Origin: Gammaproteobacteria bacterium
GTDB lineage: Bacteria > Pseudomonadota > Gammaproteobacteria > Ga0077536
DNA: 64,000 nucleotides
Direction of reading: 5' to 3'
Assembly: GCA_009692265.1 (NCBI GenBank)
Contig: SHZM01000009.1
Span: 1 to 64,000 of the forward strand
This document shows positions 1-64,000 of the stretch, in pieces; positions within the stretch are counted from its first letter, which is position 1; each line of letters starts with the position of its first letter. The translations under genes were made by a program, and so were the position numbers. Under the pieces are notes generated by a model. That model worked only from the letters and a program-made list of their open reading frames with translations. It made no database searches and had not been told where the DNA came from.

Positions 1-417
1 CCGCCGTGAACTTGCTCGTCGATGTTGACATCACGCGCACCATCAGTTGACGACGCGCGCGTACAGCGCGCGACTCCTTAGCGACAGCCAGGTGAGAACC
101 CCATAGAACAGGGGAAAAGACAGTGGGTGGCCTGATTTGGCCATGCGTTGATTGCCTAACCCCTGAAAAACCCCGAAACCGGGAACGGCCGCGCATCGTT
201 CCAGCCTGCGCGCACAGGGGCCATTGGGAGGGGCACAAGTGCGGTCCGCAGTGACGACCGCACTCAACCCTCTAGGCTCGTTGATTATGGGGTGACTAAA
301 AATCAGTCATCGCAAGCCCAAGCCATAGCCAGAATTCTCGAAGAACAGTTCGAGCAGACTCTTGCTCAACATCGCGAAGAACAGAAAATCGTGACCACGC
401 GGGCGCTTCTGTGAAGC

Positions 418-852
418 CTATGGCGCTGTCGTGGGCTTCCACTCGCTTGCCCGCTTTTGCGCTTCGGCGACTTGGGTGGGAGTCATCTTCGCGGTAACGA
501 TATCGCGGTTGTGAGTTGCGTTTTCGCGCGTTTCCTTTTCTGTCGCCCGTGCTGCTGAAAGGTTGTACCACTTGTGCGCTTCGACATAGTCCTGCGGCAC
601 GCTTTGGCCGTCGCGGTACATGACGCCGAGGTTGGATTGGGCGTCGGCCGCGTTGACCGCCGGCGTCGAAGCGGAGGCTTGCGCCATGTTGTTAGTCGAC
701 TTTTTCAAGACCCGTCGCGGCGCGGCGCGCAAGTCATGAGCCTCTGCCCCAGCCAGAATGAGCTCGAAGCCAGCGGCCGCGTGCTGGGCACTACCCAACG
801 GAATGGGCCAGTCCACTGTAATTAAGAGCCAGGCCGAGGTGCTCGCGCGCAA
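418..852 (-). CDS. Sel1-repeat (TPR-like) protein, possibly N-terminally shorter than the ORF
   Basis: Translation contains DAQSNLGVMYRDGQSVPQDYVEAHKWYNLSA, a typical Sel1 repeat; the start is uncertain. Confidence 0.45.
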   Translation of the reverse strand: MRASTSAWLLITVDWPIPLGSAQHAAAGFELILAGAEAHDLRAAPRRVLKKSTNNMAQASASTPAVNAADAQSNLGVMYRDGQSVPQDYVEAHKWYNLSAARATEKETRENATHNRDIVTAKMTPTQVAEAQKRASEWKPTTAP

Positions 853-1157
853 CTTCCAAAATCTAAAAAATACCCCCCCGGGCTAGACGTTTTGAAAAGG
901 CATGGGGGCCTTTGCCAAATTCAGGATTTGACCGAGTGGATTGGTATGCAGGTGGAGTGCGGGACTCCTAAATGGAATTTGGGGGGAGGGGGTGTTGCGG
1001 AGACGCGATGCCGACTGCGTTGTGCGGGGAGAGTTGTGTGGGGTGATTGTCGAGTCGAAGCCAAGTTACTAGGGGGCGTCCAGTGATTTTAAGATGGTAA
1101 GTGGGTTGGTATGTGAAAACCATAAATCATACTAAGTCATTGTATTTATTTAATGTG

Positions 1158-1254
1158 TGGCGGAAGAGGTAGGAGTCGAACCCACCGAACCTGCAATTAG
1201 CAGGATCCACCGGATTTGAAGTCCGGGCACCCCACCGGGAGATGTCGCTCTTCC
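1158..1254 (-). tRNA. selC: tRNA-Sec (selenocysteine tRNA), anticodon UCA, 97 nt
   Basis: Reverse complement reads GGAAGAGCG...GGACTTCAAATCCGG...GGTTCGACTCCTACCTCTTCCGCCA with a long variable arm and the ACTTCAAAT anticodon loop. It is near-identical in blocks to E. coli tRNA-Sec and lies 36 bp downstream of selB on the same strand. Confidence 0.93.
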
Positions 1255-1289
1255 GGGGCGAATCGTAACCGATTAGCTGGCCAGGGGGA

Positions 1290-3272
1290 TCACGTCGATG
1301 CCCCGAAGATATCGGCGACCTTGCGCCTGAGCTTGCGGACTTGGCCTTGACGCATCGTGAGTCCGATTCGGTCGAAATACTCCAGTACTTCGATTGTCAC
1401 GTTTCGCCCGACTTTACTGCGCTCGCGAAACGCGGCGACGGTGAATGAGTCGCCTTGTTCCGCGCCGACTTGTTCGGCCACGGTCGCGAGGCGATAGAGG
1501 GCCGACGGTAAGTAGAAGCGGTACTTGCTGACCTTGATCAGAACGCCGTTATGCGCGGCACGCTCCAGGAACGGCAACAGAATTTGAATCGTAATCTTGA
1601 GCGGCTCGAGCATGTCATGCGCGGCTGGCGCTTGCAGTCCGTGGTGTTCGAGCAGGCTGCGGACGCGCGGTAGCAGGGCGGCGTCCATCGGTGACAATTG
1701 GCCGCTGTGGCCGGCGAGATGCAGTAAGCCGGCGGTCCGGCGTAAAGTGCCTTGCTGTATCAAGTGGACGATTGCCACGCGCATCAGCGACGCGCTCAAG
1801 GTGAGGCGTTGCCGCAGCGCCGCGTCGTTTAGCCCTGCCTGCGCCGGAAATTCCTGGTGATGACTTGTCACCGCAGTGAGAGTCCCGTCAATGATTTCGG
1901 TCCAGCGCGCCGGGGTGAGCGCCAACACGGCACCATTCGCCAGAGCGATTCGTTCGATCGGAATTGCGCGGGTTAAAGCTTCGATTTCATCCGTAGTGAG
2001 ATCCCACACGCGACAAAACCACCGAAAGTCGACACCGTCCGGTTGTTGTGCCAACAACGACGCCAAAGCGGTAGTGGTTTGCGTGGTCGTCAACGCCGCT
2101 AAGGATTGGGCGCGTTTGCTCCGCGAGGTGCTGCGGATTGCGGGACAGGGGTCGAGAATCGTACCGCCGCCCAAGGTGCGGGTTGCGGCTTGATCACGCA
2201 GCACGAAACGATCGCCATGAACCGCGCAGGCGGGTGCTTCGAGTACGAGCATCGCATACCCCTGTGCACCGGGCGCGAGGCCGCGATCACCCAGCAAGCT
2301 CACCCGACCAGGCAAATCGGCGGCCCCAAGATGCACATGCACTGGAGTGCGATCCTGGAGCGCCTTCGCTTCGCTCGCGAGCAAGTGGAGTTGAACACCC
2401 AGGCGGTTCGCACCGCCGCTGAGTGCGGGATCGATTAACCAATCGCCGCGATGGATTTCGACGCGGCGGAGATCGTTGCTGGCAATGTTAATCCCGCAGC
2501 GTTCGCCGGCGCCTGCGCGGGTGACCGCTTGGTTTTGCGCGTGGATCGAACGCACCCGTACTTCGATCCCCGAAGTGGCGAGGAGCAAGCGGTCATCGAC
2601 TGCCACCATGCCCGAATACGCGGTACCGGTTACCACGCGGCCGGCGCCACCGAGGATGAAACTGCGATCGATCGCAAGGCGAAAGTGTCCGCGTTCGGAG
2701 CGCGCCCGCAATTTTCGGGCCGCACTGATTAGCAAGCCGCGGAGTTCCGCCACACCAACACCCGCCGGGGTCGCAAGCGGTACCACGTTCGCCGCAGCCA
2801 ACGAGGTAGTCGCGAGCAAGGCATGGATTTCTTCTCGCACGTTAGTGAGGCGCTCAGGCGAGACGCGATCAATCTTCGTCAAGGCAACCGCGCCCTGCGT
2901 AATCCCGAGCAGTTCGAGAATCGCGAGATGCTCGCGAGTTTGTGGCATCGGACCGTCGTCGGCGGCGATCACGAGTAACGCGAAATCGATACCGGCGACT
3001 CCGGCGAGCATGTTACGCACGAAGCGCTCATGGCCGGGGACATCGATAAAGCCGATGACGTATTCTGCGTCGGCATCATTAATAGTGTGATACGCGAAGC
3101 CAAGATCAATCGTCATCCCGCGGGCTTGTTCTTCGGGCAGGCGATCGGTATCCACGCCCGTTAGCGCTTTAACCAGTAATGTCTTGCCGTGATCGACGTG
3201 TCCGGCGGTGGCAATTATCACGGCGGCAACACGCCGAGCTGGGCGATGAACTCGCGGGGATCTTCGAGGCAA
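1290..3272 (-). CDS. selB: selenocysteine-specific translation elongation factor SelB
   Basis: 660 aa with the GTPase G1 motif AGHVDHGKT near the N-terminus and a long C-terminal winged-helix extension. It sits between selA and tRNA-Sec. The true start is probably downstream of the ORF-track start, which overlaps selA by 55 nt. Confidence 0.88.
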
Positions 3273-4702
3273 CGCAGATCAAACACCAAGGCACCCTGGT
3301 GAATGCGCCCGATCACCGGCATCGGCAACCCGCGAAAGCGAGCCGCCAGTGTTTCGACCGCGCGACTTGAAACGCGCGCGGTGAGGGGGCGCAGGCGTAC
3401 GCCACAGCTCGGCAGTTGCTCCACTGGCAATGCACCGCTTCCAATTTGACTCTTACACGCGACGAGGTCGATCTCCACATTGCTGCGGAGCGCGGTTTGG
3501 AGCGGCGCGAGCACCTCGCGAGCGGTCGCTTCGATCTCGGCTATCGGTCGCGTGAGTAGGCGCAAGGCCGGGATTACTTTTACCGCGCGTGCGGGATCCG
3601 CATACAGTGGTAATACCGCCCCAAGCGACGCCAAGGTGAGTTTATCCACGCGCAAGGCACGGGTCATCGGATTTTTTTTGAGCTTTTTGATCAGATCAGC
3701 GCGGCCCGCGATGATTCCGGCCTGTGGCCCACCCAGCAATTTATCGCCACTGAACATGACGAGATCCGCGCCGTCGCGGATCGCCTCCTGCACCGTCGGT
3801 TCGCGCGGTAACCCAAAGCGTTCGAAATCAAGCAACGTACCGCTGCCGAGATCGACGACAAAGGGGATCTGCGATTTTCGCGCAAGCGCGGCAAGTTCGG
3901 ATTCCGCGACCGCCGCCGTGAACCCTTCGATACGATAATTGCTGGTGTGGATTTTCATGATGAGGCCGGTGCGAGCATCGATTGCGCCTTCGTAATCACG
4001 CAAGTGCACTCGGTTAGTGGTACCGACTTCGCGCATCAGCGAACCGGCGGCGGCCATGACATCCGGGATCCGAAACGAACCGCCGATCTCAACTAATTCC
4101 CCGCGCGAGACGATCACGCCACGCCTTCGTGCCAAGGTATTGAGCACCAGCATAACCGCGGCGGCATTGTTGTTCACGACCGTCGCGGCTTCGGCGCCGG
4201 TTAGTCGCTGCAGCCAGCTTGCCACGTGGTCATCCCGGTCGCCGCGTTTGCCGGCTTCTAGCGAGTATTCAAGATTCGTAGCCTGGGTCGCCACTGCGGC
4301 GATTGCCTTCAGCGCGGCTTCAGGCAATGGTGCACGACCAAGGTTGGTGTGGAGCACTGTCCCCGTGAGATTGAACACCGGGATCAAGCTCGGTTTAGTG
4401 AGCGATCGCAAGTGCTTGGCAGCGGCCACGGTGAGAGACTCCGAGACTGCTTCCACCGAGGATGCCGCGAGGCCGGCTAATGCCTCGCTGCGATAGCGGG
4501 CGGTCGCCGCGCGTAAGGCGGCAACTACCGGCTCGCGTCCATGCCGATGGATTAGAGCCAGCGTGTCAGCGCGCTGCAGTAACCGATCAATCGAGGGGAT
4601 CTGAAATTTAGGCTCGGTCATCGGGGCTCTGCGCACGGCAACGAAGGAACATGGTGGCGCGCCTTGTGTGGAGTTAGGCCGCATTATATTCTCCAGGCTC
4701 AA
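3218..4702 (-). CDS. selA: L-seryl-tRNA(Sec) selenium transferase SelA (start probably at about 4621)
   Basis: Translation contains FSGDKLLGGPQAGIIAG, the PLP-lysine region of selenocysteine synthase, and is about 465-494 aa long. It sits immediately upstream of selB. The MTEPKFQIPSIDRLL start at about 4621 is more plausible than the ORF-track start. Confidence 0.88.
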   Translation of the reverse strand: MSLENIMRPNSTQGAPPCSFVAVRRAPMTEPKFQIPSIDRLLQRADTLALIHRHGREPVVAALRAATARYRSEALAGLAASSVEAVSESLTVAAAKHLRSLTKPSLIPVFNLTGTVLHTNLGRAPLPEAALKAIAAVATQATNLEYSLEAGKRGDRDDHVASWLQRLTGAEAATVVNNNAAAVMLVLNTLARRRGVIVSRGELVEIGGSFRIPDVMAAAGSLMREVGTTNRVHLRDYEGAIDARTGLIMKIHTSNYRIEGFTAAVAESELAALARKSQIPFVVDLGSGTLLDFERFGLPREPTVQEAIRDGADLVMFSGDKLLGGPQAGIIAGRADLIKKLKKNPMTRALRVDKLTLASLGAVLPLYADPARAVKVIPALRLLTRPIAEIEATAREVLAPLQTALRSNVEIDLVACKSQIGSGALPVEQLPSCGVRLRPLTARVSSRAVETLAARFRGLPMPVIGRIHQGALVFDLRCLEDPREFIAQLGVLPP

Positions 4703-4721
4703 TCATTAAACGAGTACGGAG

Positions 4722-5306
4722 GTGGCAGTGTCGCGGATCCCCTTAGTCGAGCCCGATGGCGCATCGCCCGAGGTCAAGGCAGCTTACAAACAATTCGAAG
4801 AAATCGGTTTTCCGATCATGAACGTCATGAAGATGTTCGCGAACAATGGCAAGGTGCTGCAGGGCTTTGTGCAGATCGCGCAGGCGCTTTACGTTGCGCC
4901 GCGGATCTCACCACGATATCGCGAGCTAGCGTATCTGCGAGCCTCGCAGGTCAATTCCTGTCATTACTGAATTCCCACCCATGTGATGCTCGGTCTGAGT
5001 GTCGGCTTGACGAAGGCAGAAATGTCGATGATGGGCGATGCGGAGCATTGCGAGACCTTTGATGCCAAGGACCGTCTCGTTCTGCGGTATTCAGAAACGG
5101 TCACGCGCGAGAATCGTGTCGACGACGCGTTGTATGCCGAACTGGCAGTAAATTTCACGCAAGAAGAATTGGTCGATCTCGCGTTGACCGCCGCGTTCTC
5201 ATCGTTCGTGAATCGAATCCATGCGACCTTTCGCACGGATCTGGATGAATCCACGATCGCGCAAGTCGGAGACGCAGTCACCTGCGCGCTACCCCCGCGA
5301 CGTTAA
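4722..5306 (+). CDS. AhpD-core / carboxymuconolactone decarboxylase-family selenoprotein (peroxidase-related), in-frame UGA (Sec) at 4968-4970
   Basis: ORFs 4722..4970 and 4983..5306 are in the same frame and separated only by TGA. The read-through translation is ...RELAYLRASQVNSCHY-U-IPTHVMLG..., matching the AhpD core motif E-X11-C-X-(H/Y)-C-X3-H with the second Cys replaced by Sec. It is divergent from the selA-selB-selC cluster. The start is GTG at 4722 or 4728. Confidence 0.8.
4985..5003 (+). promoter_or_regulatory. candidate bacterial SECIS hairpin (stem GAUGCUC / GAGUGUC, loop GGUCU)
   Basis: A 7-bp stem with two G-U pairs starts 15 nt after the UGA. The apical loop GGUCU puts G-U at +26/+27 from the UGA, resembling the E. 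coli fdhF SECIS loop AGGUCU. Confidence 0.5.
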
Positions 5307-5409
5307 ACGTCCGCGCCTGTCGAGCCGAATAATTGCTTCGGATCGACGGCAGCTCCGCGCGCGGCCGGTCGTGTAGACTGGTGACCTTCCCAACGCCTAG
5401 GAGAAAGCG

Positions 5410-7110
5410 ATGTTTTGGTTGATCCTCACCCTTCTCGGCGTCCTCATGGCGGCACTTCCACAGGTGTTTCCGCCGCGAATCCCACCTGCCGTAACCCGCA
5501 TCGCGGGCATTGCACTCGCGGTGTTAGCCTTCAGCGCGACGTCTTTTATCGTCATTGATTCAAACTCCGTCGGCCATCTAAAGCGGGTGTATTTCGGCAA
5601 CGCAATGCCGCCGGGGCGTGTAATCGCGATGCGCGGCGAGAACGGCCCGCAAGCCGAAGTATTGCCACCAGGCATGAACCTGCGGCCCTTTCTGAATGTG
5701 TTCTACGATATCGATGAATTCCCGGTTACGGATATTCCGTCCGGCAGCTATGGCTTGTTGACGGCGCGCGATGGACGCCCACTCAGCGACGGCGAATTCC
5801 TGGCCAAGGGGTGGCGTGAGGAAGACTTCGAAAAGATGCTCGATGCGGAATATTTTCTTAAGCATAACGGTTCGCGCGGACCGCAGCTCAGTGTTCTTAA
5901 GCCAGGGAAGTACCGCATCAACTCGTATCTATTCGATGTGAAGATTCTGCCTTCGATTGAAGTTCATGCCGGTGAAGTCGCGGTGATCAAATCCAATGTG
6001 CGTGAAAGCGATGATTGTCCGTTGCCGCAGCTGCACGGAGATAGCGGCAGCGAGGGCGGGTTGGTCGTGCCAATCGTCAAGAAAGGCTGCATTGGTGTGT
6101 GGGCCGAAGCGCTGCTGCCGAATCGGTATTATCTCAATGCGCTGGCCTATTCGGCGACGATTATTCCGACTCGCGTCCAGACGTGGACCTATAAAGGCGG
6201 CTACACCCGGCGGCAAATCGATTTAGTCGTCGGTCAGGACGGTAAAATCGAACAGCGCGAAGCACAAGCCACCGAGGTACCAGTGCCGGAAGACGCGGCC
6301 GATTCGGCGGTGGGGCTTACCGTGGAAGGTTGGCGCGTGCCATTGGAATTGCGCGCGTTGGTCCAAGTGGAACCGGAAGATGCGCCACGAGTTGTCGCGT
6401 CGGTCGGCACGTTAGCCGATGTCGAAGATAAAATTATCACCCCCGCAATCCGCAGCGTGATCCGCAATGAAACTGGACGCCCCCCTGATCCCGAGCATGG
6501 TATCGAGGGGACTCGGGTGCTGGATCTCATTACAAAACGTGCCGAGCTGGAGCGCACGATCGAGCGCGCGATCATCCCCGAAGGCCGTAAGGCCGGGGTG
6601 ACAATCAAGGAAGTCCGGTTTTCCGATCCGGTAATTCCGCCCGAGTTGTTACTCGCGGGACAACGTAAGCAACTCGCCGAGCAATTGCGCAATACCTACA
6701 TCGAGGAGAAAAAGGCGCAAGAGGAGCGCATCGACACCGAAAAAGCGCGGGCCACCGCAGATCAGCAAGGAGAGCTTGTACGCGCCGAAATCGCGGTACA
6801 GGTGGCCAACCAAACGAAGGCCAAGTTGCAGCTGGAAGGCGAGGGCGAAAAGCTACGCTTGACCGAAATCGCGTTGGGGCAAAAAGCGCAGACCGAGGTA
6901 TTGGGTCAGGAACGGGTCTTGCAGCTTGCGATGTTAAAAGAAATCTTAGCCGCCGCGTCCATCAATCCAGACCTGGTCAAAGTACCCACCGTGCTCGTGC
7001 AAGGCAGTGACGCGAATAATTTGACCGGCGCGGCGGCGGTGTTGGGATCCAGCAATATTGTGCAGTTGCTGCAACAGGCGCGATCCAGTGAGGCCGCTGG
7101 TAAGCAGTAA
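5410..7110 (+). CDS. SPFH/band-7 (flotillin-like) membrane protein with C-terminal coiled coil
   Basis: N-terminal transmembrane helices, a central beta-rich domain, and a long Glu/Lys/Ala/Gln-rich coiled-coil segment (EEKKAQEERIDTEKARATADQQGEL...). AGGAGAAAG ribosome-binding site precedes the ATG. Confidence 0.4.
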   Translation: MFWLILTLLGVLMAALPQVFPPRIPPAVTRIAGIALAVLAFSATSFIVIDSNSVGHLKRVYFGNAMPPGRVIAMRGENGPQAEVLPPGMNLRPFLNVFYDIDEFPVTDIPSGSYGLLTARDGRPLSDGEFLAKGWREEDFEKMLDAEYFLKHNGSRGPQLSVLKPGKYRINSYLFDVKILPSIEVHAGEVAVIKSNVRESDDCPLPQLHGDSGSEGGLVVPIVKKGCIGVWAEALLPNRYYLNALAYSATIIPTRVQTWTYKGGYTRRQIDLVVGQDGKIEQREAQATEVPVPEDAADSAVGLTVEGWRVPLELRALVQVEPEDAPRVVASVGTLADVEDKIITPAIRSVIRNETGRPPDPEHGIEGTRVLDLITKRAELERTIERAIIPEGRKAGVTIKEVRFSDPVIPPELLLAGQRKQLAEQLRNTYIEEKKAQEERIDTEKARATADQQGELVRAEIAVQVANQTKAKLQLEGEGEKLRLTEIALGQKAQTEVLGQERVLQLAMLKEILAAASINPDLVKVPTVLVQGSDANNLTGAAAVLGSSNIVQLLQQARSSEAAGKQ

Positions 7111-7154
7111 GTCGCTACGTTGACGAGCGCGCTTGGCGTTTCCATGCGCGCTGA

Positions 7155-7856
7155 TCACGGGCGCGCCAACGCTCGCACGCAGGCGAACAAGCCGAGCAGA
7201 ATCACCGTTACAAAATAGCCAAAATCGCTGAGGTACAGCGCGCCCACCGAAAACGGGGTGAAATGCGCGATAAGCGACGCGTTCACCGCCAGGACATCGA
7301 AGGGGTCGGGCAATAAATTGCCGAGCGAATCGCCGACCCAGAGCAGCAAAAACAGGCCCATCGAGCCGATGGCGGCGACGATTTGATTGCTGGTCAATGC
7401 CGACAGCCACAGCCCGAGGGCGACTAACGCCGCCGCCAACAAGCTCAGTCCGAGGTAACCGCTGTACACGGGGCCCCAATCAGGCTCGCTGAAGTATTGC
7501 AGCACCGCGGGATAGACCAGAGTCAAGCTCAGCATGGTCAAAATCACCGCCATGCAAGCGCCGAATTTCGCGGCGACGATGGCGAATTCCGCCGCCGGCG
7601 TTGAAAGCAAAAGTTCCAAGGTGCCGTGCCGGCGTTCTTCAGCGAACGCGCGCATGGTGATCACGGGTACAAACACCAGCAACAACACCGCCGCTTGGTA
7701 CATCACACGCACCAGCGACGCCGATTGACTCACGAACAACCAGCTCGTAAAGGTGTAGCCCATTAACAAGATGAACACCGTAATCACCACTGCGGCGATC
7801 GGCGAGATAAACAAGGCTTTGGTTTCCTTGGCCAACAAGACGCGAAACGAACCCAT
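7155..7856 (-). CDS. ABC-2 type transporter permease
   Basis: 233 aa with six predicted transmembrane segments. Its start (7856) overlaps the stop of the upstream ATPase, indicating translational coupling. Confidence 0.7.
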   Translation of the reverse strand: MGSFRVLLAKETKALFISPIAAVVITVFILLMGYTFTSWLFVSQSASLVRVMYQAAVLLLVFVPVITMRAFAEERRHGTLELLLSTPAAEFAIVAAKFGACMAVILTMLSLTLVYPAVLQYFSEPDWGPVYSGYLGLSLLAAALVALGLWLSALTSNQIVAAIGSMGLFLLLWVGDSLGNLLPDPFDVLAVNASLIAHFTPFSVGALYLSDFGYFVTVILLGLFACVRALARP

Positions 7857-8788
7857 TAGCGCTCCGAGCCGGTGAGGGCGAGAAACGCGGCTTCGAGATC
7901 CAGGTGGATCTCGCGTAGTTCGAGTAGCGCATAGCCGGCGGCGAGCACCGCTGGTGCGATCCCTGGTAGAAACTCCGCCGATTGCAAGGTCAACTCGTAA
8001 TTATTCGTAAAGCCGCCTGGACTCCGCGCTTGCACGTTGGTCACGCCGGCGATCAGGGTCAGCAGGGCTTCGGCCTTCTCCAGATGCAGGCCTTGAATCC
8101 GTAAAATCACCCTAGGCGCGGTCGCGGCGACCCGCTCCGTCAACAATTTCCCATTCAATAACACCGCGACCCGGGTCGCGATGCGTTCGATTTCGCCGAG
8201 CACGTGGGAGGTAATCAATATTGTCTGATCAGGCGCGAGCCGTCGCACTAATTCGCGGACTTCGATGATTTGGTGCGGATCGAGACCGTTCGTCGGCTCA
8301 TCAAAAATCACCAGCGGCGGTCGGTTAATCAACGCCTGAGCAATCGCGACGCGCTGACGATAGCCGTGCGAGAGTTTACCGATGGCCCGGCGCGCCACTG
8401 ACCCCAGGTTCAGTTCTTCAATCACTCGCGCGAGTCCACTGCGCAGCGCCGAGCCGCGCAGACCCTTGAGTCCCCCCATGAACGACAGGAACTCGCTGAC
8501 CAGCATCTGTGGGTAAAGGTTCGCGTCTTCGGGCACATAACCGAGACAGCGCCGCGCTTCGGCACTGTCAGTCGCGTGATCAAAACCTAGGATCGTGACC
8601 GAGCCCTCGCTGGGCGCGAGGTAGCCCGCGAGAATTCGCAGGATCGTACTTTTGCCGGAGCCGTTAGGGCCTAAGAGTCCGAGTATTTCGCCCTGCATAA
8701 TGTTGAAAGAAACATTATCTACCGCGCGCTGAGCACCATAGTCTTTGGCGAGCGAGCGGACTTCGACGATTGGCGCGGCGGTTTGCAT
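7856..8788 (-). CDS. ABC transporter ATP-binding protein
   Basis: Walker A GPNGSGKST, the signature LSHGYRQR and Walker B LVIFDEPTNGLD are all present. Confidence 0.9.
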   Translation of the reverse strand: MQTAAPIVEVRSLAKDYGAQRAVDNVSFNIMQGEILGLLGPNGSGKSTILRILAGYLAPSEGSVTILGFDHATDSAEARRCLGYVPEDANLYPQMLVSEFLSFMGGLKGLRGSALRSGLARVIEELNLGSVARRAIGKLSHGYRQRVAIAQALINRPPLVIFDEPTNGLDPHQIIEVRELVRRLAPDQTILITSHVLGEIERIATRVAVLLNGKLLTERVAATAPRVILRIQGLHLEKAEALLTLIAGVTNVQARSPGGFTNNYELTLQSAEFLPGIAPAVLAAGYALLELREIHLDLEAAFLALTGSER

Positions 8789-8920
8789 TGAGGTGAACTA
8801 GGCTAAGGTCCCACGGATTCAAGCCCGCAGGAGGAGGGAGAGTTAGCGCCTAGGTGTTACGCCGAGCCGCATTAACTACCCCTCTCCCGCTGTTCGGAGA
8901 AGGGTAGTGTCACGCAACCC

Positions 8921-9802
8921 TTATTCGTAGAAATCCGGTGCCTTCTTCATCGTTTTGAACGCATCGGGATCGTGCGCTGTGAAGAAGTTCGCGTTCTCGG
9001 TCGCCATCATGTATCGGATCCATTCGTAACCGCGCATGATCCCGGCGGGATCATAGGCCAGTACGAGATTCGGCGGGATGCTGTTGAGGACATTTTCGCG
9101 GAAGTAGGCCGCGTCGCCCGTCAGGATAATCGTGCCGGTCTTTGGTAGTCGTACGACCAACATCTGGCTGCCCTTGGTGTGACCGACTGAACGCTTGACC
9201 ACCACGCTGCCATCACCGAACAGATCGTGATCGCCATCGAGCCGTAGCAGTGGCATCGCCCCCGGCGTCGTGACCCCAAGCCCGGAACGTAAGGCGTTCA
9301 CGTCCCCTGGAATAAAGGAGCCCGCGAACGGTTCGTCGGGGAAAAATGCAAAGCCGATTTCATCGTTTTGGATCACCACGGTTGAATGCGGAAATTTACC
9401 GACATTGCCACCATGGTCCAGATGCATGTGGCTGACGACGACATACTTGATGTCATCCGGTTTCAAACCGACCTTGCCAAGCTGGCCTTCAATAGAGACT
9501 TCGGGAGTCATCATCGGGTCGAGCGCTTCGGCGTGCTTACCCCAGTAGCTGCGATCGGTGATCAGCTTGTCGTTGTTACCAGTATCGAACAGCACGTTGC
9601 CCTTTGGATGTTGGATCAGGAACATGCCGACCGGCACTCGGATCTTCGGTTCCATCGGGCCGAAGTTCTGCAATATTCCCTTGCCCAGTTGCAGGCTCCC
9701 GGAATTCAGCACGTACAACTTCATTCCAGCCGGTGACTCGGCGCTGGCGACTTGCATGAATCCGGCGACCAGCGCCAGTACGGCGATGCCATTACGAAAC
9801 AT
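8921..9802 (-). CDS. secreted metallo-beta-lactamase-fold hydrolase
   Basis: N-terminal signal peptide (MFRNGIAVLALVAGFMQVASA) and the HMHLDHGGN zinc-binding motif (HxHxDH). Confidence 0.7.
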   Translation of the reverse strand: MFRNGIAVLALVAGFMQVASAESPAGMKLYVLNSGSLQLGKGILQNFGPMEPKIRVPVGMFLIQHPKGNVLFDTGNNDKLITDRSYWGKHAEALDPMMTPEVSIEGQLGKVGLKPDDIKYVVVSHMHLDHGGNVGKFPHSTVVIQNDEIGFAFFPDEPFAGSFIPGDVNALRSGLGVTTPGAMPLLRLDGDHDLFGDGSVVVKRSVGHTKGSQMLVVRLPKTGTIILTGDAAYFRENVLNSIPPNLVLAYDPAGIMRGYEWIRYMMATENANFFTAHDPDAFKTMKKAPDFYE

Positions 9803-9887
9803 TAGTACTCCCCCCGTTTAAGAAATTTGACTTTCAACCGCCCGCATTATGGTCCGAAATGACAGCGTTATGCACCCTCAGCTCAGT

Positions 9888-10052
9888 GCAAATTTGTTCT
9901 CGACATCTTCCCACTTTAAAAAAAGGGGGACCGAGGGGGATTTATCTTAATACGGCGCACCGCAAATCCCCCCTACCCCTTTTTCAAAGCGGGGAAACAA
10001 CAACGCAGCACTGTCGTTGAAGTTTCTCGGAAAATTTCCGAGAACAAATCAG
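9888..10052 (+). repeat. MITE-like repeat element, copy A (about 165 bp, with terminal inverted repeats)
   Basis: Near-identical in reverse complement to 34745..34915. Terminal inverted repeats are aaatttgttctcg and cgagaacaaat; flanking imperfect direct repeats are ccctcagctcagtgcaa and ccctcagctgcagtgcaa. It is intergenic between the metallo-beta-lactamase-fold gene start and the MFS gene stop. Confidence 0.75.
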
Positions 10053-10076
10053 CCATGACCCTCAGCTGCAGTGCAA

Positions 10077-11258
10077 TTAAGCAGCGAACCGGCGGGTTCT
10101 CGTCACCGCAAGCCCAAGGGTCGCGAACGCCGCGAAGGCAGCGCCCAGCGCGAATGTCGCGGCTGGCCCGTAATGATCCCAGGCCAGGCCCGCGAGCACA
10201 CTGGCCACTAGCACTGCTATTCCGCTCATGAGATTGAATACCCCGAACGCGGTGCCAAGTAAGTCGGGTGGCGCCGCATCGGCGACGAGCTTGCTTAACA
10301 GGCCCTGGGTCAAGCCCAGGTGGATTCCCCACAGTGCCGCGCCGAGCAAGACCATCGCCGGATTAGCCGCGATCGCCAATACCCCGTCGGCAGCGATTAG
10401 AAACAGCAGCCCGATGATTAATAAGCCGCGCGGTTTTAGGCGATCGGCCGCAACCCCGGCTGGGTAGGCCACCGCAGCATAGACTACGCTCATCACGACT
10501 AACACGCTCGGTGCCCACGCGAGATTAAGCCCGACGCTGTGCGCGCGAAGGAGCAGAAAAGCCTCGCTGAATCGCGCCAGGGTGAACACTATCCCGAGTG
10601 CGACCACCCACCAGTAGCGCCGAGTTAAGCGAGTTGCCGCGTGCCAGAGGATCGATTTTCCGGTGGAGAGTGGGCGCGCAGCGGGCTCCGCGACACCGAA
10701 ACAGAGGACCGCGACCGACAACAGCGCCGGGATCACGGCAGCCCACAGTGCGAGCTTGAGATCGTTCGCAAGCATCAGCATCAACCCGATCGCGAGCAGT
10801 GGTCCGATGAATGCGCCGACCGAATCGAGCGCCTGACGTAGTCCAAAGGCCGCGCCGCGCTGTGTAAGTGGCGTCACTTCTGCGATCAGTGCATCGCGCT
10901 GCGCGCCGCGGATCCCCTTGCCGATCCGATCGAGCAGGCGCGCGGTAAACACCCATTCCACACTCGCCGCGAGCGGAAAAATCGGTTTCGACAGCGCTGC
11001 CATGCCGTAGCCGATGACCGCAAGTAATTTACGTTTGCCGAGATAATCACTGAGCACACCGGAGAACACTTTGACCATCTGTGCAGTCGCCTCCGCGGTC
11101 CCTTCGATGACACCGATCACGGCCATGCTCGCGCCCAGGCTGTTCGCAAGGTACAGCGGCAACAAGCTGTGCACGAGTTCCGAGGAAGCGTCCATGAACA
11201 GGGACACGAAACCGAGTGCCCACACGGTGCGGGGCAGGCGGGCATGGTTCGCAGTCAC
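10077..11258 (-). CDS. MFS transporter
   Basis: 393 aa with 12 predicted transmembrane segments and typical MFS loop motifs (GKRKLL..., DRIGKG). Confidence 0.75.
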   Translation of the reverse strand: MTANHARLPRTVWALGFVSLFMDASSELVHSLLPLYLANSLGASMAVIGVIEGTAEATAQMVKVFSGVLSDYLGKRKLLAVIGYGMAALSKPIFPLAASVEWVFTARLLDRIGKGIRGAQRDALIAEVTPLTQRGAAFGLRQALDSVGAFIGPLLAIGLMLMLANDLKLALWAAVIPALLSVAVLCFGVAEPAARPLSTGKSILWHAATRLTRRYWWVVALGIVFTLARFSEAFLLLRAHSVGLNLAWAPSVLVVMSVVYAAVAYPAGVAADRLKPRGLLIIGLLFLIAADGVLAIAANPAMVLLGAALWGIHLGLTQGLLSKLVADAAPPDLLGTAFGVFNLMSGIAVLVASVLAGLAWDHYGPAATFALGAAFAAFATLGLAVTRTRRFAA

Positions 11259-11333
11259 TTCGACCGTTGCTCTAAGTTACGGTGGGCAGGCGAGCGCTTG
11301 CGCGACCAGCTCGCCGCATAGGCTGCGCCGAGG

Positions 11334-14300
11334 TTACACACGTCGAAGTTTCTTTCGTTGCAATAAAAAAAACGCAGCTGGGATTACAAATAAGGACAGC
11401 AGCGGTGCCGTCACCATACCGCCAACCATCGGTGCGGCGATACGGCGCATGATTTCAGAGCCCGTTCCAGTCCCGAGCAGGATCGGCAGGAGACCGGCCA
11501 GGATCACCGCCGCCGTCATTGCCTTCGGACGCACGCGGCTGACGGCACCTTCGCGGATCGCCGCTTTCAACTGTTCGATGTCGATGGTGATTCCGCTCGC
11601 CACCTGTCGTTCTAGTGCCTGTCGCAAGTACCACAGCATTACGATTCCAAACTCGGCGGCGACCCCGGTCAACGCGATAAACCCAACTCCCGTTGCCACT
11701 GACCTCTGATAGTCGAGGCTATATAACAACCACAGTCCACCCACCGACGCGCACGGAATCGTCAGCATGATTACCAACGCTTCGGAGACCCGCGCGAAAA
11801 CCACCAACAGCAACACAAAGATGATCGCGATCACGGCGGGTGCGACCCATTGCAGTCGCGCGGTGGCGCGCGCCAGGTATTCATATTGGCCCGAATAAGT
11901 CACTGTCACTCCGACCGGCAGCGGAACTTGCGCCGCGATCCCGGTCCGAAGATCGCGCACGACCCGTCCGAGATCTGAACTATTCACGTCGACATACACC
12001 CATCCCGAGAGTCGCGCGTTCTCGCTTCTGATCTGCGGTGGCCCGTCGTTGATTTTCACCGTTGCCACCGCGCCCAAAGTCAGGAGCTGCCCGTTGGAGG
12101 CGACAAACGGCAATTCGCGCAATCGCGTGAGCGAGTCTCGCAATTCGCGTGGGTAGCGTACGTTGATCGGAAATCGCGCGAGGCCTTCAACGGTCTGGTC
12201 GATGTTCTCACCGCCGACCGCCGCCGCGATAATGGTCTGGATCTCCGCGACAGTCAGACCGTACTGCGCGATCTGCTGGCGATCGATTTCAATATCGAGA
12301 TAGCGCCCGCCGGTGAGTCGTTCGGCCAATGCCGAACTCACCCCGGGCGTGACCTTTGCGATCTTTTCGATCGCACGCGCGGTGCGTTCGATGGTGACGG
12401 GATCAGGTCCGGATATTTTCACCCCAATCGGGCTTTTGATCCCGGTGGCGAGCATGTCGATCCGATTACGGATAGGCGGCACCCATAAGTTCGACAGACC
12501 CGGCACCTGCACGCGGCGATCCAACTCCGCGATGAGCGCGTCAAGGGTCAAGCCCGGGCGCCAGGCCTCGCGCGGTTTCAGTTTGATCGTCGTTTCGAAC
12601 ATTTCGAGTGGCGCGGGATCGGTCGCGGTCTCGGCGCGTCCGGCTTTGCCAAACACATGTTCCACTTCGGGCATTGCTTTGATCATTCGATCGGTGCGTT
12701 GCAACAACTCGCTTGCCTTGGCGGCCGAAAGACCCGGTAGCGCGGTCGGCATGTACAGAAGATCGCCCTCATCGAGCGCCGGCATGAATTCAGATCCCAG
12801 GTGACGCCAGGGATAGATCGCCGATAGCAACGCGAGCCCCGCCAGCAGCAAAGTGGTTCGCGGCCACCGCAGAACTGCATTCAGCAATGGCAGGTACAGG
12901 GCTACCAGCAATACGCTCAGCGGATTGTCTGCTTCGCGCGGAATGCGGCCACGGATCACATAGCCCATGAGCACCGGCGCAAGGGTGACCGACAAGCACG
13001 CGGCTGCCGCCATCGCATACGTTTTGGTATACGCCAGAGGTCCAAACAAGCGACCTTCCTGCGCCACGAGCGCGAATATCGGAGTAAACGAGATGGTAAT
13101 CAACAGCAGGCTAATAAATATTGCCGGCCCCACCTCGCTCGCCGCGTCGCCGATCACCCGCCAGCGGGTAGCGCTATCTAAGGTGTTCGCGGGATGCGCG
13201 TGCTGCCAGTGCTCTAAATGCTTGTGGGCGTTCTCGAGCATGACAATCACCGCGTCGACCATCGCGCCCACCGCGATCGCGATGCCACCCAGCGACATGA
13301 TATTCGCGGTGATCCCCTGATACTTCATCACGATGAAGGCCGCGAGCACGCTAAGCGGCAGGAGGATGATCGCAACCAACGCCGAGCGCAGATGAAACAG
13401 AAAAATCACGGTCACCGCCATCACAACTGCGAACTCCTCGATGAGCTTATTGGTTAGGTTCGCGACCGCGCGGTCGATCAACTCCGAGCGATCATAGACC
13501 GGCACGATCTCCACGCCTTCCGGTAGACCTGACGTGAGTTCCGCTAGTTTCTTGCGTACAGCTGCGATCGTGGCGCGCGCGTTACCCCCGGCGCGCAGCA
13601 ACACCACCGCGCCGACCGTTTCACCTTCGCCGTCGAGCTCCGCGATCCCTCGGCGCATTTCCGGCCCGCGTTGAATGATCGCGACATCGGCCAGGACAAT
13701 CGGGATCCCATTGCTGGCGGTGCCCAGGGGCACCGCGCGGAGATCAGCGATGCCGCGCAGATAAGTGCTCGCGCGAACCATGTATTCCGCTTCGGCGATT
13801 TCGATCACGCCGCCGCCAGTTTCGCGATTAGCCGCCTGAATCGCCGCAATCACGCGCGCAATCGGCATTCCATAGGACGCGAGCTTCATGGGATCGAGCA
13901 GCACCTGATACTGCTGCACCATGCCGCCGATCGTCGCGACTTCGGCGACCTCGGGCAGCCCCGACAATTCGAATTTTAAAAACCAGTCTTGCAGCGCGCG
14001 TAGCTGTCCAAGATCATGACGACCCGAGCGATCGACCAGCGCATATTGATAAATCCAGCCAACACCCGTCGCGTCCGGTCCCAGGTTCGATTTCGCCGTA
14101 GGCGGCAGTCGTGACTGGACTTGATTCAAGTACTCCAGCACGCGCGAGCGTGCCCAGTACAAGTCCGTCCCGTCTTCGAACAGCACATAGACAAACGAAT
14201 CGCCGTAGAACGAATACCCACGGACCGACTTCGCGCCAGGCACTGACAACATCGTGGTGGTCAGCGGGTAGGTCACCTGATTTTCGACAATTTGGGGCGC

Positions 14301-14468
14301 CTGTCCCGGCAAGCTCGTGCGAATGATTACCTGCACATCGGAGAGATCCGGCAGCGCGTCGATCGGCGTTGAGCGAACGGCCCAGATCCCCCAGGCCGCG
14401 AGGAAAAGGCTCAACGTGAGCACGATCGCTCGTTGCTCAATCGATGCTCGAATAAGGCGCGCGATCAT
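11334..14468 (-). CDS. cusA: Cu(I)/Ag(I) efflux RND permease CusA (HME-RND)
   Basis: 1044 aa. Long stretches are near-identical to E. coli CusA, for example [27 protein letters not shown] and [20 protein letters not shown]...[28 protein letters not shown]. Confidence 0.85.
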
Positions 14469-15703
14469 GGTGGGGTCTCCACATCAACCTGGCCGCGTAA
14501 ACTCGCTTCGGAATCGAACAGAAACTGACCGGACGCGACGATCCGATCACCGGCCTGTAGACCGGTACTCACTTCGATCTCGCTAGCGCCCTCATGACCG
14601 AGTTGAATCGAGACCGCGCGAAAGTGTCCGGCACTTTCTTCGCGCATGACCAAGGTGCGGGTGCCGGTACGAATAACCGCCTCGCTCGGCACCAGCACGG
14701 CGGGCTCAGAGTTGGTCGACGCAATCATCACGCGCGCTGACATGCCTGCCTTGAGCCGTCGCTCGCGGTTGGGCAGTTCGATCCGCACCCGCAAAGTGCG
14801 GGTAGCAGGATCGGTACTCGCAAGGATCGCCGCAATCGTGCCGTTGAGGGGTGTCGCCGGAAACGCCGCCAGTTCGGCGCGAACCACTTGTCCGACCTCC
14901 ACGGCTTCGGCGGCCGTTTCGGGCACTGCTATCTCCAGCCACATCGGATCAAGCCCAGTGATCGTGGCGAGGGTCACCCCAGCGCCCAGGCTCATGCCCG
15001 CGCGCACCTCCAGCGTGGTCAGTACCCCCGTGAGGGGTGCGCCAATAGTAAGAACAGGTTGTGTTTTCCCCGTGGCGACGACCGTGTCGATCAGTGCAGA
15101 CGGCATGCCGAGTCGCTGCAAACGACTACGCGCCGCGGCACTTAAACTTGAATCACCGAGGGCATACAGCGCGAGTAATTCTTGTTGAGCCGCCAGCCAT
15201 TCCGGCACCAGCAGATCGGCCAGTGGGGCGCCTTCGGCGATCTCATCACCCGGTGCGCGCGCGTATACCCTCTCGACGTAACCGGCAGTGCGAGTTTGCA
15301 CGATCGCCACGTCGCGGGCGTTGAACGCCAGCTGACCGGAGGCGATGATTTCGCGCGACAAGTTTCCCGTACGTACGGTCACCACGCGCACCCCAAGATT
15401 TTGCGCCACGACGGGGTCGATCCGAAGATTTCCCTTCTCGGCGCTATCCTGCTCGTCGTCTGCGTACTTCGGCACCAGCGCCATGTCCATGAACGGCGAT
15501 TTTCCTGGGCGATCAAAACGCTGGGTGGGCACCATTGGGTCGTACCAGTACAGCACTGTACGCGCGTTGTGCGGGGTCGGTGTCGCCTCGAATAATTTCG
15601 CACTCGAGTGCCACGCGCTCCAGTACCCGATACCGATCCCAAGGATGAGCGCTACGCCGATCGCAACACCAAGCCAGGAGTTACTCGTGCGCATCGTGTT
15701 CAC
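14465..15703 (-). CDS. cusB: efflux RND periplasmic adaptor (CusB/CzcB family)
   Basis: 412 aa with an N-terminal membrane anchor and a membrane-fusion-protein beta-barrel/lipoyl fold. It is translationally coupled to cusA by a 4-nt overlap. Confidence 0.75.
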
Positions 15704-16964
15704 CTCCCTCGTAGGTGTAATACAAGTCAGCGGCTGAAAGAGTCACCGCAGCGGTTGCGTCGAGCAGCTCTAAACGGGTTTCGATCAAGGTGCCGCGGGT
15801 GTCCAGTAGGGTCTCGAGATCAATACTTCCGGCAGCATAGGCGGCAGCGGCCAGTGTCGCGCGGCGCTTTGCCAACGGCAGCCGTTGGGTTTGATAACGC
15901 ACCAAGCGCTGCCGATCGCGCGCATGCCGCACCAAGCCACGTTCAAGCGCGGCCGCGTGGTCGCGCAACATTTGGGCGCGCTCGGCTTCGAGTGCGGCTA
16001 AGTCCTGGAGACGGGCAGCAATGAGCGGATCCTGGCGGTGCTCCGCAAACAATGGCAGGTCGATCGAGACTTCGGCCGAGATCATGTCCCCATACTCGGG
16101 GCCCCGATGCGCGTAGGCGACTTCGAAATCCCAATCGGGGCGCTTATCCGCCGCGGCCGCGGTCATCGCAGCTCGCGCTTCGTCGAGGCGGCTTGCGAAT
16201 TCCAGCAGCTCAGGATGCTGCTGCACATGCGCGCGCAGGTGCGCAGGCTCCACTTCGATGTGCGGCGGCGAGACGCTCAACGGGAGTTCCGCCGCGGCGC
16301 CGATCAGGCGTGCGAGTTCAACGCGCGCTTGGTCGCGTTCGGCCGCCAAGGCTTCATGCCGATCGGCTAGTTCCAAGGTGTCGATTTCTGGCGCGAGGGC
16401 AGCCACTGGATCAAGCGCTCCGGCCGCCACCTGACCCGGCACGGTATGCGAGGCCCGCGTATTCTCCTCGCTCAAGTCGCGCAACGCCGCGAGCTTGCGC
16501 TCGGCGTAGTACACCTCTAACCAGGCCAGTGCCGCATCGCGCCGCAACTTCAGCCGTGTAGTCAACGCCGTCGCGTTCGCGGTGCCGATTTTCGCTTCGG
16601 CGCCGTGTCGCCGTGCCTCCCGTTTCGCACGATTAGTCCACGCCTGCTGAATACCGACCTTCTGCATGGTCATGAAGTCGCGACTCAACGAGAAACTATC
16701 GCGACCGGTAATCGGGAGATTGTCGAGGCCAACGACGAGTTTCGGATCCGGCAGCGCGTCGGCCGGGATCGCCTGCGCGCGTAGCGCCGCGATCCGCGCG
16801 GTGTCGGCCTGTACCGCCGGGGTGTCATGCGTCGCGAGCGAAAGCGCTTGTTCAAACGATAATTGTGCATCTGCCCACGTCGGGGCGAGGGCCAGAAGGC
16901 CCGTGAAGATCCATGCCAACATGGCTGAACTCCCATTGTTCAGCGTGCGCAGCGCGCACCTCAC
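15681..16964 (-). CDS. cusC: outer-membrane efflux protein (CusC/TolC family)
   Basis: 427 aa with a signal peptide and two TolC-type repeat halves rich in coiled coil (Ala/Arg/Leu/Glu). It lies directly upstream of cusB. Confidence 0.7.
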   Translation of the reverse strand: MRCALRTLNNGSSAMLAWIFTGLLALAPTWADAQLSFEQALSLATHDTPAVQADTARIAALRAQAIPADALPDPKLVVGLDNLPITGRDSFSLSRDFMTMQKVGIQQAWTNRAKREARRHGAEAKIGTANATALTTRLKLRRDAALAWLEVYYAERKLAALRDLSEENTRASHTVPGQVAAGALDPVAALAPEIDTLELADRHEALAAERDQARVELARLIGAAAELPLSVSPPHIEVEPAHLRAHVQQHPELLEFASRLDEARAAMTAAAADKRPDWDFEVAYAHRGPEYGDMISAEVSIDLPLFAEHRQDPLIAARLQDLAALEAERAQMLRDHAAALERGLVRHARDRQRLVRYQTQRLPLAKRRATLAAAAYAAGSIDLETLLDTRGTLIETRLELLDATAAVTLSAADLYYTYEGGEHDAHE

Positions 16965-16998
16965 TCACAGCACAGCCGTGAGCCCTGCGAGCGGAGAA

Positions 16999-17334
16999 TT
17001 AACTAAAACGAGGTGGGCGCCACAACCCGGTTGGGTCGTGACCAGAGAGTAGGCTGGTGAAAGCGGAGAAGAGAGGAGTCGAGACGAATTCATGGCTGCT
17101 CGCGAGTGCCACGGGCAATGACGGTGCGCTGCAGTGATTACAGTGCTTGGCCTGCTGACAATCGGCTGGGAGCCCAGGCTCACCACAGCATTTCATCGGC
17201 GCGTGCTTAGGCACGGGGGCCTCTTGGTCGTGCATCGGGCAGCTCGGTGCCACCGGCGTGAAAGCCGCCATCCCGATCCAGGGGATCACGGCGAGGAGTA
17301 CTCCAATAACACTCAAACGGAAACGACGCATCAC
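16999..17334 (-). CDS. small secreted Cys/His-rich protein (putative periplasmic metal-binding protein, in the CusF-equivalent position)
   Basis: 111 aa with a signal peptide and then HDQEAPVPKHAPMKCCGEPGLPADCQQAKHCNHCSAPS. It is the first gene of the cus-like operon. Confidence 0.4.
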   Translation of the reverse strand: MMRRFRLSVIGVLLAVIPWIGMAAFTPVAPSCPMHDQEAPVPKHAPMKCCGEPGLPADCQQAKHCNHCSAPSLPVALASSHEFVSTPLFSAFTSLLSGHDPTGLWRPPRFS

Positions 17335-17428
17335 AGTATTCGCGGCTAGCTGTTAATGAGTATAGCGGTCCAGGTCCATCGTTTCCATATGGAGAGTTCC
17401 CGCCGGAATGAAGCGCTGGACCTATCGG

Positions 17429-19366
17429 CTATTTCGAATTATGTCGCTTCTTCCGCGGCTTCAGAGAACCTCTGCGCTGTTGCGCGCTTTCCGCGCTGAG
17501 TTCAGCCAGCCCTTTAATCTGCGGTTCGGTTAGCAAGGCCAGGTTAAAGCGATGCTTGCCTAAACGGACCTTCTTCAGATGCTGCAGGACTTCGCGCGGC
17601 ATGCCGTCCGGCAAATCAACGGTGCTGAAGTCGTCGAAAATTTCAATACGACCGATGTAGCGGCTGTCGATGCCGGCTTCGTTTGCGATTGCGCCCACGA
17701 TATGTTTAGGCGTCGCGCCCTGTTGCACACCAATATCAATACGGTAGCGCACGAGTTCGACATCGTTGGCAATAACTGGGGGTGGCGGTCGAGAGTCGGC
17801 CAGGGGCGCGGGACGGGCACCCAGCGGCGGCCGAGTCGTGCGAGCTTTCTGAGACTCATAGCCTTCTTGCCGAGGTTCGTGATGGTCACGACGGGGTTCG
17901 TACTGTGTCGGCGGTGCGGCTGGACGTTCTCGACGCGGTGGCTCACTGCGGGTGCCGCGCGGCGCGCGCTCTTCGCGGAACGGTGGGGGCGGGGCTTCGC
18001 GCTGTTTGGCCTCAAGCCGCAGCGGTCGATCGCGCTGGACCATAAAACTCAGCGCGGCCGCGATTTCTCGGGGTTCGACCCCCTGTTCGTGCGCCATTTG
18101 ATCGACAAGGCCGCCGAAAAATTCCAGATTCTCATTCGCGACTGTATCGATCACCGCTTGCTTGAATTGCACTACGCGGCGTTCAACGATCGCATCCAGG
18201 CTGGGAGTGCGCATCGCTTCGATCGGTTGCTTGGTCGCGTGCTCGATCGCACGCAACATCCGCATCTCGCGCGGTGCGACGAACAGGATCGCGACCCCAG
18301 TGCGCCCGGCGCGAGCGGTGCGACCAATCCGATGCACATAGCCTTCGATGTCGTGTGGAATGTCGTAATTGATTACATGACTGATCCGCGGCACATCAAG
18401 GCCGCGTGCCGCGACATCGGTCGCGATCACGATGTCGATATGATTATTTTTGAGCTGATCGATCGTCTTCTCGCGTTGCGCCTGATTCAGATCTCCGTTC
18501 AGCGCCGCGCACGGATAACCGCGCGCTTCGAGTTTTTCCGCGAGTTCCACGGTTGCGGTCTTGGTACGCACAAACACCAGCGCGGCATCGATCTCTTCAA
18601 TTTCGAGAATCCGGGTCAACGCATCGAGCTTATGCAGCCCGGCGACCTGCCAATACCGCTGGTGTACGGCTTCGACCGTGCTGGTCTTGCTCTTAATCTT
18701 GATCTCTTGAGGTTCGCGCAAATGGTTGCGGGCCACCACGCGGATCGGCTCAGGCATGGTGGCCGAGAACAGCCCGGTCTGGCGGGTCGGCGGGGTGTGT
18801 TCGAGGATCCAGGTGACTTCTTCCAGAAACCCCATGCGCAGCATTTCATCGGCTTCATCAAGGATGAGCGCGCGCAGCTTGCCGAGCTTGAGGCTTTCGC
18901 GCCGTAAGTGATCCATTACCCGACCCGGCGTGCCGACGATCACATGCACCGGGCGCTGGAGTGCGCGTAATTGCACGACCATGCTCTGTCCACCGTAGAT
19001 CGGCACCACGTGGAAACCAGGCAGGTGTCGCGCGTAACTCTGAAACGCCTCGGCGACTTGAATGGCGAGTTCGCGGGTCGGCGTTAGTACCAGTACCTGC
19101 GGTTCGCGCTGTTGCATGTCGAGGCGCGCGAGTAACGGCAACGCGAAGGCGGCGGTCTTGCCGGTCCCGGTCTGCGCCTGACCGATAAGGTCCTGGCCTT
19201 GCATCAATACCGGAATGGCGGCGGCCTGGATCGGACTCGGCGTCTCGTAGCCGACCGCTTCAAGCGCGGTCATCAGAAAGGGGGGCAGGCCAAAGGCGGC
19301 AAAATTTTCGGAAGTTTCGGACATCAAGGAACCTGACAAACGGAGGGGCGCGCAGTGTAATCCCAC
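17429..19366 (-). CDS. deaD: DEAD-box ATP-dependent RNA helicase (DeaD/CsdA type) with C-terminal DbpA-like RNA-binding domain
   Basis: Q-motif, AQTGTGKT, DEAD, SAT and HRIGRTGR motifs, plus an Arg/Pro/Glu-rich linker and a C-terminal DbpA-type domain. The start is probably MSETSENF at about 19324. Confidence 0.85.
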   Translation of the reverse strand: MGLHCAPLRLSGSLMSETSENFAAFGLPPFLMTALEAVGYETPSPIQAAAIPVLMQGQDLIGQAQTGTGKTAAFALPLLARLDMQQREPQVLVLTPTRELAIQVAEAFQSYARHLPGFHVVPIYGGQSMVVQLRALQRPVHVIVGTPGRVMDHLRRESLKLGKLRALILDEADEMLRMGFLEEVTWILEHTPPTRQTGLFSATMPEPIRVVARNHLREPQEIKIKSKTSTVEAVHQRYWQVAGLHKLDALTRILEIEEIDAALVFVRTKTATVELAEKLEARGYPCAALNGDLNQAQREKTIDQLKNNHIDIVIATDVAARGLDVPRISHVINYDIPHDIEGYVHRIGRTARAGRTGVAILFVAPREMRMLRAIEHATKQPIEAMRTPSLDAIVERRVVQFKQAVIDTVANENLEFFGGLVDQMAHEQGVEPREIAAALSFMVQRDRPLRLEAKQREAPPPPFREERAPRGTRSEPPRRERPAAPPTQYEPRRDHHEPRQEGYESQKARTTRPPLGARPAPLADSRPPPPVIANDVELVRYRIDIGVQQGATPKHIVGAIANEAGIDSRYIGRIEIFDDFSTVDLPDGMPREVLQHLKKVRLGKHRFNLALLTEPQIKGLAELSAESAQQRRGSLKPRKKRHNSK

Positions 19367-19522
19367 CGAGGGGGCAGCGTCTTCGGAAATCTGCCTAAAT
19401 TTCGAGCCACGGAGGTTGATTTTGTATCAGATCGGCGAAATCGAGTGGGTATCCGAACTTACGCGCCTGAGCGAAGGGTCGCAGCCGGGCTTCGAGGTAC
19501 GGGGGACGCGCCGCCCCTTAGC

Positions 19523-20560
19523 TTAGCAACAGGCCCCACCCGTAGTCACCGCGTCTTGTGCGAACGGGATGCTGCTCCCGCACCCTTCGAATAGACCGTA
19601 ATGCCGTTCAAAATTGCCGATGAATTCGAAATGCGGTTTGAAGCGCGTGTCATGCAACATCTTCCAGGTATTCCCGCAGACCGGAAATACGCGGCCGGTT
19701 TCGATGTCGTGGTGCCCATCTAACACGAAGCGATGCGGGTGCGCGGCGATGGTGCCGCGGTAGATCACGGCCTGGCCGTAATCTTCACAGGCGGTTTCGA
19801 GTCCCACCAGCTTGAATAAACGGTAGGTCGCCGAATAAAACCGCACCGTGCCAGCGCGTGCTGCGAGCTCAGGATCGGTGATCGTAAGCGGCCGATTGGC
19901 GACCAGGCGCGGATCGGCAAAGCCGTGACGGTGGGCCAAGCGCAGAAAATCATTCCAATACAGCGCGCCCCCCATGCATTCGTTATAGAGCAACGCGTCG
20001 TCGCGCACCTTTGCGGGCACTCGCCGATCGGCATACACATCCGAAAAATAGAATTCTCCACCGGGCTTGAGCAGGTTAAACACTTCGCGCAGCACCGCAT
20101 CTTTGTCCGGCGAGAGATTCACAACGCAGTTCGAGACGATGACATCGATGCTGCCGGCCGGAATGCCGAGCTCGTCCAGGCGTTCGATGAAGCCCTGCTT
20201 GAATTCAACATTGTCGAAACCGAACTGCTCACGGTGATAACTGCGATAGCGCTCGGCGAGGGCCAGTTGTTCGGTGGTCATGTCGACCCCGATGACATGC
20301 CCCCCCGCACCGACTAGTTGGGCTAACACATAGACGTCGCGCCCGGCGCCACAACCGAGGTCGAGTACGCGCATCCCTTCGAGCAGGGATGGGCAGACCA
20401 ACCCGCAGCCGTAGTAGCGGGCGAGCACTTCGGGGTGCACGCGTTTAAGCAGGGTTTTGAACCAACCTGGAACCTCCTCGGGATCGCAGCACGCGGAGGT
20501 TTTTAGATCGACCGAGCTTTGCAGGGTTTGACCGTAGTATTCTTGAATCGATTCGTGCAT
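19523..20560 (-). CDS. arsM: arsenite S-adenosylmethionine methyltransferase (ArsM-like)
   Basis: SAM-binding VLDLGCGAGRD plus the conserved ArsM cysteines: ACC and YYGCG near the N-terminus, SNCVVNL and ECMGGALYW, and a C-terminal CC. Confidence 0.7.
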   Translation of the reverse strand: MHESIQEYYGQTLQSSVDLKTSACCDPEEVPGWFKTLLKRVHPEVLARYYGCGLVCPSLLEGMRVLDLGCGAGRDVYVLAQLVGAGGHVIGVDMTTEQLALAERYRSYHREQFGFDNVEFKQGFIERLDELGIPAGSIDVIVSNCVVNLSPDKDAVLREVFNLLKPGGEFYFSDVYADRRVPAKVRDDALLYNECMGGALYWNDFLRLAHRHGFADPRLVANRPLTITDPELAARAGTVRFYSATYRLFKLVGLETACEDYGQAVIYRGTIAAHPHRFVLDGHHDIETGRVFPVCGNTWKMLHDTRFKPHFEFIGNFERHYGLFEGCGSSIPFAQDAVTTGGACC

Positions 20561-20676
20561 CCGACGCTCCCTAAGTTCTCGCCAGAGTCTTTCGCTGGTG
20601 GCGGCTTTGAATGGATGGCAGCATCATACGGGACTAGGCTCCATGGCAAAATCACTAAATACCCCGGAGGGACCGA

Positions 20677-21036
20677 ATGGGTGCGACCGCTATCCCCGTC
20701 GATAAGCAACCGCTGATTTATGCGCGCTTCACGCATCGATTGCGCGAGCACATTAAAACGCTAATCACCCCCGCGCTGATTGAAGAACATCGGCTGAAAC
20801 CGCTCGGGCAGGGCAGTGATGACTTGGAACGGGTCAAAAATTTCCTGAGCCGCCCGCCGAGTTATGGCCTCTACGCGCGAGTGCCAATGCGTGAATGGCA
20901 GCTCATTCGGTTGCCGATTAAAGCCAGCCAAGCGCCGAAGCCAATCGATTCGGTGATTTATCGCGACGAAGCCACGGCTTATCACGCGGCGTTTCTCAAA
21001 CATCTCGACGACTTAATGGCGAGGGGCGCCCGATGA
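20677..21036 (+). CDS. hypothetical small protein, possible small subunit partner of the downstream amidohydrolase-like enzyme
   Basis: 119 aa, translationally coupled to the 750-aa gene by an ATGA overlap. Confidence 0.3.
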   Translation: MGATAIPVDKQPLIYARFTHRLREHIKTLITPALIEEHRLKPLGQGSDDLERVKNFLSRPPSYGLYARVPMREWQLIRLPIKASQAPKPIDSVIYRDEATAYHAAFLKHLDDLMARGAR

Positions 21037-23285
21037 TTCATCCCTATGTCACCGGCTACGCCGAGAAACTCGCGCTAAAAGCCGGCGAGACACAACGCTT
21101 CATGATCAGCGCTGAAGGCGTGACGGCGGTCGATGTGCAAATCGTGCGGCTAATTCATGGCGATGAAAACCCAGCCGGGCCCGGGTTCATCGAACACGAA
21201 GTTGACGCGAGCTGCAACGCGCCGGTAAGTGTGGTTCACCAATTCACCCAAGCGGGGAGCTACGCCGAAGTCCCGGATCCAGCGCTGAAGATCCGCTTGG
21301 AGCACGGCTTCACCGTGTACGCGTTCATTTGGCCAACAACCCCCGACAAGGGCCCGCAAGGTGTAATCACCCAATGTTCCAGCGCGGAGATGCGTGGCTT
21401 TGGGCTGGCAATAAGTAGTCGTGGTCGGCTCGCGTTGTGGCTGGGCGACGGTGCGAATTACGCAGAAATCGAAGCCGATAAACCGCTCGTCGCGAAGCTA
21501 TGGTATTTCGTTGCGGCCAGCTTTGACCCGCTCAGCGGCACGGTATCGCTCTATCAAGCGCCGGTGATCAATGCTTACAACAGCCTGTTGTCGCCGATTG
21601 TCCCGCTCGATCACCCCACTTACGTTACCACCCGTATCACCACGCGCCCGGCGGCACTGCAGCGACCCTTGTTGTTCGCCGGCTTTCACGATCGTGGCAC
21701 GCACGGTGACTGTGTCGGTGGCCTATACAACGGCAAGATCGACCGCGCGGGCTTGCAGGCGCGCGCGCTAACTCGCACCGAACTCGACGCGCTGCGCGGC
21801 GGCAGCGAGCCACCGCCCGACGGTCGGTTGGCCCGTTGGGATACTGCGGCGGGTTACACCGACACGGGGATCGGTGACCGAATCATCGATACCGGTCCCC
21901 ATGGTCTACATGGCAGAGGGATAAACCGCCCGGTGCGCGCGATGACTGGCTACAACTGGCGTGGCCGCAACGATTGCTTCCGATTGAATTCGGCCGAGTA
22001 CGGCGGGATTTATTTTAATGACGACGCGATCATCGATTGCAGCTGGCAGCCGAGCGTTGAGTGGCAGATTCCGATCGATCTCAAAAGCGGGGTATACGCT
22101 GCACGCCTACGCGGCAGCGACGTCGAGGATTATCTGACGTTCTTTGTCCGTCCCGCGCAACCCACCGCCAAGGTTGCGATGCTGATGCCGACCGCCAGCT
22201 ATCTCGCCTACGCCAATGAGCGCTTCGTGCTTGACGCACCGGGTGTCCAAGTCCTCACCGGTCATCCGCTGGTGCTACACGACCAAGATTACTTGCTTCA
22301 CGCGCATCCCGAATGGGGCCGCTCCAGCTATGACCATCACAGCGACGGTGCCGGTGTGTGCTACAGTTCCTACCGCCGCCCGATCATGGGTCTGCGCCCG
22401 AAGGCACGGATGGCCTCGACCGGCGTGCCGTGGCAGTTCGCCGCGGATATGTCGATCGTTTACTGGTTAGAACAAACCGGGATCGCCTACGACGTAATCA
22501 CCGACGAAGATCTGCATTACGGTGGTCTCGCCGCGATCAAACCCTACCAAGTGGTGTTGAACGGCACTCACTCCGAGTACTACAGCGAAAAAATGTTGGA
22601 CGCGACCGAAACGTATCTCGCCGAAGGTGGGCGCGTGATGTATCTAGGCGCGAACGGCTACTACTGGGTGGTCGCGTTCCGCGACGAGGAACCCTGGTGC
22701 ATGGAGATCCGCAAACTCGATTCGGGCTCGCGTGCCTGGCAGGCCGCGCCTGGCGAATACTACATGGCGACTACCGGCGAGAAAGGTGGGATCTGGCGCA
22801 ATCGCGGTCGCCCGCCACAGAAGCTGATGGGGGTAGGCTTTACGTCCGAAGGCATGGACGAGAGCATGCCGTATCGCAAATTACCTGATGCGACGAATCC
22901 TACCGTTGCCTGGGTTTTCGAGGGCGTGACTAATGAGGTGTTTGGTGATACCGGCTTGGGCTTGAACGGTGCCGCGGGTATTGAACTCGATCGCTACGAT
23001 CTTGGCTGGGGCACGCCACCCAACACCTGGTTGCTTGCGACTTCTGAAGGGCATTCGGATCACTACCCGCATGTCGGTGAGGAAGTGATGTTCAATTACC
23101 CTGGCCTCGGTGGCACCCAGGATTTTCAGATCCGAGCCGACCTCACCTTATTCGGCACCACCAATGGCGGCGCCGTGTTTGCGACGGGATCGATCTCGTG
23201 GGGTCAGGCGCTGCCGATTAATGCGGATATCGCACGAATTACGGCGAATGTGTTGCAACGCTTTCTGGACGAGACGCCAATTTAG
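21033..23285 (+). CDS. N,N-dimethylformamidase large (beta) subunit-like protein (N-terminal LamG/ConA-like domain plus C-terminal glutamine-amidotransferase-like domain)
   Basis: 750 aa. The size and two-gene small+large arrangement match DmfA1/DmfA2-type enzymes. The ConA-like region is FTVYAFIWPTT...LALWLGDG...LWYFVAASFD. Confidence 0.4.
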   Translation: MIHPYVTGYAEKLALKAGETQRFMISAEGVTAVDVQIVRLIHGDENPAGPGFIEHEVDASCNAPVSVVHQFTQAGSYAEVPDPALKIRLEHGFTVYAFIWPTTPDKGPQGVITQCSSAEMRGFGLAISSRGRLALWLGDGANYAEIEADKPLVAKLWYFVAASFDPLSGTVSLYQAPVINAYNSLLSPIVPLDHPTYVTTRITTRPAALQRPLLFAGFHDRGTHGDCVGGLYNGKIDRAGLQARALTRTELDALRGGSEPPPDGRLARWDTAAGYTDTGIGDRIIDTGPHGLHGRGINRPVRAMTGYNWRGRNDCFRLNSAEYGGIYFNDDAIIDCSWQPSVEWQIPIDLKSGVYAARLRGSDVEDYLTFFVRPAQPTAKVAMLMPTASYLAYANERFVLDAPGVQVLTGHPLVLHDQDYLLHAHPEWGRSSYDHHSDGAGVCYSSYRRPIMGLRPKARMASTGVPWQFAADMSIVYWLEQTGIAYDVITDEDLHYGGLAAIKPYQVVLNGTHSEYYSEKMLDATETYLAEGGRVMYLGANGYYWVVAFRDEEPWCMEIRKLDSGSRAWQAAPGEYYMATTGEKGGIWRNRGRPPQKLMGVGFTSEGMDESMPYRKLPDATNPTVAWVFEGVTNEVFGDTGLGLNGAAGIELDRYDLGWGTPPNTWLLATSEGHSDHYPHVGEEVMFNYPGLGGTQDFQIRADLTLFGTTNGGAVFATGSISWGQALPINADIARITANVLQRFLDETPI

Positions 23286-23397
23286 CGGCGCGACTCGAAG
23301 CGGTCATTTTTTTGAGAGCAGAACGCGACCACCGTAAATCCGTACAACGCATGCTGTATTGGATGCACGATCAACCTTGGATAAGCAGGAGGAACCT

Positions 23398-24177
23398 ATG
23401 ATCCGTTTCGAATTCGCTTTACGCCGTAAACCCGGCATGACGCGCGCGGAATTTCAGCAGTACTGGCGCGTGGTACACGGCCCGCTCGTCGCCAAGCACG
23501 CGAGTACCTTGAATATTCATCGCTACGTCCAACTTCACACCCTTGACGATCCGATAAACGACGCGCTGGCCGAGGCACGCGGCGGCATGGAGCCAGCCTA
23601 CGATGGAGTGGCCGAGTTGTGGTGGAAGACGCCAGAGGAACTTGAGGCGTTTAGCAGCGCGGCCGGCGAGGCCGCGGGTCGGGAATTGTTGGAAGACGAG
23701 AAGAAGTTCATCGACCTGCCCAATTCCCCGCTGTGGTTCGCCTACGAGTATCCGCAGGTGAATCCGTCCGAGGACATCATCGCGCGCGAGCACGGACCGC
23801 TGGTCAAGCTGTTCTTCTGCTTACGCCAATTGTCGACCCAGTCGCTCGAAGCGGCCCAACTTTATTGGCGGACTAACCATGGCCCGCTAATTCGCGGCGT
23901 AGCTCCTGGCTTTCGGATGCAGCGCTACCTGCAGGTCCATTACTGCGAAGACATGCCCGTCATCAGCGCGGTTCGCGCGGCACGCGGGACTGTTACAGCG
24001 CCCTACGCCGGGCACGCAGAGGCGTGGTTCAACCGCGCCGATCTGATGACCATGGCCACTATTCCCGAAGCGAATCGCGCGATGGAAATTGCGATCGCGG
24101 ATGAACGGAAATTCATCGATTTCCGCCGCTCCGCGATGTGGATCGGCAAGGAGCATACCTTCATCGATAGACGATGA
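23398..24177 (+). CDS. tandem EthD-domain protein (dimeric alpha/beta barrel)
   Basis: Two repeats of about 125 aa each begin with the R-KPGM--EEF--YW---HGPLV signature. AGGAGG ribosome-binding site precedes the ATG at 23398. Confidence 0.6.
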   Translation: MIRFEFALRRKPGMTRAEFQQYWRVVHGPLVAKHASTLNIHRYVQLHTLDDPINDALAEARGGMEPAYDGVAELWWKTPEELEAFSSAAGEAAGRELLEDEKKFIDLPNSPLWFAYEYPQVNPSEDIIAREHGPLVKLFFCLRQLSTQSLEAAQLYWRTNHGPLIRGVAPGFRMQRYLQVHYCEDMPVISAVRAARGTVTAPYAGHAEAWFNRADLMTMATIPEANRAMEIAIADERKFIDFRRSAMWIGKEHTFIDRR

Positions 24178-24223
24178 TCGAAAACGTTGCCGAATTACCC
24201 GCGCGCCAAGAGGAGTACACAAC

Positions 24224-24565
24224 ATGATCAAGCTAATTATTAATGTCGTTCGAAAGCCGGGGATGTCGCACGAGGAGTTTGCGGACTACTGGCGGAATAA
24301 ACATGGCCCGCTCGTGAAAAGCGTCACTGAATTCACCCGCCACGTCCGAAAATACGTGCAATGCCATTTAACAAGTAGTGGCATCCCGCTGGGTACCGTC
24401 GGCGTGTTCGATGGCATAGCCGAACTTTGGTTCGATAGCGTGAAAGACATGGAGCAGGCGTTCAGCGAACCCCGGTATATGGAGATTGTGCGACCAGATG
24501 AATTGAAGTTTGTCGATCTCGCGAAATGCGTATCGCTGGTCACGGAAGAGGTTTCGATGATTTAG
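24224..24565 (+). CDS. EthD-domain protein (single domain)
   Basis: MIKLIINVVRKPGMSHEEFADYWRNKHGPLV has the same signature as the upstream tandem protein. AGGAG ribosome-binding site precedes the ATG. Confidence 0.6.
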   Translation: MIKLIINVVRKPGMSHEEFADYWRNKHGPLVKSVTEFTRHVRKYVQCHLTSSGIPLGTVGVFDGIAELWFDSVKDMEQAFSEPRYMEIVRPDELKFVDLAKCVSLVTEEVSMI

Positions 24566-24602
24566 GGGAATTCGGGCGATCAGTAACAGGCTGGCGTGGT
24601 TC

Positions 24603-25364
24603 GTGGCCTCGCTGCCGCTGGCCGTGGTCACGTTCATCGGCGGGCTCGGCGTGACGCTCTTGATCTATCGACCAGAACAAAGCCCGCGCATTTCGCGTGA
24701 GATGCTCGATGCGCAACTTGAGGCGCTGGGCAAAGCTTCGCGCGCCGAGATCGTCAACGCGCTCGTACTCGGCGCGGCGATCGTCGGTTGGCTCACGAGT
24801 CCCTACCACGGCATCGACGTGGCGTGGGTGGCCATGGGTGGGCTGACAGTCTTGCTCGCCGCCAATATGCTTGGTCGAAGGGCGTTTCGCGCCAGCATCT
24901 ACTGGGATTTTCTGTTTTACCTCGGCACGGTGCTGAGTTTGACCGGGGTGGTGCGTCATCTCGGGATCGATACCTGGTTGATCCATCTAATCGAACCGAC
25001 GATTGCGCCGCTGGTTCAGTACCCGCTGGCCTTGCTGCTGTTGCTGGCGGTGTCGATCTACGCCGCGCGGTTCGTGCTACCGAGCATTCCGCTGGTCTCG
25101 CTCCTCGTGCTCACAGTGGTGCCGATTACCTCGGCGGCCGGGATCAGCCCGATGGTCCTGCTAATAGTGCTTTCGACCGCCGTGAGTGTTTGGTTCATGC
25201 CCTACCAGAGCGCGTACTACCTCGCGCTCTACTTCGGGACCAAGGAACAGGCCTTCACCCACCGCCAAGCACGCCCGATGGCCTGGGCCTACGGCGTGAT
25301 TTACTTGGTGGCGATCGCGGACGGGATCCCATTCTGGGGGATGCTAGGCCTGTTGCCGGGCTAA
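24603..25364 (+). CDS. polytopic membrane protein resembling the C-terminal half of a DASS/ArsB-type anion permease
   Basis: 253 aa with about 7 transmembrane helices and no N-terminal half in a flanking frame. Confidence 0.35.
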   Translation: MASLPLAVVTFIGGLGVTLLIYRPEQSPRISREMLDAQLEALGKASRAEIVNALVLGAAIVGWLTSPYHGIDVAWVAMGGLTVLLAANMLGRRAFRASIYWDFLFYLGTVLSLTGVVRHLGIDTWLIHLIEPTIAPLVQYPLALLLLLAVSIYAARFVLPSIPLVSLLVLTVVPITSAAGISPMVLLIVLSTAVSVWFMPYQSAYYLALYFGTKEQAFTHRQARPMAWAYGVIYLVAIADGIPFWGMLGLLPG

Positions 25365-27056
25365 GCCCAGCGCGGGTTCTAGGTCTGTTTCTTGACTCGG
25401 TGCGGTTTCGCCGAGTTTTCGAAACTCGATGCCCTTGAAATTTTCCGCCGCGACTTGAGTGATCGTGGCGCGGAATTTCGGGGCACCGCCGTTGTAAACG
25501 AAATAACGCACTTTGCCGTGTTCGTGCCCCGCGACGTTGGAGTTGTACCCAGTGAACCACCCTTTGGCTTTGCGCATCAGCATGGTGCTGTACATCTTGG
25601 CCACGTGATTGGTCCATCGCGTTTCGGCCTCTGGCGTGGCCTCCATACGGGTGTAACCGTGTTTCCAGGTGTAATCGAACAGGCTCATCACCCAATCCAC
25701 CCCGACTTCGATCCCGCGTGGAAAGTTCGTCGAGGCCGAGCCGCTCTGCGGGCCCGCGACCGTGATGAAGTTCGGGAAGCCGTTGACCTGCATGCCGAGG
25801 AAAGTGCTCGGGCCGTCGGCCCATTTATCACGCAGCCGCTGGCCGCCCACGCCGCGAAAGTCGATCCGGTCGAAGGAGCCGGTGATGGCATCGAAACCAG
25901 TGGCGTAGACGATGATGTCGAACTCAAAGTCGCGTTGCGAGGTACGGATCCCCGTCGGAGTGATCCGCTCAATCGGAGTCTCTTGGATATCGACGAGGTG
26001 GACGTTGTCGCGGTTGTAGGCTTCGTAATACCTGGTTTCCAAGGGCACGCGCTGGATCCCGAAGCCGTGGTCCTTCGGAATCAGTTTCTCGGCGAGAACT
26101 GGGTCATTCACCCGGGCTCGGATCCTGCCGGCGATATATTCGGAGAACTCAGCATTCGCGACTTCGTCGGTGAAGATCTCCCGGAAGTTGCACAGCCAAA
26201 TCCCGAAGCCTGGTTCAGCGTACAGCCGATCCCACAGCGCCTTGCGCTCTTCGGCTGATACCTCGTAGAAACCTCGGCGATCCGGCTCATGCTCGAAGCC
26301 GCCCGGAGTGCGCAGGCAGGTTTCGAATATTTCGTCGTAACGCGCGCGGATCGCGGCCATCTCCTCGTCTAAGATCGGCCCATTGTTCAACGGTGCGCAC
26401 CAATTAGGGCGACGTTGGAAGACCGTGAGTTCGGCGACTTTGTCGGCGATTTCACCGATAACCTGTACGCCGGTCGCGCCCGTGCCAATGACCGCGACTT
26501 TCTTTCCCTTAAGGTCGAGCGGTTCATGCGGCCAGTAATAGGTGTGGAACGAGGGGCCCTTAAAACTCTCCATCCCCGCGATCCGAGGCAGGGTCGGCGC
26601 CGAGAGTAAGCCGAGCCCGGTAATTAAAAAGCGGCCGGTGAGATCGCGGCCATCCGCGAGATGCAATCGCCACAGATCGTAGGTCTCGTCGAAAGTCGCG
26701 GACTCGACCTTGGCGTTGAACTGCATGTGTCGGCGCAAATCAAACTTGGTCGCGACATGGTTCAAATAGCGCAGATTCTCGGGCTGGCCCGAGAAGCGTT
26801 CTTTCCAATGCCATTCGTTCAGCAATTCCTTCGAAAACGAAAAACCATAGGTATAGGACTCCGAATCGAAGCGACAGCCGGGATAACGATTATTAAACCA
26901 AGTTCCACCAAGGTCCGCCGCGGCTTCGACCACCGTGGCGTTAACGCCACGTTCGCGTAAGCGGTACAGCTGGTAGATCCCCGCCACTCCGGCCCCGATG
27001 ATGATCACTTCGTACTGTGGGCTCTCGATCACCCCTGCGGTTGCTTGTTTAACCAT
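25344..27056 (-). CDS. Baeyer-Villiger (type I flavin-containing) monooxygenase
   Basis: Rossmann GAGVAGIY, the BVMO fingerprint FKGPSFHTYYWP (FxGxxxHxxxW) and a second GxGxxG motif (GTGATG). Confidence 0.85.
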   Translation of the reverse strand: MVKQATAGVIESPQYEVIIIGAGVAGIYQLYRLRERGVNATVVEAAADLGGTWFNNRYPGCRFDSESYTYGFSFSKELLNEWHWKERFSGQPENLRYLNHVATKFDLRRHMQFNAKVESATFDETYDLWRLHLADGRDLTGRFLITGLGLLSAPTLPRIAGMESFKGPSFHTYYWPHEPLDLKGKKVAVIGTGATGVQVIGEIADKVAELTVFQRRPNWCAPLNNGPILDEEMAAIRARYDEIFETCLRTPGGFEHEPDRRGFYEVSAEERKALWDRLYAEPGFGIWLCNFREIFTDEVANAEFSEYIAGRIRARVNDPVLAEKLIPKDHGFGIQRVPLETRYYEAYNRDNVHLVDIQETPIERITPTGIRTSQRDFEFDIIVYATGFDAITGSFDRIDFRGVGGQRLRDKWADGPSTFLGMQVNGFPNFITVAGPQSGSASTNFPRGIEVGVDWVMSLFDYTWKHGYTRMEATPEAETRWTNHVAKMYSTMLMRKAKGWFTGYNSNVAGHEHGKVRYFVYNGGAPKFRATITQVAAENFKGIEFRKLGETAPSQETDLEPALGLARQQA

Positions 27057-27235
27057 TCAGAAATCCTCTTCGCTATTACGTGGCGCTATTACGAGGCATC
27101 CACTAAATTTGATTGTGTGGCACTGGGTCCGGGCGCGACGAAAAAAGCGCGCTTGAAACGGCAGCGGGCCGCCTACCCCGAACGCTAACATGACCCGCGT
27201 TGGGCGGTAAATAACCGGTGCGCGATCTTGCTCGC

Positions 27236-27934
27236 TTAGGTTTTACGCCAAACGCTAGCGAGCCACGGTTGTTGTGCACAGGGTAACCCAGGCGGCCGGT
27301 AATAGTGGGTCAGCTCAAAAAATCCGGCCCTCGTCAGCAGCGCACGCCAGCGCGCAAGATCGTGGTACGCACCGTAGCGATCCCCGTTCCAGCCTTCTCG
27401 ATTATCACCGCGTGGGTTGGAGCTAAACAGCACGCCGTCGGGCTTCAAGGAGGCATGCAGCGCCGTTAAGACCTGCGGCAGCGCGCTACTTGGCAGGTGA
27501 AACAACACGGCGTTCGCGAAAATCCCGTCGAAGCGCGCTGGCGGGAGCTCAAGCGCCAGAAAATTCTGATGAAAAACGTCGCAGCCACTGTAATTCCGGG
27601 CCATCTCGACGAATTGCGCGGATCCGTCCAGGCCCACGGCTTCATGGCCGAGATCGCGAAAGGTTTTGAGATCGCGCCCTGGACCGCAACCAAGGTCAAG
27701 CACTGTATACGGTGGCTCTCCGGAAATGTGAGTCAGCAGGGCCTCGATATTTTGCCGTACGTCATGGTCACGGGTGCCCGCCCAGTACTGCGCGGCCCGA
27801 ACCTCGTAATGCGCGATGGTGCGCAGGGTGATATCGGCCAACTCGGGTTCTAGTGCATGCATGCTGTTGCGGAATTTAGCAGAAGGTGAGGCCAGGTAGC
27901 TCACCTCCGATCGTGTAACCGCAGGTAAAAGCAA
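27236..27934 (-). CDS. class I SAM-dependent methyltransferase
   Basis: VLDLGCGPGRD motif I; 232 aa. Confidence 0.7.
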   Translation of the reverse strand: MLLPAVTRSEVSYLASPSAKFRNSMHALEPELADITLRTIAHYEVRAAQYWAGTRDHDVRQNIEALLTHISGEPPYTVLDLGCGPGRDLKTFRDLGHEAVGLDGSAQFVEMARNYSGCDVFHQNFLALELPPARFDGIFANAVLFHLPSSALPQVLTALHASLKPDGVLFSSNPRGDNREGWNGDRYGAYHDLARWRALLTRAGFFELTHYYRPPGLPCAQQPWLASVWRKT

Positions 27935-27971
27935 GCTCGCGGCGCACGACGAATATCGCTAAGGTGGCGGG

Positions 27972-29270
27972 ATGATACCTTCCGACGCCATGCGCACCGA
28001 CTCAGCTCCCGGCAGTGGCGTACGTCGTTACGTGCTCGGGATTCTGGTCGTGGTCTATACCTTTAATTTCATAGACCGCCAGATCCTCTCGATCCTGCTG
28101 CAGGACATTAAGGAGGATCTCGGTCTTTCCGATTCGTTGCTTGGGTTACTCAGCGGGTTTGCGTTCGCGGCGTTTTACGCCACCTTGGGGATCCCGATCG
28201 CGCGCTACGCCGATCGCGCCAATCGCCGGAATTTGATCGCTTATGCTCTCGCCTTGTGGAGCGGGATGACGGCACTTTCGGGTCTCGCTCAAAACTTCTG
28301 GCAACTCCTCGCGGCGCGGATCGGCGTTGGGATCGGCGAAGCAGGATGCACGCCGCCGGCGAACGCGATTTTGTCTGACTATTATCCGCCGGAGCAGCGC
28401 GCGACCGCGTTCGGGATCTACGCGATGGGGATCCCGATCGGCATCCTGTTTGGTTTTCTGGTCGGCGGTTGGATTAACGAATTTTTTGGCTGGCGCAAAG
28501 CCTTCTTTATTGTCGGCCTGCCGGGATTATTGCTCGCGATCCTCGTGCGCTACACCGTGCGTGAACCGGTACGTGGCCAGAGTGAGCAGCGCGTCGTGGT
28601 TGGCGAGCAACCGAGCTTGCGCGAAACCTTCGAACATCTGCGGCGCAAGCGCGCCTTTGTCCACCTTGCGCTCGGCGGTGGTCTTACCGCGTTCGTGGGT
28701 TACTCGTGGATCGTGTGGATGCCGGCGTTTCTGATGCGCTCCCACGGCATGTCCTCCGGTGAAGTCGGCACCGCACTCGGGTTGATCGTTGGAATTGCGG
28801 GGGCGATCGGGATTGCGGCCGGGGGGTATCTTGCGGACCGTGTCGCGCGCTTTGATCGTCGCTGGTCATTGTGGCTTGTCAGCGTGGCCGTTGTGATCAA
28901 TATCCCGTTCGCCGCTGGCGTTTTCTTCGCGACGAACGCGAGCGACGCGCTGTTGTGGATGATCGTGCCGTTCCTGCTCGGGAATTTCTGGCAGGGCACG
29001 TCGTTCGCGCAAACGCAGGGCTTGGTGGGGTTACGCATGCGCGCGGTCGCGGCCGCGGTGCTGCTGTTTATCGTGAATATGATCGGGCTTGGGGCAGGCC
29101 CACAATTGGTCGGGATTGTCAGCGATCTCTTGAACCCGCGCTTCGGCGCGGATTCCCTGCGCTGGGCGCTCGCGATCTGTTCGTTGATGAATCTATGGGC
29201 CGCAGTCCATTTTTATATCGCGGGACGCGCGCTTCCCGGTGAACTCGACGCCCAAGTCGGACGTGACTGA
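27972..29270 (+). CDS. MFS transporter (Spinster-like)
   Basis: 432 aa with 12 predicted transmembrane segments and the DRANRRNL loop 2-3 motif. Confidence 0.75.
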   Translation: MIPSDAMRTDSAPGSGVRRYVLGILVVVYTFNFIDRQILSILLQDIKEDLGLSDSLLGLLSGFAFAAFYATLGIPIARYADRANRRNLIAYALALWSGMTALSGLAQNFWQLLAARIGVGIGEAGCTPPANAILSDYYPPEQRATAFGIYAMGIPIGILFGFLVGGWINEFFGWRKAFFIVGLPGLLLAILVRYTVREPVRGQSEQRVVVGEQPSLRETFEHLRRKRAFVHLALGGGLTAFVGYSWIVWMPAFLMRSHGMSSGEVGTALGLIVGIAGAIGIAAGGYLADRVARFDRRWSLWLVSVAVVINIPFAAGVFFATNASDALLWMIVPFLLGNFWQGTSFAQTQGLVGLRMRAVAAAVLLFIVNMIGLGAGPQLVGIVSDLLNPRFGADSLRWALAICSLMNLWAAVHFYIAGRALPGELDAQVGRD

Positions 29271-29323
29271 CGTGGATTTCGCGCGAGCGCGTTTCCGCCG
29301 CTAGTTTCATAGAGAAATACTCA

Positions 29324-30520
29324 ATGACTCATCACCACACGCACTCCAACTTGAAGTCGCTGGGGATCGACCCGGTGCGCTTCGAACGTTTAGCTGCACG
29401 AGTTACGCAGGACCTCGACTGCGGTCGCTACAACGGTGCCGCGTTAATCGTGGCTCGGCATGGTGAGATAGCGCTTGATTTATGCGCGGGCTTTGCCGAT
29501 CGCGCCACGAATCGCGCACTCGAACGCGATTCGATCTTTCATTTGATGTCGCTCAGCAAAGCCTTGACCGCGATCGTCGCGTTACGACTTATCGAAGACG
29601 GGGTGTTTTGCTTAACGACACCGATCGCGGACGTGATCCCGGAGTTTGGCCGGGCTGGCAAGGAAGCGATTAACGTCTATCATCTTCTCACGCAAACCGG
29701 CGGCTTGCCGATCGATACTCCCGGCGCGGCCATCGATGTCATCGCCAACCTCGAACGCTATGCGGCGTGGACCTTCGATAAGGCGGCGAGCTGCAAGCCC
29801 GGTACGCAGGTTGCGTATTCGGTGCTCGTCGCGCACTCGGTGTTGGGGCTGTTCATGGAACGTGCGAGCGGGAAACCCTTTGTCGAGTTAATGGATAGCC
29901 TGCTGTTTGAGCCACTCGGCATGCGTGATACCGCTTACGGACCGCGCCCGGATTTAATGGCGCGCCGGTGTCCGCTGGCACCGGCAGCCTATTTGTCCGA
30001 GACGAAGCATCAAGCCGCGCACGATCTCGCGCTGACCCACATCGAACGCATTACCGGCTATTCGACCTACCCAGGATCAGTCGCGCCGGGCGGTGGTGGA
30101 TTTTCCACCGCGCACGACATTCATCGCTTGGCCGAGATGTTGCGTAACGGTGGTGAATTCGACGGCGCGCGGATTTTATCTCCCGCCACTTTGGATCTGG
30201 TTGCGCGCAACCATACCGGGGAGATGCCCAACCAGATCTTCAAAATTCTGTTTGCGAATCGGCATTGGGTGGAATGTCAGGCGAACCTTGCGCTTGGTTT
30301 CTGGGGTCGTGGCACCACGCCAATGCCCGGCCCGTTCGGCGATCTCAATTCCGCGCGCACCTTCGGCGGGATCGGTCGCGGGACCACCTTGTTCTGGATC
30401 GATCCCGATCTCGATATGACCCTGGTGTTGTTGACGACCGGCTTGATGGACGAAGGCGACAACTTCGTGCGCTATTCGACATTGTCGAATTTGGCGGTGA
30501 CGTCGATCGTCAATCGGTAG
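29324..30520 (+). CDS. serine hydrolase of the beta-lactamase/PBP family (class C-like)
   Basis: S-x-x-K active-site motif in HLMSLSKALTA; 398 aa. Confidence 0.75.
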   Translation: MTHHHTHSNLKSLGIDPVRFERLAARVTQDLDCGRYNGAALIVARHGEIALDLCAGFADRATNRALERDSIFHLMSLSKALTAIVALRLIEDGVFCLTTPIADVIPEFGRAGKEAINVYHLLTQTGGLPIDTPGAAIDVIANLERYAAWTFDKAASCKPGTQVAYSVLVAHSVLGLFMERASGKPFVELMDSLLFEPLGMRDTAYGPRPDLMARRCPLAPAAYLSETKHQAAHDLALTHIERITGYSTYPGSVAPGGGGFSTAHDIHRLAEMLRNGGEFDGARILSPATLDLVARNHTGEMPNQIFKILFANRHWVECQANLALGFWGRGTTPMPGPFGDLNSARTFGGIGRGTTLFWIDPDLDMTLVLLTTGLMDEGDNFVRYSTLSNLAVTSIVNR

Positions 30521-30562
30521 GTGGCCCTTCGACGATCGAATCCCCATAGCACGTAAGCAAGA

Positions 30563-33500
30563 TCACTGCTCCGCAGCCGCGCGCGGCACCCGAAACCACG
30601 CGGCATACAGCGCCGGCAGGAACAGGAGGGTCAGTACCGTGGCGGCGATCAGTCCACCCATGATCGCGACGGCCATCGGGCCGAAGAAGACGCTGCCGGA
30701 CAATGGGATCATCGCGAGCACGGCCGCGAGCGAGGTTAACACGATTGGCCTGAAGCGGCGCACGGTCGCTTCGACGACGGCGTCGAACGGTGCGCGTCCC
30801 TGCGCAAGATCCTGGCGGATCTGATCGATGAGAATGACGCTGTTGCGCATGATCATGCCGAACAGTGCAATCGTGCCAAGCATCGCGATAAAGCCGAACG
30901 GCTGGCGGAACAGTAGCAGGAAGACGGCCACGCCGATGATGCCAAGGGGGGCGGTGAGAAACACCATCGCGGTTTGCGAGAAACTCTTCAGTTGCACCAT
31001 CAGTACGGTTAACACCACCAGAATCAAAAATGGCATGCCGGCCATCACGCTCGCTTGGGCTTTGCCCGAGTCGGCGACCGTGCCGCCGAGTTCGATGCGA
31101 TAGCCGCGCGGTAACGCGGCTTCGATCCGCGCCAGCGCCGGCGCCAGCATGGCGACGACTTCCGGCGGTTGCATGCCGGAATAGATGTCCGCGCGAACGG
31201 TGATCGTCGGGACGTGGTTGCGTCGCCATAGAATGCCGTCTTCGAAGCGGTACTCGAGCTTGGCAACCTGCGCCAACGTGATATTGGTGCCGCTCGCGGT
31301 CGGGATCGCGAGACTGCCCAGCAGTTCGATTCGTTGGCGCTCGTGTGGCGGGCCACGCAGCACGATGTCGATCAGTTCATTGTCTTCGCGAAAAGTCGTC
31401 GGCATTACGCCATTGGTCGCCGCGGCCACTGCCATTGCGACCATTTGCGAGCTTACGCCAAGGCTGCGCGCGCGATCCTGATCGAGCACAATGCGCAGCA
31501 CCTTTGACTGCTCGGCGGTATCAAGGTGAATGCCGGCCGCATGGGGATTGTCACGCAGGGCCGCAGCTACCTTCTCGGCTTCGAGGCGGATGCCGTCGCG
31601 GTCTGGACCGGACACGCGGTACTGCAATACATAACCCACCGGCGGTCCGTTCTCGATCCGATTGACCCGCCAGCGCAGGTCCGGGAACGTGGTTGGAAAC
31701 AGTGCGATGAGATGCGCGCGCACCTGCTCGCGCGCGACGAAATCACGCGTGTTGATCACGAATTGCGCGAAACTCTGGGCGGGGAGTTGTTGGTCGAGCG
31801 GCAGGATGAAGCGTGGCGCGCCGCTGCCGATGTAGGCGGCATAACTGTCGACGCCTTCTAGTTTGGCCAGAATCTCTTCCAGCCGCGCGGCGGCCAGGTC
31901 GGTCTGCGCGATTGAGGCACCTTCCGGGAGCTTCAAATCGACCAGCAGTTCGAGCCTGACCGAGTCCGGAAAGAATTGCTGCGGTACTTTACTGAACAGC
32001 ACCAAGCTCGCCGCGAACACCGCTGCCGTGGTCACGATCGTCAGCCACCGATACCTTACGCAGAACTGCACGAGCGCGCGAAAGCGGTTATAGAAAGACG
32101 TGTGATAGACCGCGTGTTCATCATGCGCGACGCCGTCCGAGGACAAGCCCTTCTCAGGCAGGAGCGCATAGCCGAGCAGCGGCACGAACACCACCGCCGC
32201 GACCCAGGACAGTAGCAGGGCAATAACGGTCACTTGAAAGATCGCGACGGTGTATTCGCCGACCATGCTTTTAGCGATCACGATCGGCAGGAAACCAGCC
32301 GCGGTGATGAGGGTGCCGGACAGCATCGGAAAGGCTGTCGAGGTGTAGGCAAAACTGGCGGCTTGAAAGCGATCGAAGCCCTCTTCGAGCTTCACCGCCA
32401 TCATCTCCACGGCAATGATGGCGTCGTCGACCAACAGCCCGAGCGCAATCACGAGCGCCCCGAGTGAAGTTTTGTGCAAGCCGATATGCAAGTAATGCAT
32501 CGCCGCGAAAGTCATGGCCAGCACCAGCGGAATGGACAGCGCGACGACCAGACCGGTGCGCACACCGAGTGAAAGAAAACACACCAGCAACACGATGACC
32601 ACGGCTGCCGCCAGCGCCATCACGAACTCAGTAACCGAATCACGCACCGCGAGTGGCTGGTCGGCCAGGCGCGCCAAGCTCATGCCGAGTGGCACATCCT
32701 GATTCAGGCGTTCGAACTCGAGGTCGAGACGCTGGCCAAGCTGGATGATGTCGCCGCCCTTCTCCATCGACACCGCAATGCCGATCGCAGGTTGCCCATT
32801 GAAACGCAGACGCGGCGCCGGCGGATCCTGATAGCCGCGATAGACAGTGGCAATGTCGCCAAGCCGGAACGTGCGGCCGGCATATTCGATCGGCAGGTTT
32901 TCCACGTCCTCGACCGTGGTGAAGCTGCCCGAGACGCGCGCGTAAATCTTGTCGGTGCTGGTGTCGAAGGAGCCCGCAGTGACGATGCCGTTTTGCTCAG
33001 CGAGAACGTCCATGAGCACCTGCGCGGGGATGCCAAGCTCGGCGCGCCGCGTATTGGCGATGTCGACGAAAATTCTTTCTTCCTGCAGACCGATGAAATT
33101 GACCTTGGCGACATCGGCAATCCGGAGCAGGCGGTCGCGCACGCGCTCGGCGTATTCCTTGAGCTCGGCATAGCTGAAATCCGCGCCTTGCAGCGCGTAA
33201 ATATTGCCGAAGGTATCGGCGAACTCGTCATTGAACGAGGGGCCGATGACACCCGCGGGCAGCGTGTGCCGGATGTCAGAGACTTTTTTGCGTGCCTGGT
33301 AGTAGTTCTCCGGCATCGCGGCGGCCGGTCCATCCTCGCGAAAGATGATAAAAATCTGGGATTCGCCTGGACGCGAGTAGGAGCGCAGGTAGTCGAGCGC
33401 ATTGAGTTCCTGCAGCTTTTCCTCAATTTTTTCGGTAACCAAGCGGTCGACTTCATCGGCCGTCGCGCCTGGCCAGAGCGTGCGCACTACCATGATTCGA

Positions 33501-33634
33501 AAAGTGAAAGGCGGATCCTCGGACTGGCCGAGGTGAAAATAGGCCCACACGCCACTCAAGCCCAACAGCAACATGAAATAGCTTACAAGCGCCCGATTAG
33601 CGAGCGCCCAAGCACTCAGGTTGAAGCGTGACAT
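30563..33634 (-). CDS. multidrug efflux RND permease (AcrB/HAE1 family)
   Basis: 1023 aa with 12 predicted transmembrane segments and two large periplasmic loops; the N-terminus is AcrB-like. Confidence 0.85.
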   Translation of the reverse strand: MSRFNLSAWALANRALVSYFMLLLGLSGVWAYFHLGQSEDPPFTFRIMVVRTLWPGATADEVDRLVTEKIEEKLQELNALDYLRSYSRPGESQIFIIFREDGPAAAMPENYYQARKKVSDIRHTLPAGVIGPSFNDEFADTFGNIYALQGADFSYAELKEYAERVRDRLLRIADVAKVNFIGLQEERIFVDIANTRRAELGIPAQVLMDVLAEQNGIVTAGSFDTSTDKIYARVSGSFTTVEDVENLPIEYAGRTFRLGDIATVYRGYQDPPAPRLRFNGQPAIGIAVSMEKGGDIIQLGQRLDLEFERLNQDVPLGMSLARLADQPLAVRDSVTEFVMALAAAVVIVLLVCFLSLGVRTGLVVALSIPLVLAMTFAAMHYLHIGLHKTSLGALVIALGLLVDDAIIAVEMMAVKLEEGFDRFQAASFAYTSTAFPMLSGTLITAAGFLPIVIAKSMVGEYTVAIFQVTVIALLLSWVAAVVFVPLLGYALLPEKGLSSDGVAHDEHAVYHTSFYNRFRALVQFCVRYRWLTIVTTAAVFAASLVLFSKVPQQFFPDSVRLELLVDLKLPEGASIAQTDLAAARLEEILAKLEGVDSYAAYIGSGAPRFILPLDQQLPAQSFAQFVINTRDFVAREQVRAHLIALFPTTFPDLRWRVNRIENGPPVGYVLQYRVSGPDRDGIRLEAEKVAAALRDNPHAAGIHLDTAEQSKVLRIVLDQDRARSLGVSSQMVAMAVAAATNGVMPTTFREDNELIDIVLRGPPHERQRIELLGSLAIPTASGTNITLAQVAKLEYRFEDGILWRRNHVPTITVRADIYSGMQPPEVVAMLAPALARIEAALPRGYRIELGGTVADSGKAQASVMAGMPFLILVVLTVLMVQLKSFSQTAMVFLTAPLGIIGVAVFLLLFRQPFGFIAMLGTIALFGMIMRNSVILIDQIRQDLAQGRAPFDAVVEATVRRFRPIVLTSLAAVLAMIPLSGSVFFGPMAVAIMGGLIAATVLTLLFLPALYAAWFRVPRAAAEQ

Positions 33635-33645
33635 CGCACCAAGGT

Positions 33646-34744
33646 CTACAAAGCCACTTTGGCGGAACGTTCGATTGTCTGCACCGCCATGCCGGCGACC
33701 AGGCGGTGCACACCCGCACTGACCACGCGGTCGTCTACGCTAAGCGGACCGCTGACCAACACCGCGTCATCGAAATAGCGCAACACTTCGACCGCAACCG
33801 CTTCGACTGTTTCGCCCTCGGCCCCGCGCACAATTCGCCACACGGTGGGGCGTTCCGGACCGAGGCTGCCAACAGCGGAGGCGGGGAGTCGAAAGCTATC
33901 CCGACTCGCGGCCGCACTAACGATGACCGAGGCGGTGGCGCCGAGCTCGACGTGTTCGTCGGGCGCGAGGAGGGTAATACGTGCGCGATGCGTGCGGGTG
34001 GCGCGATCGGCTTGCGGATCGAGATCGCGGATCTTTCCTTGATAACGCTGCCCTGGGTTGCTCAAGAGTTCAACTTCAAGCCGTTCGGCCTGGCGCAGCA
34101 AGTCGAGGTGTCCTTCCGGCACGCTGACATGCACCTCGCGCTCGCCGTCAGCCGCGAAGCGCACGACCGGTTGCCCGGCGGTGACGACGTTGCCCGGCTC
34201 GGCCAGGATCTGAGTCACCACGCCTGCCGCATCGGCGGTTAGAGAAGTGTAATGCGATTGGTTGTCGGCTAGGCTGTACGCCGCCTGCGTCTGGTCGCGG
34301 CGAGCCTGTGCCAGGCGCGTCGTGTTCATCCGCAGATCGAGCGGCGATTGTCCGACGAAGCCACCTGCGCGCAATTCTCGATAGCGCTGCTCCTCAGCCC
34401 GGGCTAGACCCAAATCTGCCTCGGCGGCAGCCACCGTGGCGCGGGCCGCGGCGAGGTTCAAACGCGCGTCCTCGGGATCGAGCACCGCGAGCACGGTGCC
34501 GGGCTCGACATGCGCGCCCATGTCGACGTGGCGCGCGGCGATTTTGCCGGCTATGCGGAACGCAAGATCAACTTCAACTCGTGCGTGAATCGATCCCGGC
34601 AGGATTTGCACATCGCTAAGCCCTGATAACGCCTGTGGTGCTTCGACAACGACCGGGCGTGGGCGCGGCACTGGCGACTCCGAGTGGGTGCAGGCGGTCA
34701 GCACGAAAAGCGCGGCGAGTGCGAGGCGGTGGCGATGCCGATAG
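33646..34744 (-). CDS. efflux RND periplasmic adaptor lipoprotein (start codon unresolved)
   Basis: Lipobox LAALFVLTAC followed by a membrane-fusion-protein fold. The ORF-track N-terminal extension (to 35058) runs through the MITE-like element and is not real. No canonical start was found just upstream of the lipobox. Confidence 0.6.
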
Positions 34745-34915
34745 CACGACTGGTTTGTTCTCGGAAATTTTGCGAGAAGTTTCGACGACCGTGCTGCGTG
34801 GTTGTTTCCGCCCGTTGAAAAAGGGGGGGTGGGGATTCGCGGTGCGCCGTATAGGATAGGTCCCCCTCGGTCCCCCGTTTTCAAAGGGGCAAGATGTCGA
34901 GAATAAATTTGCCCT
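34745..34915 (-). repeat. MITE-like repeat element, copy B (inverted relative to copy A)
   Basis: Reverse complement matches 9888..10052 over nearly the full length. It is flanked by a perfect 11-bp direct repeat gatgccgatag (34734-34744 and 34916-34926), and has terminal inverted repeats tttgttctcg and cgagaataaa. Confidence 0.75.
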
Positions 34916-35017
34916 GATGCCGATAGGGCATGGCCTTCTTCAATCCGAATAGGAACGGTATGGTAATGGAATTCGGCGACGAATAGCCAAACCCGACCGC
35001 GCGCCGAGATACGTGTT

Positions 35018-35962
35018 TTACGCCGCCCTAAAATCCCGCACTGGGCCTTTCGGCACAATCCGCGACGGGTTAATACTTTCGTGACTGCGGTAGTAATGGC
35101 CCTTGATGTGCTCGAAATTCACGGTCTCGGCGACGCCGGGTACGGCATACAATTCGCGCGTATAACGGGCGAGGTTCGGATAATCGATGATCCGTTTCAG
35201 ATTGCATTTGAAATGCCCGTGATACACGGCGTCGAAGCGGACTAACGTGGGGAACAGACGCCAATCGGCTTCGGTGATGTCGGAACCGCATAAATACTTC
35301 GTTGCGCCGAGTTGCGCTTCGATCGCATCCAAGGTGGCGAATACTTCGGCGACGGCTTCGTCATATTTATCTTGCGCGCTCGCAAACCCCGCGCGATATA
35401 CGCCGTTGTTGAAGGTGTGGTAGATGCGTTCATTCCAGGTATCGATATTCGGGCGGAGGGCGAGGGGATAGAGATCGCTAATTGTTTTAGTCGAGATCGC
35501 ATCGAATTCGGTATTCAGCATGCGGATCAATTCGGAGGATTCGTTGTTGACGATGGTCCCCGTCACTTTATCCCAGAGCACCGGCACCGTGACTCGACCC
35601 GTGTAACCTGGGTTCGCATGCTGGTAAATCTCATAGAGATGTGCCGCGCCATGGATCGGATCCGCGATACAACCGGGTTCCTCCGCGAACGACCAGCCCT
35701 TAGTGCCCATGAACAAGCTGACAACCGACAGCGAGATCGCGTGCTCCAACCCCTTCAGGGCGCGATAGATGAGTACGCGATGCGCCCAGGGACAGGCTAA
35801 CGAGACATACAGGTGGTAGCGATTGGCGAGGGCTGGGAAGCCAGAACTGCCATCGGCGGTGATGCGATCCCGAAAGGCGGTTTCAGTGCGCACAAACGCC
35901 CCGCCGGCCGCCTTGGTGTCATACCATACGTCGTGCCAAACGCCGTCTACTAACATGCCCAT
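35018..35962 (-). CDS. yqjG: glutathionyl-hydroquinone reductase (Xi-class GST, YqjG/PcpF family)
   Basis: 314 aa with the active-site CPWAHR motif and a GST C-terminal domain. Confidence 0.75.
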   Translation of the reverse strand: MGMLVDGVWHDVWYDTKAAGGAFVRTETAFRDRITADGSSGFPALANRYHLYVSLACPWAHRVLIYRALKGLEHAISLSVVSLFMGTKGWSFAEEPGCIADPIHGAAHLYEIYQHANPGYTGRVTVPVLWDKVTGTIVNNESSELIRMLNTEFDAISTKTISDLYPLALRPNIDTWNERIYHTFNNGVYRAGFASAQDKYDEAVAEVFATLDAIEAQLGATKYLCGSDITEADWRLFPTLVRFDAVYHGHFKCNLKRIIDYPNLARYTRELYAVPGVAETVNFEHIKGHYYRSHESINPSRIVPKGPVRDFRAA

Positions 35963-37599
35963 TAGCGTGCTCCCGTAGCGTTGCCGCTAGCTTGAATTAG
36001 AATTCTTGCACAGTCGCTCGGCAAGGTATCTCCCCGCCACGCGATATGCTGATCGGGGCGGACCAGCAATATATCGCGCTCGAAGATTTCGCGCAGCCCG
36101 GCTTGCGCAATCCGTAAAACTTTTAAGGGGATACGCAATCTCGCCGCCGCTTCTTCGAATCCGTGCGCATCTAGATCTGCAAACATAATCAACGTGAAAT
36201 AAAGCCCCAGCTTGTCGTGAATCGAGATCCCATCGTTTAGGTACACATGCGGGAGCCGGGCACCCGGCCAAGTCGACGGGCGGTAAGTGATTGGGTCGAT
36301 TGGCGGGGGATTCGGCTCCGACGCGATAATTGGAGAAAGATCGTAGCGATAACCATGCTCGACACCCCACGATTCGTTTTCGATGTTGCCGAGTTCCGCG
36401 ATCTTGCGCCCCAGCGCTGCGCGGCGCGCGCGAGCGGATGAATCGTCTCCGTGCAAATCACCGGCTTCCGAATACGCCTGATCGATCGCGATGCGCACGC
36501 CGACATGGCGAGACGAGGCGGTGAGGTGAAACCACGCCGTCGGTTTGCGTTCCGCTTCGAAAGCCTCGATTAAACTCGGACCGCCCCAGCCTTGGAGCAA
36601 CGCCGCGAGTTTCCACGCTAGATCGGCCGCGTCGGCCATGCCGGAATTCATGCCGTAACCGCCGGTTGGGACGAATTGATGTGCCGCGTCGCCGGCCAGG
36701 ATCAAGCGTCCGCGCTGAAAGCGCTCGGCGACGACAAAATGCGCGTCCCACGGATTCGCCTGTAGGATCTCATACTCAAACTTTCGCCCAGCCCATTCTT
36801 CAAGCAATGCGCGAGGATCAATCGCGCTTAAGTCGCTTCCGGGCGGGCGGATGCATTGCAAGGTCCAAATATCGTGGTCGTTCTGTGCAATCATCGTTCC
36901 GAACGACGATTGATAGTGCCAGGTGGTACCCCAGCGCTGAAGCAAATCGCGCGCGTCAGATCGGAAATGCACCATGTAAGCAGTGGCGACACTTTCACTG
37001 CCTTCTAAATCGATTCCGAGCTGTCGCCGGACCCGACTTCCGCCGCCGTCACAACCCGCGAGATAGCCGCATCGAATCGTCTGTAGCCGATCGCTTTTGA
37101 CGTCGCGGATCTCTGCCACTACGGAGCTGGGATCCTGACTCACGATGCGTTCAAACGAGGTACCGAAGCGCACATCGATCAACGGATTCGCGTCAATCGC
37201 TGTCTTTAACACGGGCTCGATCACGATCTGACTCACCCGCATTCCCGCTTCTTGTGTAAACGATCCATCGTTGATCGCGCGGATTTGCCCCTGTCGCTCG
37301 CGGGACGAGGGATACTTGAAGCGATGCAGTTCGTGTTGCGCGAGCGAGGTAATCCACGCGATATCGAAGCAATTGTCCTCTGGTACCCCGACCGCGCGGA
37401 GACTTTCGATAAGGCCAAGGCGCCGAAATAATTCCATGCTGCGCCCATTGGTTAAATCCATCTTCGGCGCACTGGTGGTCGTGGTGTTGCGTTCGACCAG
37501 CAAGGATTTAATGCCGTAGCGGGCAAGGTTCAGGGCGAGGGTCATCCCAACGGGGCCGCCGCCAGCGATTAGGACAGGAGTGTCGCGATTATTTGCCAT
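35962..37599 (-). CDS. FAD-dependent aromatic-ring monooxygenase (PHBH/PcpB-like)
   Basis: N-terminal VLIAGGGPVGMTLALNLARYG dinucleotide-binding motif, a DG motif and the GDAAH motif (LAGDAAHQFVPTGGYGMNSG). The start overlaps the GST gene stop. Confidence 0.8.
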   Translation of the reverse strand: MANNRDTPVLIAGGGPVGMTLALNLARYGIKSLLVERNTTTTSAPKMDLTNGRSMELFRRLGLIESLRAVGVPEDNCFDIAWITSLAQHELHRFKYPSSRERQGQIRAINDGSFTQEAGMRVSQIVIEPVLKTAIDANPLIDVRFGTSFERIVSQDPSSVVAEIRDVKSDRLQTIRCGYLAGCDGGGSRVRRQLGIDLEGSESVATAYMVHFRSDARDLLQRWGTTWHYQSSFGTMIAQNDHDIWTLQCIRPPGSDLSAIDPRALLEEWAGRKFEYEILQANPWDAHFVVAERFQRGRLILAGDAAHQFVPTGGYGMNSGMADAADLAWKLAALLQGWGGPSLIEAFEAERKPTAWFHLTASSRHVGVRIAIDQAYSEAGDLHGDDSSARARRAALGRKIAELGNIENESWGVEHGYRYDLSPIIASEPNPPPIDPITYRPSTWPGARLPHVYLNDGISIHDKLGLYFTLIMFADLDAHGFEEAAARLRIPLKVLRIAQAGLREIFERDILLVRPDQHIAWRGDTLPSDCARILIQASGNATGAR

Positions 37600-37660
37600 A
37601 TCGAAAGTATTTCGTCCGTGGAGGGAGAATTTGGCGAGAACAGTACCCTAGACAACCAAC

Positions 37661-39070
37661 TCACTGCGTGAATTTAAGCGCGGTAGCGCATCCGGAATAA
37701 CCGGGCTGATCGATCAGCACTTGATTTAAGACCGTCGATCGCAAATGAAAAATCAACGCCGGGTCGTCCAGAATGGCTGCATCGCCGCGGATCTTGTCGA
37801 TTAAACTCCAACGCGAGGCATCGAGGTTGCCCACTGCTCCCACCAAAGTCTTTAGACGCGCGCTTTCTCGGCGGCGCGCTTCATCACCGAGAGTTAGCTC
37901 ACGCAGCGCGATATCGAGTGAGTTCGCGGCAATCCGCGCGAGGAAGGCCGTACGCTTTTCAGAATTCGCGACTACCTCATCGCGTAGAAAATCGCGCACG
38001 CTGCTCAGTAACTCATCGGTGCGAGGCAACGAATCATCCGCATCACTTTCGGCGCCCGCCACGACATCGGCGGGGCCCGGAATCAACAGGTTCACGCAAT
38101 CGATCTGACATTCCGAGGAACGCCGGCCGATCGCAGGCCGCTCCACCGTTTTATCCGGACCCACGCGAAAGTGCTCCGCCATTTTCAAACACCCCACCGC
38201 CCACCAGAATGACCCGAACACTTCCCAGAAGCGCACGTGTGCCGGATTGACTAAGTGACCCGAAACGCTTGTGTAGCCGGCAAAGAGATCGGCATAGAGT
38301 CCAAAGCCACCCACCGGAAGACTGCTGTGACCAAAGCGCCAGGAATTCGTGCACATCCACCCCAAATCGCGCATGGGATCTCCCAGGTGCGCGATCTCCC
38401 AGTCCAATACCGCGTGAACCCCGTCCCCATCGATCATTAAATTGCCGTTGCGAAAGTCGCCATGGGTCAGGGTGTAGCGCTCGACCGTCGGTAAATTCGC
38501 GAGTAGCCAGCGCGCGGTGTAGTCGATCATCGGCTGTGGGGAGTGAAAGGCGCGATAATTCGCCCAGGTCGATTCGACAAGATCGGAGGGAGTGACGGGT
38601 TGCAGGAACGAATAGAGATCGGTTTTCGCGAGATCCACGCCATGGATTCGTGCCAGGATTTCACCGCATTGGTAAGCCAGGCGTGGTCGCACTGCGGCAA
38701 GTTTTGGATCGCGCACGATCTTCGTACCCAAGGTCTCGCCCTCTAGCCACGGCATTACAAACCCTTCGCCGAGATCGTCCTCAGGTGCAAGGACAGCGAG
38801 AATTTCCGGCACGGGTACGCCCGCTGTGCGCACGCAATTAAAGAGCCGCGCTTCATTCGAAAGGCCGAGCTGGCCCGAAGTCCGTGCGATCGGCTGCCCG
38901 CCTGCTTCGCGGCGCAGTGCGAGGCGGCGCGCGCCGCGCGCGGTCTCGATATCGATCTGATAAGTCTCCTGGCTGGCGCCGCCGGAAAGACGTTCTAAAG
39001 CCGTAATCACGCGAAACTCCGGGCAGGCGCGAATGAGCACTGGCGCTAGCCGGTCGCGGAGATCGCTCAT
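37661..39070 (-). CDS. aminoglycoside-phosphotransferase-fold (APH-like) kinase with C-terminal extension
   Basis: HGDFRNGNLMID catalytic loop and a DWE motif; 469 aa. Confidence 0.7.
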   Translation of the reverse strand: MSDLRDRLAPVLIRACPEFRVITALERLSGGASQETYQIDIETARGARRLALRREAGGQPIARTSGQLGLSNEARLFNCVRTAGVPVPEILAVLAPEDDLGEGFVMPWLEGETLGTKIVRDPKLAAVRPRLAYQCGEILARIHGVDLAKTDLYSFLQPVTPSDLVESTWANYRAFHSPQPMIDYTARWLLANLPTVERYTLTHGDFRNGNLMIDGDGVHAVLDWEIAHLGDPMRDLGWMCTNSWRFGHSSLPVGGFGLYADLFAGYTSVSGHLVNPAHVRFWEVFGSFWWAVGCLKMAEHFRVGPDKTVERPAIGRRSSECQIDCVNLLIPGPADVVAGAESDADDSLPRTDELLSSVRDFLRDEVVANSEKRTAFLARIAANSLDIALRELTLGDEARRRESARLKTLVGAVGNLDASRWSLIDKIRGDAAILDDPALIFHLRSTVLNQVLIDQPGYSGCATALKFTQ

Positions 39071-39122
39071 TTCGTTCCTCTCACTTCAGTGCTCTCCCGC
39101 GTGGGCAGCACGGGCACGCCAC

Positions 39123-40394
39123 TTAGCTTTCGGCGACGCCTTTGGGTGCCCGCTGAGACATAAATCCAAAGAGGTAGCCAGCGACGCGGCGCATTTGAAT
39201 TTCTTCGGAGCCTTCGGTAATTCGATATCGTCGGTGATGCCGGTAAATATGTTCGAACGGTTTATGCCGCGAATAGCCTAGACCACCGTGAACTTGCATC
39301 GCGCGGTCAGCCGCTTCGCAGCACAGCCGATTCGCCCAGTAGTTACACATCGATACTTTGTCGGAGACAGAGAAGGCGCCGTAGGTATCCATCATCCAGG
39401 CAGTCTTGTGAATCAACGCACGCAGCATTTCGCACTGGGTCGCCAATTCCACCAACGGGAACTGAATGCCTTGATTACTCGCCAAGGTCTTACCGAAGGT
39501 TTTTCGCGACTTGGCATACGCTACCGCTTCATCGATGCAGAACTGGGCGGCACCGAGGCTCGACGCCGCCTGGCGAATACGATTCTCATTAAAGAAATGC
39601 TGCACGACTTGGAGTCCGCGCCCTTCTCCGCCGAAGATTGCGCTATCGGGCACTTCCACGTTAGTCAGCGAAATCCGGCCGTGATCGGTCGGCATGTTGA
39701 AGGTCCACAGCATTTCTTCGACCTTGAAGCCTGGCGCGGAAGTCGGCACCAGAAAGGCGGTTATGCCGGTGCCATCGCCCGCCTTGCCGCTGGTGCGCGC
39801 GAAGATCAAATCGTATTCAGCTGTGTGGATCCCGGTATTCCAGGTTTTCTCACCATTGATTCGCCAGCCGGCACCCTGGCGACTTGCGATGGTTTCCATG
39901 TGGGTGGCGTCTGATCCGTGCTGCGGCTCGGTGATCCCAAACGCGAAGCTCTTTTCTCCACGTGCGAGTGATTCGACCCACTCGGCTTTCTGCGCATCGG
40001 ATCCGTATTCCAACATCAGCAATAAGCTGATGTTGTTGCCAACGATCGCATGTTCGTTCTGGAGATCGCAGTGCAGGCCCAGACCTTTGCGAGTGAGGTG
40101 TTCGCGGATGACCGCCATGCCGAGATTAGTGCCGTCGCGTCCGCCGTAAGCCTTCGGAAACGGGTAGCGAAAATGGCCCGCCGCATCGGCGCGGCGTTTC
40201 GCCTCGGCGAGCAAAGCTTCCCAGTCGTGCCGTGGCAGGCCATCGCGTTCCCAATCCGTACGTGCGTGTTCGCGACGGTGATCGAAGAAGCGGCAATTGT
40301 CGTTGGTTGCTTCCAGCGGCTTGATTTCGCGCGCGATGAAGTCATCGAGTTCGGCGAGGTAGGCAATGAGTTCCGGCGGCAGATCAAAATTCAT
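39123..40394 (-). CDS. acyl-CoA dehydrogenase
   Basis: 423 aa with ACAD N-terminal, middle (ITEPQHGSD) and C-terminal domains; catalytic Glu region YRITEGSEEIQ. Confidence 0.85.
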   Translation of the reverse strand: MNFDLPPELIAYLAELDDFIAREIKPLEATNDNCRFFDHRREHARTDWERDGLPRHDWEALLAEAKRRADAAGHFRYPFPKAYGGRDGTNLGMAVIREHLTRKGLGLHCDLQNEHAIVGNNISLLLMLEYGSDAQKAEWVESLARGEKSFAFGITEPQHGSDATHMETIASRQGAGWRINGEKTWNTGIHTAEYDLIFARTSGKAGDGTGITAFLVPTSAPGFKVEEMLWTFNMPTDHGRISLTNVEVPDSAIFGGEGRGLQVVQHFFNENRIRQAASSLGAAQFCIDEAVAYAKSRKTFGKTLASNQGIQFPLVELATQCEMLRALIHKTAWMMDTYGAFSVSDKVSMCNYWANRLCCEAADRAMQVHGGLGYSRHKPFEHIYRHHRRYRITEGSEEIQMRRVAGYLFGFMSQRAPKGVAES

Positions 40395-40507
40395 CGGGTT
40401 AGGCTCTGGTCTGATCAGAGCGCCGAGCCTAACAGGTTCAAATGCTATTCCCTACCCATCGTCGAGTAATTGCGGACCGCGCGCTCAGAAGCAGCCGAAT
40501 GAAAAGA

Positions 40508-41326
40508 TTATTCCCACCCGGGTGCTGAAGGTGAACTTTCCGCGGTGGAGAGTTCACCTGGCTTCTCGCGCACGACGCGCATTTTGCCGGCCTCAATTTT
40601 CCACATTTTGAGATCGCGCGTGACGACATACAGCGATACTTTATGGAGCAAGCTCAAGTACACATGCGTTTCCAGCGGGATATCGCTCAGATTCGCCCGA
40701 ATAGCCAGGCCACTAACGCCATCGGCGGCGCGTAGTTTTTCGAGATCGGTGGTAACGCAGGAAGTCGAGAGCGCATCGGCTTTACGCATGGTCTTGCCGT
40801 CGGCGCTCATGGAAAAGCGATGATGCCCGCCGATAGGGATCTCAGCCTTGTTCTCGGGCAACGCTAGTGCGTAAATCAATAAGCCATTGCCGCTGGGATC
40901 ATGCAGCGCCGCGCTGTCGTAATTCCGCGCGCAAGGCGTCCGCAGATACGGCTGGGCGATTTCGCGGGCCGCGACCTGGGCTTGTTGAAACGGTGTCAGA
41001 CGACGGTCGGTAGGCCGTTTGAGGACCGGCAGTAGCAAGTCGTTAAACTCCGCATCGACCACGGCCTCCATCGCGACGTCCCCGCGCTTGATGAAGCGCA
41101 CAACCGTGTGTTTCGCATCGCCATCGACGACCCAGGACACGATGCCTTCGGCCTGCGGATCGTAGTGTTCATCGACCATCTCGGCCGCGATCGAAGCGCG
41201 ACGGTCCAGTTCGTAAAGGGCACGGCCGAGTGCTTCGGTCTGTGCAAGCGAAAACGCCCGGATCTCGGCGGCGAGGCATTGGCCGCTGAAAATCGCCAAC
41301 AGGGCGAGAGCACAAAGTTGCGGCAT
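40508..41326 (-). CDS. secreted hypothetical protein
   Basis: Signal peptide MPQLCALALLAIFSGQCLA; no family was recognised. Confidence 0.4.
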   Translation of the reverse strand: MPQLCALALLAIFSGQCLAAEIRAFSLAQTEALGRALYELDRRASIAAEMVDEHYDPQAEGIVSWVVDGDAKHTVVRFIKRGDVAMEAVVDAEFNDLLLPVLKRPTDRRLTPFQQAQVAAREIAQPYLRTPCARNYDSAALHDPSGNGLLIYALALPENKAEIPIGGHHRFSMSADGKTMRKADALSTSCVTTDLEKLRAADGVSGLAIRANLSDIPLETHVYLSLLHKVSLYVVTRDLKMWKIEAGKMRVVREKPGELSTAESSPSAPGWE

Positions 41327-41565
41327 CTTGGTTCTGGTCCTGTGGGTGGATAGTAGTTTCAAGTGCTTCTCGCAGCGGTGATTGACGGTCTCATTCGATA
41401 CTTCGTATGGTGCGCCCTTAGTGGAAGCGAGCGATAAAAGCATTAAAGAAGCACCCTACACTGAGACCATTAAACGAGGGAAATATTCCATGAGCAAGGT
41501 CTATCGCGAATTGCCGAGCGAATATTTTCGCAAAGTCATGCAGGGCGAGGCCTGAGCGCGCCGCG

Positions 41566-41931
41566 GTGATGCATGCGCGCCTGACCACCTGTGTGATGCT
41601 TACTGCGCTCGCAATAGCCTTGCCGGCACGAGCCGAAGTCTCCGTCGGTGAATTGCTCCGCACTTGTCGAGCCGCGCTCCACGATAGGTACGAAGGTGTG
41701 GACGCCGCGATGTGTGATTGGTGGATTCGCCCGTGCGGGGTCTGTGGCCTTGAGCCAAAGTCGGTCGAGTGGTGCATTCCACAAACGATGCAGGATGCGG
41801 AGGTAGCAGCGAGGATCGTCAAGGAGCTCGAAGCGGCACCTGCGCTTGCCCCAGTGTCCGCGCGAAAGGTCGTCGCTAAGCTTTTAGCCGCGAACTACCC
41901 TTGTGCCGACCAACGCCCGCCGAGTCGCTAG
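41566..41931 (+). CDS. secreted Cys-rich hypothetical protein
   Basis: Signal peptide ending in ALPARA; 8 Cys in about 95 mature residues. Confidence 0.4.
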   Translation: MMHARLTTCVMLTALAIALPARAEVSVGELLRTCRAALHDRYEGVDAAMCDWWIRPCGVCGLEPKSVEWCIPQTMQDAEVAARIVKELEAAPALAPVSARKVVAKLLAANYPCADQRPPSR

Positions 41932-41949
41932 TCCGGCAGGGCCTGCAGC

Positions 41950-43521
41950 ATGAACTCTCCAACGAACCTCCTGCTGCAGCGATTACTTAACCCGATACTC
42001 CTGCTAATCGCTCTTCACGGAACAGCGGTGGGCGGCTTGGCATTCTTACTCTGGATGAACACTTCCGATTACGCCGGCCACTTGGTGTTACTCGATGCGC
42101 TGAAATTACTGCGCGATGTGGCATTGCGGCTAGCCTTCGTTGAATTACCCACTCGTTTGACCCCTGGCCAAAGCCGGTGGATCTTGGGTACGAGCGTTTT
42201 GTTGTTGATAGCCTGGGTGTACGTGTTTGTCCGCATCGTCGCCATGCTTCGGGATCCACTCTGGCGCAAAGCCTTCAGCCGACGACAGTTCACGCAACAA
42301 CTGCAAAATCGGGACGGGCCGTTCCTGCTGATCTGCGGGTATGGCGAGATTGGCAGCGCGCTAGTGGCGTTGCTTCACCTACAGCGGATCGACGCGGTGG
42401 TGATCGACTGTGACCCAGCTGCTTTAAAGGCGCTTGAGCACGCCGGAGTTAAACACGGCGTACCCGCGCTTCTGGCTGACGCGAGGAAGTCGTCTGAGTT
42501 ACTGCAAGCCGGACTACGTCATCCGCTATGCACGGGGCTCGCCGCGGTTACCGACAATGACGAAAAAAATGTCGAAATCTGTATGGCCGCGGTGGCGCTT
42601 AATTCACGGCTTCAAACCGCCTGTCACGCGCGCAGCGCGACAGCAGACTTAAAATGCGCTTCCTCAGAAACCTTGAAGATAGTCGATCCGTTCGACGTCT
42701 ATTGCGCCGAGATCGTTCTCGCGATTCGCCGCCCGCAACTTTATATGCTACACCGCTTGTTGGCTGACCTTCACGGCGATTACATACCCTCAGCGCAGCT
42801 TCCGCCGGGTGGACTATGGCTCGTCTGCGCTAGCGAGCCTTTAAGACAAGCCCTCGCGCAGCAATTGAGCAGGTCGGGTATTTCGAATCGGTTCGTCGAA
42901 TCCGCGCCCAGTTCGACGGCCGCGAGTGTTATGACCACGCCAGTGGGTTCCGGGACTGCCCCAAATTCCGACTCAATTGGACTCATCGTCAGCACGGATT
43001 CCGATCCCACAAACCTGGCAATTGCACGGGCGGCGCGCGCGGCCAATCCAGCAGTGTTTATCGTGGCTCGCCAGAATAACGCGGGGAATGCCGGTTTGTT
43101 TGCAGAAGCGGGCATCGATATAACGATTTCGCCGAGCCAACTTATCGCACGCCGAATCGTCGCGGACTGGCGCGACGCGCTCCAGCGACAGTTTTTTCGC
43201 TCGCTGAACAACAGCCAGAGAACTGGGCAGAAGCCCTGCGCCTACGCTTACGCGACGCCACGGCTGGCAGCGCAAACCGTCACGGCATCACGTACGGTAC
43301 GCGTCATGGGTCCAACTGTGTCCTGCGGGAACACCAGCATTGAGACGCCATCACGGCTAACGAGCCCCGGCGTGGAACGGATCCCCACTAAATTGTTGCA
43401 CGACGCAGGTAGGCGAATCGAACCGCCGCAATCCGAGCCTAGGCCAACGGCACCGAGGTTGGCCGCGACCGCCGCGCCGGTTCCCGCGCTGGAGCCACCA
43501 GGGTCACGGGTGAGATCATAG
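41950..43521 (+). CDS. membrane protein with RCK/TrkA-N NAD-binding domains (ion-channel-like); 3' end uncertain
   Basis: Two N-terminal transmembrane helices, then LLICGYGEIGSALVALL...VVIDCD (GxGxxG Rossmann) and a second Rossmann-like module. The last roughly 90 codons are antisense to the amidase fragment and are likely non-authentic. Confidence 0.5.
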   Translation: MNSPTNLLLQRLLNPILLLIALHGTAVGGLAFLLWMNTSDYAGHLVLLDALKLLRDVALRLAFVELPTRLTPGQSRWILGTSVLLLIAWVYVFVRIVAMLRDPLWRKAFSRRQFTQQLQNRDGPFLLICGYGEIGSALVALLHLQRIDAVVIDCDPAALKALEHAGVKHGVPALLADARKSSELLQAGLRHPLCTGLAAVTDNDEKNVEICMAAVALNSRLQTACHARSATADLKCASSETLKIVDPFDVYCAEIVLAIRRPQLYMLHRLLADLHGDYIPSAQLPPGGLWLVCASEPLRQALAQQLSRSGISNRFVESAPSSTAASVMTTPVGSGTAPNSDSIGLIVSTDSDPTNLAIARAARAANPAVFIVARQNNAGNAGLFAEAGIDITISPSQLIARRIVADWRDALQRQFFRSLNNSQRTGQKPCAYAYATPRLAAQTVTASRTVRVMGPTVSCGNTSIETPSRLTSPGVERIPTKLLHDAGRRIEPPQSEPRPTAPRLAATAAPVPALEPPGSRVRS

Positions 43522-44033
43522 GGGTTGCGAGTCTCTCCGCTCATCGACGAATACGCCCACCACGAGGTCGCAAAATCCGGCAAGGTTGATTTCGCCAACA
43601 CGATCGCACCCGCTTCGCGCAGCTTGCGGATGACCATTGCGTCGGTTTTCGGCTGGTAGTTCGCAAACGCAATGCTGCCGAACGTTGTTGGCAGTTCGCT
43701 GGTCTCAATATTGTCCTTCACGATGAAGGGAATGCCGTGCAAGGGCCCTTGCAACTTCCCAGTCCTTGCGAATGCTTTATCGAGTGCGATTGCCTGTGCG
43801 GTCGCTTGAGGATTAACGCGCACTATTGAATTAAGCCTTGGCCCCTTTTGGTCGAGCGCTTTGATGCGCTGCAGGTAACACTCAACCAGTTCGCGAGCAC
43901 TAATCTTGTGTGCCCGCAAGGCGCGATGAATCCCGCTGATGGTTGTCTCGTCGAGTTCAAACGGTCGAGGGCTTCTGGAGGTGGCCATGATAACTTTCGT
44001 TAGAGTGTGCTGCTCGACCATAGGGCCGACCAA
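43248..44033 (-). pseudogene. amidase (amidase-signature family), C-terminally truncated fragment
   Basis: Amidase-signature sequence GGSSAGTGAAVAANLGAVGLGSDCGGSIRLPAS is present, but the ORF ends about 40 aa later (261 aa versus about 470 expected). No continuation was found in other frames. Confidence 0.6.
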
Positions 44034-44072
44034 GCTAAGAGTCTATCTCCAATGCAGTCCGTGTTTTAGCGT

Positions 44073-44717
44073 TCAGCCGACGAAAGCTTCATCGATGCCC
44101 TGCCGCAGCGCGAAACGAACAAGATCAGCCGTGGTCGACAACCCCAATTTTTGCAATAACCGTGTGCGGTGGGTGCTCACCGTTTTCACGCTTAAGTGGA
44201 GCTCGTTCGCAATCTGCGTGGAGCCCTTGCCGGTCACGATCATTTGAAAAATCTGATACTCACGATCGGAAAGATCCTCGAGACTCGCTTCCTCCCGCTT
44301 GCGGTTCACTGCTACTTTTAGCAACGTACCGACGCTGGGGGTGATATACGTACCGCCGCTAGCCAACGCCCGCACCGCCGCGATAATTTCGTCTGGATCC
44401 GCACCTTTATGCAGGTACCCCGCCGCGCCGGAACGCAATGTTCGAACTGCGTAGTGCTCTTCGGGAAACCGCGTGTACAGCAAAACCGGGAGCTTTTCGT
44501 GCCGCGCGACGATATCGCGCAGAACTTCAATGCCGTGCTTTCCCGGCATTGAAATATCGAGGATCGCGACATCGAACTCGGCCTTCGCCAACGCGGCTAA
44601 CGCCTCTTCGCCGTTTCTAGCAGCGCTGATGATCTTGATGTCGTCAGTGTCCGCGAAGACATGACTCAGACCGGCCTGAACCAGCGGGTGATCATCGATA
44701 ACAAGAATTCGAATCAT
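44073..44717 (-). CDS. two-component response regulator, NarL/FixJ (LuxR) family
   Basis: Receiver domain (DDHPLV...D54-like) plus a C-terminal LuxR helix-turn-helix. Confidence 0.85.
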   Translation of the reverse strand: MIRILVIDDHPLVQAGLSHVFADTDDIKIISAARNGEEALAALAKAEFDVAILDISMPGKHGIEVLRDIVARHEKLPVLLYTRFPEEHYAVRTLRSGAAGYLHKGADPDEIIAAVRALASGGTYITPSVGTLLKVAVNRKREEASLEDLSDREYQIFQMIVTGKGSTQIANELHLSVKTVSTHRTRLLQKLGLSTTADLVRFALRQGIDEAFVG

Positions 44718-44734
44718 GCGAGCCTCACGGGTAG

Positions 44735-47068
44735 TTAGAGAATTCCGGGCAGAGTCACAGCGAGCCGGGTACCGCGCGGTACGGCCGGGGTTAGGCTTAG
44801 TTTGCCGCCGAGTTGGTTGATCCGCGCTTGCAAGCCGCGGATCCCGAATGCCTTCACGGTGCTCAACGCGTCGACTGTGAAACCACGACCGTTATCGACG
44901 ACCAAGAGCGACATTCGGTCTTGTTGCAGTGAAAAGGTGACTTTAACTTCACTCGCCGCGGCGTGTTTCGCGACGTTCGTCAAACTCTCCTGGAGGCAGC
45001 GGAATAAAGTGAGCGACGAATTCTCATTCACCGGCGTGTTCTCATTCGGGAGCGTAGGTAGGCAGCGGATCCCAGTGCGTTTCTCGAATTCCGCGATATA
45101 CCACTGCATGGTAGCCACGAGCCCTAAATGGTTCAGCATCTGCGGGTGCAAGCCATTGACTATGTCATCAAGGGCTTTGCCTGCATTGGCAATCATCTCT
45201 TTGGTGCTGAGTACAATTTCGCGCGCTTGCAGCGGCGCACCGTCTAACATACTCGCGAGGCGGGAAAGACTTAAATTCGCGGCCGTGAACACTGCACCGA
45301 ATTCGTCATGCATCTCGCGAGAAATTCGGCGGCGATCCTCCTCCTGTAAGTTCTGCAAATAACGGGTGAGCTCCCCAAGCTCATCGCGCGAGGCCGCGAG
45401 TTGCGCTTCGATGTGCTTACGCTCCGTGATGTCCTGAACGGTCCCGATAATCGCGACCGCGCTACCGTCCGGCGCGTGCACGGTTTCTGCGACGCTGTGA
45501 ATAGAGAGTTCACGGCCGCCAGCTGCGATAATTTTGAAATCGATCGCATGCGGTGCCGCACCGACGAAGGTCGAATTAAACGCGCCGCTTACCGCGGCAC
45601 GGTCACTAGCATGAACAAAGGTGAGAAAGTAACGAAATGACATTGGGGTCGCGGCGTCGATCCCAAGTATTTCGTAGATCGCGCTAGACCAAGTCTCGGG
45701 CCCGGTACGCAAATCCCAGCGCCAGCTCGCGATCCGTGCAATGCGTTGCGCCTGAGTGAGATTGGTTTCACTCCGAGTTAACCGCGAATGCAGGCGTCGT
45801 TCTTCGGTGATATCTCGGCAGACGCCCGTCATCAACTGCACGTCGTCGTCCGTGAGATGAAGCTCCCCGAGCGAATGGATGATCCGCTCGGCGCCATCGA
45901 GCGGACGCACGATGCGAAAGATCATGTCGTAGGGCTGGTCCTGGGTCAAGGTTGCGTTGATCGCCTGCGCGACCGCAGCGTGATCGTCACGATGGATATA
46001 TTCGAGCAACGACGCGAGCGGTAGTGGTCCGTCCTGAACCACCCCGAAAATTCTCCGCGCTTCATCCGACCAAATCGCGCGTCCCGTATTCGGCTCCCAC
46101 TCCCAGCTGCCGACTTGTGCAATTCGTTGCGCGTGCGCGAAATTCGCCTCGCTACGACCTAGCGCTAATTCCGCTTGTTTGCGCTCGGTGATGTCATAGG
46201 ACGTCCCGGTCATCATCAGCGGGGTACCATCAGCGGCGTATTCCGACAGGAGCCCTTCAACATGGACATAGCGCTCTTCGCCGCTTGGTCGCAGGATACG
46301 AAAATCGTACTTGAGTTCCGCGCCAGTTCGGATCGCCGCGGCCAATCCGGCGCGAAACCGTTCACCGTGAACTGGATGAAACAAGTGCATCACGGCAGAG
46401 AAAGTGGGGGTGAAGCTACGTGGTTCTAAACCAAAAATGCGGTAACACTCAGCTGACCATGTCACATCGTCAGTGCTTAGGTCCCATTCCCACGATCCGA
46501 GGTGGGCCAGCGCCTGAGCCGCTGCAAAGCGGGCTTCGCTGAGCTGCAAGGCCTCCTCGGCGAGCTTGCGCGCGGTGATATCACGACCGATGCCGATAAC
46601 CCCCACGATCTGGCCCGTATCGTCGCGTACCGGGGCCTTGGTCGTATAGATCCACTTTATACGCTGATTGTCCGGCGCTTTAATTTCGTAGCTCGTGCAC
46701 TCGCCGGTATTTAAAACCAGGGCGTCCGTGGCAGTCACGACGCGGGCCGCCTCGCTCGACAACAAGTCAAAATCCGTACGACCAACGATGTCTTCGATTG
46801 GCCGCTGAAAGAAATCGGCCACGGCCGCGTTCAGCATAAGGTAACGACCCGCTCTATCCTTTACAAAAACACGGTCGTCCGTGCCTGAAAAAATTGCCGA
46901 GAGTAACTTGTAGCTTTCTTGCGCTGGGACAGAAGTCGCGGAGAATTGCGGCAGGACACGCTCGGGATTGGTGACGGTTTTCATACTGTCAGCGACAAGC
47001 AATGAAGGCTCGGTTTGGAAGGCGCGAGGCACGGCAGCAGATGTTACATCAACGCCTACTGGATCCAA
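44735..47068 (-). CDS. multi-PAS sensor histidine kinase (HisKA_3/HATPase_c, NarX-like output)
   Basis: At least four PAS/PAC repeats followed by an H-box (EMHDEFGAVF) and an ATPase domain (VVDNGRGF). It is adjacent to the LuxR-family regulator. Confidence 0.8.
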   Translation of the reverse strand: MDPVGVDVTSAAVPRAFQTEPSLLVADSMKTVTNPERVLPQFSATSVPAQESYKLLSAIFSGTDDRVFVKDRAGRYLMLNAAVADFFQRPIEDIVGRTDFDLLSSEAARVVTATDALVLNTGECTSYEIKAPDNQRIKWIYTTKAPVRDDTGQIVGVIGIGRDITARKLAEEALQLSEARFAAAQALAHLGSWEWDLSTDDVTWSAECYRIFGLEPRSFTPTFSAVMHLFHPVHGERFRAGLAAAIRTGAELKYDFRILRPSGEERYVHVEGLLSEYAADGTPLMMTGTSYDITERKQAELALGRSEANFAHAQRIAQVGSWEWEPNTGRAIWSDEARRIFGVVQDGPLPLASLLEYIHRDDHAAVAQAINATLTQDQPYDMIFRIVRPLDGAERIIHSLGELHLTDDDVQLMTGVCRDITEERRLHSRLTRSETNLTQAQRIARIASWRWDLRTGPETWSSAIYEILGIDAATPMSFRYFLTFVHASDRAAVSGAFNSTFVGAAPHAIDFKIIAAGGRELSIHSVAETVHAPDGSAVAIIGTVQDITERKHIEAQLAASRDELGELTRYLQNLQEEDRRRISREMHDEFGAVFTAANLSLSRLASMLDGAPLQAREIVLSTKEMIANAGKALDDIVNGLHPQMLNHLGLVATMQWYIAEFEKRTGIRCLPTLPNENTPVNENSSLTLFRCLQESLTNVAKHAAASEVKVTFSLQQDRMSLLVVDNGRGFTVDALSTVKAFGIRGLQARINQLGGKLSLTPAVPRGTRLAVTLPGIL

Positions 47069-47169
47069 CTGTAGGACGAATCTTAGAACTTTCCAGGAAA
47101 GGCGGGAAGCTTATTTCCCGCTTTCGCTGTCCGGATCCGGAGGAAATTCAATGAAGCCGCAAATAAGAC

Positions 47170-48063
47170 TCAAGAGACGAGTAAATAAATGGAATCGACA
47201 AATAGCCGGTCAACTTCATCCATCAGTGCGTCGTTGGTGCAGTTAATCGTAATACCGAAACGCTCCAGCAAAGATCCATCACAAGGGTCATCGCGCGAGG
47301 GCATTTCGCAGAAACTTCCGGTGCCAGAGAAATTCGCGATGATATCCGAGACTTTTAGAATTGCCGCGTCGATTGGAGCGGACCGCGCACGGTGTGGCGT
47401 ATGGTGCCAGCTGATCGCGTCGACGAGGGCCTCTGGTAGGCGCCAGTGCGCGAGCATTAATCCAGCCAAATAGGCGTGGTCGAATCCCAGTTTCGCCTGT
47501 TCAAGTCGATACAGCTCATCTTCATTACCATTTGCTTCGCGAATCACTGCTTCGGCGATTTCCGGGAAGCGCTTATTGATTACCAATGTTCCGATGTCGT
47601 GCAGAACTCCTGCGACAAACAAACGTTCCGGATGCAGAACATGGGCGTGCCGCGCTAGGGTTTGCGCGGTCAACCCGGTGTACACCGCGTGTCGCCAAAA
47701 CGCATTCATATTCGTAACCGCGCTAGACAGTTTCGAAAAACTCTGTACCGCGCACAGTGCGTTGACGATCTTCTGCAGTTCACGGATCCCTAAAATCGAG
47801 ACCGCGCGGGACACTGTATCGACCTTGCTTGGCAGGCCGTAAAACGAGCTATTGGCGAGTTTGAGTACTTTAACGGTTAGGCTTGGATCACGAATGACAA
47901 CCGCTGCGATATCCTCGGTTGACGCGCGGTCATCGGCGACAAGTTCGTTAATTTTGACGCACACGTCCGGTGGTGAGACCAGCGCGGCGGTATCTTCGAT
48001 CAACCCGCGTGCGACAAGCTCACCGGGAGTGGTTTCTGCTAAAGCTTCAGCGGGCACGCTCAC
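47170..48063 (-). CDS. HDOD domain signalling protein
   Basis: 297 aa with HDOD architecture (LHDIG, HD-like residues). Confidence 0.6.
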   Translation of the reverse strand: MSVPAEALAETTPGELVARGLIEDTAALVSPPDVCVKINELVADDRASTEDIAAVVIRDPSLTVKVLKLANSSFYGLPSKVDTVSRAVSILGIRELQKIVNALCAVQSFSKLSSAVTNMNAFWRHAVYTGLTAQTLARHAHVLHPERLFVAGVLHDIGTLVINKRFPEIAEAVIREANGNEDELYRLEQAKLGFDHAYLAGLMLAHWRLPEALVDAISWHHTPHRARSAPIDAAILKVSDIIANFSGTGSFCEMPSRDDPCDGSLLERFGITINCTNDALMDEVDRLFVDSIYLLVS

Positions 48064-48521
48064 TATCGGAGACCTTTAGTTCTGGTACTAGACGAAGTTG
48101 TCGGCAGAGGAGTTCGAAACTTAACCCCGGTTATGGCTGGCGGGACTGCGAGCGATGGCAGCCTCTGGTTAATCTTAGAAACGGCAGCTGACCGCTGTCG
48201 AGCATGGGTAAGTCCGTGAAAAAGAATAATTTTACCGTTCAAATGGGTGCCACCTTTTGGGTGAAGGCGCGATGCCGCGCGCATGGCGGCGTTGCAACTA
48301 GGAGGATGTGCTGGCTATTCCTCCTCCTCGCGCCTTGCCCTGCACATCAGGGAACACACTGCACGCGGCGTTCAACTGCCGTTTCTAGGTTAATCGGTTA
48401 GGAGTGAATCTCGGCTAGGTGATCCGACACTTCGGCGCCGGGCAAGCGGCAGCGCGGCCATGGCGGGTCTGGAAGGCTTGGAGAGGCGGTAGTTGCCGTC
48501 TCTCCGAGCCTGAGGCAGTTG

Positions 48522-48986
48522 TTACGCGGCGGCTGCTTGGTGCTTACGCGCTTCGTGCGCGGCCTGGAGCCGGCGCAGCTCCTCCCAACCGAGATAGCCG
48601 GTGAAGCCATTGTCATCGAAGAACAGCACGGGGCCGTCGCAGATGAACAAGTATTCGGTATCTTCGAGCGCGGTAGTGGCACCGTGGATCATGCCGTTCG
48701 GTTCATACACGTAATCGCCAGTGTTCAGCACACCGTCGCGCACCTGCAACTTTCCTTTCAGGATGAAGGTGTGCGACGCAGCCAAGTGCTTGTGCTGAGG
48801 CGCGACGAAGCCCTTCAACCAGCGGAAGTGCACGGCCCAGCGGCCGCTCTCGGCACCGGTGTAGAGTACCTTGATGAAGGCACGCTGTGGGTCCATCGGT
48901 TGCGGGATCCATTCGGCTTCGTTTCCACGCACCAAGGTATCCATCAGCTCGGAATTAATGGGAGAGATGTTTTGTGGCATTGCCAT
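48522..48986 (-). CDS. cupin-domain protein (ChrR-like cupin)
   Basis: Small beta-barrel cupin core. GGAGAT ribosome-binding site precedes the start at 48986; the ORF-track start further upstream overlaps the LLM monooxygenase gene and is unlikely. Confidence 0.5.
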   Translation of the reverse strand: MAMPQNISPINSELMDTLVRGNEAEWIPQPMDPQRAFIKVLYTGAESGRWAVHFRWLKGFVAPQHKHLAASHTFILKGKLQVRDGVLNTGDYVYEPNGMIHGATTALEDTEYLFICDGPVLFFDDNGFTGYLGWEELRRLQAAHEARKHQAAAA

Positions 48987-49008
48987 GGGTGATCTCCGAA
49001 GTTCGTTG

Positions 49009-50145
49009 TTAATGTGAACCGACGGCGCGTAGGAACGCCGGGGCGTGATCGTCTTCAATATCAAAGGCCGGGCGTGAACCCAGCTTTTTGACTTCCGGCA
49101 TTACTTCCTTGGCGAACAGGGTCATGTTCGCGCGCGACTGTTCAAGCGACATGCCGGCATAGCCGAATACCCCGGTGAAGCCGCAGCAATCCGTGCGGGA
49201 ATGGATGTCCTTGATTTTTTCCAGGCACTGCTCGGGAGTGCCCCAGACTTGCAGGCCCATGAAGAAATCGGCCATGCCATCGACGCCCATGGTTTCCAGG
49301 GTGTGATTGAGTTGGCTGTAGTACTCGTAACCCTTTGTGGTCGCGAAATGGTTGCTCTGCATTTCGTAATGCTTGACCACCGAACGCCAGTAACCGGCGA
49401 TGTATTTGCGCGCCATCTCCTCGGCCTTGCCAGCATCGTTATCGCACATCACCCAGCCCGCGACATAGGGGCGGGGCGCGGCGCGGCCATGCATCTGCTG
49501 GAATAGATCGTTGTAGTCCTTGAGTTCCTGCGCGTGCACTTCCCACGGTTTCTGCGGAATTACCAGGATGCCGATCCCGAGCTTGGCCATGATCTGAGAG
49601 GATTCGGCTGAAATCGCGGCGGCGTAGGTACGGTTCTTAAAGCTCTTGAACGGTTCCGGCCGAATACGGGCGCGCGGCTGTTTAATATGTTTGCCGTCGT
49701 ATTCGCAATAACCTTGTTCCAGGCCCTGCAATACCATCTCCGCGCTTTCGACGAACCGTTCGCGCGAATCTCCCATGTTGACCCGGAAACCTTCGAATTC
49801 CACGCGGGCAAGGCCGCGTCCGATACCGAAGATCACGCGGCCGTCGCTCATGGAATCGAGCATCGACATTTTCTCGGCGACCCGCATCGGGTCATTCCAC
49901 GGCAACACCACGACCATCGTCCCGAGCTTAATCTTGCGGCAGGCACCACCAATGAAGCTCAAGAAATCCACGACATCGGGCATCATCGTGTAATCGGTAA
50001 AGTGATGTTCGATTCCCCACACCGATTCAAACCCGAGACTCTCTGCCATCAGCGCGATCTTCATGTCTTTTTGGTAGACCGAATAATCACTTACGCCAGC
50101 ATCATTCTCGGGGTTCTGGAAAATTGACGACATACCTACATGCAT
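49009..50145 (-). CDS. LLM-class (luciferase-like) flavin-dependent oxidoreductase
   Basis: TIM-barrel LLM motifs (GIEHHF, VVLPWN). GGAGG ribosome-binding site precedes the start at 50145. Confidence 0.75.
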   Translation of the reverse strand: MHVGMSSIFQNPENDAGVSDYSVYQKDMKIALMAESLGFESVWGIEHHFTDYTMMPDVVDFLSFIGGACRKIKLGTMVVVLPWNDPMRVAEKMSMLDSMSDGRVIFGIGRGLARVEFEGFRVNMGDSRERFVESAEMVLQGLEQGYCEYDGKHIKQPRARIRPEPFKSFKNRTYAAAISAESSQIMAKLGIGILVIPQKPWEVHAQELKDYNDLFQQMHGRAAPRPYVAGWVMCDNDAGKAEEMARKYIAGYWRSVVKHYEMQSNHFATTKGYEYYSQLNHTLETMGVDGMADFFMGLQVWGTPEQCLEKIKDIHSRTDCCGFTGVFGYAGMSLEQSRANMTLFAKEVMPEVKKLGSRPAFDIEDDHAPAFLRAVGSH

Positions 50146-50309
50146 CTTAATACCTCCAATTTGCGGCCAGGCTGACGCCACGCAGGTCGTCGAGCCGGGT
50201 TATTTATTCACGATAATGAGCACGAAATCTTAGTCGGATAGTGTCCCAAACGGTGTTAAAACGCCATGCTTCAGCAGCACGGACACCTAACCGCGGGGGC
50301 GGATCAACG

Positions 50310-51530
50310 CTATACCGCGTCTTCGTGCAGTACGTTTGCCGTGCGCAGCGCTGCGATTTCGTCAGCGGATTGACCGAGCCATTCGCGTAGGATTTCGGCA
50401 TTGTGCTGGCCAAGGGTTGGGGCTTCTAACGGCAGATCTTCTGGGAATTCGGAGAACTTTAGCGGCATTCCAGGGATCTGAAATCGACCGGCGATGCGAT
50501 CCTCGATGGTCCGCACCGTCCCACGCGCGACCAAATGCGGGTGGGTCAGGGTTTCCTCGATGGATAGCACGGGGGCCGCAGGTACTTGATGTTGCTGCAT
50601 CATTTTCACTGCGCTGTCGCGATCGGGGAAGGTCGCGAGCCAGTCTTCGAGCAAGGTGACCACCTCAGGGCGGTTGGCGAGGCGACCGGCATCACTGCCG
50701 AACTTGGGATCGTCGACTAATTCGGGGCGATTCATTGCGGCACACAGATCTTTCCAGTGGTGCAAAAACGCCATGATCACGACCCAGCCGTTATTCGCCT
50801 TGAAGACCCCGGCCGGGCACAGATAGTTCAAGTGCGGGCCTTGCCGGCTCGGTTTCAACTTGCCATCGCTGCCACTCCCTTGATGCACCGTTACCTCGTT
50901 ACAGTGGTAGTAGACATCTAACAGGCCGATATCGAGATGTTGACCGCGGCCGGTGCGATCGCGGTGGCGCAGAGCCGCAAGCACCGCGAGTGCGCCATGC
51001 ACGCCGGTGCTGACATCACCAATCCCAACCGGCGGTATATAAGGTGTCCCGCCCGCGTCGCCGATCATCGAAGTCACCCCGGAATAACCCTGGGCGATGA
51101 AGTCGTAGCCGGGCAACGTCGCCAGAGGACCTGCCTGTCCCATCGCCGAGATCGAGCACAGGATGATGTCTTCACGCATTTCGCGCAGACGTTCGTAACC
51201 CAGCCCCATCGCGGCCAGCGTGCCGGGCTTGAAATTTTCGACCACCACGTCGACTTTTGGGACCAGCGCCGCGATCAGCGCCATGCCACGCGGATCACGC
51301 AGATCCACGCACAGACTTTTCTTGCCTAGGCTTTGTTGAACGTAATAGAGGCTGCGCTCGTTGCGGATCTTCGAGATACGGCGCGTGAGGTCGCCGTTTG
51401 GCGATGACTCGACTTTAATCACCTCGGCTCCCAGTTCGGCAAACATCCGGGTGCACGTCGGGCCGGCGAGCGCGCGCGTGAAATCGAGTACTCGTAGTCC
51501 CGTTAAGACATGTTCCATCGGTTCGGGCAT
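50310..51530 (-). CDS. family III CoA-transferase (CaiB/BaiF/Frc)
   Basis: N-terminal LRVLDFTRALAGPTCTRMFAELGAEVIKVE and the catalytic Asp region; 406 aa. Confidence 0.85.
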   Translation of the reverse strand: MPEPMEHVLTGLRVLDFTRALAGPTCTRMFAELGAEVIKVESSPNGDLTRRISKIRNERSLYYVQQSLGKKSLCVDLRDPRGMALIAALVPKVDVVVENFKPGTLAAMGLGYERLREMREDIILCSISAMGQAGPLATLPGYDFIAQGYSGVTSMIGDAGGTPYIPPVGIGDVSTGVHGALAVLAALRHRDRTGRGQHLDIGLLDVYYHCNEVTVHQGSGSDGKLKPSRQGPHLNYLCPAGVFKANNGWVVIMAFLHHWKDLCAAMNRPELVDDPKFGSDAGRLANRPEVVTLLEDWLATFPDRDSAVKMMQQHQVPAAPVLSIEETLTHPHLVARGTVRTIEDRIAGRFQIPGMPLKFSEFPEDLPLEAPTLGQHNAEILREWLGQSADEIAALRTANVLHEDAV

Positions 51531-51723
51531 TGCAGGCTCCTCTTTAAAGAAGTAAGTGAGATTGCGATGCGAACGTATTTGCTATCACCGCCTGAAGGTA
51601 TTGTCATTCTGGTGCAATCCGGAATCCAGCGGCCGAATATCTGCGAGCAACGCGTCCCCGATGGGGTTCCACTCCAACGCAACTCCCGCGATACTGGCAC
51701 CGTTCACTCAACGCAGGTGTGTG

Positions 51724-54411
51724 ATGGCAGCAGAAGGTAACGGCGCGCAGCATTCCACTCTTATCGCCCGTGTCGACGCGGATCCGTCCGAGACCCAGGA
51801 ATGGCTGGAGTCACTCGATGCCGTGCTGAGCGATGCGGGGCCGGAGCGCGCGCAATTCCTGATGCACCAACTCGAAGAGCGCATGCGCGAGGTCGCCGTG
51901 AAGGCGCCCGTGCAGCCTTATTCGGCGTATCGAAATAGCATTGCCCTCGATCTACAAGGCCCATACCCCGGCGATCTCGAACTCGAGGAACGGATCACCT
52001 CGATAATCCGTTGGAACGCGTTGGCGATGGTGGTGCGCGCGAACCAAGCCCATGGTGATTTGGGCGGACATATCGCGAGTTATGCGTCCGCCGCGGAAAT
52101 CTTTGAGATTGGTTTCAATCACTTCTTTCGCGCGGCCGATGCGACTACCGAAGGTGACCTGGTCTATTTTCAGCCGCATTCCGCGCCCGGAGTCTATGCC
52201 CGCGCGTTTCTCGAAGGGCGGTTGACCGAAACACAACTTGCAAACTACCGCCAGGAAGTGGGCGGCCTCGGGTTGTGCTCGTATCCACATCCGTGGTTGA
52301 TGCCTGACTTCTGGCAATTCCCGACCGGCTCCATGGGAATCGGTCCGCTCAACGCGATCTACCAGGCACGCTTCCTGCGCTATCTGCGCGACCGGGGCCT
52401 CGCCGAGACCGACGCAAGGCACGTGTGGGGCGTGTTTGGCGATGGTGAAATGGACGAGCCGGAATCGATCGCGGGGTTAACGCTCGCGGCGCGCGAGCAT
52501 CTTGATAACCTGACCTTCATTATCAACTGCAATCTACAGCGCCTCGATGGGCCAGTGCGTGGCAACGGGCAGATCATTCAAGAACTCGAAGCATTATTCG
52601 CGGGCGCTGGTTGGAACGTGATTAAGGTGTTGTGGGGATCGGATTGGGATGCGTTATTTCAACGCGACATTCACCACACCTTGCTACGGATTTTCGCTGA
52701 GACGCCGGACGGCGAGTACCAAACGCTCGGTGCCAAGGACGGTAGTTACAACCTCGCGAATTTCTTTCAGCAGGATCCTGAATTGGCGAAGCTGGTTGCG
52801 CACATGTCGGAAGCCGAAATCGACGCACTGCGTCGCGGTGGTCATGATTTTCGCAAGCTTTACGCCGCCTTATCAGCAGCCAAAGCCCACCGTGGACAGC
52901 CAACCGTTATTCTCGCTAAAACCAAAAAGGGTTATGGCATGGGAGGTGTGGCCGAGTCCCGTATGACAGCGCATCAGGCCAAAAAACTTGATATCGAGGA
53001 TCTGCAAGCGATCCGTGATCGTTTCCATCTACCGTTGAGCGATGCCGCGGTCGCGGCGGTTCAGTTTTACAAGCCTGCGTCCGACAGCCGCGAGCTGCGC
53101 TATTTGAATTCACGGCGCGAGGCGCTTGGCGGGTACTTGCCGCGACGACGACGCGACCCACAACCGTTGCCGATCCCGCCACTCTCGGCGTACGCCAATT
53201 TTGCGCTCGAAGCTGACGGGAAAGAGATGTCCACCACGATGGCGTTCGTGCGGCTGATCGGCAATTTGTTGCGCGATAAAGTGCTAGGGCCGCGCCTGGT
53301 ACCGATCGTGGCCGATGAGGCCCGCACCTTCGGCATGGCCAATCTGTTTCGCCAAATCGGCATTTATTCGTCGGTCGGTCAAACCTACGAGCCCGAAGAT
53401 GCAGGCTCAATGTTGTACTACCGCGAGATTAAGGACGGGCAGTTGCTCGAAGAAGGAATCACTGAAGCCGGGGCGTTGTCATCGTGGATCGCGGCGGCAA
53501 CGTCGTACAGCGTGAACGGCCTGCCGATGATGCCGTTCTACATTTACTACTCCATGTTCGGCTTTCAGCGGGTCGGCGATTTAATCTGGGCTGCGGCAGA
53601 TCAACGCGCGCGCGGATTCTTGCTTGGCGCGACCGCCGGTCGCACCACTTTGGGCGGCGAAGGTTTGCAACATCAGGACGGTTCGAGTCATCTGATCGCG
53701 AGCACCCTGCCGAATTGTCGGGCCTACGATCCGGCGTTCGCGTATGAACTCGCGATCATTCTCGATCACGGCATGCGCCGCATGCTCGAAGAGTCCTGCG
53801 ATGAGTTCTACTACGTCACGGTGATGAACGAGAACTATGCACAGCCGTCGCAGCCAGTGGCGAGCGCGCACGGCATTGTTCGCGGGATGTATCGCTTGGC
53901 GACTCATGGCGATGGGGTCCCTCGCGTTCGATTATTGGGATCCGGCGCGATCCTGCGCGAAGTCATTGCCGCGGCCGAGCTGTTGGAGCGGGACTGGCAG
54001 ATCGCAAGCGAAGTGTGGAGCGCGACGAGTTTCGCCGAACTCGCGCGTGACGCCCGCGAGACCGCGCGTTGGAATCGCCTGCACCCCACGCAAACGCAAC
54101 GGATCAGCTATGTACAGAACTGTCTCTCCGGAGCCGCGCCAATCATCGCCGCGACTGATTACGTTGCCGCCTATCCACAGTTGATCGCGCCATATCTCAC
54201 TGCGTCGTTCGCGGCACTCGGCACAGACGGCTTCGGGCGCAGCGATACGCGGAGTGCGTTGCGCACGTTCTTTGAAGTGGATCGGCATCAAATCGTGATC
54301 GCTGCGTTGCAGGCCTTGCGCGCGAATGGCGAGACTTCTTCGGAAACCGTATCTGCGGCGATTACCCGTTATGGCATTGACGCCGAACGTGGCGCACCAT
54401 GGCTAAGTTAA
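51724..54411 (+). CDS. aceE: homodimeric-type 2-oxoacid dehydrogenase E1 component (AceE-like, ThDP-dependent)
   Basis: About 895 aa from the ATG at 51724, with AceE-type N-terminal, ThDP-binding (GDGEMDE) and transketolase-like domains. No E2 or E3 gene is adjacent. Confidence 0.8.
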   Translation: MAAEGNGAQHSTLIARVDADPSETQEWLESLDAVLSDAGPERAQFLMHQLEERMREVAVKAPVQPYSAYRNSIALDLQGPYPGDLELEERITSIIRWNALAMVVRANQAHGDLGGHIASYASAAEIFEIGFNHFFRAADATTEGDLVYFQPHSAPGVYARAFLEGRLTETQLANYRQEVGGLGLCSYPHPWLMPDFWQFPTGSMGIGPLNAIYQARFLRYLRDRGLAETDARHVWGVFGDGEMDEPESIAGLTLAAREHLDNLTFIINCNLQRLDGPVRGNGQIIQELEALFAGAGWNVIKVLWGSDWDALFQRDIHHTLLRIFAETPDGEYQTLGAKDGSYNLANFFQQDPELAKLVAHMSEAEIDALRRGGHDFRKLYAALSAAKAHRGQPTVILAKTKKGYGMGGVAESRMTAHQAKKLDIEDLQAIRDRFHLPLSDAAVAAVQFYKPASDSRELRYLNSRREALGGYLPRRRRDPQPLPIPPLSAYANFALEADGKEMSTTMAFVRLIGNLLRDKVLGPRLVPIVADEARTFGMANLFRQIGIYSSVGQTYEPEDAGSMLYYREIKDGQLLEEGITEAGALSSWIAAATSYSVNGLPMMPFYIYYSMFGFQRVGDLIWAAADQRARGFLLGATAGRTTLGGEGLQHQDGSSHLIASTLPNCRAYDPAFAYELAIILDHGMRRMLEESCDEFYYVTVMNENYAQPSQPVASAHGIVRGMYRLATHGDGVPRVRLLGSGAILREVIAAAELLERDWQIASEVWSATSFAELARDARETARWNRLHPTQTQRISYVQNCLSGAAPIIAATDYVAAYPQLIAPYLTASFAALGTDGFGRSDTRSALRTFFEVDRHQIVIAALQALRANGETSSETVSAAITRYGIDAERGAPWLS

Positions 54412-54480
54412 GCAGCTCGATTTTTATCGCGCGCTCATGGTGGAAGGGGCGCGCAATGACAACATCCTACGGAGCGTAAC

Positions 54481-55680
54481 ATGATCCTCGAAGGCATTCG
54501 CGTACTCGACTTCACGCAGTATCTCGCCGGTCCGACCGTGACTCGTTTGATGGCCGAGATGGGAGCCGAAATTATCAAGATCGAGCATGCACCCAACGGC
54601 GATCCCGCGCGGACTCTGCCCTTTATCAAGGACGGCCGCAGCGGTTACTTCGTCCAGCAGAATCGCGGCAAACGCAGCGTGTGTCTGGATCTGTCCAAGC
54701 CTGAATCAAAAGAAATCTTGTTTGATCTCGTTGGCAAAGTAGATGTGATGGTCGAGAACTACGGCCCTGGGGTCATGGAACGACGTGGCTTGGACTATCC
54801 CTCGGCAAAGAAGCTGAATCCACGCTTAGTCATGGCTTCGATCTCGGCGTTCGGTCGAGTGAGCCCACTCTCCCACCGCACTGGTTACGACTGGATCGCA
54901 CAGGCTTATGCCGGCTTCATGCACGTGACGGGTCCAAAAGGCGGGAAGCCGCATCCCGTCGGCGTGGGCATGGCCGATGTCAGTTCCGGGGTGCATGCGT
55001 TCTCGGCGATCGGCTATGCATTGTTTCATCGCGAGCGCACCGGGCGTGGACAATATCTGGATATCTCGATGGTCGATGCGCTGTTTCACATGCACGAGGT
55101 CAACGTGCAGTCGATCTCACTCGGCAATGGCTGGAAGCCGGATCGTGTCGGCTCGAATCACGAGTTGGTCGCACCGATCGGCGTCTTCAAAGGCCCGGAA
55201 GGCTACATCGTGATCATGGCCCTGCAGTTGCAATGGCCGAACCTGTGCAAGGCGATGATGCGGCCAGATCTGGAACAGGACCCACGCTTCTCGCAGCCCG
55301 GTCCACGGGCAAAAAATCAAGAAGAATTGAATCCGCAAATCGAAGCGTGGCTCGCGAGTTTTGCCAGCGACAACGCAGCAATCGCGTGCCTGGAAGAACA
55401 CCGCGTGCCGTGCGCGCCGGTAATCAGTCCCGCGGACGCCCCGAAACACGAATACTTTGAGAAGCGCGGGACGTTGCGCACGGTTAAAGATCCCATTTTG
55501 GGCGATTTCGTGATCCCGGGGTTCCCGCTGCGCTTCTCGGAGCAGCCAGAATTCCCGGAACTCACCGCACCGTTACTCGGGCAACATAACGAACAAGTGC
55601 TCGGTGAACTGTTGGGGTATTCCGCTGCCCGGATCAGCGCATTGAAAAGGGACGGAGTGATGATTGAAGGGGATCGATGA
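54481..55680 (+). CDS. family III CoA-transferase (CaiB/BaiF/Frc), second copy
   Basis: MILEGIRVLDFTQYLAGPTVTRLMAEMGAEIIKIE; 399 aa. Confidence 0.85.
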   Translation: MILEGIRVLDFTQYLAGPTVTRLMAEMGAEIIKIEHAPNGDPARTLPFIKDGRSGYFVQQNRGKRSVCLDLSKPESKEILFDLVGKVDVMVENYGPGVMERRGLDYPSAKKLNPRLVMASISAFGRVSPLSHRTGYDWIAQAYAGFMHVTGPKGGKPHPVGVGMADVSSGVHAFSAIGYALFHRERTGRGQYLDISMVDALFHMHEVNVQSISLGNGWKPDRVGSNHELVAPIGVFKGPEGYIVIMALQLQWPNLCKAMMRPDLEQDPRFSQPGPRAKNQEELNPQIEAWLASFASDNAAIACLEEHRVPCAPVISPADAPKHEYFEKRGTLRTVKDPILGDFVIPGFPLRFSEQPEFPELTAPLLGQHNEQVLGELLGYSAARISALKRDGVMIEGDR

Positions 55681-55805
55681 CTGCACACAGCAACGTGGCA
55701 GGTGGGCAAGTTGGCGAGATTTTGCGTACTGCGCGCGTACGACGAAGGTTATTGCTCGTCTAGCGATACTCGCGAGATCGCTGCCCCATTTTTAGTCTCG
55801 GCAAG

Positions 55806-56204
55806 TCAACGGCGAAGCTGCTTTCGCCATCTCGACCGACCGATACCCGCTACACCAAGACTAACAAGCGCAAGTGTTGCCGGCTCCGGTATTTGTTGCG
55901 AACGCACACCTTCAATGATGTACGCCTGGGCCCCCTGACCTGAACCTTGCCAAAACCACATCGCGTCGGCCAGATTGCTACCGTTACCTTCATTAAAATT
56001 ATTGATAATGTCCAGCGTAGTTGGCGCACTCAATGCAGCGGACGATGCAGCATTTGAGTCTGCAAAGTTTAATTGCGCGGCACACCGGCCAGCGCTGACG
56101 AGTGCGCAGGTCAAGCAGCTGGACGCGGACAAACTGGGTGGTTTGTTGGTCTGCGCCGGTGTTATCGCCGCCTCACTGTGAATAATCAGTTCTACGCCGC
56201 CCAT
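55806..56204 (-). CDS. PEP-CTERM sorting-domain protein
   Basis: C-terminus IPEPATLALVSLGVAGIGRSRWRKQLRR is a PEP motif plus transmembrane helix plus basic tail. The N-terminal signal peptide is not obvious. Confidence 0.5.
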   Translation of the reverse strand: MGGVELIIHSEAAITPAQTNKPPSLSASSCLTCALVSAGRCAAQLNFADSNAASSAALSAPTTLDIINNFNEGNGSNLADAMWFWQGSGQGAQAYIIEGVRSQQIPEPATLALVSLGVAGIGRSRWRKQLRR

Positions 56205-56253
56205 GCGACTGGTTGGGCGCTAGAAACTTCGATCTAAACTTTGGAGAGATGCG

Positions 56254-56658
56254 ATGACCGCAAGCGCCCTCGAAGCAACCTTCGCGCGATGGAAGAACGC
56301 CCTCGGTGCAGCTGACCTGGCTACTTTCTACGCGCTGATGGACGATGCCATGGTGATCTTCGACGAGGACATCCCCTGGCGGTTCAGCAAAACGGACTTC
56401 GTTGATCACATCGCGTTTCACATCCCGATGTGGGAATCGTTTCAGTGGGTGCCTCGTGAATTGCGATTTCAGATCTACGGCACCACGGGGATCGTATCCG
56501 GCTATGCCACCTTCCGCGGCAAGCCGAAGGATGCAGGCTTTCGCCAGCGCTTTATGGCATTCACCCAGACCTGGGTGAATGCCAATGACAACTGGCGTCT
56601 CGTGTGCTGGCATCAAGGGCCGCTGCACGGCCAGATCGACGGTGCATCGCCGAGTTGA
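56254..56658 (+). CDS. NTF2-like (SnoaL/DUF4440) protein
   Basis: 134-aa alpha+beta cone-fold signature. Confidence 0.5.
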   Translation: MTASALEATFARWKNALGAADLATFYALMDDAMVIFDEDIPWRFSKTDFVDHIAFHIPMWESFQWVPRELRFQIYGTTGIVSGYATFRGKPKDAGFRQRFMAFTQTWVNANDNWRLVCWHQGPLHGQIDGASPS

Positions 56659-56861
56659 AAACCTTATCCGGGATCGGGCAAGGGGGGCGAGCCTGAGCGG
56701 CCTCACGCAATGGTCCATCAATTTCCACATCGAAATATGGGGCCGCGTTCCCCGCTCCAGCGCCTAGACTAGAGACCCGAGAGAGGCCGGAGGTGGTCGA
56801 TAATCGACGCCTATCGCAGCGATTGGAAATCGTTGCAAACGGTGCGCAGTTCCCTCTGTCG

Positions 56862-57365
56862 CTATTTGCGAATGTATTTCTGGGCCATTTCAAAATAACC
56901 CTTAAAGTACTCGCCGATCTTGCCCGATGTGGCCACTGCGATAGCCGCATCGGGCAGGTGAACGCGGCGAACCTCGAAGCGCCATCTTCCATCCACCCGA
57001 ACGTAATCGTCTTCGTACCAGCCGTGTAGGTTGTTGTAGATGGCTTCGTCTCGCAGCATGAATTCATTCAATTCGCATTTCCCGGTGGCGTGATCGCCAT
57101 TTAAATCGATCACGAAATTACTCATCACGTGATGAAGTCCGGGTACAGTTCGATGGAGAGCGGCGGCGAACTCTTCCAGCGCCGCATGGCCAGCGACGAC
57201 TAGGGAGATTTCAGGGATCTCGAATCTTCCGTTTGGGACGAACAGCGCCGACCATTCCTCGGGGTTTCGCGTCGCGTAATCAATGGCGAACGCATACCGT
57301 GCGAGCAGGTCCTGAATCATCACGCGGTCGGCGATCTCAAGCAGGTAGTTTTGGTCGAGTGTCAT
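56862..57365 (-). CDS. NTF2-like (SnoaL_4) protein
   Basis: MTLDQNYLLEIADRVMIQDLLARYAFAID is a typical SnoaL-like N-terminus. GGAGAAATT ribosome-binding site precedes the ATG at 57365. Confidence 0.55.
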   Translation of the reverse strand: MTLDQNYLLEIADRVMIQDLLARYAFAIDYATRNPEEWSALFVPNGRFEIPEISLVVAGHAALEEFAAALHRTVPGLHHVMSNFVIDLNGDHATGKCELNEFMLRDEAIYNNLHGWYEDDYVRVDGRWRFEVRRVHLPDAAIAVATSGKIGEYFKGYFEMAQKYIRK

Positions 57366-57866
57366 GACAATTTCTCCTGTTTCATTTGTGGCCGCAGCCG
57401 CCCGTAGGATTAAGTCAGAGAATCCGCGAACAACCAAATGACCTAACCTTTTAAGCGAAATTGAAGCTATCAAGGATGGCGTCTCGACGCCATCGGCATC
57501 CAGTTGATTCGTGCCATTTCTCCTCCGGTGGGACTACATCTCGCTTCGGTAATCTTAGGCCAGCGAAAGACGGCGGAGACATCATTGCGGATGCGTGACG
57601 TGGCCACGGGAATGCTATGCTCGAACAGCATAGCCGCCAGAAAACATGAGGAGGAAACGGCGCACGATTTCACCCGCCTCTCCCACTGCCGATCCCGTGC
57701 GCGCCCGCCAGGATTTAGACGCCTGTGGTGTCGCCCTCCTGAAGGACGTGCTGGCACCGGCCGAGACTGCCCGTATGCGGCGTTGCCTCTTCGGCACCAT
57801 CGCACCCGAACGGCGGATACTTCCCAACCTGATAGGACTACGACAGATGTAAGGTGCCCCGTCGTC

Positions 57867-58664
57867 TCAACACCCCCGATACACCGGCGACCGCTTTTCC
57901 ATGAACGCACGCGGCCCTTCGATCGCGTCTTCGGTGACGAACACAGGGCCCGAGATCTCGCGCTCGATGGCGAGCGCTTCTTGTTCTGGCTTGCCCAGGC
58001 ATGCGCGCGCCGAGCGCCGGATCGCCTTGACCGCGAGCGGTCCGTTGGCGGCGATCTTGTGTGCGATCTCAAGCGCCTTGGCGAGCGGATCTGCCACCAC
58101 GTAATTCAGAAATCCGAGTTGCAACGCTTCGTCCGCGGTGATCAGATCCCCGGTTAACAGCAATTCCATCGCCTTCGCGTAGGGTAGCTGTACCAGCAGG
58201 CGTACGCTTGATCCGCCGGCCGGGAACAACGCCCATTTAACTTCTTGTACCCCGAACTTGGCGGCTGGAACCGCGACGCGGATATCAGTGCCCTGCACGA
58301 TTTCCATGCCGCCCGCGATCGCGTGGCCGTTGATGGCGGCGATGATTGGTTTTTCGGTATCAAAGTCACGCAGCAGCGCACGGCCGATGAGGGCGCGATC
58401 TTGCATTACCCGCTCATCCCATTCGTTCTGTGGTTTGCGCGCACCGGAAATCAGCGGGATCAGTTGACCGAGATCAGCGCCCGCGCAGAAGGCGCTGCCG
58501 GTGCCTGTGAGGATCCCGACACGTACTTCTGAGGTGTCGCGAATCGCCGTCCAGGCATCGGCTAGACGCACTGCTACTTCTGGATTGACCGCGTTGCGCG
58601 CCTCGGCACGGTTTAGAGTGACGATCGCGATATGTCCATTGACTTCGTAGTTCACTAGCGCCAT
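57867..58664 (-). CDS. enoyl-CoA hydratase/isomerase (crotonase family)
   Basis: Oxyanion-hole region AFCAGADLG and MALVNYEVNGHIAIVTLNRAEARNA. Confidence 0.85.
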   Translation of the reverse strand: MALVNYEVNGHIAIVTLNRAEARNAVNPEVAVRLADAWTAIRDTSEVRVGILTGTGSAFCAGADLGQLIPLISGARKPQNEWDERVMQDRALIGRALLRDFDTEKPIIAAINGHAIAGGMEIVQGTDIRVAVPAAKFGVQEVKWALFPAGGSSVRLLVQLPYAKAMELLLTGDLITADEALQLGFLNYVVADPLAKALEIAHKIAANGPLAVKAIRRSARACLGKPEQEALAIEREISGPVFVTEDAIEGPRAFMEKRSPVYRGC

Positions 58665-58797
58665 GGCAGAACCTCCCAGTGTTTGGACGGAGCTTAGCCG
58701 GGTCACCGCGTAACCGAAAGGACTAACCGAGCCCTCTATGCGTCGTTGTGGTTCGCGCTTATCCTCCTTCACCCACCCCTCACCCAAAGGAACCACC

Positions 58798-59451
58798 ATG
58801 GACGTTTACGATGCGATGCAAACTTTGAATGCGTGCCGCTATTACAAACCAGATCCAGTGTCCGACGCCCTGGTTGCCAAAGTGCTTAACGCGGCACGCT
58901 GGGCTGCCACCGGCAGCAATAACCAACCGGTCACCTATGTTGTCGTGCGGGATGCGGCAAAGCGCCGCGCGATCCATGACTGTTATCAGCCGATCTGGGA
59001 CACGGTGATCAAGAAATATGCGAGCGGCGAAATTAAATCGGGCTTCTCGTCGAGCTTTCTCCAGAATGTTGATCACTTCGCCCGGCATTTCGCGGAGATA
59101 CCAGTACACATCGTGGTGTGTGCACGCTGGAAAGACCTCACGGCGTTGGATGCGAGCCTCGATCGCACAGTGCTAACGCCGGGCTCGTCGATCTATCCCG
59201 CAGTCCAGAATCTCATGCTCGCGGCGCGCACTGAAGGCTTGGGCACCGTGCTCACGACTCTGCTGGTCCTGGCCGAAAAGGACATCAAGAAGCTGCTGAA
59301 TATTCCCGACGAATTAGCGACCGCGGCGGTGATCACCTTGGGTTGGCCGGAGAAACCCTTCCCGGAAAAATTGAAGCGTAAGCCCTTGAGTGAGATCGCG
59401 TTTCTCGATTCGTATGGTGCGGCACTGCCAAGCGCGGGACCACCTAGTTAG
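58798..59451 (+). CDS. nitroreductase-family protein
   Basis: RYYKPD, SNNQP and GLGTV nitroreductase-fold motifs. AAAGG ribosome-binding site precedes the ATG at 58798. Confidence 0.75.
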   Translation: MDVYDAMQTLNACRYYKPDPVSDALVAKVLNAARWAATGSNNQPVTYVVVRDAAKRRAIHDCYQPIWDTVIKKYASGEIKSGFSSSFLQNVDHFARHFAEIPVHIVVCARWKDLTALDASLDRTVLTPGSSIYPAVQNLMLAARTEGLGTVLTTLLVLAEKDIKKLLNIPDELATAAVITLGWPEKPFPEKLKRKPLSEIAFLDSYGAALPSAGPPS

Positions 59452-59458
59452 AGCACAT

Positions 59459-60637
59459 TCATCCGAATTCGGCTTCCGCATCAAAGCCGTACAACCAAGT
59501 GCTGGCTAGCAACGGATTCGTGCCCGCGACGGCGGCGAGCTCGGCGTCGCGTTGACGTTGCGCCTCGCCGTCGGGCAGATGAAAGGTGTGGGCGTTTTCG
59601 CGCGCGCGGGCTTGTACCTGCGACACCCGCGGCCTGCGGATTGTCTCATACCGCACCAGGGCTTCTGGGATCGATGAGTGATGAGCGTGTTCCAAACATT
59701 TTGCCAACACGAACGCATCTTCAACGCTTTGCACCGCGCCCTGCGCCATGAATGGCAGCATCGCGTGCGCGGCGTCACCTAGTAGGCTCACGCGGCCCAG
59801 GCTCCAGTGGGCGAGGGGTTCGCGATCATAAAGTGCCCAACGCCCGGTCACCTCGACCGCACGGATGATTGACTGAATTTCCGGATGCCAATCCGCAAAC
59901 TCGGCCAGGCATTCCGCGACTGGGGCCTGCGCTGACCACGATTCGACATGCTTATGCGCGGCCGGTGCGATACCGACGAAATTCACGTAGCGAGCGGCGG
60001 CCACGTAGTACTGCATGAAGTGTCGCTGTGGCCCGAGCCACCCGTTCATATTATGGCTGGTACCGAGTTGGGGGAGACGCTCCGCTGGTACCAGACCACG
60101 GTAGGCGACGGTGCCCGAGTAGCGTGGAGACTCAGCACCGAACAGCACTTCGCGCACACTCGAATGAAGGCCATCCGCCCCGATGAGCAGATCCGCGGTT
60201 GTCGACACGCCATGCGCAAAGCGCACCTCGACCGAGTCTTCGCGCGGGAAGACATCGATAACCTGATGTCCGAGCCGCACGACATCGGCCGGCAGCGCCT
60301 CGGCAAGGAGAGCAAGCAAGTCCGGTCGATACAGGTGGTAGTAGGGCGCGCCGAAACTGGACTCGCAGAGATTGGCCAGCGTTTGGCTCGAGAGTACCGC
60401 GCCATCCTGCCAGCGGCGCATCACCATCGCACCCGGTCGCACCGCGCGGCGCGCCAGAGCGGGACCCAAGCCCACTCGTTGCAGCAGTCTGCTGCCATTC
60501 GGGCTGATTTGAATGCCCGCACCGACTTCGCGCAACGCCGAGGTTTGCTCGAACACTTGGACATCATAGCCGGCCCGGCGCAAGGTCAGCGCGGCGGTCA
60601 GTCCGCCGATACCGGCGCCGATGATGATGGCTCGCAT
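59459..60637 (-). CDS. FAD-dependent monooxygenase (salicylate/3-hydroxybenzoate hydroxylase-like)
   Basis: MRAIIIGAGIGGLTAAL dinucleotide-binding motif and the GDAAH motif (LGDAAHAMLPFMAQG). Confidence 0.8.
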   Translation of the reverse strand: MRAIIIGAGIGGLTAALTLRRAGYDVQVFEQTSALREVGAGIQISPNGSRLLQRVGLGPALARRAVRPGAMVMRRWQDGAVLSSQTLANLCESSFGAPYYHLYRPDLLALLAEALPADVVRLGHQVIDVFPREDSVEVRFAHGVSTTADLLIGADGLHSSVREVLFGAESPRYSGTVAYRGLVPAERLPQLGTSHNMNGWLGPQRHFMQYYVAAARYVNFVGIAPAAHKHVESWSAQAPVAECLAEFADWHPEIQSIIRAVEVTGRWALYDREPLAHWSLGRVSLLGDAAHAMLPFMAQGAVQSVEDAFVLAKCLEHAHHSSIPEALVRYETIRRPRVSQVQARARENAHTFHLPDGEAQRQRDAELAAVAGTNPLLASTWLYGFDAEAEFG

Positions 60638-60700
60638 GAGGATCTCCGGACGGTTTCTGGCTCGATTATCGCCGGCAAGCTCCACGAGGCGCCAGTGCTA

Positions 60701-61039
60701 CTACTCCCCGTGACAGCCGGCGCAGCGTCGCGTAGGGCCGCTTTTCAAACCGCGTGTCGCGATTTCGGTATGACAGTCACGACAAAATGTGTGGAAGTCA
60801 TGTTCGATCGTCAGCGCGAGCTCCGGTCGGATCTTGTGACAGAAGTAGCATGAATCCCGCCCCGTATCATCGAAGAAATTATGATGGCAGGTCGCGCATT
60901 TCACCGCGCCGTGGTCCTGGTGATCGAACACGATTTGCAGCAGCGGGCGGGTCACCACTAAATTCTGCCGCCAGAAATAGAGGCCGCACAGAGTCGCGCC
61001 GATTACTGCCACGGTTACAAGCAAGGATCGACGGCGCAT
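60701..61039 (-). CDS. small membrane-anchored tetraheme cytochrome c
   Basis: Four CxxCH motifs (CATCH, CYFCH, CRDCH, CAGCH) in 112 aa, with an N-terminal transmembrane helix. Confidence 0.7.
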   Translation of the reverse strand: MRRRSLLVTVAVIGATLCGLYFWRQNLVVTRPLLQIVFDHQDHGAVKCATCHHNFFDDTGRDSCYFCHKIRPELALTIEHDFHTFCRDCHTEIATRGLKSGPTRRCAGCHGE

Positions 61040-61806
61040 AGCGCGCGTTCCTCCAACGGTGACTGTGCGCTACCCAACCACGCGCTCCATAGCGCACTTG
61101 CAAGCCAGATCAGGCTAACCGCGCAGACCAGACGTCGTGCGCGCCAGGGCGGAAACGTGATTGGCGCGATCCGATGATGAGGTCGTGTTGGCCAGTGGCG
61201 AAGCAGCAAGGTCAACATGCTCGGCACGCCCAACAACCAGACCAATCCTATTGTTTGGCTCGGTACCGTGAAGTAGTACCCGGCACCGATGAGATGCCAC
61301 CCGAGTAAACCAAGCGCGGCAAGCGAGAGGAGAACATGCCAGCGGCGCCAGCCACGATAACTAAACCGTAACCACTCGCGGTACCGCGAGCTGAGGACCA
61401 AGGTTATAACCAGCACCGCCGCCACGAGGCCGGCGAGCATTTCATCTTCTGCGCCCAGCTTCAGATACTCCACTACCCGTCCTTCGAGCACGAGCAAAAT
61501 TCCTGCGTGAATTAGCACGAGCGCAAGGGCGATATAGGCAAGTTCGCGATGCGCGGTTTGGACCAAGCGCAAAAAGCCCGTGGTCGGCTGCTGCGCGGCC
61601 CACCACCGCGCGCTGATCAGGGGTAACAGCGCGAGACCGCCCGCGGCAGTCGCGCCGATTGCCATCGCGAAGTCCCACCAGAAATCAACTGCACGGGGCG
61701 GATACACCAGCACCACGGCGATCGGAGCAACCGTATACAGCAGCACCGCCGCGAACCAGCGCTGTTCGAACCCGGAATACGTTGAAGTGGATGCGTGGTG
61801 GCGCAT
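61015..61806 (-). CDS. polytopic His-rich membrane protein (probable b-type haem / ferric-reductase-like or DUF4405-like electron-transfer subunit)
   Basis: About 6 transmembrane helices with conserved His in helices (HAGILLV, WHVLLSL, WHLIGAGYY). It overlaps the cytochrome c gene by 25 nt, indicating an operon. Confidence 0.4.
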   Translation of the reverse strand: MRHHASTSTYSGFEQRWFAAVLLYTVAPIAVVLVYPPRAVDFWWDFAMAIGATAAGGLALLPLISARWWAAQQPTTGFLRLVQTAHRELAYIALALVLIHAGILLVLEGRVVEYLKLGAEDEMLAGLVAAVLVITLVLSSRYREWLRFSYRGWRRWHVLLSLAALGLLGWHLIGAGYYFTVPSQTIGLVWLLGVPSMLTLLLRHWPTRPHHRIAPITFPPWRARRLVCAVSLIWLASALWSAWLGSAQSPLEERALCAVDPCL

Positions 61807-61950
61807 GGCGTGGCCGCAGTGACGAATATCGCAAGTCTAATCTGAACCTTCGGCGAGATGTGCCTGATTAATACCCACAAGGGTGCCCGAGTTTGAGATC
61901 TTGAGTCATACTGGAGCCCGACTAATCACGAACCCCAGCCGGAGGATGCC

Positions 61951-62028
61951 ATGAGTCAAACGCAGGATCTCAACCGCCAGGCCGAACATTGGCGGCTCCT
62001 GGCGAATGGCATTTGGTCACGCTAGCAT
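61951..62028 (+). CDS. possible 25-aa leader/small ORF (MSQTQDLNRQAEHWRLLANGIWSR)
   Basis: Strong GGAGG ribosome-binding site 6 nt upstream of the ATG. Its stop lies 6 nt before the next gene's ATG. Confidence 0.25.
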
Positions 62029-62034
62029 TCGTGA

Positions 62035-62586
62035 ATGCGCGATAAGACAACGCGAAAATCGATAGAGCAACTGATGCAACTGCTAGGGCAGCGTGCGCGT
62101 GGCGCGGGCACGGTCTACTTTGCCGGTGGCGCGAGTGCGGTTTTGATGGGTTGGCGAGACATGACAATGGACGTCGATCTGAAATTAGCGCCAGAACCTC
62201 CAGGTGTTTTCGAAGCTATTCGTGATGCGAAAGAGGAGTTAGGGATCAACATCGAGCTCGCGGCCCCAGATGATTTTATTCCCGCAATACCAGGCTGGGC
62301 GGAGCGCAGCAACTTTATTCTTCAGGTCGGTTCGGTCGCGTTTCGCCATTACGATTTCTATGGGCAGGCGCTGTCGAAAATTGAGCGCGGACACCGCCAG
62401 GATTTAAAAGACGTCGATGAGATGGTCGCGCACAGCCTGGTTGCGCCGGAAAAATTATCGAGCTACTTCAACGCCATCGTGAGCCAGTTGATACGGTACC
62501 CAGCGCTCGATCCAGATGCATTTTGCACCAAACTTGAAACCGCATTACGCAGATTTGGAATTGGACCGCGACCGGATGCAACTTGA
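62035..62586 (+). CDS. nucleotidyltransferase-fold protein (minimal-NTase / AbiEii-like, DUF6036-like)
   Basis: FAGGASAVLMGWRDMTMDVDL fits the GG...(S/T)xDxD nucleotidyltransferase motif (Gly-rich loop then an aspartate pair); 183 aa. Confidence 0.45.
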   Translation: MRDKTTRKSIEQLMQLLGQRARGAGTVYFAGGASAVLMGWRDMTMDVDLKLAPEPPGVFEAIRDAKEELGINIELAAPDDFIPAIPGWAERSNFILQVGSVAFRHYDFYGQALSKIERGHRQDLKDVDEMVAHSLVAPEKLSSYFNAIVSQLIRYPALDPDAFCTKLETALRRFGIGPRPDAT

Positions 62587-62902
62587 CGACGATCTACCAG
62601 GTGCCGATCTAATCGCACAGGGCCTTGCCGATTTGCGTCTGCATCGCTACTCACGCCAGGCGCTGTTGGTCGCGATTGGGGCACCGCGCCTGCGCGAACT
62701 CAATCTAGTGATTCCTTCAGACGAGGATCTCCCTGATCAGCCAGAACATCGACTCTACGAATTACTTGCGGAATTCAGCGCGCCCACGGCGCATGCGGAT
62801 TACAACGCCTTGATTCGAAGACTCGTCAGCTACGAACATGCGCGCGAGCTGACGATTTCGCGCGCGAATCCTCGCATTTCCAGTAACACCAGTTCACAGT
62901 GA
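62576..62902 (+). CDS. hypothetical protein, possible HEPN-like partner (Rx5H near C-terminus)
   Basis: Overlaps the upstream gene by 11 nt. RRLVSYEH near the C-terminus fits the Rx4-6H motif. Confidence 0.3.
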   Translation: MQLDDDLPGADLIAQGLADLRLHRYSRQALLVAIGAPRLRELNLVIPSDEDLPDQPEHRLYELLAEFSAPTAHADYNALIRRLVSYEHARELTISRANPRISSNTSSQ

Positions 62903-63063
62903 ACATGGGACGGAGACTGAGGCATCCCCACGAAAACCGGAAGACAGTGTTAGCTTCAACTACAAGGACACGAAGGCAGTCGATAAATCTGGTACCGATT
63001 CGCCCCCGTTGAGGACGGCGGTGGCAGCCAGCATAGTGCCCCCAACACCGGAGGCTATCGCCG

Positions 63064-63585
63064 ATGATGACACTACGCTTTGGCCTCAAAACAGACATGC
63101 GCGATGGGAAAAGTGACGGTACGTATTGGGTCGAAAGTACCGGCGACACGGTGTTCGAGACAGCTGGGGCCGGTTTCGATTCGACACGTTCGGCGATCAG
63201 TTTGCGCTTGCCGAGCCACGTAGAAGTGCTGATTCTCGAAGGCAAGCTGGTACTGAACGGTACGGGCAACAGTGGCAATAACACGCTGACGGGTAACGCC
63301 GGCGTGAATAAGCTGATCAGCGCTGCCGGCGACGACGTCCTCAATGGTGATCGGGGATCCGATCGCCTGGAGGGTGGACGCGGCGACGATACCTTAATCG
63401 TCGACACATCGCGCGATGTCGTGGTCGAGCGCGCCAATGAAGGGACCGATACCGTTCGTAGCACCTTCAGTTATCGGCTCACTTCGAACCTCGAGAATCT
63501 TGAATTGCGCGGCACGAAGAATCTCACGGGAACCGGCAACGGCTTGGAGAACGTCGTGACGGGAAATGGTGGCCGCGGTAGATAA
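63064..63585 (+). CDS. RTX / haemolysin-type calcium-binding repeat protein fragment
   Basis: Repeats NGTGNSGNNTLTGNAGVNKLI and GDRGSDRLEGGRGDDTLIV (GGxGxD nonapeptides); only 173 aa, with no obvious upstream or downstream continuation. Confidence 0.5.
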   Translation: MMTLRFGLKTDMRDGKSDGTYWVESTGDTVFETAGAGFDSTRSAISLRLPSHVEVLILEGKLVLNGTGNSGNNTLTGNAGVNKLISAAGDDVLNGDRGSDRLEGGRGDDTLIVDTSRDVVVERANEGTDTVRSTFSYRLTSNLENLELRGTKNLTGTGNGLENVVTGNGGRGR

Positions 63586-64000
63586 CGGTTTCGGTCCGGT
63601 CGTGTACGCGATGGGGACGGTGTCGTCCACCGGTTCGGCGGAGGGCATTCTAGAGACGCACAACGGCGACGATTGGCGGGCCCGTGATCTCAAGCAGTTA
63701 CATTTATTGGGTAGAGCTCGAGTTCTCAGGGGGCTTCTACCAAGCCCTCGCGCTGCGGATAGTATACAAAGCCACCTGCTGACGGGTGGTGAACGCGAAC
63801 CATCTGCGGGGTTTGCACTAATTGGAATACGGTGCCAGGTTGAATTGCTCCGACGAGGTGGCAGTAGATGAACCAGGCACCGGCTTTGGTATCAGCCCTG
63901 GCGCGGCCTGCCGTGCATTGAAATGAGCTTTCGACTTACCGGTCGCGGTGCGACGAGGTTGACGCGAGGCGCGGTGGTGCTACTGGGGTCAGTGCGCTGG

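Follow-up and report, generated by a model that had tools for sequence, protein, structure and literature searches.

Does the compact selA-selB-selC locus of an uncultured gammaproteobacterium form a working system for selenocysteine (Sec) insertion, which protein would it serve, and what shape does its tRNA-Sec have? We analysed these questions in the window, a 64,000-nt stretch of DNA (positions 1 to 64,000 of contig SHZM01000009.1), and Table 1 collects the features concerned. The locus is a genuine yet ordinary Sec-insertion locus, lying beside the one selenoprotein gene that it visibly serves. We put the probability that the region is a working bacterial Sec-decoding module with a local client gene at roughly 0.85. 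Once expressed, the module would follow the established Sec pathway: SerRS would charge tRNA-Sec with serine, and SelA would convert Ser-tRNA(Sec) to Sec-tRNA(Sec) with selenophosphate from a SelD encoded outside the window. SelB-GTP would then bind Sec-tRNA(Sec), while its C-terminal winged-helix domains would contact a hairpin that starts 9 nt after the UGA at 4968. The AhpD-like protein, whose gene is transcribed divergently, would thereby receive Sec at residue 81, the second position of a CxxC(x3)H redox motif.

Table 1. Features of the Sec-decoding locus, in window coordinates
Feature	Position	Strand	Details	Basis
selC, tRNA-Sec(UCA)	1158..1254	-	97 nt including G73 and encoded CCA	ARAGORN, Rfam
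TACGAT, -10-like box, candidate selC promoter	1262..1267	-	7 nt upstream of mature tRNA 5' end	
selB, selenocysteine-specific elongation factor	1290..3221	-	643 aa	TIGR00475, Pfam
selA, L-seryl-tRNA(Sec) selenium transferase	3218..4684	-	488 aa	TIGR00474, Pfam
AhpD-like / carboxymuconolactone-decarboxylase-family selenoprotein	4728..5306	+	192 aa	Pfam CMD, conserved UGA
SECIS-like hairpin (candidate)	4980..5009	+	helix starts 9 nt after UGA	

The assignments of selA and selB made in an earlier, sequence-only reading of this DNA are borne out by NCBIfam curated equivalog models, with both proteins scoring well above the curated cut-offs: SelA reaches 576.6 bits against TIGR00474 (cut-off 267.9) and SelB 424.4 bits against TIGR00475 (cut-off 242.25). 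In Pfam, SelB has its full set of domains. SelA matches SelA (PF03841) and Se-cys_synth_N (PF12390), the N-terminal tRNA-binding domain. SelB matches GTP_EFTU (PF00009), GTP_EFTU_D2 (PF03144) and Beta-barrel_SelB (PF25461) as well as SelB-wing_2 (PF09106) and SelB-wing_3 (PF09107), the C-terminal SECIS-binding wings, and its G1 motif, AGHVDHGKT, is visible. A GGAG precedes the ATG start of selA (4684) by 6 nt, there is an alternative ATG at 4621, and the public gene calls give the same protein lengths as ours (643 aa for SelB, 488 aa for SelA). The two ORFs do overlap, as had been noticed, by 4 nt (GTGA), in which the selA stop codon occupies 3218-3220 and the GTG start of selB 3219-3221; a 55-nt overlap obtained from mechanically delimited ORFs is not real. 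Through the GTGA overlap the two genes are presumably translationally coupled.

ARAGORN and Rfam both call the 97-nt tRNA-Sec with a UCA anticodon that had been read from the sequence. ARAGORN places it at the coordinates in Table 1 with anticodon tca, and the match to RF01852 (64.2 bits against a gathering score of 47; E 9e-11) spans the full model, 1-91. The gene ends in GCCA and has the G73 discriminator. Its variable arm is long, again as first read, with a stem of 8 positions that includes one U.U mismatch and a 5-nt loop, and all 7 modelled pairs of this arm covary in an 8-sequence alignment. The architecture, however, is not the 8/5 form that had been proposed. A canonical 8/5 tRNA-Sec has an 8-bp acceptor stem and a 5-bp T-stem stacked into a 13-bp helix; in selC only 7 nt (CUCUUCC) separate G73 from the T-stem (GUGGG/CCUAC), which leaves C8 unpaired. 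This makes the acceptor stem 7 bp and the acceptor-T helix 12 bp, not 13, and the Rfam alignment requires a gap in the 3' acceptor strand. The complete fold comprises this 7-bp acceptor, a 3-nt linker with an extra C at 7a, the 5-bp T-stem, a 6-bp D-stem with a 5-nt loop, and a 6-bp anticodon stem with a bulged U43a, in which CCCGGA pairs with UCCGG(U)G.

The evidence for this fold comes from strand counting over 49 tRNA-Sec genes and covariation over 8 sequences. With the 7/5 cloverleaf, 98.8% of cells in the alignment are paired and 13 pairs show compensatory changes, values reached by none of 500 shuffles, and pairing drops to 42-55% once partners are slid by 1-3 columns. All 8 sequences have C-G as the closing pair of the anticodon stem (columns 28-47), and column 46 is left unpaired. 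The minimum free energy fold of selC is 6/6, whereas the covariation-supported fold is 7/5; the helix is 12 bp either way. The same 7/5 fold is found at the related loci L001, L002, L004, L012 and L085. Among bacterial tRNA-Sec, selC falls into the minor class with a 12-bp helix, having a 7-bp acceptor, an extra base at 7a and a bulged U43a. A second ARAGORN match at 14497-14593 ('tRNA-???', with a 2-base anticodon) was rejected: it lies inside a CusB/HlyD-type ORF, has acceptor mismatches and is not called by Rfam.

E. coli selC has the UCA anticodon, G73, 6-bp D-stem and long variable arm of the present gene, and likewise ends GGAAGA...UCUUCCGCCA and has the T-loop region UUCGACUCC. The two differ in that E. 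coli selC is 8/5, with a 13-bp helix, while the present one lacks the base opposite position 8 and so has a 7-bp acceptor and a 12-bp helix; its D-loop is 5 nt in this fold as against 4, and the anticodon-stem bulge is absent from E. coli selC. In E. coli the 8-bp acceptor stem determines that SelB binds the tRNA and EF-Tu rejects it (Baron & Bock 1991, as cited in PMC7609411). That a 7-bp acceptor departs from this rule counts against our preferred reading.

The 7/5 shape is a rarer form that has been described before, not a new one. Santesmasses, Mariotti & Guigo (2017) describe 12-bp (7/5) tRNA-Sec in Gamma- and Alphaproteobacteria, adjoining selAB (PMC5330540). According to the same account, the class has an extra base at 7a and commonly, though not universally, a bulge at 43a, while G73, a SerRS identity element, is essentially universal in tRNA-Sec (PMC5330540). 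The closest counterpart is the 'column D' type of that work (PMC5330540): it and selC both have 7 residues from the T-stem to G73, an extra unpaired base in the acceptor/D linker, bulge 43a and G73 followed by CCA, and both are found in gammaproteobacterial hosts with the gene adjoining selA-selB. Compared by description rather than by sequence, no structural difference was detected between selC and this type as PMC5330540 presents it, and selC adds to it a further lineage, of uncultured freshwater or soil Gammaproteobacteria.

The gene opposite selA, oriented divergently from it, had been singled out in the sequence-only reading as the AhpD-like peroxidase-related enzyme to which the Sec trait is tied locally. 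An AhpD-like gene with an in-frame TGA is indeed present: the protein matches Pfam CMD (PF02627) at 49.9 bits (cut-off 23), a GGAGG lies 5 nt before its GTG start, and the in-frame UGA at 4968-4970 falls in the motif C-H-Y-U-I-P-T-H (C-H-Y-U-x-x-x-H). None of the 17 related loci covering this position (5 genome loci and 12 metagenome loci) has lost the TGA. Solved CMD relatives have Cys at the aligned position, for example NHCYYCLTAH in 3c1l against NSCHY-U-IPTH here. The protein aligns end to end with TIGR01926, 'peroxidase-related enzyme' (residues 2-168 against 1-171 of 178), at 57.7 bits, under the cut-off of 81.8; since none of TIGR01926, NF053654 and NF041238 matches it at its curated cut-off, it represents a separate subfamily. 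For the same reason, namely that no specific NCBIfam model reaches its cut-off, enzymatic activity can be guessed only at superfamily level: with Sec in a CxxC(x3)H motif, the protein is presumably a reductase of hydroperoxides or disulfides with thiol/selenol chemistry.

AhpD-like and CMD-like selenoprotein families with a CxxU motif are on record (PMC13188914; Zhang & Gladyshev marine metagenome studies). These TIGR01926- and PF02627-type families share with the present protein the CMD fold, Sec as the second residue of CxxC(x3)H and a UGA followed at once by a SECIS or, here, SECIS-like hairpin. What sets the present family apart is that all close members found have Sec: among 61 database clusters none has Cys at the UGA site, and all are split fragments. 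Databases hold the family only as pieces of 80 aa and 106 aa labelled hypothetical protein, one of which, 100% identical to the present sequence, carries the NCBI locus tag EXR86_03540. The gene thus exposes an annotation error, in which a whole family is public only as two 'hypothetical' pieces cut at the UGA. A search for further selenoprotein genes in the window, which listed all 271 in-frame TGA junctions and translated those beside annotated genes or in unannotated gaps, found none with a redox motif or coding-like composition. An ArsM-like methyltransferase and a GST-like gene, whose families have known Sec variants, are uninterrupted ORFs here.

The hairpin after the UGA is SECIS-like. 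Its apical stem is 7 bp (4985-4991 paired with 4997-5003) and closes a GGUCU loop at 4992-4996, and RNAfold predicts the same apical hairpin in 5 of 6 orthologues, with L006 pairing differently. Between U+4 and U+16, 9 of the 11 codons for invariant residues are also invariant at the nucleotide level, whereas elsewhere in the gene this holds for 4 of 73. Such near-frozen synonymous sites are as expected of a SECIS element, for which the hairpin is a candidate. The fold energy of the single sequence is unexceptional relative to shuffled sequences (z 0.35), so the call rests on conservation rather than thermodynamics, and the stem, being invariant, offers no covariation. The SECIS of E. coli fdhF likewise lies a few nt after the UGA and has a GGUCU-type apical loop, whose G23 and U24 compare with loop G/U positions about 25-27 nt from the U of the UGA here. 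The stem sequences differ, and the bulged U17 that is important for E. coli SelB was not identified in the present candidate.

Ten other contigs, comprising 5 GTDB genome loci and 5 metagenome contigs, have AhpD(U) and selA in the same divergent arrangement. The contigs with AhpD(U)-selA-selB(-selC) are gammaproteobacterial or metagenomic and their flanking genes differ; judged from this synteny, the set is passed on together within a single clade of uncultured Gammaproteobacteria. Together with the conserved UGA and the SECIS-like hairpin, the recurrence upholds the earlier suggestion of a local tie between the Sec trait and the AhpD-like gene. That selD, fdhF and glycine reductase are missing from the window also agrees with our searches: a Pfam survey of about 50 ORFs in the 64 kb found no AIRS (selD), molybdopterin-oxidoreductase (FDH) or glycine-reductase domain, and tblastn with an approximate E. 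coli SelD query found no match in the window. In the clade loci, selD is absent within 10 kb; as regards the selenium donor step, these absences weigh against a working module. Cassettes of selABC are known to travel with one selenoprotein gene while selD evolves independently (Zhang et al. 2006, PMC1794560). Like the selABC + fdhA cassette of Alpha-, Beta- and Gammaproteobacteria (PMC1794560), the present locus combines a compact selABC with just one linked selenoprotein gene, has selD elsewhere and shows no conservation of its flanks between hosts; its companion, however, is a small AhpD-like redox protein divergent from selA instead of the alpha subunit of formate dehydrogenase. No base-composition anomaly of the module was seen. 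As for selC serving as an island integration site, the 3' end of the tRNA is not repeated elsewhere in the window, which extends only 1.1 kb beyond the gene.

Against this account it could be held that the mature tRNA is really 8/5. If RNase P cut one base upstream, C(-1) and G73 could form an eighth pair and a 13-bp helix, in analogy to G-1:C73 of tRNA-His; of the 10 tRNA-Sec genes with a 7-nt 3' acceptor strand, 9 have a base at -1 that is able to pair with G73 (C in 7, U in 2), and at L021, L047 and L075 the -2/-1 dinucleotide (GC) is complementary even to G73-C74. However, C or U also stands at -1 in about 80% of the canonical 8/5 genes of our sample, so the potential for pairing is not specific to the short-stranded ones. 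The extension would moreover cost the tRNA its free discriminator G73 (PMC5330540), the encoded GCCA fits an ordinary 3' end, and the published analysis of the class gives it as 7/5 (PMC5330540). We regard processing to an 8/5 form as very unlikely. Alternatively, the locus could be decaying, with a defective tRNA that is short of a base and an AhpD-like gene that is cut by a genuine stop or is a pseudogene. The public annotation as two ORFs of 80 and 106 aa, an acceptor one pair short of the textbook form and the lack of a visible selD in the window would all suit such decay, but it is hardly credible for a locus with intact selA and selB genes, an AhpD-like gene whose two halves are in frame and conserved, and RNA-level constraint on the synonymous sites that follow the TGA. 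Independent assemblies, whose proteins are no more than 54-73% identical, moreover have the same TGA and 7-nt tRNA strand, and their tRNA stems show compensatory changes.

Within a working module, the three sel genes might still be expressed in more than one way. The earlier reading had selC 36 bp downstream of selB on the same strand; strand and order are right, and the distance from the selB stop codon is 35 nt. It also took the three genes to form one selA-selB-selC transcript, which is not established. If that transcript were obligatory, the tRNA would be released only by processing of the selAB mRNA. The shared strand and the short gap favour this, as does a generic scan of 800-5500, which found no sigma-70-like promoter and terminators at chance level only, with no terminator-like site between selB and selC; Santesmasses et al. 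also report selABC operons for the 12-bp class (PMC5330540). But the selB-selC gap varies within the clade, from 35 nt in the window through about 45 (L001), 50 (L002), 670 (L085) and 940 nt (L004) to about 5.1 kb at L012, where four unrelated genes, three of them on the opposite strand, lie between. A TAnnAT-type box stands exactly 7 nt upstream of the tRNA in all clade members, reading TAGCAT, TACATT or TACGAT in the window, L001, L002, L004, L012 and L085, whereas a TAnnnT occurs at that position in just 7 of the 49 tRNA-Sec genes. Since the box keeps its place whatever the distance to selB, it suggests that selC has its own promoter. A dedicated promoter and read-through can coexist, and selC is probably driven from just upstream in addition to any read-through from selB; a single obligatory transcript is possible but seems to us rather doubtful.

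The locus leaves current understanding of Sec decoding unchanged. It does provide a clean, natural 12-bp tRNA-Sec with its cognate SelA, SelB and client SECIS-like element, a complete set of parts for tests of SelB/EF-Tu discrimination that may also help in engineering selenoprotein expression. A selABC cassette with an AhpD-like enzyme in place of formate dehydrogenase is, in addition, an extra case bearing on which proteins sustain the Sec trait. One could go further and see in AhpD(U)-selA-selB-selC with its 7/5 tRNA a mobile, self-contained 'starter cassette' that keeps the Sec trait for one small redox selenoprotein. It would move between uncultured Gammaproteobacteria, its client would have no close Cys homologue among the sequences found, and its SelB would have adapted to a 12-bp tRNA by co-evolution, contrary to the eighth-pair rule of E. 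coli; the tRNA promoter of such a cassette might start at or next to the mature 5' end. That all of this holds jointly we think unlikely. If it did, the cassette would depart from the usual FdhA- or SelD-anchored Sec trait.

The linkage has a limit, in that the AhpD-like family also occurs away from selAB, with no adjacent selA or selB on five longer metagenome contigs (L087-L089, L091 and L092). Where AhpD(U) is not beside selA, its neighbours include no consistent partner: a MaoC-like hydratase lies near it on L087 and L091, and a class-V aminotransferase together with a NUBPL/Mrp ATPase on L088 and L089.

The locus is a textbook selenocysteine (Sec)-decoding module with two known variations: a tRNA-Sec in which a 7-bp acceptor stem and a 5-bp T-stem (7/5) stack into a 12-bp helix, and an AhpD-like client gene in the place most often taken by fdhA. 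This gene carries an in-frame UGA and is called AhpD(U) below. The compact selA-selB-selC locus is real and well above chance, and the sequence-only reading that first pointed to it was mostly right. The tRNA gene with a UCA anticodon that it had proposed is called by ARAGORN as the sole credible tRNA of the 64-kb window, and matches RF01852 at 64.2 bits (gathering threshold 47, E 9e-11), the only above-gathering Rfam match in the whole window. A second ARAGORN prediction, a 97-nt "tRNA-???" with a two-base anticodon at 14497-14593 (-), is almost certainly a false positive, as it lies inside a CusB/HlyD-type membrane-fusion ORF (14465-15703), its acceptor stem contains mismatches and Rfam gives no match there.

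The selA and selB assignments, directly upstream of the tRNA on the same strand, stand far past their equivalog cut-offs: SelA scores 577 bits against TIGR00474 (cut-off 268) and carries PF03841 and an N-terminal PF12390, and SelB scores 424 bits against TIGR00475 (cut-off 242), with the EF-Tu GTPase, domain 2, the SelB beta-barrel and two SelB winged-helix domains all present. The reported overlap of the two ORFs exists and has a true length of 4 nt: the junction reads GTGA, the selB start being the GTG that overlaps the selA stop codon, and from there the SelB N-terminus, (V/M) and the 13 residues after it, has the classic form. The selA start is most likely an ATG with GGAG 6 nt upstream. 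Public gene calls on identical contigs (selB 643 aa, selA 488 aa) agree with these starts, and 35 nt separate the selB stop codon from the tRNA gene.

Coordinates of the Sec module and of other features in the window
Feature	Position	Strand	Remarks
selC, tRNA-Sec(UCA)	1158-1254	-	ARAGORN and Rfam RF01852
Candidate -10 box TACGAT	1262-1267	-	exactly 7 nt upstream of tRNA G1
selB	ORF 1290-3272, true gene 1290-3221	-	643 aa, TIGR00475
selA	ORF 3218-4702, likely start ATG at 4684	-	TIGR00474
AhpD-like gene	4728-5306	+	192 codons; divergent from selA; GTG start, GGAGG 5 nt upstream
SECIS-like hairpin	apical stem 4985-4991 with 4997-5003	+	loop GGUCU; RNAfold and codon conservation
CusCBA-like RND efflux	11334-16964	-	AcrB-family pump, CusB-type adaptor with heavy-metal-binding domain, outer-membrane factor
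ArsM-like arsenite methyltransferase	19523-20560	-	NF008823, 180 bits, below cut-off; ends ...GGACC
Second RND efflux	30563-35058	-	AcrB-family pump and HlyD-type adaptor

The AhpD-like frame is broken by a single TGA at 4968-4970. With Cys put for the stop, its product belongs to the carboxymuconolactone decarboxylase (CMD)/AhpD superfamily (PF02627, 49.9 bits); its alignment to TIGR01926 ("peroxidase-related enzyme") spans from one end to the other but scores 57.7 bits, below the cut-off of 81.8, and no specific NCBIfam model attains its cut-off. The context, N-S-C-H-Y-[TGA]-I-P-T-H, places the TGA at the second position of the family CxxC(x3)H motif, where solved relatives have Cys (3c1l: NHCYYCLTAH). 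Orthologues with 51-73% identity occur in five GTDB genome loci (L001, L002, L004, L006 and L012) and 12 metagenome contigs, and every one of them keeps TGA at the Sec codon. Among 5.8 billion proteins searched, 61 clusters were related; each was a fragment of 105-160 residues from one side of the stop only, and none was a close Cys form. In public databases the family exists only as two pieces, of about 80 and 106 aa, split at the Sec codon (proteins P0001-P0061) and annotated as "hypothetical protein" or "alkylhydroperoxidase family enzyme". The conserved TGA, the lack of a close Cys form in that search, constraint at the RNA level and a downstream hairpin together lead us to predict selenocysteine at this UGA. 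Known prokaryotic families, as listed in PMC13188914, include AhpD-like and CMD-like CxxU selenoproteins.

From U+4 to U+16, 9 of the 11 codons for invariant residues are also nucleotide-invariant across the six genome orthologues, against only 4 of 73 in the rest of the gene. RNAfold gives the same hairpin after the UGA in five of the six, the sixth (L006) folding otherwise. Its position and loop type are those expected for a bacterial SECIS element, and the loop resembles that of E. coli fdhF. Folded on its own, a single sequence has an unexceptional energy (z 0.35), and the invariant stem yields no covariation, so the SECIS call rests on suppressed synonymous change.

The 8/5 acceptor/T-stem architecture claimed for the tRNA did not hold. 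With the T-loop as anchor, a 5-bp T-stem (GUGGG/CCUAC) is followed by 7 nt (CUCUUCC) before G73-CCA; these pair with G1-G7 and leave C8 unpaired, and the Rfam alignment needs a gap in the 3' acceptor strand. Because only 7 nt are available and C8 has no partner, the stacked helix is 12 bp, versus 13 bp in canonical bacterial tRNA-Sec; the fold is 7/5 when supported by covariation and 6/6 in the minimum free energy structure, with 12 bp either way. In a sample of 48 tRNA-Sec genes taken from 80 selA-containing GTDB loci, the 3' acceptor strand was 8 nt in 38 genes and 7 nt in nine and the window. Eight sequences of the 7-nt class were aligned against a cloverleaf with a 7-bp acceptor, 3-nt linker, 6-bp D-stem, 6-bp anticodon stem with bulged U43a, long variable arm and 5-bp T-stem: 98.8% of cells were paired, with both-side changes in 13 pairs, the seventh acceptor pair and the T-stem among them. 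None of 500 shuffles matched these values, and sliding the partners by 1-3 columns lowered pairing to 42-55%. In two alphaproteobacterial genes with a 7-nt strand (L021 and L047), a U49.C65 mismatch also leaves four T-stem pairs, bases -2/-1 (GC) are complementary to G73-C74, and the fold is less clear than the window's.

The 7/5 fold is already published: Santesmasses et al. 2017 (PMC5330540) described a 12-bp helix in 47 bacterial tRNA-Sec genes, and 12-bp species are also mentioned by Mukai et al. In a crude neighbour-joining SelA tree, the window groups with its four closest relatives in a single clade whose members all have 7/5 tRNAs, and the remaining 7/5 tRNAs are spread over the tree, which suggests several origins. 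In E. coli, according to the citation of Baron & Bock 1991 in PMC7609411, the eighth acceptor pair is the determinant for SelB acceptance and EF-Tu rejection; how SelB and EF-Tu discriminate a 12-bp tRNA-Sec is a question of the whole class, and is not peculiar to this locus.

A single selA-selB-selC transcript is plausible, and generic scans found no terminator between selB and selC and no consensus promoter around the locus. Within the clade, the distance from selB to the tRNA is about 45 nt (L001), 50 nt (L002), 670 nt (metagenome contig L085), 940 nt (L004) and 5.1 kb (L012), the last gap holding genes for an acyl-CoA synthetase, alcohol dehydrogenase, luciferase-like monooxygenase and short-chain dehydrogenase, three of the four on the opposite strand. 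In all six sequences (these five and the window), TAGCAT, TACATT or TACGAT stands exactly 7 nt before G1; this spacing is constant whatever the selB distance, and the bases around the box vary. TAnnnT occurs at this position in only seven of 49 tRNA-Sec genes, all seven of them of the 7-nt class. We infer that the box is probably the -10 element of a dedicated selC promoter, with a transcription start that coincides, or nearly so, with the mature 5' end.

The divergent AhpD(U)/selA pair followed by selB recurs in the five genome loci, which are GTDB MAGs labelled Gammaproteobacteria, two of them Klebsiella, and the pair with selB is also found in metagenome contigs L081, L082, L084, L085 and L086. 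The window's other neighbours (Sel1-repeat, SPFH, ABC transporter, metallo-beta-lactamase and MFS transporter) are absent from these loci, and there is no selD within 10 kb of any cassette locus. Five longer contigs (L087-L089, L091 and L092) carry AhpD(U) without selAB nearby, so the linkage is a feature of the clade, not of the family. In proteobacteria, the one selenoprotein gene of the organism, in most cases fdhA, is found next to the selA-selB-selC cluster, and selD follows an evolutionary course of its own, often together with the selenouridine trait (Zhang et al. 2006, PMC1794560); the layout here is the same, with the AhpD-like gene in fdhA's place. The Klebsiella labels look unreliable: L001 and L012, deposited as "Klebsiella pneumoniae" or "Klebsiella sp.", share just 59-64% SelA identity with the window and have a context like that of uncultured freshwater Gammaproteobacteria. 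In L088 and L089 (3327-6567), AhpD(U) is divergent from a class-V aminotransferase (cysteine desulfurase/selenocysteine lyase fold) followed by a NUBPL/Mrp-type Fe-S ATPase and a small ferredoxin-like ORF, neighbours that may point to trafficking of sulfur or selenium, or may be there by chance.

The absence of selD and of the classical Sec clients was borne out for the 64-kb window. About 50 non-overlapping ORFs covering it were translated and scanned against Pfam, and none had AIR-synthase-type (SelD), molybdopterin-oxidoreductase (formate dehydrogenase) or glycine/proline-reductase domains; tblastn with E. coli SelD gave matches to SelD-like genes in 12 unrelated selA loci but none in the window. 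The ORFs include two RND efflux systems, MFS and ABC transporters, a DeaD helicase, an ArsM-like methyltransferase, CoA-transferases, a PDH E1-type enzyme, monooxygenases and a two-component system. The ArsM-like ORF, uninterrupted here, also matches, below cut-off, the NCBIfam models of ArsM selenoprotein variants. An amidase ORF at 43248-44033 (-) covers just positions 1-203 of a 445-position Pfam model and overlaps by about 270 nt the 3' end of a convergent TrkA_N-domain ORF at 41950-43521 (+); the amidase ORF looks like a truncated gene or pseudogene, or else an end of either ORF is miscalled. At 23359-25364 (+), three EthD domains, two in 23359-24177 and one in 24089-24565, are followed by an ORF matching the C-terminal half alone (235-471 of 472) of a Na+/sulfate-symporter model, which could mean that the transporter gene is split or truncated.

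What the first reader, a model, noticed from the sequence alone, without database searches (positions are those of the whole stretch)
4722..5306. AhpD-core selenoprotein gene with in-frame UGA, mis-split by the ORF caller
ORFs 4722..4970 and 4983..5306 share a frame and are separated by one TGA. Read through, the protein is ...RYRELAYLRASQVNSCHY-U-IPTHVMLG..., which matches the AhpD/carboxymuconolactone-decarboxylase core motif E-X11-C-X-(H/Y)-C-X3-H with Sec replacing the second Cys. The gene is divergently transcribed from selA-selB-tRNA-Sec about 100 bp away. It is the only Sec-containing gene in the window. Standard pipelines would annotate two short hypothetical ORFs.
Basis: partly seen in the sequence, partly recalled or inferred. 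Interest (0 to 1): 0.8.

Follow-up and report, generated by a model that had tools for sequence, protein, structure and literature searches.

The report
Selenocysteine AhpD-like redox enzyme gene
The two short "hypothetical" reading frames are one gene for a small antioxidant-type enzyme whose active-site cysteine is replaced by selenocysteine, encoded by an in-frame UGA; this type of selenoprotein has been known since 2005, so the call is correct but ordinary.

Summary
Window 4728..5306 (+) is one 192-codon gene with a single in-frame TGA at 4968-4970.

- **Family.** Read through, it matches the CMD/AhpD family across the TGA. It carries the AhpD proton-relay motif E66-X11-C78-H-Y-U81-X3-H85.
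- **Conservation of the TGA.** 68 of 69 related loci from genomes and metagenomes have TGA at this codon, never TAA or TAG. The protein sequence is conserved on both sides.
- **Cys homologues.** More distant full-length homologues (25-34% identity) have Cys at that position.
- **SECIS.** An 8-bp hairpin with a GGUCN loop starts 13 nt after the UGA. It pairs in 99.4% of cells. Its codons are frozen at synonymous sites, while the codons around it vary freely.
- **Machinery.** selA, selB and tRNA-Sec lie divergently 43-106 bp upstream. This linkage is kept throughout one clade of the protein tree.
- **Annotation.** Every public gene call splits the gene into an 80-aa and a 106-aa hypothetical protein.

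CxxU AhpD-like selenoproteins were described in 2005 and are abundant in metagenomes. This clade is an uncurated, apparently Sec-only subfamily: it falls below the cut-offs of TIGR01926 and NF053654. It has an extra conserved C-terminal Cys, and it sits next to selABC where fdhA usually sits. Verdict: new member of a known kind, modest interest. The biochemical function is inferred, not shown.

The parts
4728..5306 (+). AhpD/YciW-like selenoprotein gene: 192 codons including U81, stop TAA at 5304-5306. The motif is E66-X11-C78-H79-Y80-U81-X3-H85. Two further cysteines are conserved, C108 and C186.
   Evidence: The start is set by the RBS and by the N-termini of orthologues.
4968..4970 (+). In-frame UGA, read as selenocysteine (U81).
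   Evidence: TGA is present in 68 of 69 related loci and is never TAA or TAG. It aligns with Cys in 9 of 20 distant full-length homologues.
4984..5004 (+). Bacterial SECIS-type hairpin. The stem pairs 4984-4991 with 4997-5004 (8 bp) and the loop GGUCU is at 4992-4996. The stem starts 13 nt after the UGA.
   Evidence: RNAalifold predicts this helix independently. 99.4% of 464 cells are paired, against 25-44% for slid controls; there is one G-C to A-U double change and G-U/G-C alternation. The codons for V86, L88, G89, L90 and V92 are frozen, at 0-0.37 bit against a mean of 1.33 bit elsewhere. Stability is -8 kcal/mol, z = -2.1 for the 27-nt segment.
4718..4722 (+). Shine-Dalgarno GGAGG, 5 nt before the GTG start.
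   Evidence: Read directly from the sequence. AGGAG/GGAG is also present in the orthologous loci.
4664..4692 (+). Conserved promoter-like element of the selenoprotein gene: TTGTGT-N17-TATTCT. In the other loci it reads CTTGTG...CATTATAGGCT.
   Evidence: It is conserved at -46 to -59 from the start codon in 17 further loci. L007 and L008, where selA is not divergent, keep it as TTGTCA-N17-TAGCCT. The consensus scan did not flag it. Its role as a promoter is inferred.
3218..4621 (-). selA, selenocysteine synthase. The public gene call uses an alternative start at 4684.
   Evidence: Pfam PF12390 and PF03841 on the identical public gene call. It is adjacent to the AhpD-like gene in 18 loci including the window.
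1290..3221 (-). selB, the Sec-specific elongation factor. Its GTG start overlaps the selA stop (GTGA).
   Evidence: Pfam GTP_EFTU, Beta-barrel_SelB, WHD_2nd_SelB and WHD_3rd_SelB. The overlap was read.
1158..1254 (-). tRNA-Sec (selC), anticodon UCA, 35 nt downstream of selB.
   Evidence: ARAGORN; Rfam RF01852 at 64.2 bits, E 6.5e-12; sequence read.

Best explanation
Window 4728..5306 encodes one 192-residue AhpD/YciW-like (CMD-fold) oxidoreductase. UGA 4968-4970 is decoded as selenocysteine.

Decoding (inferred from the anatomy and from the established bacterial Sec pathway): the hairpin at 4984-5004, with its GGU-containing apical loop, acts as the bacterial SECIS. It binds SelB carrying GTP and Sec-tRNA(Sec), and that complex delivers Sec to the UGA 13-22 nt upstream. 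SelA, SelB and tRNA-Sec are supplied by the divergent operon next door.

The protein: it carries the five-residue AhpD proton relay (Glu66, Cys78, Tyr80, Sec81, His85), with Sec in place of the second Cys of CxxC. The most likely chemistry is a selenol/thiol redox cycle. Sec81 attacks a peroxide or an oxidised partner such as a peroxiredoxin. Cys78 then resolves the intermediate into a selenenylsulfide, and an external reductant re-reduces it. The clade-specific cysteines C108 and C186 may take part in a relay.

What is shown: the single gene, the conserved UGA, the RNA-level constraint on the hairpin, family membership at superfamily level, and the synteny with the sel genes.

What is inferred: actual Se insertion, the peroxidase or reductase activity, the substrate, and any role for C108 and C186.

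The confidence of 0.9 is for 'one Sec-decoded AhpD-like gene'. The specific peroxidase/reductase chemistry I would put at about 0.5.
For: **One gene.** The CMD match spans the UGA. TIGR01926 aligns aa 4-170 to model positions 1-171 of 178. PDB 3c1l aligns over aa 13-168, with NHCYYCLTAH opposite NSCHY(U)IPTH.

**Conserved UGA.** 68 of 69 loci have TGA. All 34 close database proteins are half-proteins.

**The stretch between the UGA and the next ATG is translated.** I82, P83, T84 and H85 are conserved as amino acids but use 2-4 synonymous codons each.

**Cys at the U position in homologues**.

**SECIS.** L88 is CTC in 58 of 58 sequences and G89 is GGT in 58 of 58, whereas other conserved Leu and Gly codons carry 1.2-1.9 bits. 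The four lowest-entropy degenerate codons of the whole gene all lie in the hairpin.

**Standard genetic code.** TGA ends 9 of 32 Pfam-supported genes in the window.

**Machinery.** tRNA-Sec, selA and selB are adjacent. The linkage is kept in 18 loci that form one clade plus a sister pair, L007/L008, with a different gene order. None of the 18 well-flanked loci outside that clade is linked.

**Active-site motif.** It is identical in form to that of PA0269 (Glu36, Cys48, Tyr50, Cys51, His55), a protein with measured cysteine-dependent H2O2-reducing activity, and to that of M. tuberculosis AhpD (Glu118, Cys130, His132, Cys133, His137) (PMC3141380). PA0269 structures 2o4d and 2ijc are direct sequence hits.
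Against: - There is no experimental evidence for Se insertion.
- The hairpin is only moderately stable. Longer folded segments are no more stable than shuffles: z = +0.55 for 73 nt and z = -0.08 for 45 nt.
- Direct covariation is thin because the helix hardly varies: one pair has a double change, seen in 2 sequences.
- No bulged U like the one in the E. coli fdhF SECIS (recalled from memory).
- selD was not found in the window.
- No ahpC or peroxiredoxin gene lies nearby, so the redox partner is unknown.
- The protein scores below the curated cut-offs of every NCBIfam full-length model.
Confidence: 0.9

Rival explanations
1. Two separate small proteins. Translation ends at UGA 4968, giving an 80-aa N-half, and restarts at the conserved AUG 4986, giving a 106-aa C-half. 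The halves assemble non-covalently, and the hairpin would serve translational coupling or restart.
For: Gene callers produce exactly these two products. ATG 4986 is invariant in 58 of 58 sequences.
Against: The five codons between the UGA and the ATG (I-P-T-H-V) would then be untranslated. Yet they are conserved as amino acids with free synonymous change, and they include the catalytic His85. There is no Shine-Dalgarno sequence before ATG 4986. The invariance of the ATG is explained by its position inside the hairpin stem. Homologues carry Cys at the UGA position within one continuous chain. The stop is always TGA and never TAA or TAG. The gene sits beside selABC.
Confidence: 0.04
2. A pseudogene, or a sequencing or assembly error: a nonsense mutation in a Cys codon (TGC/TGT to TGA) of an ordinary AhpD-like gene.
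For: TGA is one substitution away from the Cys codons. One related locus (L067, protein P0031) is clearly a decayed deletion variant.
Against: The same TGA appears in 64 of 65 independent contigs from many environments, with 52-87% protein identity and purifying selection on both sides. No close Cys orthologue exists among 5.8 billion proteins or among 1.84 billion cluster representatives.
Confidence: 0.01
3. The UGA is read through as a standard amino acid (Trp, Gly or Cys), by codon reassignment or near-cognate suppression rather than as Sec.
For: UGA reassignment exists in some bacterial lineages (general knowledge). Cys would be functional at this position.
Against: TGA ends 9 of 32 well-supported genes in the window. 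A dedicated tRNA-Sec, selA and selB are adjacent. An RNA hairpin under strong selection sits exactly where a bacterial SECIS is expected.
Confidence: 0.02

Closest known systems
AhpD-like selenoprotein family (COG2128/YciW, TIGR01926; CxxU), described from the Sargasso Sea and GOS metagenomes (PMC1088965, PMC2398784; listed in PMC9312934 and PMC13188914)
   Same: The same superfamily (CMD/AhpD core). Sec takes the place of the second Cys of CxxC, giving CxxU. A bacterial SECIS lies directly downstream, and Cys homologues are widespread. TIGR01926 aligns end to end.
   Different: It scores below the TIGR01926 cut-off, in the window (57.7 against 81.8) and in 10 orthologues (39-58). The published marine sequences AhpD-like 1 (NECEYUIRAH) and AhpD-like 2 (NECFYUTSAH) resemble it only around the active site (BLASTP 22.7 and 29.6 bits). 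This clade has CHYUIPTH, the extra conserved cysteines C108 and C186, and no close Cys orthologue.
NF053654 'GroundWater_YciW', YciW-related (seleno)protein (NCBIfam equivalog)
   Same: It is the best or second-best full-length NCBIfam match, colinear over about 155 residues. The model is itself named a '(seleno)protein' family.
   Different: It scores 48-64 bits against a cut-off of 310, so this is a different subfamily. PGAP would not rescue the gene with this model.
PA0269 of Pseudomonas aeruginosa (PDB 2o4d, 2ijc) and Mlr4105 (PDB 3c1l): CxxC AhpD-like proteins of known structure
   Same: Direct sequence hits (E 4.6e-9 to 1.8e-7). The relay has the same form, E-X11-C-X-Y-C-X3-H. PA0269 has measured weak, Cys-dependent H2O2 reduction (PMC3141380).
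   Different: Those proteins use Cys, not Sec, and identity is only about 25-30%. Their partners and physiological substrates are also unknown.
Mycobacterium tuberculosis AhpD (the AhpC-reducing adaptor; Glu118, Cys130, His132, Cys133, His137)
   Same: The same two-helix active-site motif and spacing (PMC3141380).
   Different: No ahpC gene is adjacent and there is no hit to the AhpD equivalog model. The chain topology differs: the motif lies near the middle of the chain here, and is C-terminal in the M. tuberculosis protein. This is not a member of the AhpD proper family.
The selA-selB-selC cluster with a neighbouring fdhA in Alpha-, Beta- and Gammaproteobacteria (PMC1794560)
   Same: A compact selA-selB-tRNA-Sec operon with a selenoprotein gene immediately beside it, inherited together within a clade.
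   Different: The companion selenoprotein here is the AhpD-like gene, not fdhA. No fdhA is present in the 64-kb window.

Membership tests
Bacterial selenoprotein gene (Sec-UGA plus SECIS) | An in-frame UGA conserved among orthologues, with protein conservation on both sides | tested here: met
   68 of 69 loci have TGA, and the flanks C-H-Y-*-I-P-T-H are nearly invariant. Synonymous variation in the flanking codons is normal.
Bacterial selenoprotein gene (Sec-UGA plus SECIS) | Cys-containing homologues with Cys aligned to the UGA | tested here: met
   9 of 20 full-length homologues have C at that column, for example P0052 with CHYCIPTH. PDB 3c1l shows C-Y-Y-C there.
Bacterial selenoprotein gene (Sec-UGA plus SECIS) | A stem-loop immediately downstream of the UGA, with a small apical loop containing G | tested here: met
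   An 8-bp stem and a GGUCN loop, with the loop starting 22 nt after the UGA. RNA-level constraint is shown by codon freezing. The criterion is as worded in PMC1088965.
Bacterial selenoprotein gene (Sec-UGA plus SECIS) | Sec-decoding machinery in the same genome (selA, selB, selC, selD) | tested here: inconclusive
   selA, selB and tRNA-Sec are adjacent. selD was not found in the 64-kb window, and the rest of the genome could not be searched.
Bacterial selenoprotein gene (Sec-UGA plus SECIS) | Selenium actually incorporated at the UGA | not testable with these tools
   This needs 75Se labelling or mass spectrometry.
CMD / AhpD-core superfamily (PF02627, TIGR00778) | Scores above the curated cut-offs | tested here: met
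   PF02627 scores 49.8 against 23. TIGR00778 scores 33.1 against 27.8, and 31.8-42.1 in 10 orthologues.
CMD / AhpD-core superfamily (PF02627, TIGR00778) | Proton-relay motif E-X11-C-X-(H/Y)-C-X3-H | tested here: met
   E66, C78, Y80, U81 and H85. H85 is invariant and E66 nearly invariant across 21 homologues. The motif definition is from PMC3141380. Sec replaces the second Cys.
CMD / AhpD-core superfamily (PF02627, TIGR00778) | All-helical AhpD-like fold | not tested
Only sequence alignment to solved structures is available.
TIGR01926 'peroxidase-related enzyme' (the model cited for the AhpD-like selenoprotein family) | A whole-protein score of at least 81.8 bits | tested here: not met
   57.7 bits for the window protein and 38.9-57.8 for 10 orthologues. 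The alignment is nevertheless end to end.
NF053654 YciW-related (seleno)protein | A whole-protein score of at least 310 bits | tested here: not met
   50 bits; 47.9-63.6 in the orthologues.
Published marine AhpD-like 1 and 2 selenoproteins (GOS) | Full-length sequence similarity to the published members | tested here: not met
   BLASTP similarity is limited to about 33-39 residues around the active site. The clade's motif strings are absent from the stored supplements, although some of those files were cut when stored.
AhpD proper (the AhpC partner, M. tuberculosis type) | Genetic linkage to ahpC and a match to an AhpD equivalog model | tested here: not met
   The neighbours are selA, a Band-7/SPFH protein and an ABC-2 transporter. 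No AhpD equivalog appears among the NCBIfam hits.

The most novel reading that the evidence does not exclude
In this clade of environmental Gammaproteobacteria, the AhpD-like protein may be the anchor selenoprotein, possibly the only one. On this reading it keeps the Sec-decoding trait alive, and selC-selB-selA plus this gene form a self-contained module in the role that fdhA plays in other Proteobacteria. The enzyme would also use a three-point relay specific to the Sec forms: Cys78, Sec81 and the C-terminal Cys186 tail. That tail is present in the split (Sec-type) homologues and absent from all 13 full-length CxxC homologues examined.
Probability: 0.25. Interest if true: 0.45.

Novelty: new member of a known kind. 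Interest (0 to 1): 0.3.

Why it matters
**Annotation.** A whole clade of these genes is recorded in public databases as pairs of short hypothetical proteins. It comprises at least 64 independent contigs from lake, groundwater, soil and marine metagenomes. No NCBIfam model currently reaches it. A dedicated model that includes the very regular SECIS would correct those records and add a subfamily to selenoprotein catalogues.

**Biology.** The gene shows that a selABC cluster can travel with an antioxidant-type selenoprotein instead of formate dehydrogenase. That bears on why aerobic bacteria keep the costly Sec machinery.

None of this changes what is known about Sec decoding or about AhpD-like enzymes.

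Tried and rejected
- **Structure prediction and the exhaustive HMM search with the read-through protein.** I ran the exhaustive search with the alignment of C-terminal halves instead. No structure was obtained.
- **Thermodynamic support for the SECIS.** Folding 73 nt or 45 nt after the UGA gave no support (z = +0.55 and -0.08). Only the 27-nt hairpin segment stands out (z = -2.1). The case rests on conservation, not on stability.
- **Rfam.** It has no match for the hairpin. Only tRNA-Sec was found in 900..5500.
- **Consensus promoter and terminator scan of 4500..5500.** No promoter was found, and one terminator-like site that is no more than chance would give. The conserved promoter-like motif came from comparing loci.
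- **Conserved neighbours in loci without selA.** Clustering ORFs across loci mostly returned spurious high-GC alternate-frame ORFs. Only selA, selB, a HemF-like gene (9 loci) and a luciferase-like monooxygenase (6 loci) recur. The downstream Band-7 gene is not conserved.
- **A second selenoprotein gene in the window.** None was found.
- **A wrong-frame SelA query.** This was my error; the query started 1 nt off. It was redone correctly.
- **The second ARAGORN hit ('tRNA-???', 14497..14593).** I considered it as a possible second unusual tRNA and rejected it, because it lies inside a CusB-type coding region.
Full report
**1. The observation**

Window 4722..4970 and 4983..5306 are mechanical ORFs in one frame, separated by a single TGA at 4968-4970. 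The read-through translation is ...PRYRELAYLRASQVNSCHY*IPTHVMLGLSVGLTK....

The real start is most likely GTG 4728. It lies 5 nt after GGAGG (4718-4722), and the N-terminal fragments of orthologues begin M-S/A/P-R-I-P-L-V-E-P. A public gene call on an identical contig gives an 80-aa product from this position. The gene is therefore 4728..5306, 192 codons, with the TGA as codon 81.

- tRNA-Sec at 1158..1254 (-) (ARAGORN; Rfam RF01852 at 64.2 bits against a gathering score of 47).
- selB at 1290..3221 (-), with GTP_EFTU, Beta-barrel_SelB and the two SelB winged-helix domains.
- selA at 3218..4621 or 4684 (-), with Se-cys_synth_N and SelA domains.

The selA stop and the selB start overlap as GTGA. 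The divergent gap to the AhpD-like gene is 43-106 bp.

**2. One gene, not two**

With U replaced by C, the protein matches several models across the TGA:
- Pfam CMD (PF02627) at aa 45-102, 49.8 bits against a cut-off of 23.
- The AhpD core-domain model TIGR00778, 33.1 bits against 27.8.
- TIGR01926, aligned colinearly over aa 4-170 to model positions 1-171 of 178.

The downstream half alone still matches NF053654 (E 1.1e-5) and TIGR01926 (E 0.011). Against solved structures, the best match is 3c1l (Mlr4105, 'putative antioxidant defense protein'). It aligns over aa 13-168, with NHCYYCLTAH opposite NSCHY(U)IPTH. The PA0269 structures 2o4d and 2ijc are also hits.

**3. Comparative evidence for Sec**

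*Database proteins.* A search of 5.8 billion clustered proteins with the read-through sequence returned 34 hits, and every one is a half-protein. The C-halves are 106 aa and start MLGLSVG. The N-halves end ...NSC(H/R)Y. The exact 106-aa product of this window is deposited as 'hypothetical protein EXR86_03540 [Gammaproteobacteria bacterium]'.

*Related loci.* Scans of one-genome-per-species contigs and of JGI metagenomes, using peptide patterns from the C-half, returned 69 loci. Those patterns are blind to the codon at position 81. The results were:
- 68 of the 69 loci carry TGA at the homologous codon. This is 64 of 65 contigs after removing four duplicate records.
- None carries TAA or TAG, and none carries a sense codon.
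- The flanks C-H-Y-*-I/V-P-T-H-V-M-L-G are almost invariant.
- The exception, L067, is a deletion variant that has lost the whole core.

*Translation between the UGA and the next ATG.* These codons are conserved as amino acids but vary synonymously: I82 uses ATC/ATT/ATA, P83 four codons, T84 four codons and H85 two. That stretch is therefore translated in this frame. This excludes termination at the UGA followed by restart at ATG 4986.

*Genetic code.* TGA is an ordinary stop in the window, ending 9 of 32 Pfam-supported genes. A reassigned code is therefore excluded.

**4. Cys homologues**

An exhaustive profile search of 1.84 billion cluster representatives with the C-half alignment found 942 proteins at E <= 1e-3. 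The nearest relatives are again split halves.

The nearest full-length proteins are only 25-34% identical. Nine of the 20 I aligned have Cys exactly at the U column: P0052 (CHYCIPTH), P0131, P0081, P0056, P0063, P0075, P0065, P0128 and P0143. The others have lost the redox motif.

So Cys/Sec pairing holds at the family level. Within this clade no Cys form was found, and the clade appears to be Sec-only.

**5. The SECIS**

Thirteen nucleotides after the UGA lies an 8-bp hairpin. The stem pairs 4984-4991 (UGAUGCUC) with 4997-5004 (GAGUGUCG), and the loop is GGUCU (4992-4996). The evidence:
- RNAalifold predicts this helix on its own from 58 distinct sequences.
- 99.4% of 464 cells pair, against 25-44% when the 3' arm is slid by 1-3 columns.
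- Pair 18/36 shows G-C, G-U and a compensated A-U (in L062 and L063). Pair 21/33 alternates G-U with G-C. Pair 20/34 shows U-G and U-A.

The strongest signal is at synonymous sites:

| Codon | Usage |
|---|---|
| V86 | GTG 54 of 56 |
| L88 | CTC 58 of 58 |
| G89 | GGT 58 of 58 |
| L90 | CTG 35 of 35 |
| V92 | GTC 53 of 57 |

The 62 other conserved degenerate codons of the gene average 1.33 bits of codon entropy. The neighbouring G93 has 1.89 bits. The four lowest-entropy codons of the whole gene all lie in the hairpin.

The loop bases G, G and U are invariant. [quoted passage not shown]

Stability is moderate, at -8 kcal/mol with z = -2.1 for the 27-nt segment. Longer segments are no better than shuffles. 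The argument therefore rests on conservation.

**6. Linkage to the Sec machinery**

- selA lies next to the gene in 18 loci including the window, selB in 13, and tRNA-Sec was detected in 8.
- On a neighbour-joining tree of 58 full-length proteins, the linked loci form one clade.
- A sister pair, L007 and L008, has selA-selB-tRNA-Sec downstream on the same strand instead of divergent.
- Within that clade, every locus with enough flanking DNA is linked. Outside it, none of 18 well-flanked loci is.

A conserved promoter-like element, TTGTGT-N17-TAnnCT, lies 46-59 nt before the start codon in these loci. It stays with the AhpD-like gene in L007 and L008, so it belongs to that gene. In the window it is at 4664-4692. 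That it works as a promoter is inferred.

**7. How it most likely works**

*Decoding.* The standard bacterial route is inferred from the parts present. SelA makes Sec-tRNA(Sec). SelB binds that tRNA and the hairpin, and delivers Sec at the UGA.

*Chemistry.* The five residues Glu66, Cys78, Tyr80, Sec81 and His85 reproduce the AhpD proton relay. The relay is Glu118, Cys130, His132, Cys133, His137 in M. tuberculosis AhpD and Glu36, Cys48, Tyr50, Cys51, His55 in P. aeruginosa PA0269. PA0269 reduces H2O2 weakly in a Cys-dependent way (PMC3141380).

Sec replaces the second Cys of the motif. As I recall from Koshkin et al. 2003 (from memory, not checked here), that residue is the attacking nucleophile in M. 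tuberculosis AhpD. A selenolate there would speed the attack on a peroxide or on an oxidised partner, and Cys78 would resolve the intermediate.

No ahpC or peroxiredoxin gene is nearby. The neighbours are a Band-7/SPFH protein and an ABC-2 transporter, so the partner and substrate are unknown.

*Extra cysteines.* Two further cysteines are conserved in the clade: C108 in 55 of 58 sequences and C186 in 56 of 56. C186 sits in a C-terminal 'C-x-[LI]-P/G' tail. Among the best 150 representatives, a tail of this kind occurs in 25 of 90 short or split (Sec-type) hits and in 0 of 13 full-length CxxCxxxH homologues. A role as a relay or resolving Cys is a hypothesis only.

**8. Comparison with what is known**

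CxxU AhpD-like proteins were reported as new selenoproteins from the Sargasso Sea in 2005, with 27 sequences (PMC1088965). 'AhpD-like 1' (COG2128) was the fourth most abundant selenoprotein family in the GOS data, with 299 sequences (PMC2398784). Current reviews list 'AhpD-like protein, TIGR01926, CxxU' (PMC13188914; PMC9312934). The kind is therefore well known.

Membership at subfamily level fails, however:
- TIGR01926 scores 57.7 bits in the window and 39-58 in ten diverse orthologues, against a cut-off of 81.8.
- NF053654 'YciW-related (seleno)protein' scores 48-64 bits against a cut-off of 310.
- The published marine AhpD-like 1 and 2 sequences (NECEYUIRAH, NECFYUTSAH) resemble this protein only around the active site.

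The selABC-plus-neighbouring-selenoprotein arrangement is also known, but with fdhA as the companion (PMC1794560). Here the companion is the AhpD-like gene, and the window holds no fdhA.

**9. Verdict**

The gene is a new, uncurated, apparently Sec-only subfamily within a known selenoprotein family. It is mis-split in every public record I saw.

Novelty: new member of a known kind. Interest: 0.3. This is a clean annotation fix, plus a modest evolutionary point about which selenoprotein accompanies selABC. It is not a surprise to specialists.

The most novel reading still open is that this is the sole or anchor selenoprotein of the lineage, with a Sec-specific Cys186 relay. I give it a probability of about 0.25.

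Noticed in passing
window 14497..14593 (-): ARAGORN reports a 97-nt 'tRNA-???' with a two-base anticodon. It lies inside a CusB/HlyD-type membrane-fusion gene (14465..15703, HlyD_D23 at 205 bits), so it is most likely a false positive.
   Followed up: partly
window 4664..4692 (+); about -46 to -59 nt from the start codon in L001-L006, L013, L014, L018, L020, L023, L036, L037, L044, L048, L050 and L055; also L007 and L008: A conserved promoter-like element lies upstream of the selenoprotein gene (CTTGTG...CATTATAGGCT; TTGTGT-N17-TATTCT in the window). L007 and L008, where selA is not divergent, keep it as TTGTCA-N17-TAGCCT. On the selA strand the motif reads TATAAT in most loci, so it might serve both directions. 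The consensus scan missed it.
   Followed up: partly
protein residues C108 and C186 (window 5049..5051 and 5283..5285): Two extra cysteines are conserved in the Sec clade. The C-terminal Cys-Pro tail is found in split (Sec-type) homologues but in none of 13 full-length CxxCxxxH homologues. It could be a resolving or relay cysteine.
   Followed up: partly
L067 (Ga0207428_10037365), proteins P0031 and P0061: A deletion variant joins ...SRIPLVEP directly to ETCASFDDTDRLVL. It lacks residues ~10-105, including the CxxU core, and is presumably a decayed copy.
   Followed up: no
window 3218..3221 (-) and 1254..1290: The selA stop and the selB start overlap as GTGA, which suggests translational coupling. 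tRNA-Sec begins 35 nt after the selB stop and encodes its CCA end.
   Followed up: yes
L002, L004, L006, L016, L022, L029 (record titles): Several MAG records that carry this gene are titled 'Klebsiella pneumoniae', 'uncultured Klebsiella sp.' or 'Enterobacteriaceae'. Their nearest relatives in the protein tree come from records titled as unclassified Gammaproteobacteria, Pseudomonadota or Deltaproteobacteria MAGs. The organism names look wrong.
   Followed up: no
window 11334..16964 (-) and 30563..35058 (-): There are two RND efflux systems. One is Cus-like, with an outer-membrane factor, a CusB-type adaptor carrying a heavy-metal-binding domain, and an AcrB-family pump. An SAM methyltransferase (Methyltransf_31) at 19523..20560 lies about 2.6 kb beyond the Cus-like cluster, past a DEAD-box helicase gene (17429..19366). 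No link to the selenoprotein was examined.
   Followed up: no
L001-L005, L018, L020, L023, L055, about 2 kb downstream of the gene: An ORF whose sequence looks like aerobic coproporphyrinogen oxidase (HemF), judged by eye and not checked against any family library, recurs on the opposite strand in 9 of the selA-linked loci but not in the window.
   Followed up: no

What the first reader, a model, noticed from the sequence alone, without database searches (positions are those of the whole stretch)
4985..5003. SECIS-like hairpin 15 nt downstream of the UGA
GAUGCUC-GGUCU-GAGUGUC forms a 7-bp stem (two G-U pairs) with apical loop GGUCU. The loop G-U lies at +26/+27 from the UGA, close in sequence (compare AGGUCU in E. 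coli fdhF) and spacing to a canonical bacterial SECIS recognised by SelB.
Basis: seen in the sequence. Interest (0 to 1): 0.55.

Follow-up and report, generated by a model that had tools for sequence, protein, structure and literature searches.

The report
Selenocysteine insertion hairpin in AhpD-like gene
The small RNA hairpin is real and is almost certainly the signal that makes the ribosome read a UGA stop codon as selenocysteine in an AhpD-like redox protein, a well-known kind of bacterial element, here in a gene that public annotation splits into two "hypothetical" pieces.

Summary
The hairpin GAUGCUC-GGUCU-GAGUGUC (4985-5003, +) exists as described and is in the minimum-free-energy fold of the RNA downstream of the UGA. 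By itself it is unremarkable: its folding z-score is about 0, and 4.5-7% of all TGA triplets in the window are followed by a comparable hairpin. The context makes the case. The UGA (4968-4970) sits in frame in a 192-194-codon AhpD/CMD-family gene, at the second Cys of the CxxC redox motif (SCHY-U-IPTH). More distant full-length homologues carry Cys there. selA, selB and tRNA-Sec lie directly upstream on the other strand. All 39 orthologous loci recovered keep the TGA and a nearly invariant hairpin. 99.6% of stem cells pair, and there is one G-C to A-U compensatory change. Synonymous sites inside the hairpin are strongly frozen (Leu always CUC, Gly always GGU; codon entropy 0.37 against 1.63 outside). 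The element meets four of the five published consensus constraints for bacterial SECIS elements outright; the free-energy limit is met only when flanking bases are included. AhpD-like CxxU selenoproteins with predicted SECIS elements have been known since 2005. This is an ordinary, unannotated new member of a known kind. SelB binding and Sec insertion are inferred, not shown.

The parts
4968..4970 (+). In-frame UGA, predicted selenocysteine codon (motif S-C-H-Y-U-I-P-T-H; CxxU)
   Evidence: translation. TGA is conserved at this codon in all 39 orthologous loci. Cys occupies this position in more distant full-length homologues P0045, P0065, P0066, P0073, P0081 and P0126.
4985..5003 (+). SECIS hairpin: 7-bp stem GAUGCUC/GAGUGUC with 5-nt apical loop GGUCU (4992-4996). 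RNAalifold adds an eighth pair, U4984-G5004.
4992..4996 (+). Apical loop GGUCU. G, G and U are invariant, C is near-invariant, and the fifth base is free (U/A/G/C). That base is the middle base of a codon, so the residue there varies L/Q/R/P/S.
4728..5306 (+). AhpD/CMD-family selenoprotein gene. The longest ORF starts at GTG 4722. The likely start is GTG 4728, 5 nt after GGAGG at 4718-4722, which matches orthologue N-termini M-SRIPLVEP. The stop is TAA at 5304-5306.
3218..4702 (-). selA (L-seryl-tRNA(Sec) selenium transferase), divergently transcribed from the selenoprotein gene
   Evidence: TIGR00474, 576.6 bits against a cutoff of 267.9
1290..3272 (-). selB (Sec-specific elongation factor) with C-terminal winged-helix domains. 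The ORF start is probably over-extended, because the model alignment begins at residue 18.
   Evidence: TIGR00475, 424.4 bits. PF09106 and PF09107 SelB winged helices and PF25461.
1158..1254 (-). selC, tRNA-Sec (anticodon UCA)
   Evidence: Rfam RF01852, 64.2 bits against a gathering score of 47. ARAGORN tRNA-SeC. Sequence.

Best explanation
The hairpin at 4985-5003 is a bacterial selenocysteine insertion sequence (SECIS) lying inside the coding region of an AhpD-like (COG2128/YciW-type, CMD-fold) selenoprotein gene. The inferred mechanism runs as follows. When the ribosome places UGA 4968-4970 in the A site, the mRNA upstream is unwound. The 7-8 bp stem then forms at the mRNA entrance and presents its apical GGUCN loop. 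The C-terminal winged-helix domain of SelB, encoded 1.7 kb away, binds the loop G-U. This tethers the SelB-GTP-Sec-tRNA(Sec) complex to the ribosome, so that it outcompetes RF2 and Sec is inserted. The product is a 192-residue protein whose redox motif is C-H-Y-U, with Sec replacing the second Cys of the AhpD CxxC. It is presumably a thiol/selenol-dependent peroxide or disulfide reductase. What is shown here: the hairpin, its conservation, the in-frame conserved UGA, the Cys homologues and the adjacent Sec machinery. What is inferred: SelB binding, Sec insertion and the enzymatic role.
For: (a) The gene is read through the UGA. Both halves match one CMD/AhpD domain spanning the UGA (Pfam PF02627 residues 45-102, 3.4e-13; TIGR01926 residues 4-170; PDB 3c1l, where CYYCLTAH aligns to CHY[U]IPTH). 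The four codons between the TGA and the next ATG (I-P-T-H) are conserved as amino acids while varying at synonymous third positions, so they are translated in the upstream frame.
(b) TGA is kept in 39 of 39 orthologous loci from soil, freshwater and marine metagenomes, a Binataceae MAG and a gammaproteobacterial MAG. All 34 protein-database hits are fragments cut at this codon.
(c) Cys occupies the same column in 27-35% identical full-length homologues.
(d) Hairpin conservation: 99.6% of cells paired, against 16-48% for slid controls. The pair at columns 18-36 is GC:29, AU:2, GU:2, with one mismatch. The pair at 21-33 is GU:24, GC:10. RNAalifold independently predicts the same stem plus one extra pair.
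(e) Synonymous suppression: Leu is CUC in 35/35, Gly is GGU in 35/35, Ser is only AGY. Neighbouring conserved Leu, Gly, Pro and Thr codons use 4-6 codons each. Codon entropy is 0.37 inside against 1.63 outside (Mann-Whitney p = 4e-4). Third-position entropy is 0.26 against 1.34 (p = 1.7e-5).
(f) The element meets four of the five constraints of the published bSECIS consensus quoted in PMC13188914 outright. Loop of 5 nt (allowed 3-9). Stem of 7-8 bp (allowed 4-16). GG then U at the start of the loop. 21 nt between UGA and loop (allowed 16-37). The fifth, MFE of -7.5 or lower, is met only with flanking bases (-7.8 and -9.2).
(g) selA, selB with SelB winged-helix domains, and tRNA-Sec are immediately adjacent. 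This divergent synteny recurs in at least 10 other loci.
(h) TGA is an ordinary stop elsewhere in the window, for example the crotonase gene at 57867-58799, so this is not a reassigned genetic code.
(i) The closest Cys homologue (P0045, TGT codon) lacks the stem in this register: 3 of 7 pairs are broken (n = 1).
Against: The hairpin is thermodynamically unexceptional (z about 0). The bare 19-nt stem-loop is only -6.3 kcal/mol, above the -7.5 threshold of the consensus model unless flanking bases are included. In longer contexts it is often out-competed: 19 of 39 orthologues keep it at 90 nt, and the pair probability is 0.11 with 60 nt of upstream sequence. Covariation is limited to one pair in two closely related sequences. 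Shuffle controls are not extreme (26/500), and four of the seven pairs never vary. Conservation therefore rests mainly on frozen synonymous sites, which show an RNA- or DNA-level constraint but not specifically SelB binding. No Rfam family matches the region. There is no bulged U as in E. coli fdhF, and the loop is 3 nt further from the UGA (comparison from my own knowledge of fdhF). selD was not found among the window ORFs tested (not exhaustive).
Confidence: 0.9

Rival explanations
1. There are two separate small genes. The UGA is a genuine stop of an 80-82-aa protein, and the 106-aa ORF starting at ATG 4986 is translated independently or by reinitiation. On this reading the conserved nucleotides around the ATG are a translation-initiation region, not a SECIS.
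For: Gene callers in public records annotate exactly this split (P0001, 106 aa, 'hypothetical protein EXR86_03540'; 80-aa plus 106-aa genes in L040-L042). The ATG lies inside the 5' arm of the hairpin.
Against: The I-P-T-H-V codons between TGA and ATG are conserved at the protein level with synonymous variation in the upstream frame. They form the xxxH part of the AhpD CxxCxxxH motif, and that His is invariant in alignment A4. One Pfam domain spans the UGA. Full-length Cys homologues are single polypeptides. No purine-rich Shine-Dalgarno sequence precedes the ATG (ATTCCCACCCATGTG). The conservation extends 3' of the ATG in a pattern that preserves base pairing.
Confidence: 0.03
2. The conserved nucleotide block is constrained for a reason other than SelB recruitment. 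Candidates are a regulatory RNA or DNA site, a ribosome-pausing structure, or codon-usage or protein constraints on M-L-G-x-S-V. UGA decoding would then occur by another route, such as near-cognate readthrough.
For: Covariation is weak. The stem is thermodynamically ordinary. SelB binding is untested.
Against: Protein constraint cannot explain invariant 4- and 6-fold degenerate third positions, nor the exclusive use of AGY for Ser. The only freely varying base of the 19 is the unpaired 3' loop base, even though it changes the amino acid. That is the pattern expected if RNA structure plus the GGUC loop is under selection, not the peptide. Geometry and loop sequence fit the published bSECIS consensus. 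The complete selA-selB-selC set is adjacent, and no other plausible selenoprotein gene was found in the window.
Confidence: 0.05
3. The gene is a pseudogene, or the TGA is a sequencing or assembly error in a Cys-encoding gene, and the hairpin is coincidental.
For: A comparable hairpin follows 4.5-7% of TGA triplets by chance.
Against: The same TGA is present in 39 independent loci from different assemblies and habitats. Both halves are under purifying selection, and no frameshifts were seen.
Confidence: 0.01

Closest known systems
Bacterial SECIS elements (consensus model of Zhang & Gladyshev 2005, as summarised in PMC13188914); prototype E. coli fdhF SECIS
   Same: It lies in the coding region directly 3' of an in-frame UGA. 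It has a small apical loop beginning GGU(C), the same GGUC and the same codon phase (GGU CUG) as fdhF (fdhF sequence from my own knowledge). The stem is 7-8 bp. The UGA-to-loop distance of 21 nt is inside the 16-37 nt range. A cognate SelB with winged-helix domains is encoded nearby.
   Different: The loop is 5 nt with a C-G closing pair (fdhF has a 4-nt GGUC loop closed by A-U). The loop G-U is at +26/+27 rather than +23/+24. There is no bulged U in the stem. The stem contains two adjacent G-U wobble pairs, forced by the Met (AUG) codon. No lower-stem extension is conserved.
AhpD-like selenoprotein family (COG2128/YciW, TIGR01926, CxxU) of the Sargasso Sea and GOS selenoproteomes (PMC1088965; 'AhpD-like 1' in PMC2398784; table in PMC13188914)
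   Same: It has the CMD/AhpD fold, a CxxU motif in place of CxxC, and Cys homologues. It occurs in marine, freshwater and soil metagenomes. TIGR01926 is its best full-length NCBIfam match.
   Different: It scores below the TIGR01926 curated cutoff (57.7 against 81.8 bits), so it is a diverged subfamily or an outlier. In a subset of genomes it sits divergently next to selA-selB(-selC). The reference member (MCB9421940.1) could not be fetched for direct comparison.
Mycobacterium tuberculosis AhpD and structural-genomics AhpD-like proteins (PDB 3c1l Mlr4105, 2pfx, 6e8l)
   Same: The all-helical AhpD-like domain is detectable by sequence (E = 4e-9 to 4e-6). The redox motif C-x-x-C-x-x-x-H aligns with C-H-Y-U-I-P-T-H.
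   Different: Sec replaces the second Cys. There is a conserved extra C-terminal Cys (residue 188 in the 194-codon numbering). The partner and substrate are unknown.

Membership tests
Bacterial SECIS (bSECIS consensus, PMC13188914 Fig. 2A) | Stem-loop in the coding sequence immediately downstream of an in-frame Sec-UGA | tested here: met
   UGA 4968-4970 is in frame in a CMD-family ORF, and the hairpin is at 4985-5003.
Bacterial SECIS (bSECIS consensus, PMC13188914 Fig. 2A) | Apical loop of 3-9 nt and upper stem of 4-16 bp | tested here: met
   5-nt loop and 7-bp stem, or 8 bp with U4984-G5004.
Bacterial SECIS (bSECIS consensus, PMC13188914 Fig. 2A) | G in one of the first two loop positions, usually followed by G or U | tested here: met
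   The loop is GGUCU, and G, G and U are invariant in 36/36 aligned loci.
Bacterial SECIS (bSECIS consensus, PMC13188914 Fig. 2A) | 16-37 nt between the UGA and the apical loop | tested here: met
   21 nt (4971-4991), identical in all loci; the alignment is ungapped.
Bacterial SECIS (bSECIS consensus, PMC13188914 Fig. 2A) | Minimum free energy of -7.5 kcal/mol or lower | tested here: inconclusive
   -6.3 for the bare 19 nt, -7.8 for 21 nt, -9.2 for the 45 nt from the UGA. The result depends on which segment the criterion is applied to.
Bacterial SECIS (bSECIS consensus, PMC13188914 Fig. 2A) | Structure conserved among orthologous selenoprotein genes | tested here: met
   99.6% of cells paired, one compensatory pair, frozen synonymous sites.
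Bacterial SECIS (functional definition) | Binds SelB and directs Sec insertion at the UGA | not testable with these tools
   Needs EMSA or ITC, a reporter assay, 75Se labelling or mass spectrometry.
E. coli fdhF-type SECIS | Bulged U in the upper stem and loop G-U at +23/+24 | tested here: not met
   The stem is continuous and the loop G-U is at +26/+27. The fdhF features are from my own knowledge. The element works like fdhF's SECIS but is not of that exact subtype.
Rfam RNA families | Match to any curated covariance model at 4700-5320 | tested here: not met
   Only two chance-level hits (E = 3.6 and 4.2) to unrelated eukaryotic families.
AhpD-like selenoprotein (TIGR01926 / COG2128, CxxU) | CMD/AhpD domain with CxxU aligned to the CxxC of Cys homologues | tested here: met
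   PF02627, 49.8 bits against a cutoff of 23. U aligns with Cys in P0045, P0065, P0066, P0073, P0081 and P0126 and in 3c1l.
AhpD-like selenoprotein (TIGR01926 / COG2128, CxxU) | Score at or above the TIGR01926 curated cutoff | tested here: not met
   57.7 bits against 81.8 (U replaced by C). It is the best hit and covers the full length, but is below threshold.
YciW-related selenoprotein NF053654 / AhpD_rel_CFYUT NF041238 | Score at or above the curated cutoff | tested here: not met
   50 against 310 bits, and 27.4 against 175 bits.
Sec-decoding trait in the host | selA, selB and selC present | tested here: met
Sec-decoding trait in the host | selD (selenophosphate synthetase) present | tested here: inconclusive
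   Not found among 15 window ORFs scanned. Only part of the window was scanned, and the rest of the genome is unavailable.

The most novel reading that the evidence does not exclude
selC-selB-selA together with the divergent AhpD-like selenoprotein gene may form a compact, horizontally transferable 'minimal selenocysteine module'. On this reading the near-invariant SECIS (17 of 19 nt fixed or nearly fixed across orthologues down to about 52% protein identity, from at least two phyla) co-travels with its cognate SelB. The AhpD-like protein would then be the dedicated, perhaps founding, client of the module, or a redox sensor or regulator of the Sec pathway itself.
Probability: 0.12. Interest if true: 0.45.

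Novelty: new member of a known kind. Interest (0 to 1): 0.22.

Why it matters
The main value is practical. This gene and dozens of orthologues are split in public annotation into an 80-aa piece and a 106-aa piece, labelled 'hypothetical'. Recognising the UGA plus SECIS restores a 192-residue AhpD-like selenoprotein and marks the host, an uncultured gammaproteobacterium, as a selenocysteine user. The locus is also a clean example of an RNA structure constraining a protein sequence. The peptide M-L-G-x-S-V is fixed by the stem, while the single unpaired loop base drifts freely and changes the residue among L, Q, R, P and S. The element adds nothing conceptually new to SECIS biology.

Tried and rejected
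(1) Thermodynamic significance: z-scores of +0.54 and -0.08 and a 4.5-7% background rate after TGA. I rejected stability as evidence.
(2) A longer lower stem (columns 13-17 with 37-42, taken from the window's MFE) is not conserved. Pair 16-39 pairs in only 13 of 34 sequences and pair 13-42 in 21 of 34. Only U17-G37 is kept.
(3) Rfam: no SECIS or other family matches at E up to 10.
(4) A second copy of the hairpin motif in the window, for example an autoregulatory SECIS-like element near selAB: none within 3 mismatches.
(5) Other selenoprotein genes in the window: I scanned every TGA with at least 50 open codons on both sides. Only 4968 combines a redox-type motif with a good hairpin. The 'RGC-U' candidate at 57869(-) is the normal stop of a crotonase gene.
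(6) selD was not found among 15 ORFs scanned.
(8) A literature search for the SelB-SECIS structural details (GGUC loop, Moorella complex) found nothing usable in the held library. Those comparisons rest on my own knowledge.
(9) The ARAGORN 'tRNA-???' at 14497-14593 has no Rfam support.
(10) No structure prediction was run, because the U-to-C sequence is not accepted and the PDB sequence match already places the motif.

Full report
OBSERVATION. The window reads TGA at 4968-4970, followed after 14 nt by GATGCTC GGTCT GAGTGTC at 4985-5003. The loop G-U is at +26/+27 when the U of UGA is +1. RNAfold places the hairpin in the MFE and centroid structures of 4965-5040 and 4968-5012. The hairpin is not thermodynamically special. 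Its z-scores against dinucleotide shuffles are +0.54 and -0.08. The bare hairpin is worth -6.3 kcal/mol.

WHAT SURROUNDS IT. The ORFs 4722-4970 and 4983-5306 are in the same frame. Read through the TGA, they give a 194-codon product with one carboxymuconolactone-decarboxylase/AhpD domain spanning the stop (PF02627, residues 45-102, E = 3.4e-13). The best full-length NCBIfam match is the 'peroxidase-related enzyme' model TIGR01926 (residues 4-170, 57.7 bits, below its 81.8-bit cutoff). The UGA sits in S-C-H-Y-U-I-P-T-H, at the second Cys of the AhpD C-x-x-C-x-x-x-H redox motif. In PDB entry 3c1l the aligned residues are C-Y-Y-C-L-T-A-H. A GGAGG at 4718-4722 and the orthologue N-termini (M-SRIPLVEP) suggest that the true start is GTG 4728.

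Directly upstream on the opposite strand lie three Sec-machinery genes.
- selA at 3218-4702 (TIGR00474, 577 bits).
- selB at 1290-3272 (TIGR00475, 424 bits), carrying the SelB winged-helix domains PF09106 and PF09107.
- tRNA-Sec at 1158-1254 (Rfam RF01852, 64 bits; ARAGORN, anticodon UCA).
TGA serves as a normal stop elsewhere in the window, for example the crotonase gene at 57867-58799, so the genetic code is standard.

RELATIVES. A protein search returned 34 hits, and all are fragments cut at this codon. They are either 106-aa C-terminal pieces beginning MLGLSVG or N-terminal pieces ending SCHY. The source record's own annotation is among them ('hypothetical protein EXR86_03540', Gammaproteobacteria MAG). 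Scans of genome and metagenome contigs, plus look-ups of two proteins, gave 39 orthologous loci at 52-87% protein identity. They come from soil, lake and ocean samples and include a Binataceae MAG. Every one has TGA at the same codon. An exhaustive HMMER search with the C-terminal 111 residues found full-length homologues at 27-35% identity. Several have Cys in the Sec column (P0045 RCHYCIPTH, P0065, P0066, P0073, P0081, P0126). This is the classical Sec/Cys pair criterion for a selenoprotein.

IS THE HAIRPIN SELECTED? The 54 nt from the TGA align without gaps in 36 loci.
- The outer pair is G-C in 29 distinct sequences, A-U in 2 (L031, L032; both sides changed), G-U in 2, and mismatched in 1.
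- The pair at 21-33 alternates G-U (24) and G-C (10).
- The pair at 20-34 is U-G, with one U-A.
- The other four pairs never vary.
RNAalifold independently predicts the same stem plus U17-G37. Covariation is therefore present but thin, and the shuffle control is not extreme (26/500).

The strongest evidence is at synonymous sites. Within the hairpin, Leu is CUC in 35/35, Gly is GGU in 35/35, Ser is only AGU or AGC (never UCN), and the two Val codons use only G/A or C/U at the wobble position, the changes that preserve pairing. Equally conserved Leu, Gly, Pro, Thr, Ala and Arg residues just outside use 4-6 codons each. Codon entropy is 0.37 inside and 1.63 outside (Mann-Whitney p = 4e-4). Third-position entropy is 0.26 against 1.34 (p = 1.7e-5). 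Conversely, the one freely varying base of the 19 is the last loop base (U/A/G/C), even though it is a second codon position and changes the residue among L, Q, R, P and S. The RNA is under selection here, not the peptide.

The I-P-T-H codons between the TGA and the next ATG vary only synonymously. This shows translation in the upstream frame across the UGA and argues against a 'two genes' reading. Folding 45 or 60 nt from the UGA keeps the hairpin in 34 of 39 orthologues. At 90 nt only 19 of 39 keep it. With 60 nt of upstream sequence included, the pair probability in the window falls to 0.11. This is a real limitation. It is expected, however, for an element that has to form only once the ribosome has unwound the upstream mRNA. 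The nearest Cys homologue (TGT codon) does not form the stem in this register: 3 of 7 pairs are broken (a single control).

COMPARISON WITH WHAT IS KNOWN. A 2026 review (PMC13188914, read) gives the published bacterial SECIS consensus:
- a 3-9 nt apical loop;
- a 4-16 bp upper stem;
- a G in the first two loop positions, usually followed by G or U;
- 16-37 nt between UGA and loop;
- an MFE of -7.5 kcal/mol or lower.
This element has a 5-nt loop GGUCU, a 7-8 bp stem and 21 nt spacing. Its energy is -6.3, -7.8 or -9.2 kcal/mol depending on the segment folded. All criteria are met except that the energy criterion is borderline. The loop GGUC, and even its codon phase (GGU CUG), match E. coli fdhF (my own knowledge). 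It lies one codon further from the UGA, has a fifth loop base, and the stem lacks the bulged U. No Rfam family matches.

AhpD-like CxxU proteins (COG2128) were reported as a new selenoprotein family, with predicted SECIS elements, in the Sargasso Sea study (27 sequences, PMC1088965). They were among the most abundant families in the GOS data ('AhpD-like 1', 299 sequences, PMC2398784). The 2026 review lists the family under TIGR01926. The present gene is best filed as a diverged, unannotated member of that known kind. It fails the curated cutoffs of TIGR01926, NF053654 and NF041238, so I do not claim strict membership of any one NCBIfam model.

SYNTENY. The divergent selA-selB arrangement recurs in L005, L007, L010, L015, L019, L021, L022, L040, L041 and L042, with tRNA-Sec also present in L021. 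It is absent from other loci with enough upstream sequence, such as L001, L023 and L028. It is therefore clade-specific. It suggests co-regulation or co-transfer of the Sec machinery with this client gene, which is the basis of the speculative 'minimal Sec module' reading.

MECHANISM (inferred). With the UGA in the A site, the hairpin forms at the mRNA entrance. The C-terminal winged helix of SelB binds the GGU(C) loop and delivers Sec-tRNA(Sec) in competition with RF2. The product carries a C-x-x-U selenenylsulfide redox centre in an AhpD fold and is presumably a peroxide or disulfide reductase. A conserved C-terminal Cys (invariant in 29 sequences) might act as an additional resolving residue.

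VERDICT. The element is an ordinary bacterial SECIS in a known type of selenoprotein, so its novelty is low. Its practical value is in correcting annotation.

Noticed in passing
window 4722-5306 (+); also L040 5743-6321, L041 5743-6321, L042 3214-3792: Public gene calls split this selenoprotein gene at the UGA into an 80-aa gene and a 106-aa gene. The window's own record calls the C-terminal piece 'hypothetical protein EXR86_03540'. All 34 database homologues are such fragments.
   Followed up: yes
window 4996 (+), middle base of codon 4995-4997: The fifth loop base is the only freely varying base of the hairpin (U/A/G/C across orthologues). Because it is a second codon position, the residue there switches among Leu, Gln, Arg, Pro and Ser, while the flanking M-L-G and S-V-G are invariant. 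The RNA constrains the peptide, not the reverse.
   Followed up: yes
window 5283-5285 (+) (Cys188) and 5049-5051 (+) (Cys110): There are two further conserved cysteines in the Sec-containing orthologues. A C-terminal Cys in D-A-x-x-C-x-L-P is invariant in 29/29 sequences, and Cys110 is present in 31/35. Neither is conserved in the distant Cys-type homologues. They may be resolving residues for the CxxU centre.
   Followed up: partly
window 1158-4702 (-); L021, L022, L040-L042: selC-selB-selA form a compact cluster divergent from the selenoprotein gene. The selA and selB ORFs overlap (3218-3272 as listed; a 4-nt overlap in L040 and L041), which suggests translational coupling. The synteny with the AhpD-like gene is conserved in at least 10 loci but not in all orthologues.
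   Followed up: partly
window 14497-14593 (-): ARAGORN reports a 97-nt 'tRNA-???' with a two-base anticodon. Rfam finds nothing there even at E up to 1, and the position lies at the junction of two large minus-strand ORFs (11334-14468 and 14465-15703). It is probably a false positive.
   Followed up: partly
window 5410-7110 (+): The 566-aa ORF immediately downstream of the selenoprotein gene has only an SPFH/Band 7 domain (PF01145, E = 5.5e-13) and no NCBIfam match. It is not conserved next to the orthologues. In L040-L042 a luciferase-like monooxygenase follows instead.
   Followed up: partly
L043 1446-2030 (closest Cys homologue, P0045): The Cys-type homologue (codon TGT, motif RCHYCIPTH) lacks the SECIS stem in register. 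Its first 45 nt after the Cys codon fold into a different, fairly stable hairpin (-13.8 kcal/mol, CCUACACA...UGUAGGG). Whether this is chance or a remnant was not examined.
   Followed up: no
window 1-64000: No selD (selenophosphate synthetase) was found among the 15 larger ORFs scanned. No second convincing in-frame-UGA selenoprotein candidate appeared in a scan of all TGAs with at least 50 open codons on both sides.
   Followed up: partly

What the first reader, a model, noticed from the sequence alone, without database searches (positions are those of the whole stretch)
9876..10078. Previously unannotated MITE-like element (copy A) with terminal inverted repeats and flanking direct repeats
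A roughly 165-bp non-coding element (gcaaatttgttctcgacatcttccc...aaaaaagggggaccgaggggga...ccccctacccctttttcaaagcgggg...tttccgagaacaaatcag) has 11-13-nt terminal inverted repeats and is flanked by the imperfect direct repeat ccctcagct(c/g)cagtgcaa. A second copy occurs 25 kb away in opposite orientation (34745-34915). The internal palindrome ttctcggaaaatttccgagaa and G/C-rich complementary blocks predict a strongly folded RNA if transcribed.
Basis: seen in the sequence. Interest (0 to 1): 0.6.

Follow-up and report, generated by a model that had tools for sequence, protein, structure and literature searches.

The report
Small non-coding jumping DNA element
Two diverged copies of a roughly 173-bp non-coding transposable element (a MITE) were inserted into this uncultured gammaproteobacterium's chromosome, one between two genes and one inside the first codons of an efflux-pump gene; this is an ordinary kind of mobile DNA, though the family itself is not in any collection I could search.

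Summary

- **The two copies.** Copy A (9884-10057, +) and copy B (34745-34916, -) are 84.5% identical. Each ends in a 19-bp imperfect inverted repeat; the consensus of the four ends is CAGGGC[AT][AG]ATTTGTTCTCG.
- **Target-site duplications.** Each copy is flanked by a perfect 10-bp duplication: ACCCTCAGCT at A and CTATCGGCAT at B.
- **Both are insertions, not ancestral sequence.** A relative whose lactonase-like protein is 94% identical has the same gene order. It lacks exactly the element plus one duplication copy (88-nt spacer there, 274 nt here). Copy B lies inside codons 2-5 of an RND efflux adaptor gene. Removing it restores a 367-aa lipoprotein precursor of the same length as its homologues.
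- **Likely parent.** The CAGGG-type 19-bp ends and 10-bp duplication match published features of the ISAs1 insertion-sequence family, so mobilisation in trans by such a transposase is the most likely mechanism. That step is inferred. No transposase and no further copies were found in the window or in any searchable collection.
- **No RNA family.** Rfam has no match, and the two copies face opposite ways relative to local transcription.

Verdict: a new member of a known kind. Interest is modest.

The parts
9874..9883 (.). Target-site duplication of copy A, left copy (ACCCTCAGCT)
   Evidence: It is identical to 10058-10067. Relative L128 has only one related copy, at its empty site.
9884..10057 (+). 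MITE copy A, 174 bp, 47% G+C (window 59%). It lies between the stop of an MFS transporter gene (10077-11258, -) and the start of a secreted metallo-beta-lactamase-fold (AHL-lactonase-like) gene (8921-9802, -).
   Evidence: Sequence. Aligned with copy B. Absent from the orthologous spacer in L128 and L130. Flanking genes identified by Pfam in the table.
9884..9902 (+). Left terminal inverted repeat of copy A (CAGTGCAAATTTGTTCTCG)
   Evidence: It matches the reverse complement of 10039-10057 at 15/19 positions.
10039..10057 (-). Right terminal inverted repeat of copy A (read inward: CATGGCTGATTTGTTCTCG)
   Evidence: Its first 10 nt match the ISAs1-family ISArsp11 inverted repeat CAGGGCTGAT at 9/10 positions (PMC6305408).
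9911..9992 (.). Central G/C-run hairpin. An A-run precedes it and a T-run follows it on both strands, giving the shape of a bidirectional intrinsic terminator but with a large loop.
   Evidence: Folds: -30.6 kcal/mol (z -2.9) on + and -40.9 kcal/mol (z -3.9) on -. The simple terminator scan did not call it, because it only accepts loops of 3-8 nt.
10024..10044 (.). Subterminal palindrome TTCTCGGAAAATTTCCGAGAA. It consists of the inner part of the right inverted repeat plus an inverted third copy of the TTCTCG motif.
   Evidence: 0 matches expected by chance. It is conserved in copy B at 34758-34778.
10058..10067 (.). Target-site duplication of copy A, right copy (ACCCTCAGCT). It starts 10 nt downstream of the MFS gene's stop codon.
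34735..34744 (.). Target-site duplication of copy B (CTATCGGCAT on the - strand), the copy attached to the body of the adaptor gene
34745..34916 (-). MITE copy B, 172 bp, 55% G+C, inserted within codons 2-5 of the RND efflux periplasmic adaptor (MFP) gene
   Evidence: Deleting 34745-34926 restores a 367-aa ORF.
34917..34926 (.). Target-site duplication of copy B, the copy attached to the orphaned start of the gene
34917..34931 (-). Orphaned original start of the adaptor gene (ATG CCC TAT CGG CAT). It is now 185 nt upstream of the gene body and out of frame with it. From this ATG translation gives MPYRHQGKFILDILPL and then stops.
   Evidence: L149 has ATGCCTCGTCGGCATCGCC at its intact start.
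33646..34744 (-). Body of the interrupted adaptor (MFP) gene, still an open frame. It is followed by an intact 1023-aa RND pump gene (30563-33634, -).
   Evidence: The database gene call for this organism is a 341-aa protein lacking the signal peptide (P0121).

Best explanation
The element is a MITE, a 172-174-bp non-autonomous DNA transposon with no coding capacity.

**What is shown**
- Each copy carries 19-bp imperfect terminal inverted repeats. The consensus of the four ends is CAGGGC[AT][AG]ATTTGTTCTCG.
- Each copy is flanked by a perfect 10-bp target-site duplication.
- Both copies arrived by insertion after this lineage split from its sampled relatives.
- Copy A landed in the 90-nt spacer between an MFS transporter gene and a lactonase-like gene.
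- Copy B landed inside codons 2-5 of an RND efflux adaptor gene. It separates the native start codon and ribosome-binding region from the signal peptide and shifts the frame.

**What is inferred**
- A DDE transposase supplied in trans binds the terminal repeats, excises or copies the element, and inserts it at a 10-bp staggered cut. Repair of the stagger creates the duplication.
- That transposase is most probably of the ISAs1 family, which has 14-22-bp inverted repeats starting CAGGG and a 10-bp duplication.
- The internal hairpin, with an A-run on one side and a T-run on the other, probably acts as an orientation-independent transcription terminator. It would then uncouple the lactonase-like gene from the MFS gene at copy A, and silence or weaken the adaptor-pump operon at copy B.
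For: **Structure.** The two copies are 84.5% identical. The inverted repeats match at 15/19 and 13/19 positions, and both 10-bp duplications are perfect.

**Empty site at copy A.** L128 (lactonase-like protein 94% identical) and L130 (82%) keep the MFS-then-lactonase gene order, with spacers of 88 and 100 nt against 274 nt here. Deleting the element plus one duplication leaves 90 nt that align collinearly with L128.

**Gene interruption at copy B.**
- Deletion restores MPYRHRHRLALAALFVLTAC..., a 367-aa protein.
- That is the length of the 10 aligned homologues and of most of the top 40 hits, and the lipobox cysteine falls at position 20 as in all of them.
- L149 has ATGCCTCGTCGGCATCGCC at its start, against the reconstructed ATGCCCTATCGGCATCGCC here.
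- The gene call on record for this organism is truncated to 341 aa.

**Non-coding and not a known RNA.**
- The longest internal ORFs (53 and 62 aa) have no credible homologues among 5.8 billion and 1.84 billion proteins.
- Rfam has no match.
- The two copies face opposite ways relative to local transcription.

**ISAs1 link.**
- PMC11946415 describes ISAs1 as having a 14- to 22-bp terminal inverted repeat starting with CAGGG and a 10-bp direct repeat.
- ISArsp11 (ISAs1 family) has 19-bp repeats CAGGGCTGATGCAAAGTCG and a 10-bp direct repeat (PMC6305408).
- The four-end consensus here begins CAGGGC. The two right ends (CATGGCTGAT and CACGACTGGT) give the consensus CA-G-CTG-T, which agrees with CAGGGCTGAT at all seven positions where they concur. 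The observed right ends match it at 9/10 and 7/10 positions.

**Composition and reality of the insertions.** The element is more A+T-rich than the window, 47-55% against 59% G+C. Both insertions are present in independent assemblies.
Against: - Only two copies are documented. No further copy turned up anywhere I could search:
  - 18-mer scans of the metagenome and genome-representative collections;
  - four viral-contig scans;
  - plasmid BLASTN.
- The rest of the source genome could not be searched, so multi-copy status is unproven.
- No transposase of any family is present in the 64-kb window (Pfam; gene tables). No parent insertion sequence with matching ends was found.
- Only one of the four ends begins exactly with CAGGG. 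The others read CAGTG, CATGG and CACGA.
- Beyond position 10 the similarity to ISArsp11 is weak (10-12 of 19 overall).
- IS4-family elements of the IS231 group also have 5'-CA ends and 10-12-bp duplications (from my own knowledge).
- The terminator role rests on predicted folding only. Copy B's hairpin is barely better than shuffled sequence (z -1.6 and -1.8), and no promoter-like site was found in either copy.
Confidence: 0.85

Rival explanations
1. The element is a MITE, but its parent and mobilising transposase belong to the IS4 family (IS231-like group) or to another DDE family that makes a 10-bp duplication, not to ISAs1.
For: - All four ends start 5'-CA and the duplication is 10 bp. From my own knowledge, IS231-group IS4 elements have CAT-type ends and 10-12-bp duplications, and they spawn MITE-like derivatives (MIC231).
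- One end here reads CATGGC.
- ISAs1 transposases are easily mistaken for IS4. PMC11946415 reports Frankia genes first identified as IS4 that turned out to be ISAs1 family.
Against: - The four-end consensus is CAGGGC, the ISAs1 hallmark.
- A 19-bp repeat length with exactly 10 bp of duplication at both sites matches ISArsp11 precisely.
- No IS4-like end sequence was compared directly.
Confidence: 0.2
2. The repeat is a conserved cis-regulatory RNA or small-RNA gene that has been duplicated, and it acts through its strong secondary structure.
For: - Copy A folds far better than shuffled sequence on both strands (z -6.5 and -7.3).
- A central hairpin is retained in both copies.
Against: - There is no Rfam match, even at permissive thresholds.
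- The two copies have opposite orientation relative to the flanking transcription units.
- The sequence is absent from the orthologous spacer in relatives.
- Copy B interrupts a coding sequence.
- Perfect 10-bp duplications flank both copies.
- Copy B as a whole folds no better than chance (z -1.0).
Confidence: 0.03
3. It is a structured interspersed repeat of the REP/BIME, ERIC or Correia type, or an IS200/IS605-type palindrome-associated element. Such elements spread without a fixed-length target duplication.
For: - It is small, intergenic at copy A, highly palindromic and terminator-like.
Against: - Both copies carry a perfect duplication of the same length (10 bp) but different sequence. 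From my own knowledge, REP, RAYT-associated and IS200/IS605-type elements make none, and Correia elements duplicate TA.
- The ends are a classical inverted repeat with 5'-CA termini.
Confidence: 0.03

Closest known systems
ISAs1-family insertion sequences (for example ISArsp11, ISAs1, and the Frankia Francci3_2330/2941 elements)
   Same: - The terminal inverted repeats are 19 bp, within the family's 14-22 bp range.
- The consensus of the four ends starts CAGGGC.
- The target duplication is exactly 10 bp at both insertions.
   Different: - There is no transposase gene. The element is 172-174 bp, against about 1.2-1.5 kb for the insertion sequences (ISArsp11 is 1,306 bp).
- Three of the four ends deviate from CAGGG by one or two bases.
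- The inner half of the repeat (ATTTGTTCTCG) is unlike that of ISArsp11 (GCAAAGTCG).
- No cognate full-length element is known.
Bacterial MITEs in general (for example Correia/NEMIS of Neisseria, ERIC, RUP, MIC231, and the Coxiella and Microcystis MITEs)
   Same: - It is short and non-coding.
- It has terminal inverted repeats and target-site duplications.
- It is strongly self-complementary.
- It inserts in spacers and gene starts, with likely effects on transcription.
   Different: - There is no sequence similarity to anything in the searched collections.
- The 10-bp duplication differs from the TA of Correia elements.
- Only two copies are documented, whereas classical families have tens to hundreds.
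IS231-derived MIC231 elements (IS4 family) of the Bacillus cereus group
   Same: - They are non-autonomous derivatives bounded by 5'-CA-type inverted repeats.
- They make 10-12-bp duplications and are mobilised in trans. This comes from my own knowledge and was not tested here.
   Different: - The host phylum is different.
- MIC231 elements often carry passenger genes.
- The end sequence here fits CAGGG (ISAs1) better than CATGCCC (IS231).

Membership tests
MITE (miniature inverted-repeat transposable element) | Short (under about 600 bp) and without a transposase gene | tested here: met
   The copies are 174 and 172 bp. The longest internal ORFs are 53 and 62 aa and have no credible homologues.
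MITE (miniature inverted-repeat transposable element) | Terminal inverted repeats | tested here: met
   The repeats are 19 bp, matching at 15/19 positions (A) and 13/19 (B), with a perfect 11-nt core in A.
MITE (miniature inverted-repeat transposable element) | Target-site duplication of constant length and site-specific sequence | tested here: met
   Both copies have perfect 10-bp duplications of different sequence: ACCCTCAGCT and CTATCGGCAT.
MITE (miniature inverted-repeat transposable element) | Presence/absence polymorphism (empty sites in relatives) | tested here: met
   For copy A, the spacers in L128 and L130 lack the element. For copy B, every homologue has an uninterrupted 367-aa gene, and the reconstructed start matches L149.
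MITE (miniature inverted-repeat transposable element) | Multiple dispersed copies in the genome | tested here: inconclusive
   There are two copies in 64 kb. The rest of the genome is not in any searchable collection.
MITE (miniature inverted-repeat transposable element) | A cognate autonomous element with the same ends that supplies the transposase | not testable with these tools
   There is no transposase in the window (gene tables). The end-pattern scan of viral contigs was empty. The genome and metagenome scan quotas were already spent on the 18-mer.
ISAs1-family derivative | Inverted repeats of 14-22 bp (PMC11946415) | tested here: met
   The repeats are 19 bp, the same length as those of ISArsp11.
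ISAs1-family derivative | Inverted repeats begin with CAGGG | tested here: inconclusive
   Copy B's left end is CAGGG exactly. The other ends read CAGTG, CATGG and CACGA. The majority consensus of the four is CAGGGC.
ISAs1-family derivative | 10-bp direct target repeat | tested here: met
   The duplication is 10 bp at both insertions, as in ISArsp11 and the Frankia elements.
ISAs1-family derivative | Mobilised by an ISAs1-family DDE transposase | not testable with these tools
   No transposase from the source genome is available, so this needs genome-wide data or an experiment.
Correia/NEMIS-type MITE | TA target duplication and 26-bp inverted repeats | tested here: not met
   The duplications are 10 bp and are not TA, and the repeats are 19 bp. 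The family's features are taken from my own knowledge.
Described structured RNA family (Rfam) | Covariance-model match at or near the gathering score | tested here: not met
   The only window hit at gathering threshold is tRNA-Sec, elsewhere in the window. At E up to 10 the element gives only far-sub-threshold miRNA and cobalamin noise.

The most novel reading that the evidence does not exclude
This could be the founding example of a MITE family derived from ISAs1-type insertion sequences. I found no such MITE in the papers I searched.

- **Built-in terminator.** Its internal module would be a portable, orientation-independent terminator.
- **Shared module.** Its left arm, C(C/T)TCCCCCTT-loop-AAGGGGGACCGAGGGGGATTT, recurs in unrelated phage-like contigs.
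- **Rewired rather than killed operon.** Copy B creates a TTGA stop/start overlap (TGA at 34881-34883, in-frame TTG at 34882-34884). That overlap could allow termination-reinitiation into the adaptor gene's frame, so the efflux operon would be rewired rather than killed.
- **Consistent with intact genes.** This would explain why the adaptor body and the pump gene are still intact.
Probability: 0.15. Interest if true: 0.45.

Novelty: new member of a known kind. Interest (0 to 1): 0.3.

Why it matters
- **Annotation.** The adaptor (MFP) gene at 33646-34744 is recorded in databases as a 341-aa protein without a signal peptide (P0121). It is in fact a 367-aa lipoprotein gene split by a MITE. The adaptor-pump efflux operon of this uncultured gammaproteobacterium is therefore probably silenced or altered.
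- **Strain typing.** The element marks recent genome change between close relatives, and its presence or absence could be used to type strains in metagenomes.
- **ISAs1 biology.** If the ISAs1 link holds, it gives a small, defined substrate for a transposase family whose mechanism is little studied: two 19-bp ends plus a subterminal palindrome.

None of this changes how MITEs are understood.

Tried and rejected
**Searches for further copies (all negative)**
- An exact 18-mer from the best-conserved right end (AAAATTTCCGAGAACAAA) was scanned against JGI metagenome contigs (91 loci) and against the GTDB species-representative genomes (34 loci). BLASTN and nhmmer showed that every hit was an 18-25-nt chance match. 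Both scan quotas are now spent, and the source genome is evidently not among the representatives.
- Four viral-contig scans were run. The central 16-mer gave 17 loci, none with the full element. The end pattern gave 0 loci. The left end plus subterminal sequence gave 9 chance hits. An internal 19-mer gave 0.
- BLASTN of the element against 72,556 plasmids found nothing at E 1e-5 and only 20-39-nt noise at E 10.

**Fishing for copies through spurious gene calls**
- The 53-aa ORF of copy A shared no words with any of the 5.8 billion proteins.
- The 62-aa frame through copy B gave a single weak hit among 1.84 billion proteins (E 3.7e-4, multi-stretch), which I do not consider credible.

**Walking out of the window**
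- Look-ups by exact protein returned no extra DNA.

**Hypotheses rejected**
- A riboswitch, small RNA or cis-regulatory RNA. There is no Rfam match, the copies face opposite ways relative to transcription, the site is empty in relatives, and copy B lies inside a coding sequence.
It is a 10-bp duplication plus a terminus-like stretch in the pre-existing flank.
- An outward-facing or internal sigma-70 promoter. The consensus scan found none.
- A transposase partner inside the window. Pfam on all unannotated large ORFs found none.

**Literature**
- The IS-family review tables (FEMS Microbiol Rev 2014) could not be retrieved. The ISAs1 features are therefore cited from PMC11946415 and PMC6305408.
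Full report
**1. The observation**

A second copy lies about 25 kb away in inverse orientation. With the boundaries refined as below, copy A is 9884-10057 (174 bp, + orientation). Copy B is 34745-34916 (172 bp, - orientation). They are identical at 147 of 174 aligned columns (84.5%) with two 1-nt gaps. A profile built from both copies finds no third copy in the window. The palindrome TTCTCGGAAAATTTCCGAGAA is present in both copies and is not expected by chance. G+C is 47% in A and 55% in B, against 59% for the window.

**2. Ends and flanks**

Read inward, the four termini are:

| End | Sequence |
|---|---|
| A left | CAGTGCAAATTTGTTCTCG |
| A right | CATGGCTGATTTGTTCTCG |
| B left | CAGGGCAAATTTATTCTCG |
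| B right | CACGACTGGTTTGTTCTCG |

- Left and right match at 15/19 positions in A and 13/19 in B. The majority consensus of the four is CAGGGC[AT][AG]ATTTGTTCTCG.
- Immediately outside the termini, copy A is flanked by ACCCTCAGCT on both sides (9874-9883 and 10058-10067).
- Copy B is flanked by CTATCGGCAT on both sides (34917-34926 and 34735-34744, read on the - strand). Both duplications are perfect 10-mers of different sequence.
On the left that stretch is the element's own terminus. On the right it is flank that was largely there before insertion.

**3. Both copies are insertions**

*Copy A*
- The genes around it are an MFS transporter (10077-11258, -) and a secreted metallo-beta-lactamase-fold, AHL-lactonase-like protein (8921-9802, -).
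- Homologues of the lactonase-like protein come from uncultured Gammaproteobacteria.
- The contig with the closest homologue (L128, 94% identity) and one from an NCBI MAG (L130, GCA_964555355.1, 82%) keep the MFS-then-lactonase order. Their spacers are 88 and 100 nt, against 274 nt here.
- The alignment shows that L128 lacks exactly the element plus one copy of the 10-mer. Deleting 9884-10067 from the window leaves a 90-nt spacer that aligns collinearly with L128.

*Copy B*
- On the - strand the sequence reads ...GAAGAAGGCC ATG CCC TAT CGG CAT | element | (G)TG CTA TCG GCA T CGC CAC CGC....
- Deleting the element plus one 10-mer restores ATG CCC TAT CGG CAT CGC CAC..., which is MPYRHRHRLALAALFVLTAC..., in a 367-aa ORF.
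- The 10 homologues I aligned, and most of the top 40 hits, are 367 aa. In that alignment the reconstructed N-terminus aligns without gaps and the lipobox cysteine falls at position 20.
- L149 starts ATGCCTCGTCGGCATCGCC, 16/19 identical to the reconstructed start.
- The protein on record for this organism is a 341-aa truncation that starts after the signal peptide (P0121).
- The element therefore sits inside codons 2-5 of an RND efflux adaptor gene, which is followed by an intact 1023-aa pump gene.

*Independent assemblies*
- Both insertions are present in other assemblies of the same organism: L001 and L002 for copy A, L148 for copy B, and the gene spacing in ERZ1305449.

**4. What it is not**

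- Rfam gives nothing at gathering thresholds and only noise at E up to 10.
- Relative to the local direction of transcription (the - strand at both sites), copy A is traversed from right end to left end and copy B from left end to right end. A strand-specific RNA function is therefore unlikely.
- The internal ORFs have no homologues.
- No transposase is encoded anywhere in the window (gene tables).

**5. Mechanism**

- *Shown.* The inverted repeats, the fixed-length duplications, the empty site and the gene interruption are the signature of cut-or-copy-and-paste insertion by a DDE-type transposase acting in trans, which is what defines a MITE.
- *Which transposase (inferred).*
  - Published descriptions give the ISAs1 family 14-22-bp inverted repeats starting CAGGG and a 10-bp direct repeat (PMC11946415).
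  - ISArsp11 has 19-bp repeats CAGGGCTGATGCAAAGTCG and a 10-bp direct repeat (PMC6305408).
  - The element matches in repeat length (19 bp), in duplication length (10 bp, twice) and in terminal consensus (CAGGGC).
  - The right ends match CAGGGCTGAT at 9/10 and 7/10 positions.
  - I put about 0.55 on ISAs1 specifically, about 0.2 on an IS4-family (IS231-like) parent, and the rest on other or unknown families.
- *Timing (inferred).*
  - Suppose the 15.5% divergence between copies had accumulated after insertion at neutral rates.
  - Then two perfect 10-bp duplication pairs would be expected only about 4% of the time (0.925^40).
  - The two copies therefore more likely descend from source copies that had already diverged, which implies further members somewhere in the lineage.

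**6. Likely consequences (inferred from folding only)**

- The centre of the element forms a G/C-run hairpin bracketed by an A-run and a T-run, so a stem followed by a T-run appears on either strand. In copy A the energies are -30.6 and -40.9 kcal/mol, with z of -2.9 and -3.9. In copy B, z is -1.6 and -1.8.
- At copy A this would terminate MFS transcripts 71 nt upstream of the lactonase-like gene's start.
- At copy B, translation from the native ATG stops after 16 codons. The hairpin lies between the native promoter region and the gene body.
- The only in-frame candidate starts are a TTG at 34884 without an obvious ribosome-binding site and two GTGs downstream of the signal-peptide start. The adaptor is therefore probably not exported normally.
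- The TTG overlaps the TGA of the short upstream ORF (TTGA), which could in principle permit reinitiation. That is speculative.
- No sigma-70-like promoter was detected in either copy.

**7. Limits**

- Every attempt to find further copies or the parent element failed.
- Copy number and the identity of the transposase therefore remain open.

**8. Verdict**

This is a well-supported MITE of a family not represented in the collections searched, probably ISAs1-related. It is a new member of a known kind. Its local importance is for annotating one efflux operon, and its general interest is modest (0.3).

Noticed in passing
L132 ~7805-7860 (-), L133 ~5015-5060 (+), L139 ~11350-11560 and ~3029 (-), L147 ~1-50 (-); window 9906-9945 and 34857-34894: The MITE's left-central module recurs in five unrelated IMG/VR contigs as C(C/T)TCCCCCTT, a 4-6-nt loop, then AAGGGGGACCGAGGGGGATTT(T). 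These contigs have neither the MITE's ends nor its right half. In L139 the module is part of an 81-nt tandem repeat of 2.6 copies. Rfam has no match. The C-run can pair with either G-run. I do not know what the module is.
   Followed up: partly
window 34881-34884 (- strand): The short ORF left at the orphaned adaptor-gene start ends in a TGA that overlaps an in-frame TTG of the adaptor reading frame (TTGA). This arrangement could support termination-reinitiation.
   Followed up: no
window 10068-10076 versus 9884-9891: At copy A the flank just beyond the right duplication (GCAGTGCAA) mimics the element's left terminus (CAGTGCAA), which extends the direct repeat to 17/18 nt. The T at terminus position 4 is unique to this end, and the empty-site relative has GCGTCGCAA there. 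This could be chance, a target preference for terminus-like sequence, or local gene conversion.
   Followed up: partly
window 1162-1254 (-), 1290-4702 (-): A selenocysteine tRNA (64 bits) lies next to the selB and selA genes.
   Followed up: no
window 11334-16964 (-): A heavy-metal-type RND efflux operon lies between the DEAD-box helicase gene and the MFS gene. It comprises an outer-membrane factor, a CusB-like adaptor with a heavy-metal-binding domain, and an AcrB-family pump. In relative L130 the helicase gene is directly followed by the MFS gene, so this operon is a lineage-specific gain or loss.
   Followed up: no
window 23359-24600 (+): There are tandem EthD-domain coding repeats, seen as direct repeat D1 at 23425 and 24251 (71% identical over 65 nt). 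They sit beside an N,N-dimethylformamidase-like gene (21033-23285).
   Followed up: no
L003, L016, L023, L026, L031, L036, L049, L056, L058, L064, L069, L076 (metagenome contigs): About a dozen unrelated metagenome contigs share the same 20-mer, GGAAAATTTCCGAGAACAAA, with the MITE's right end and nothing more. It is presumably a conserved segment of some unrelated gene, and it inflated the chance hits of the 18-mer scan.
   Followed up: no
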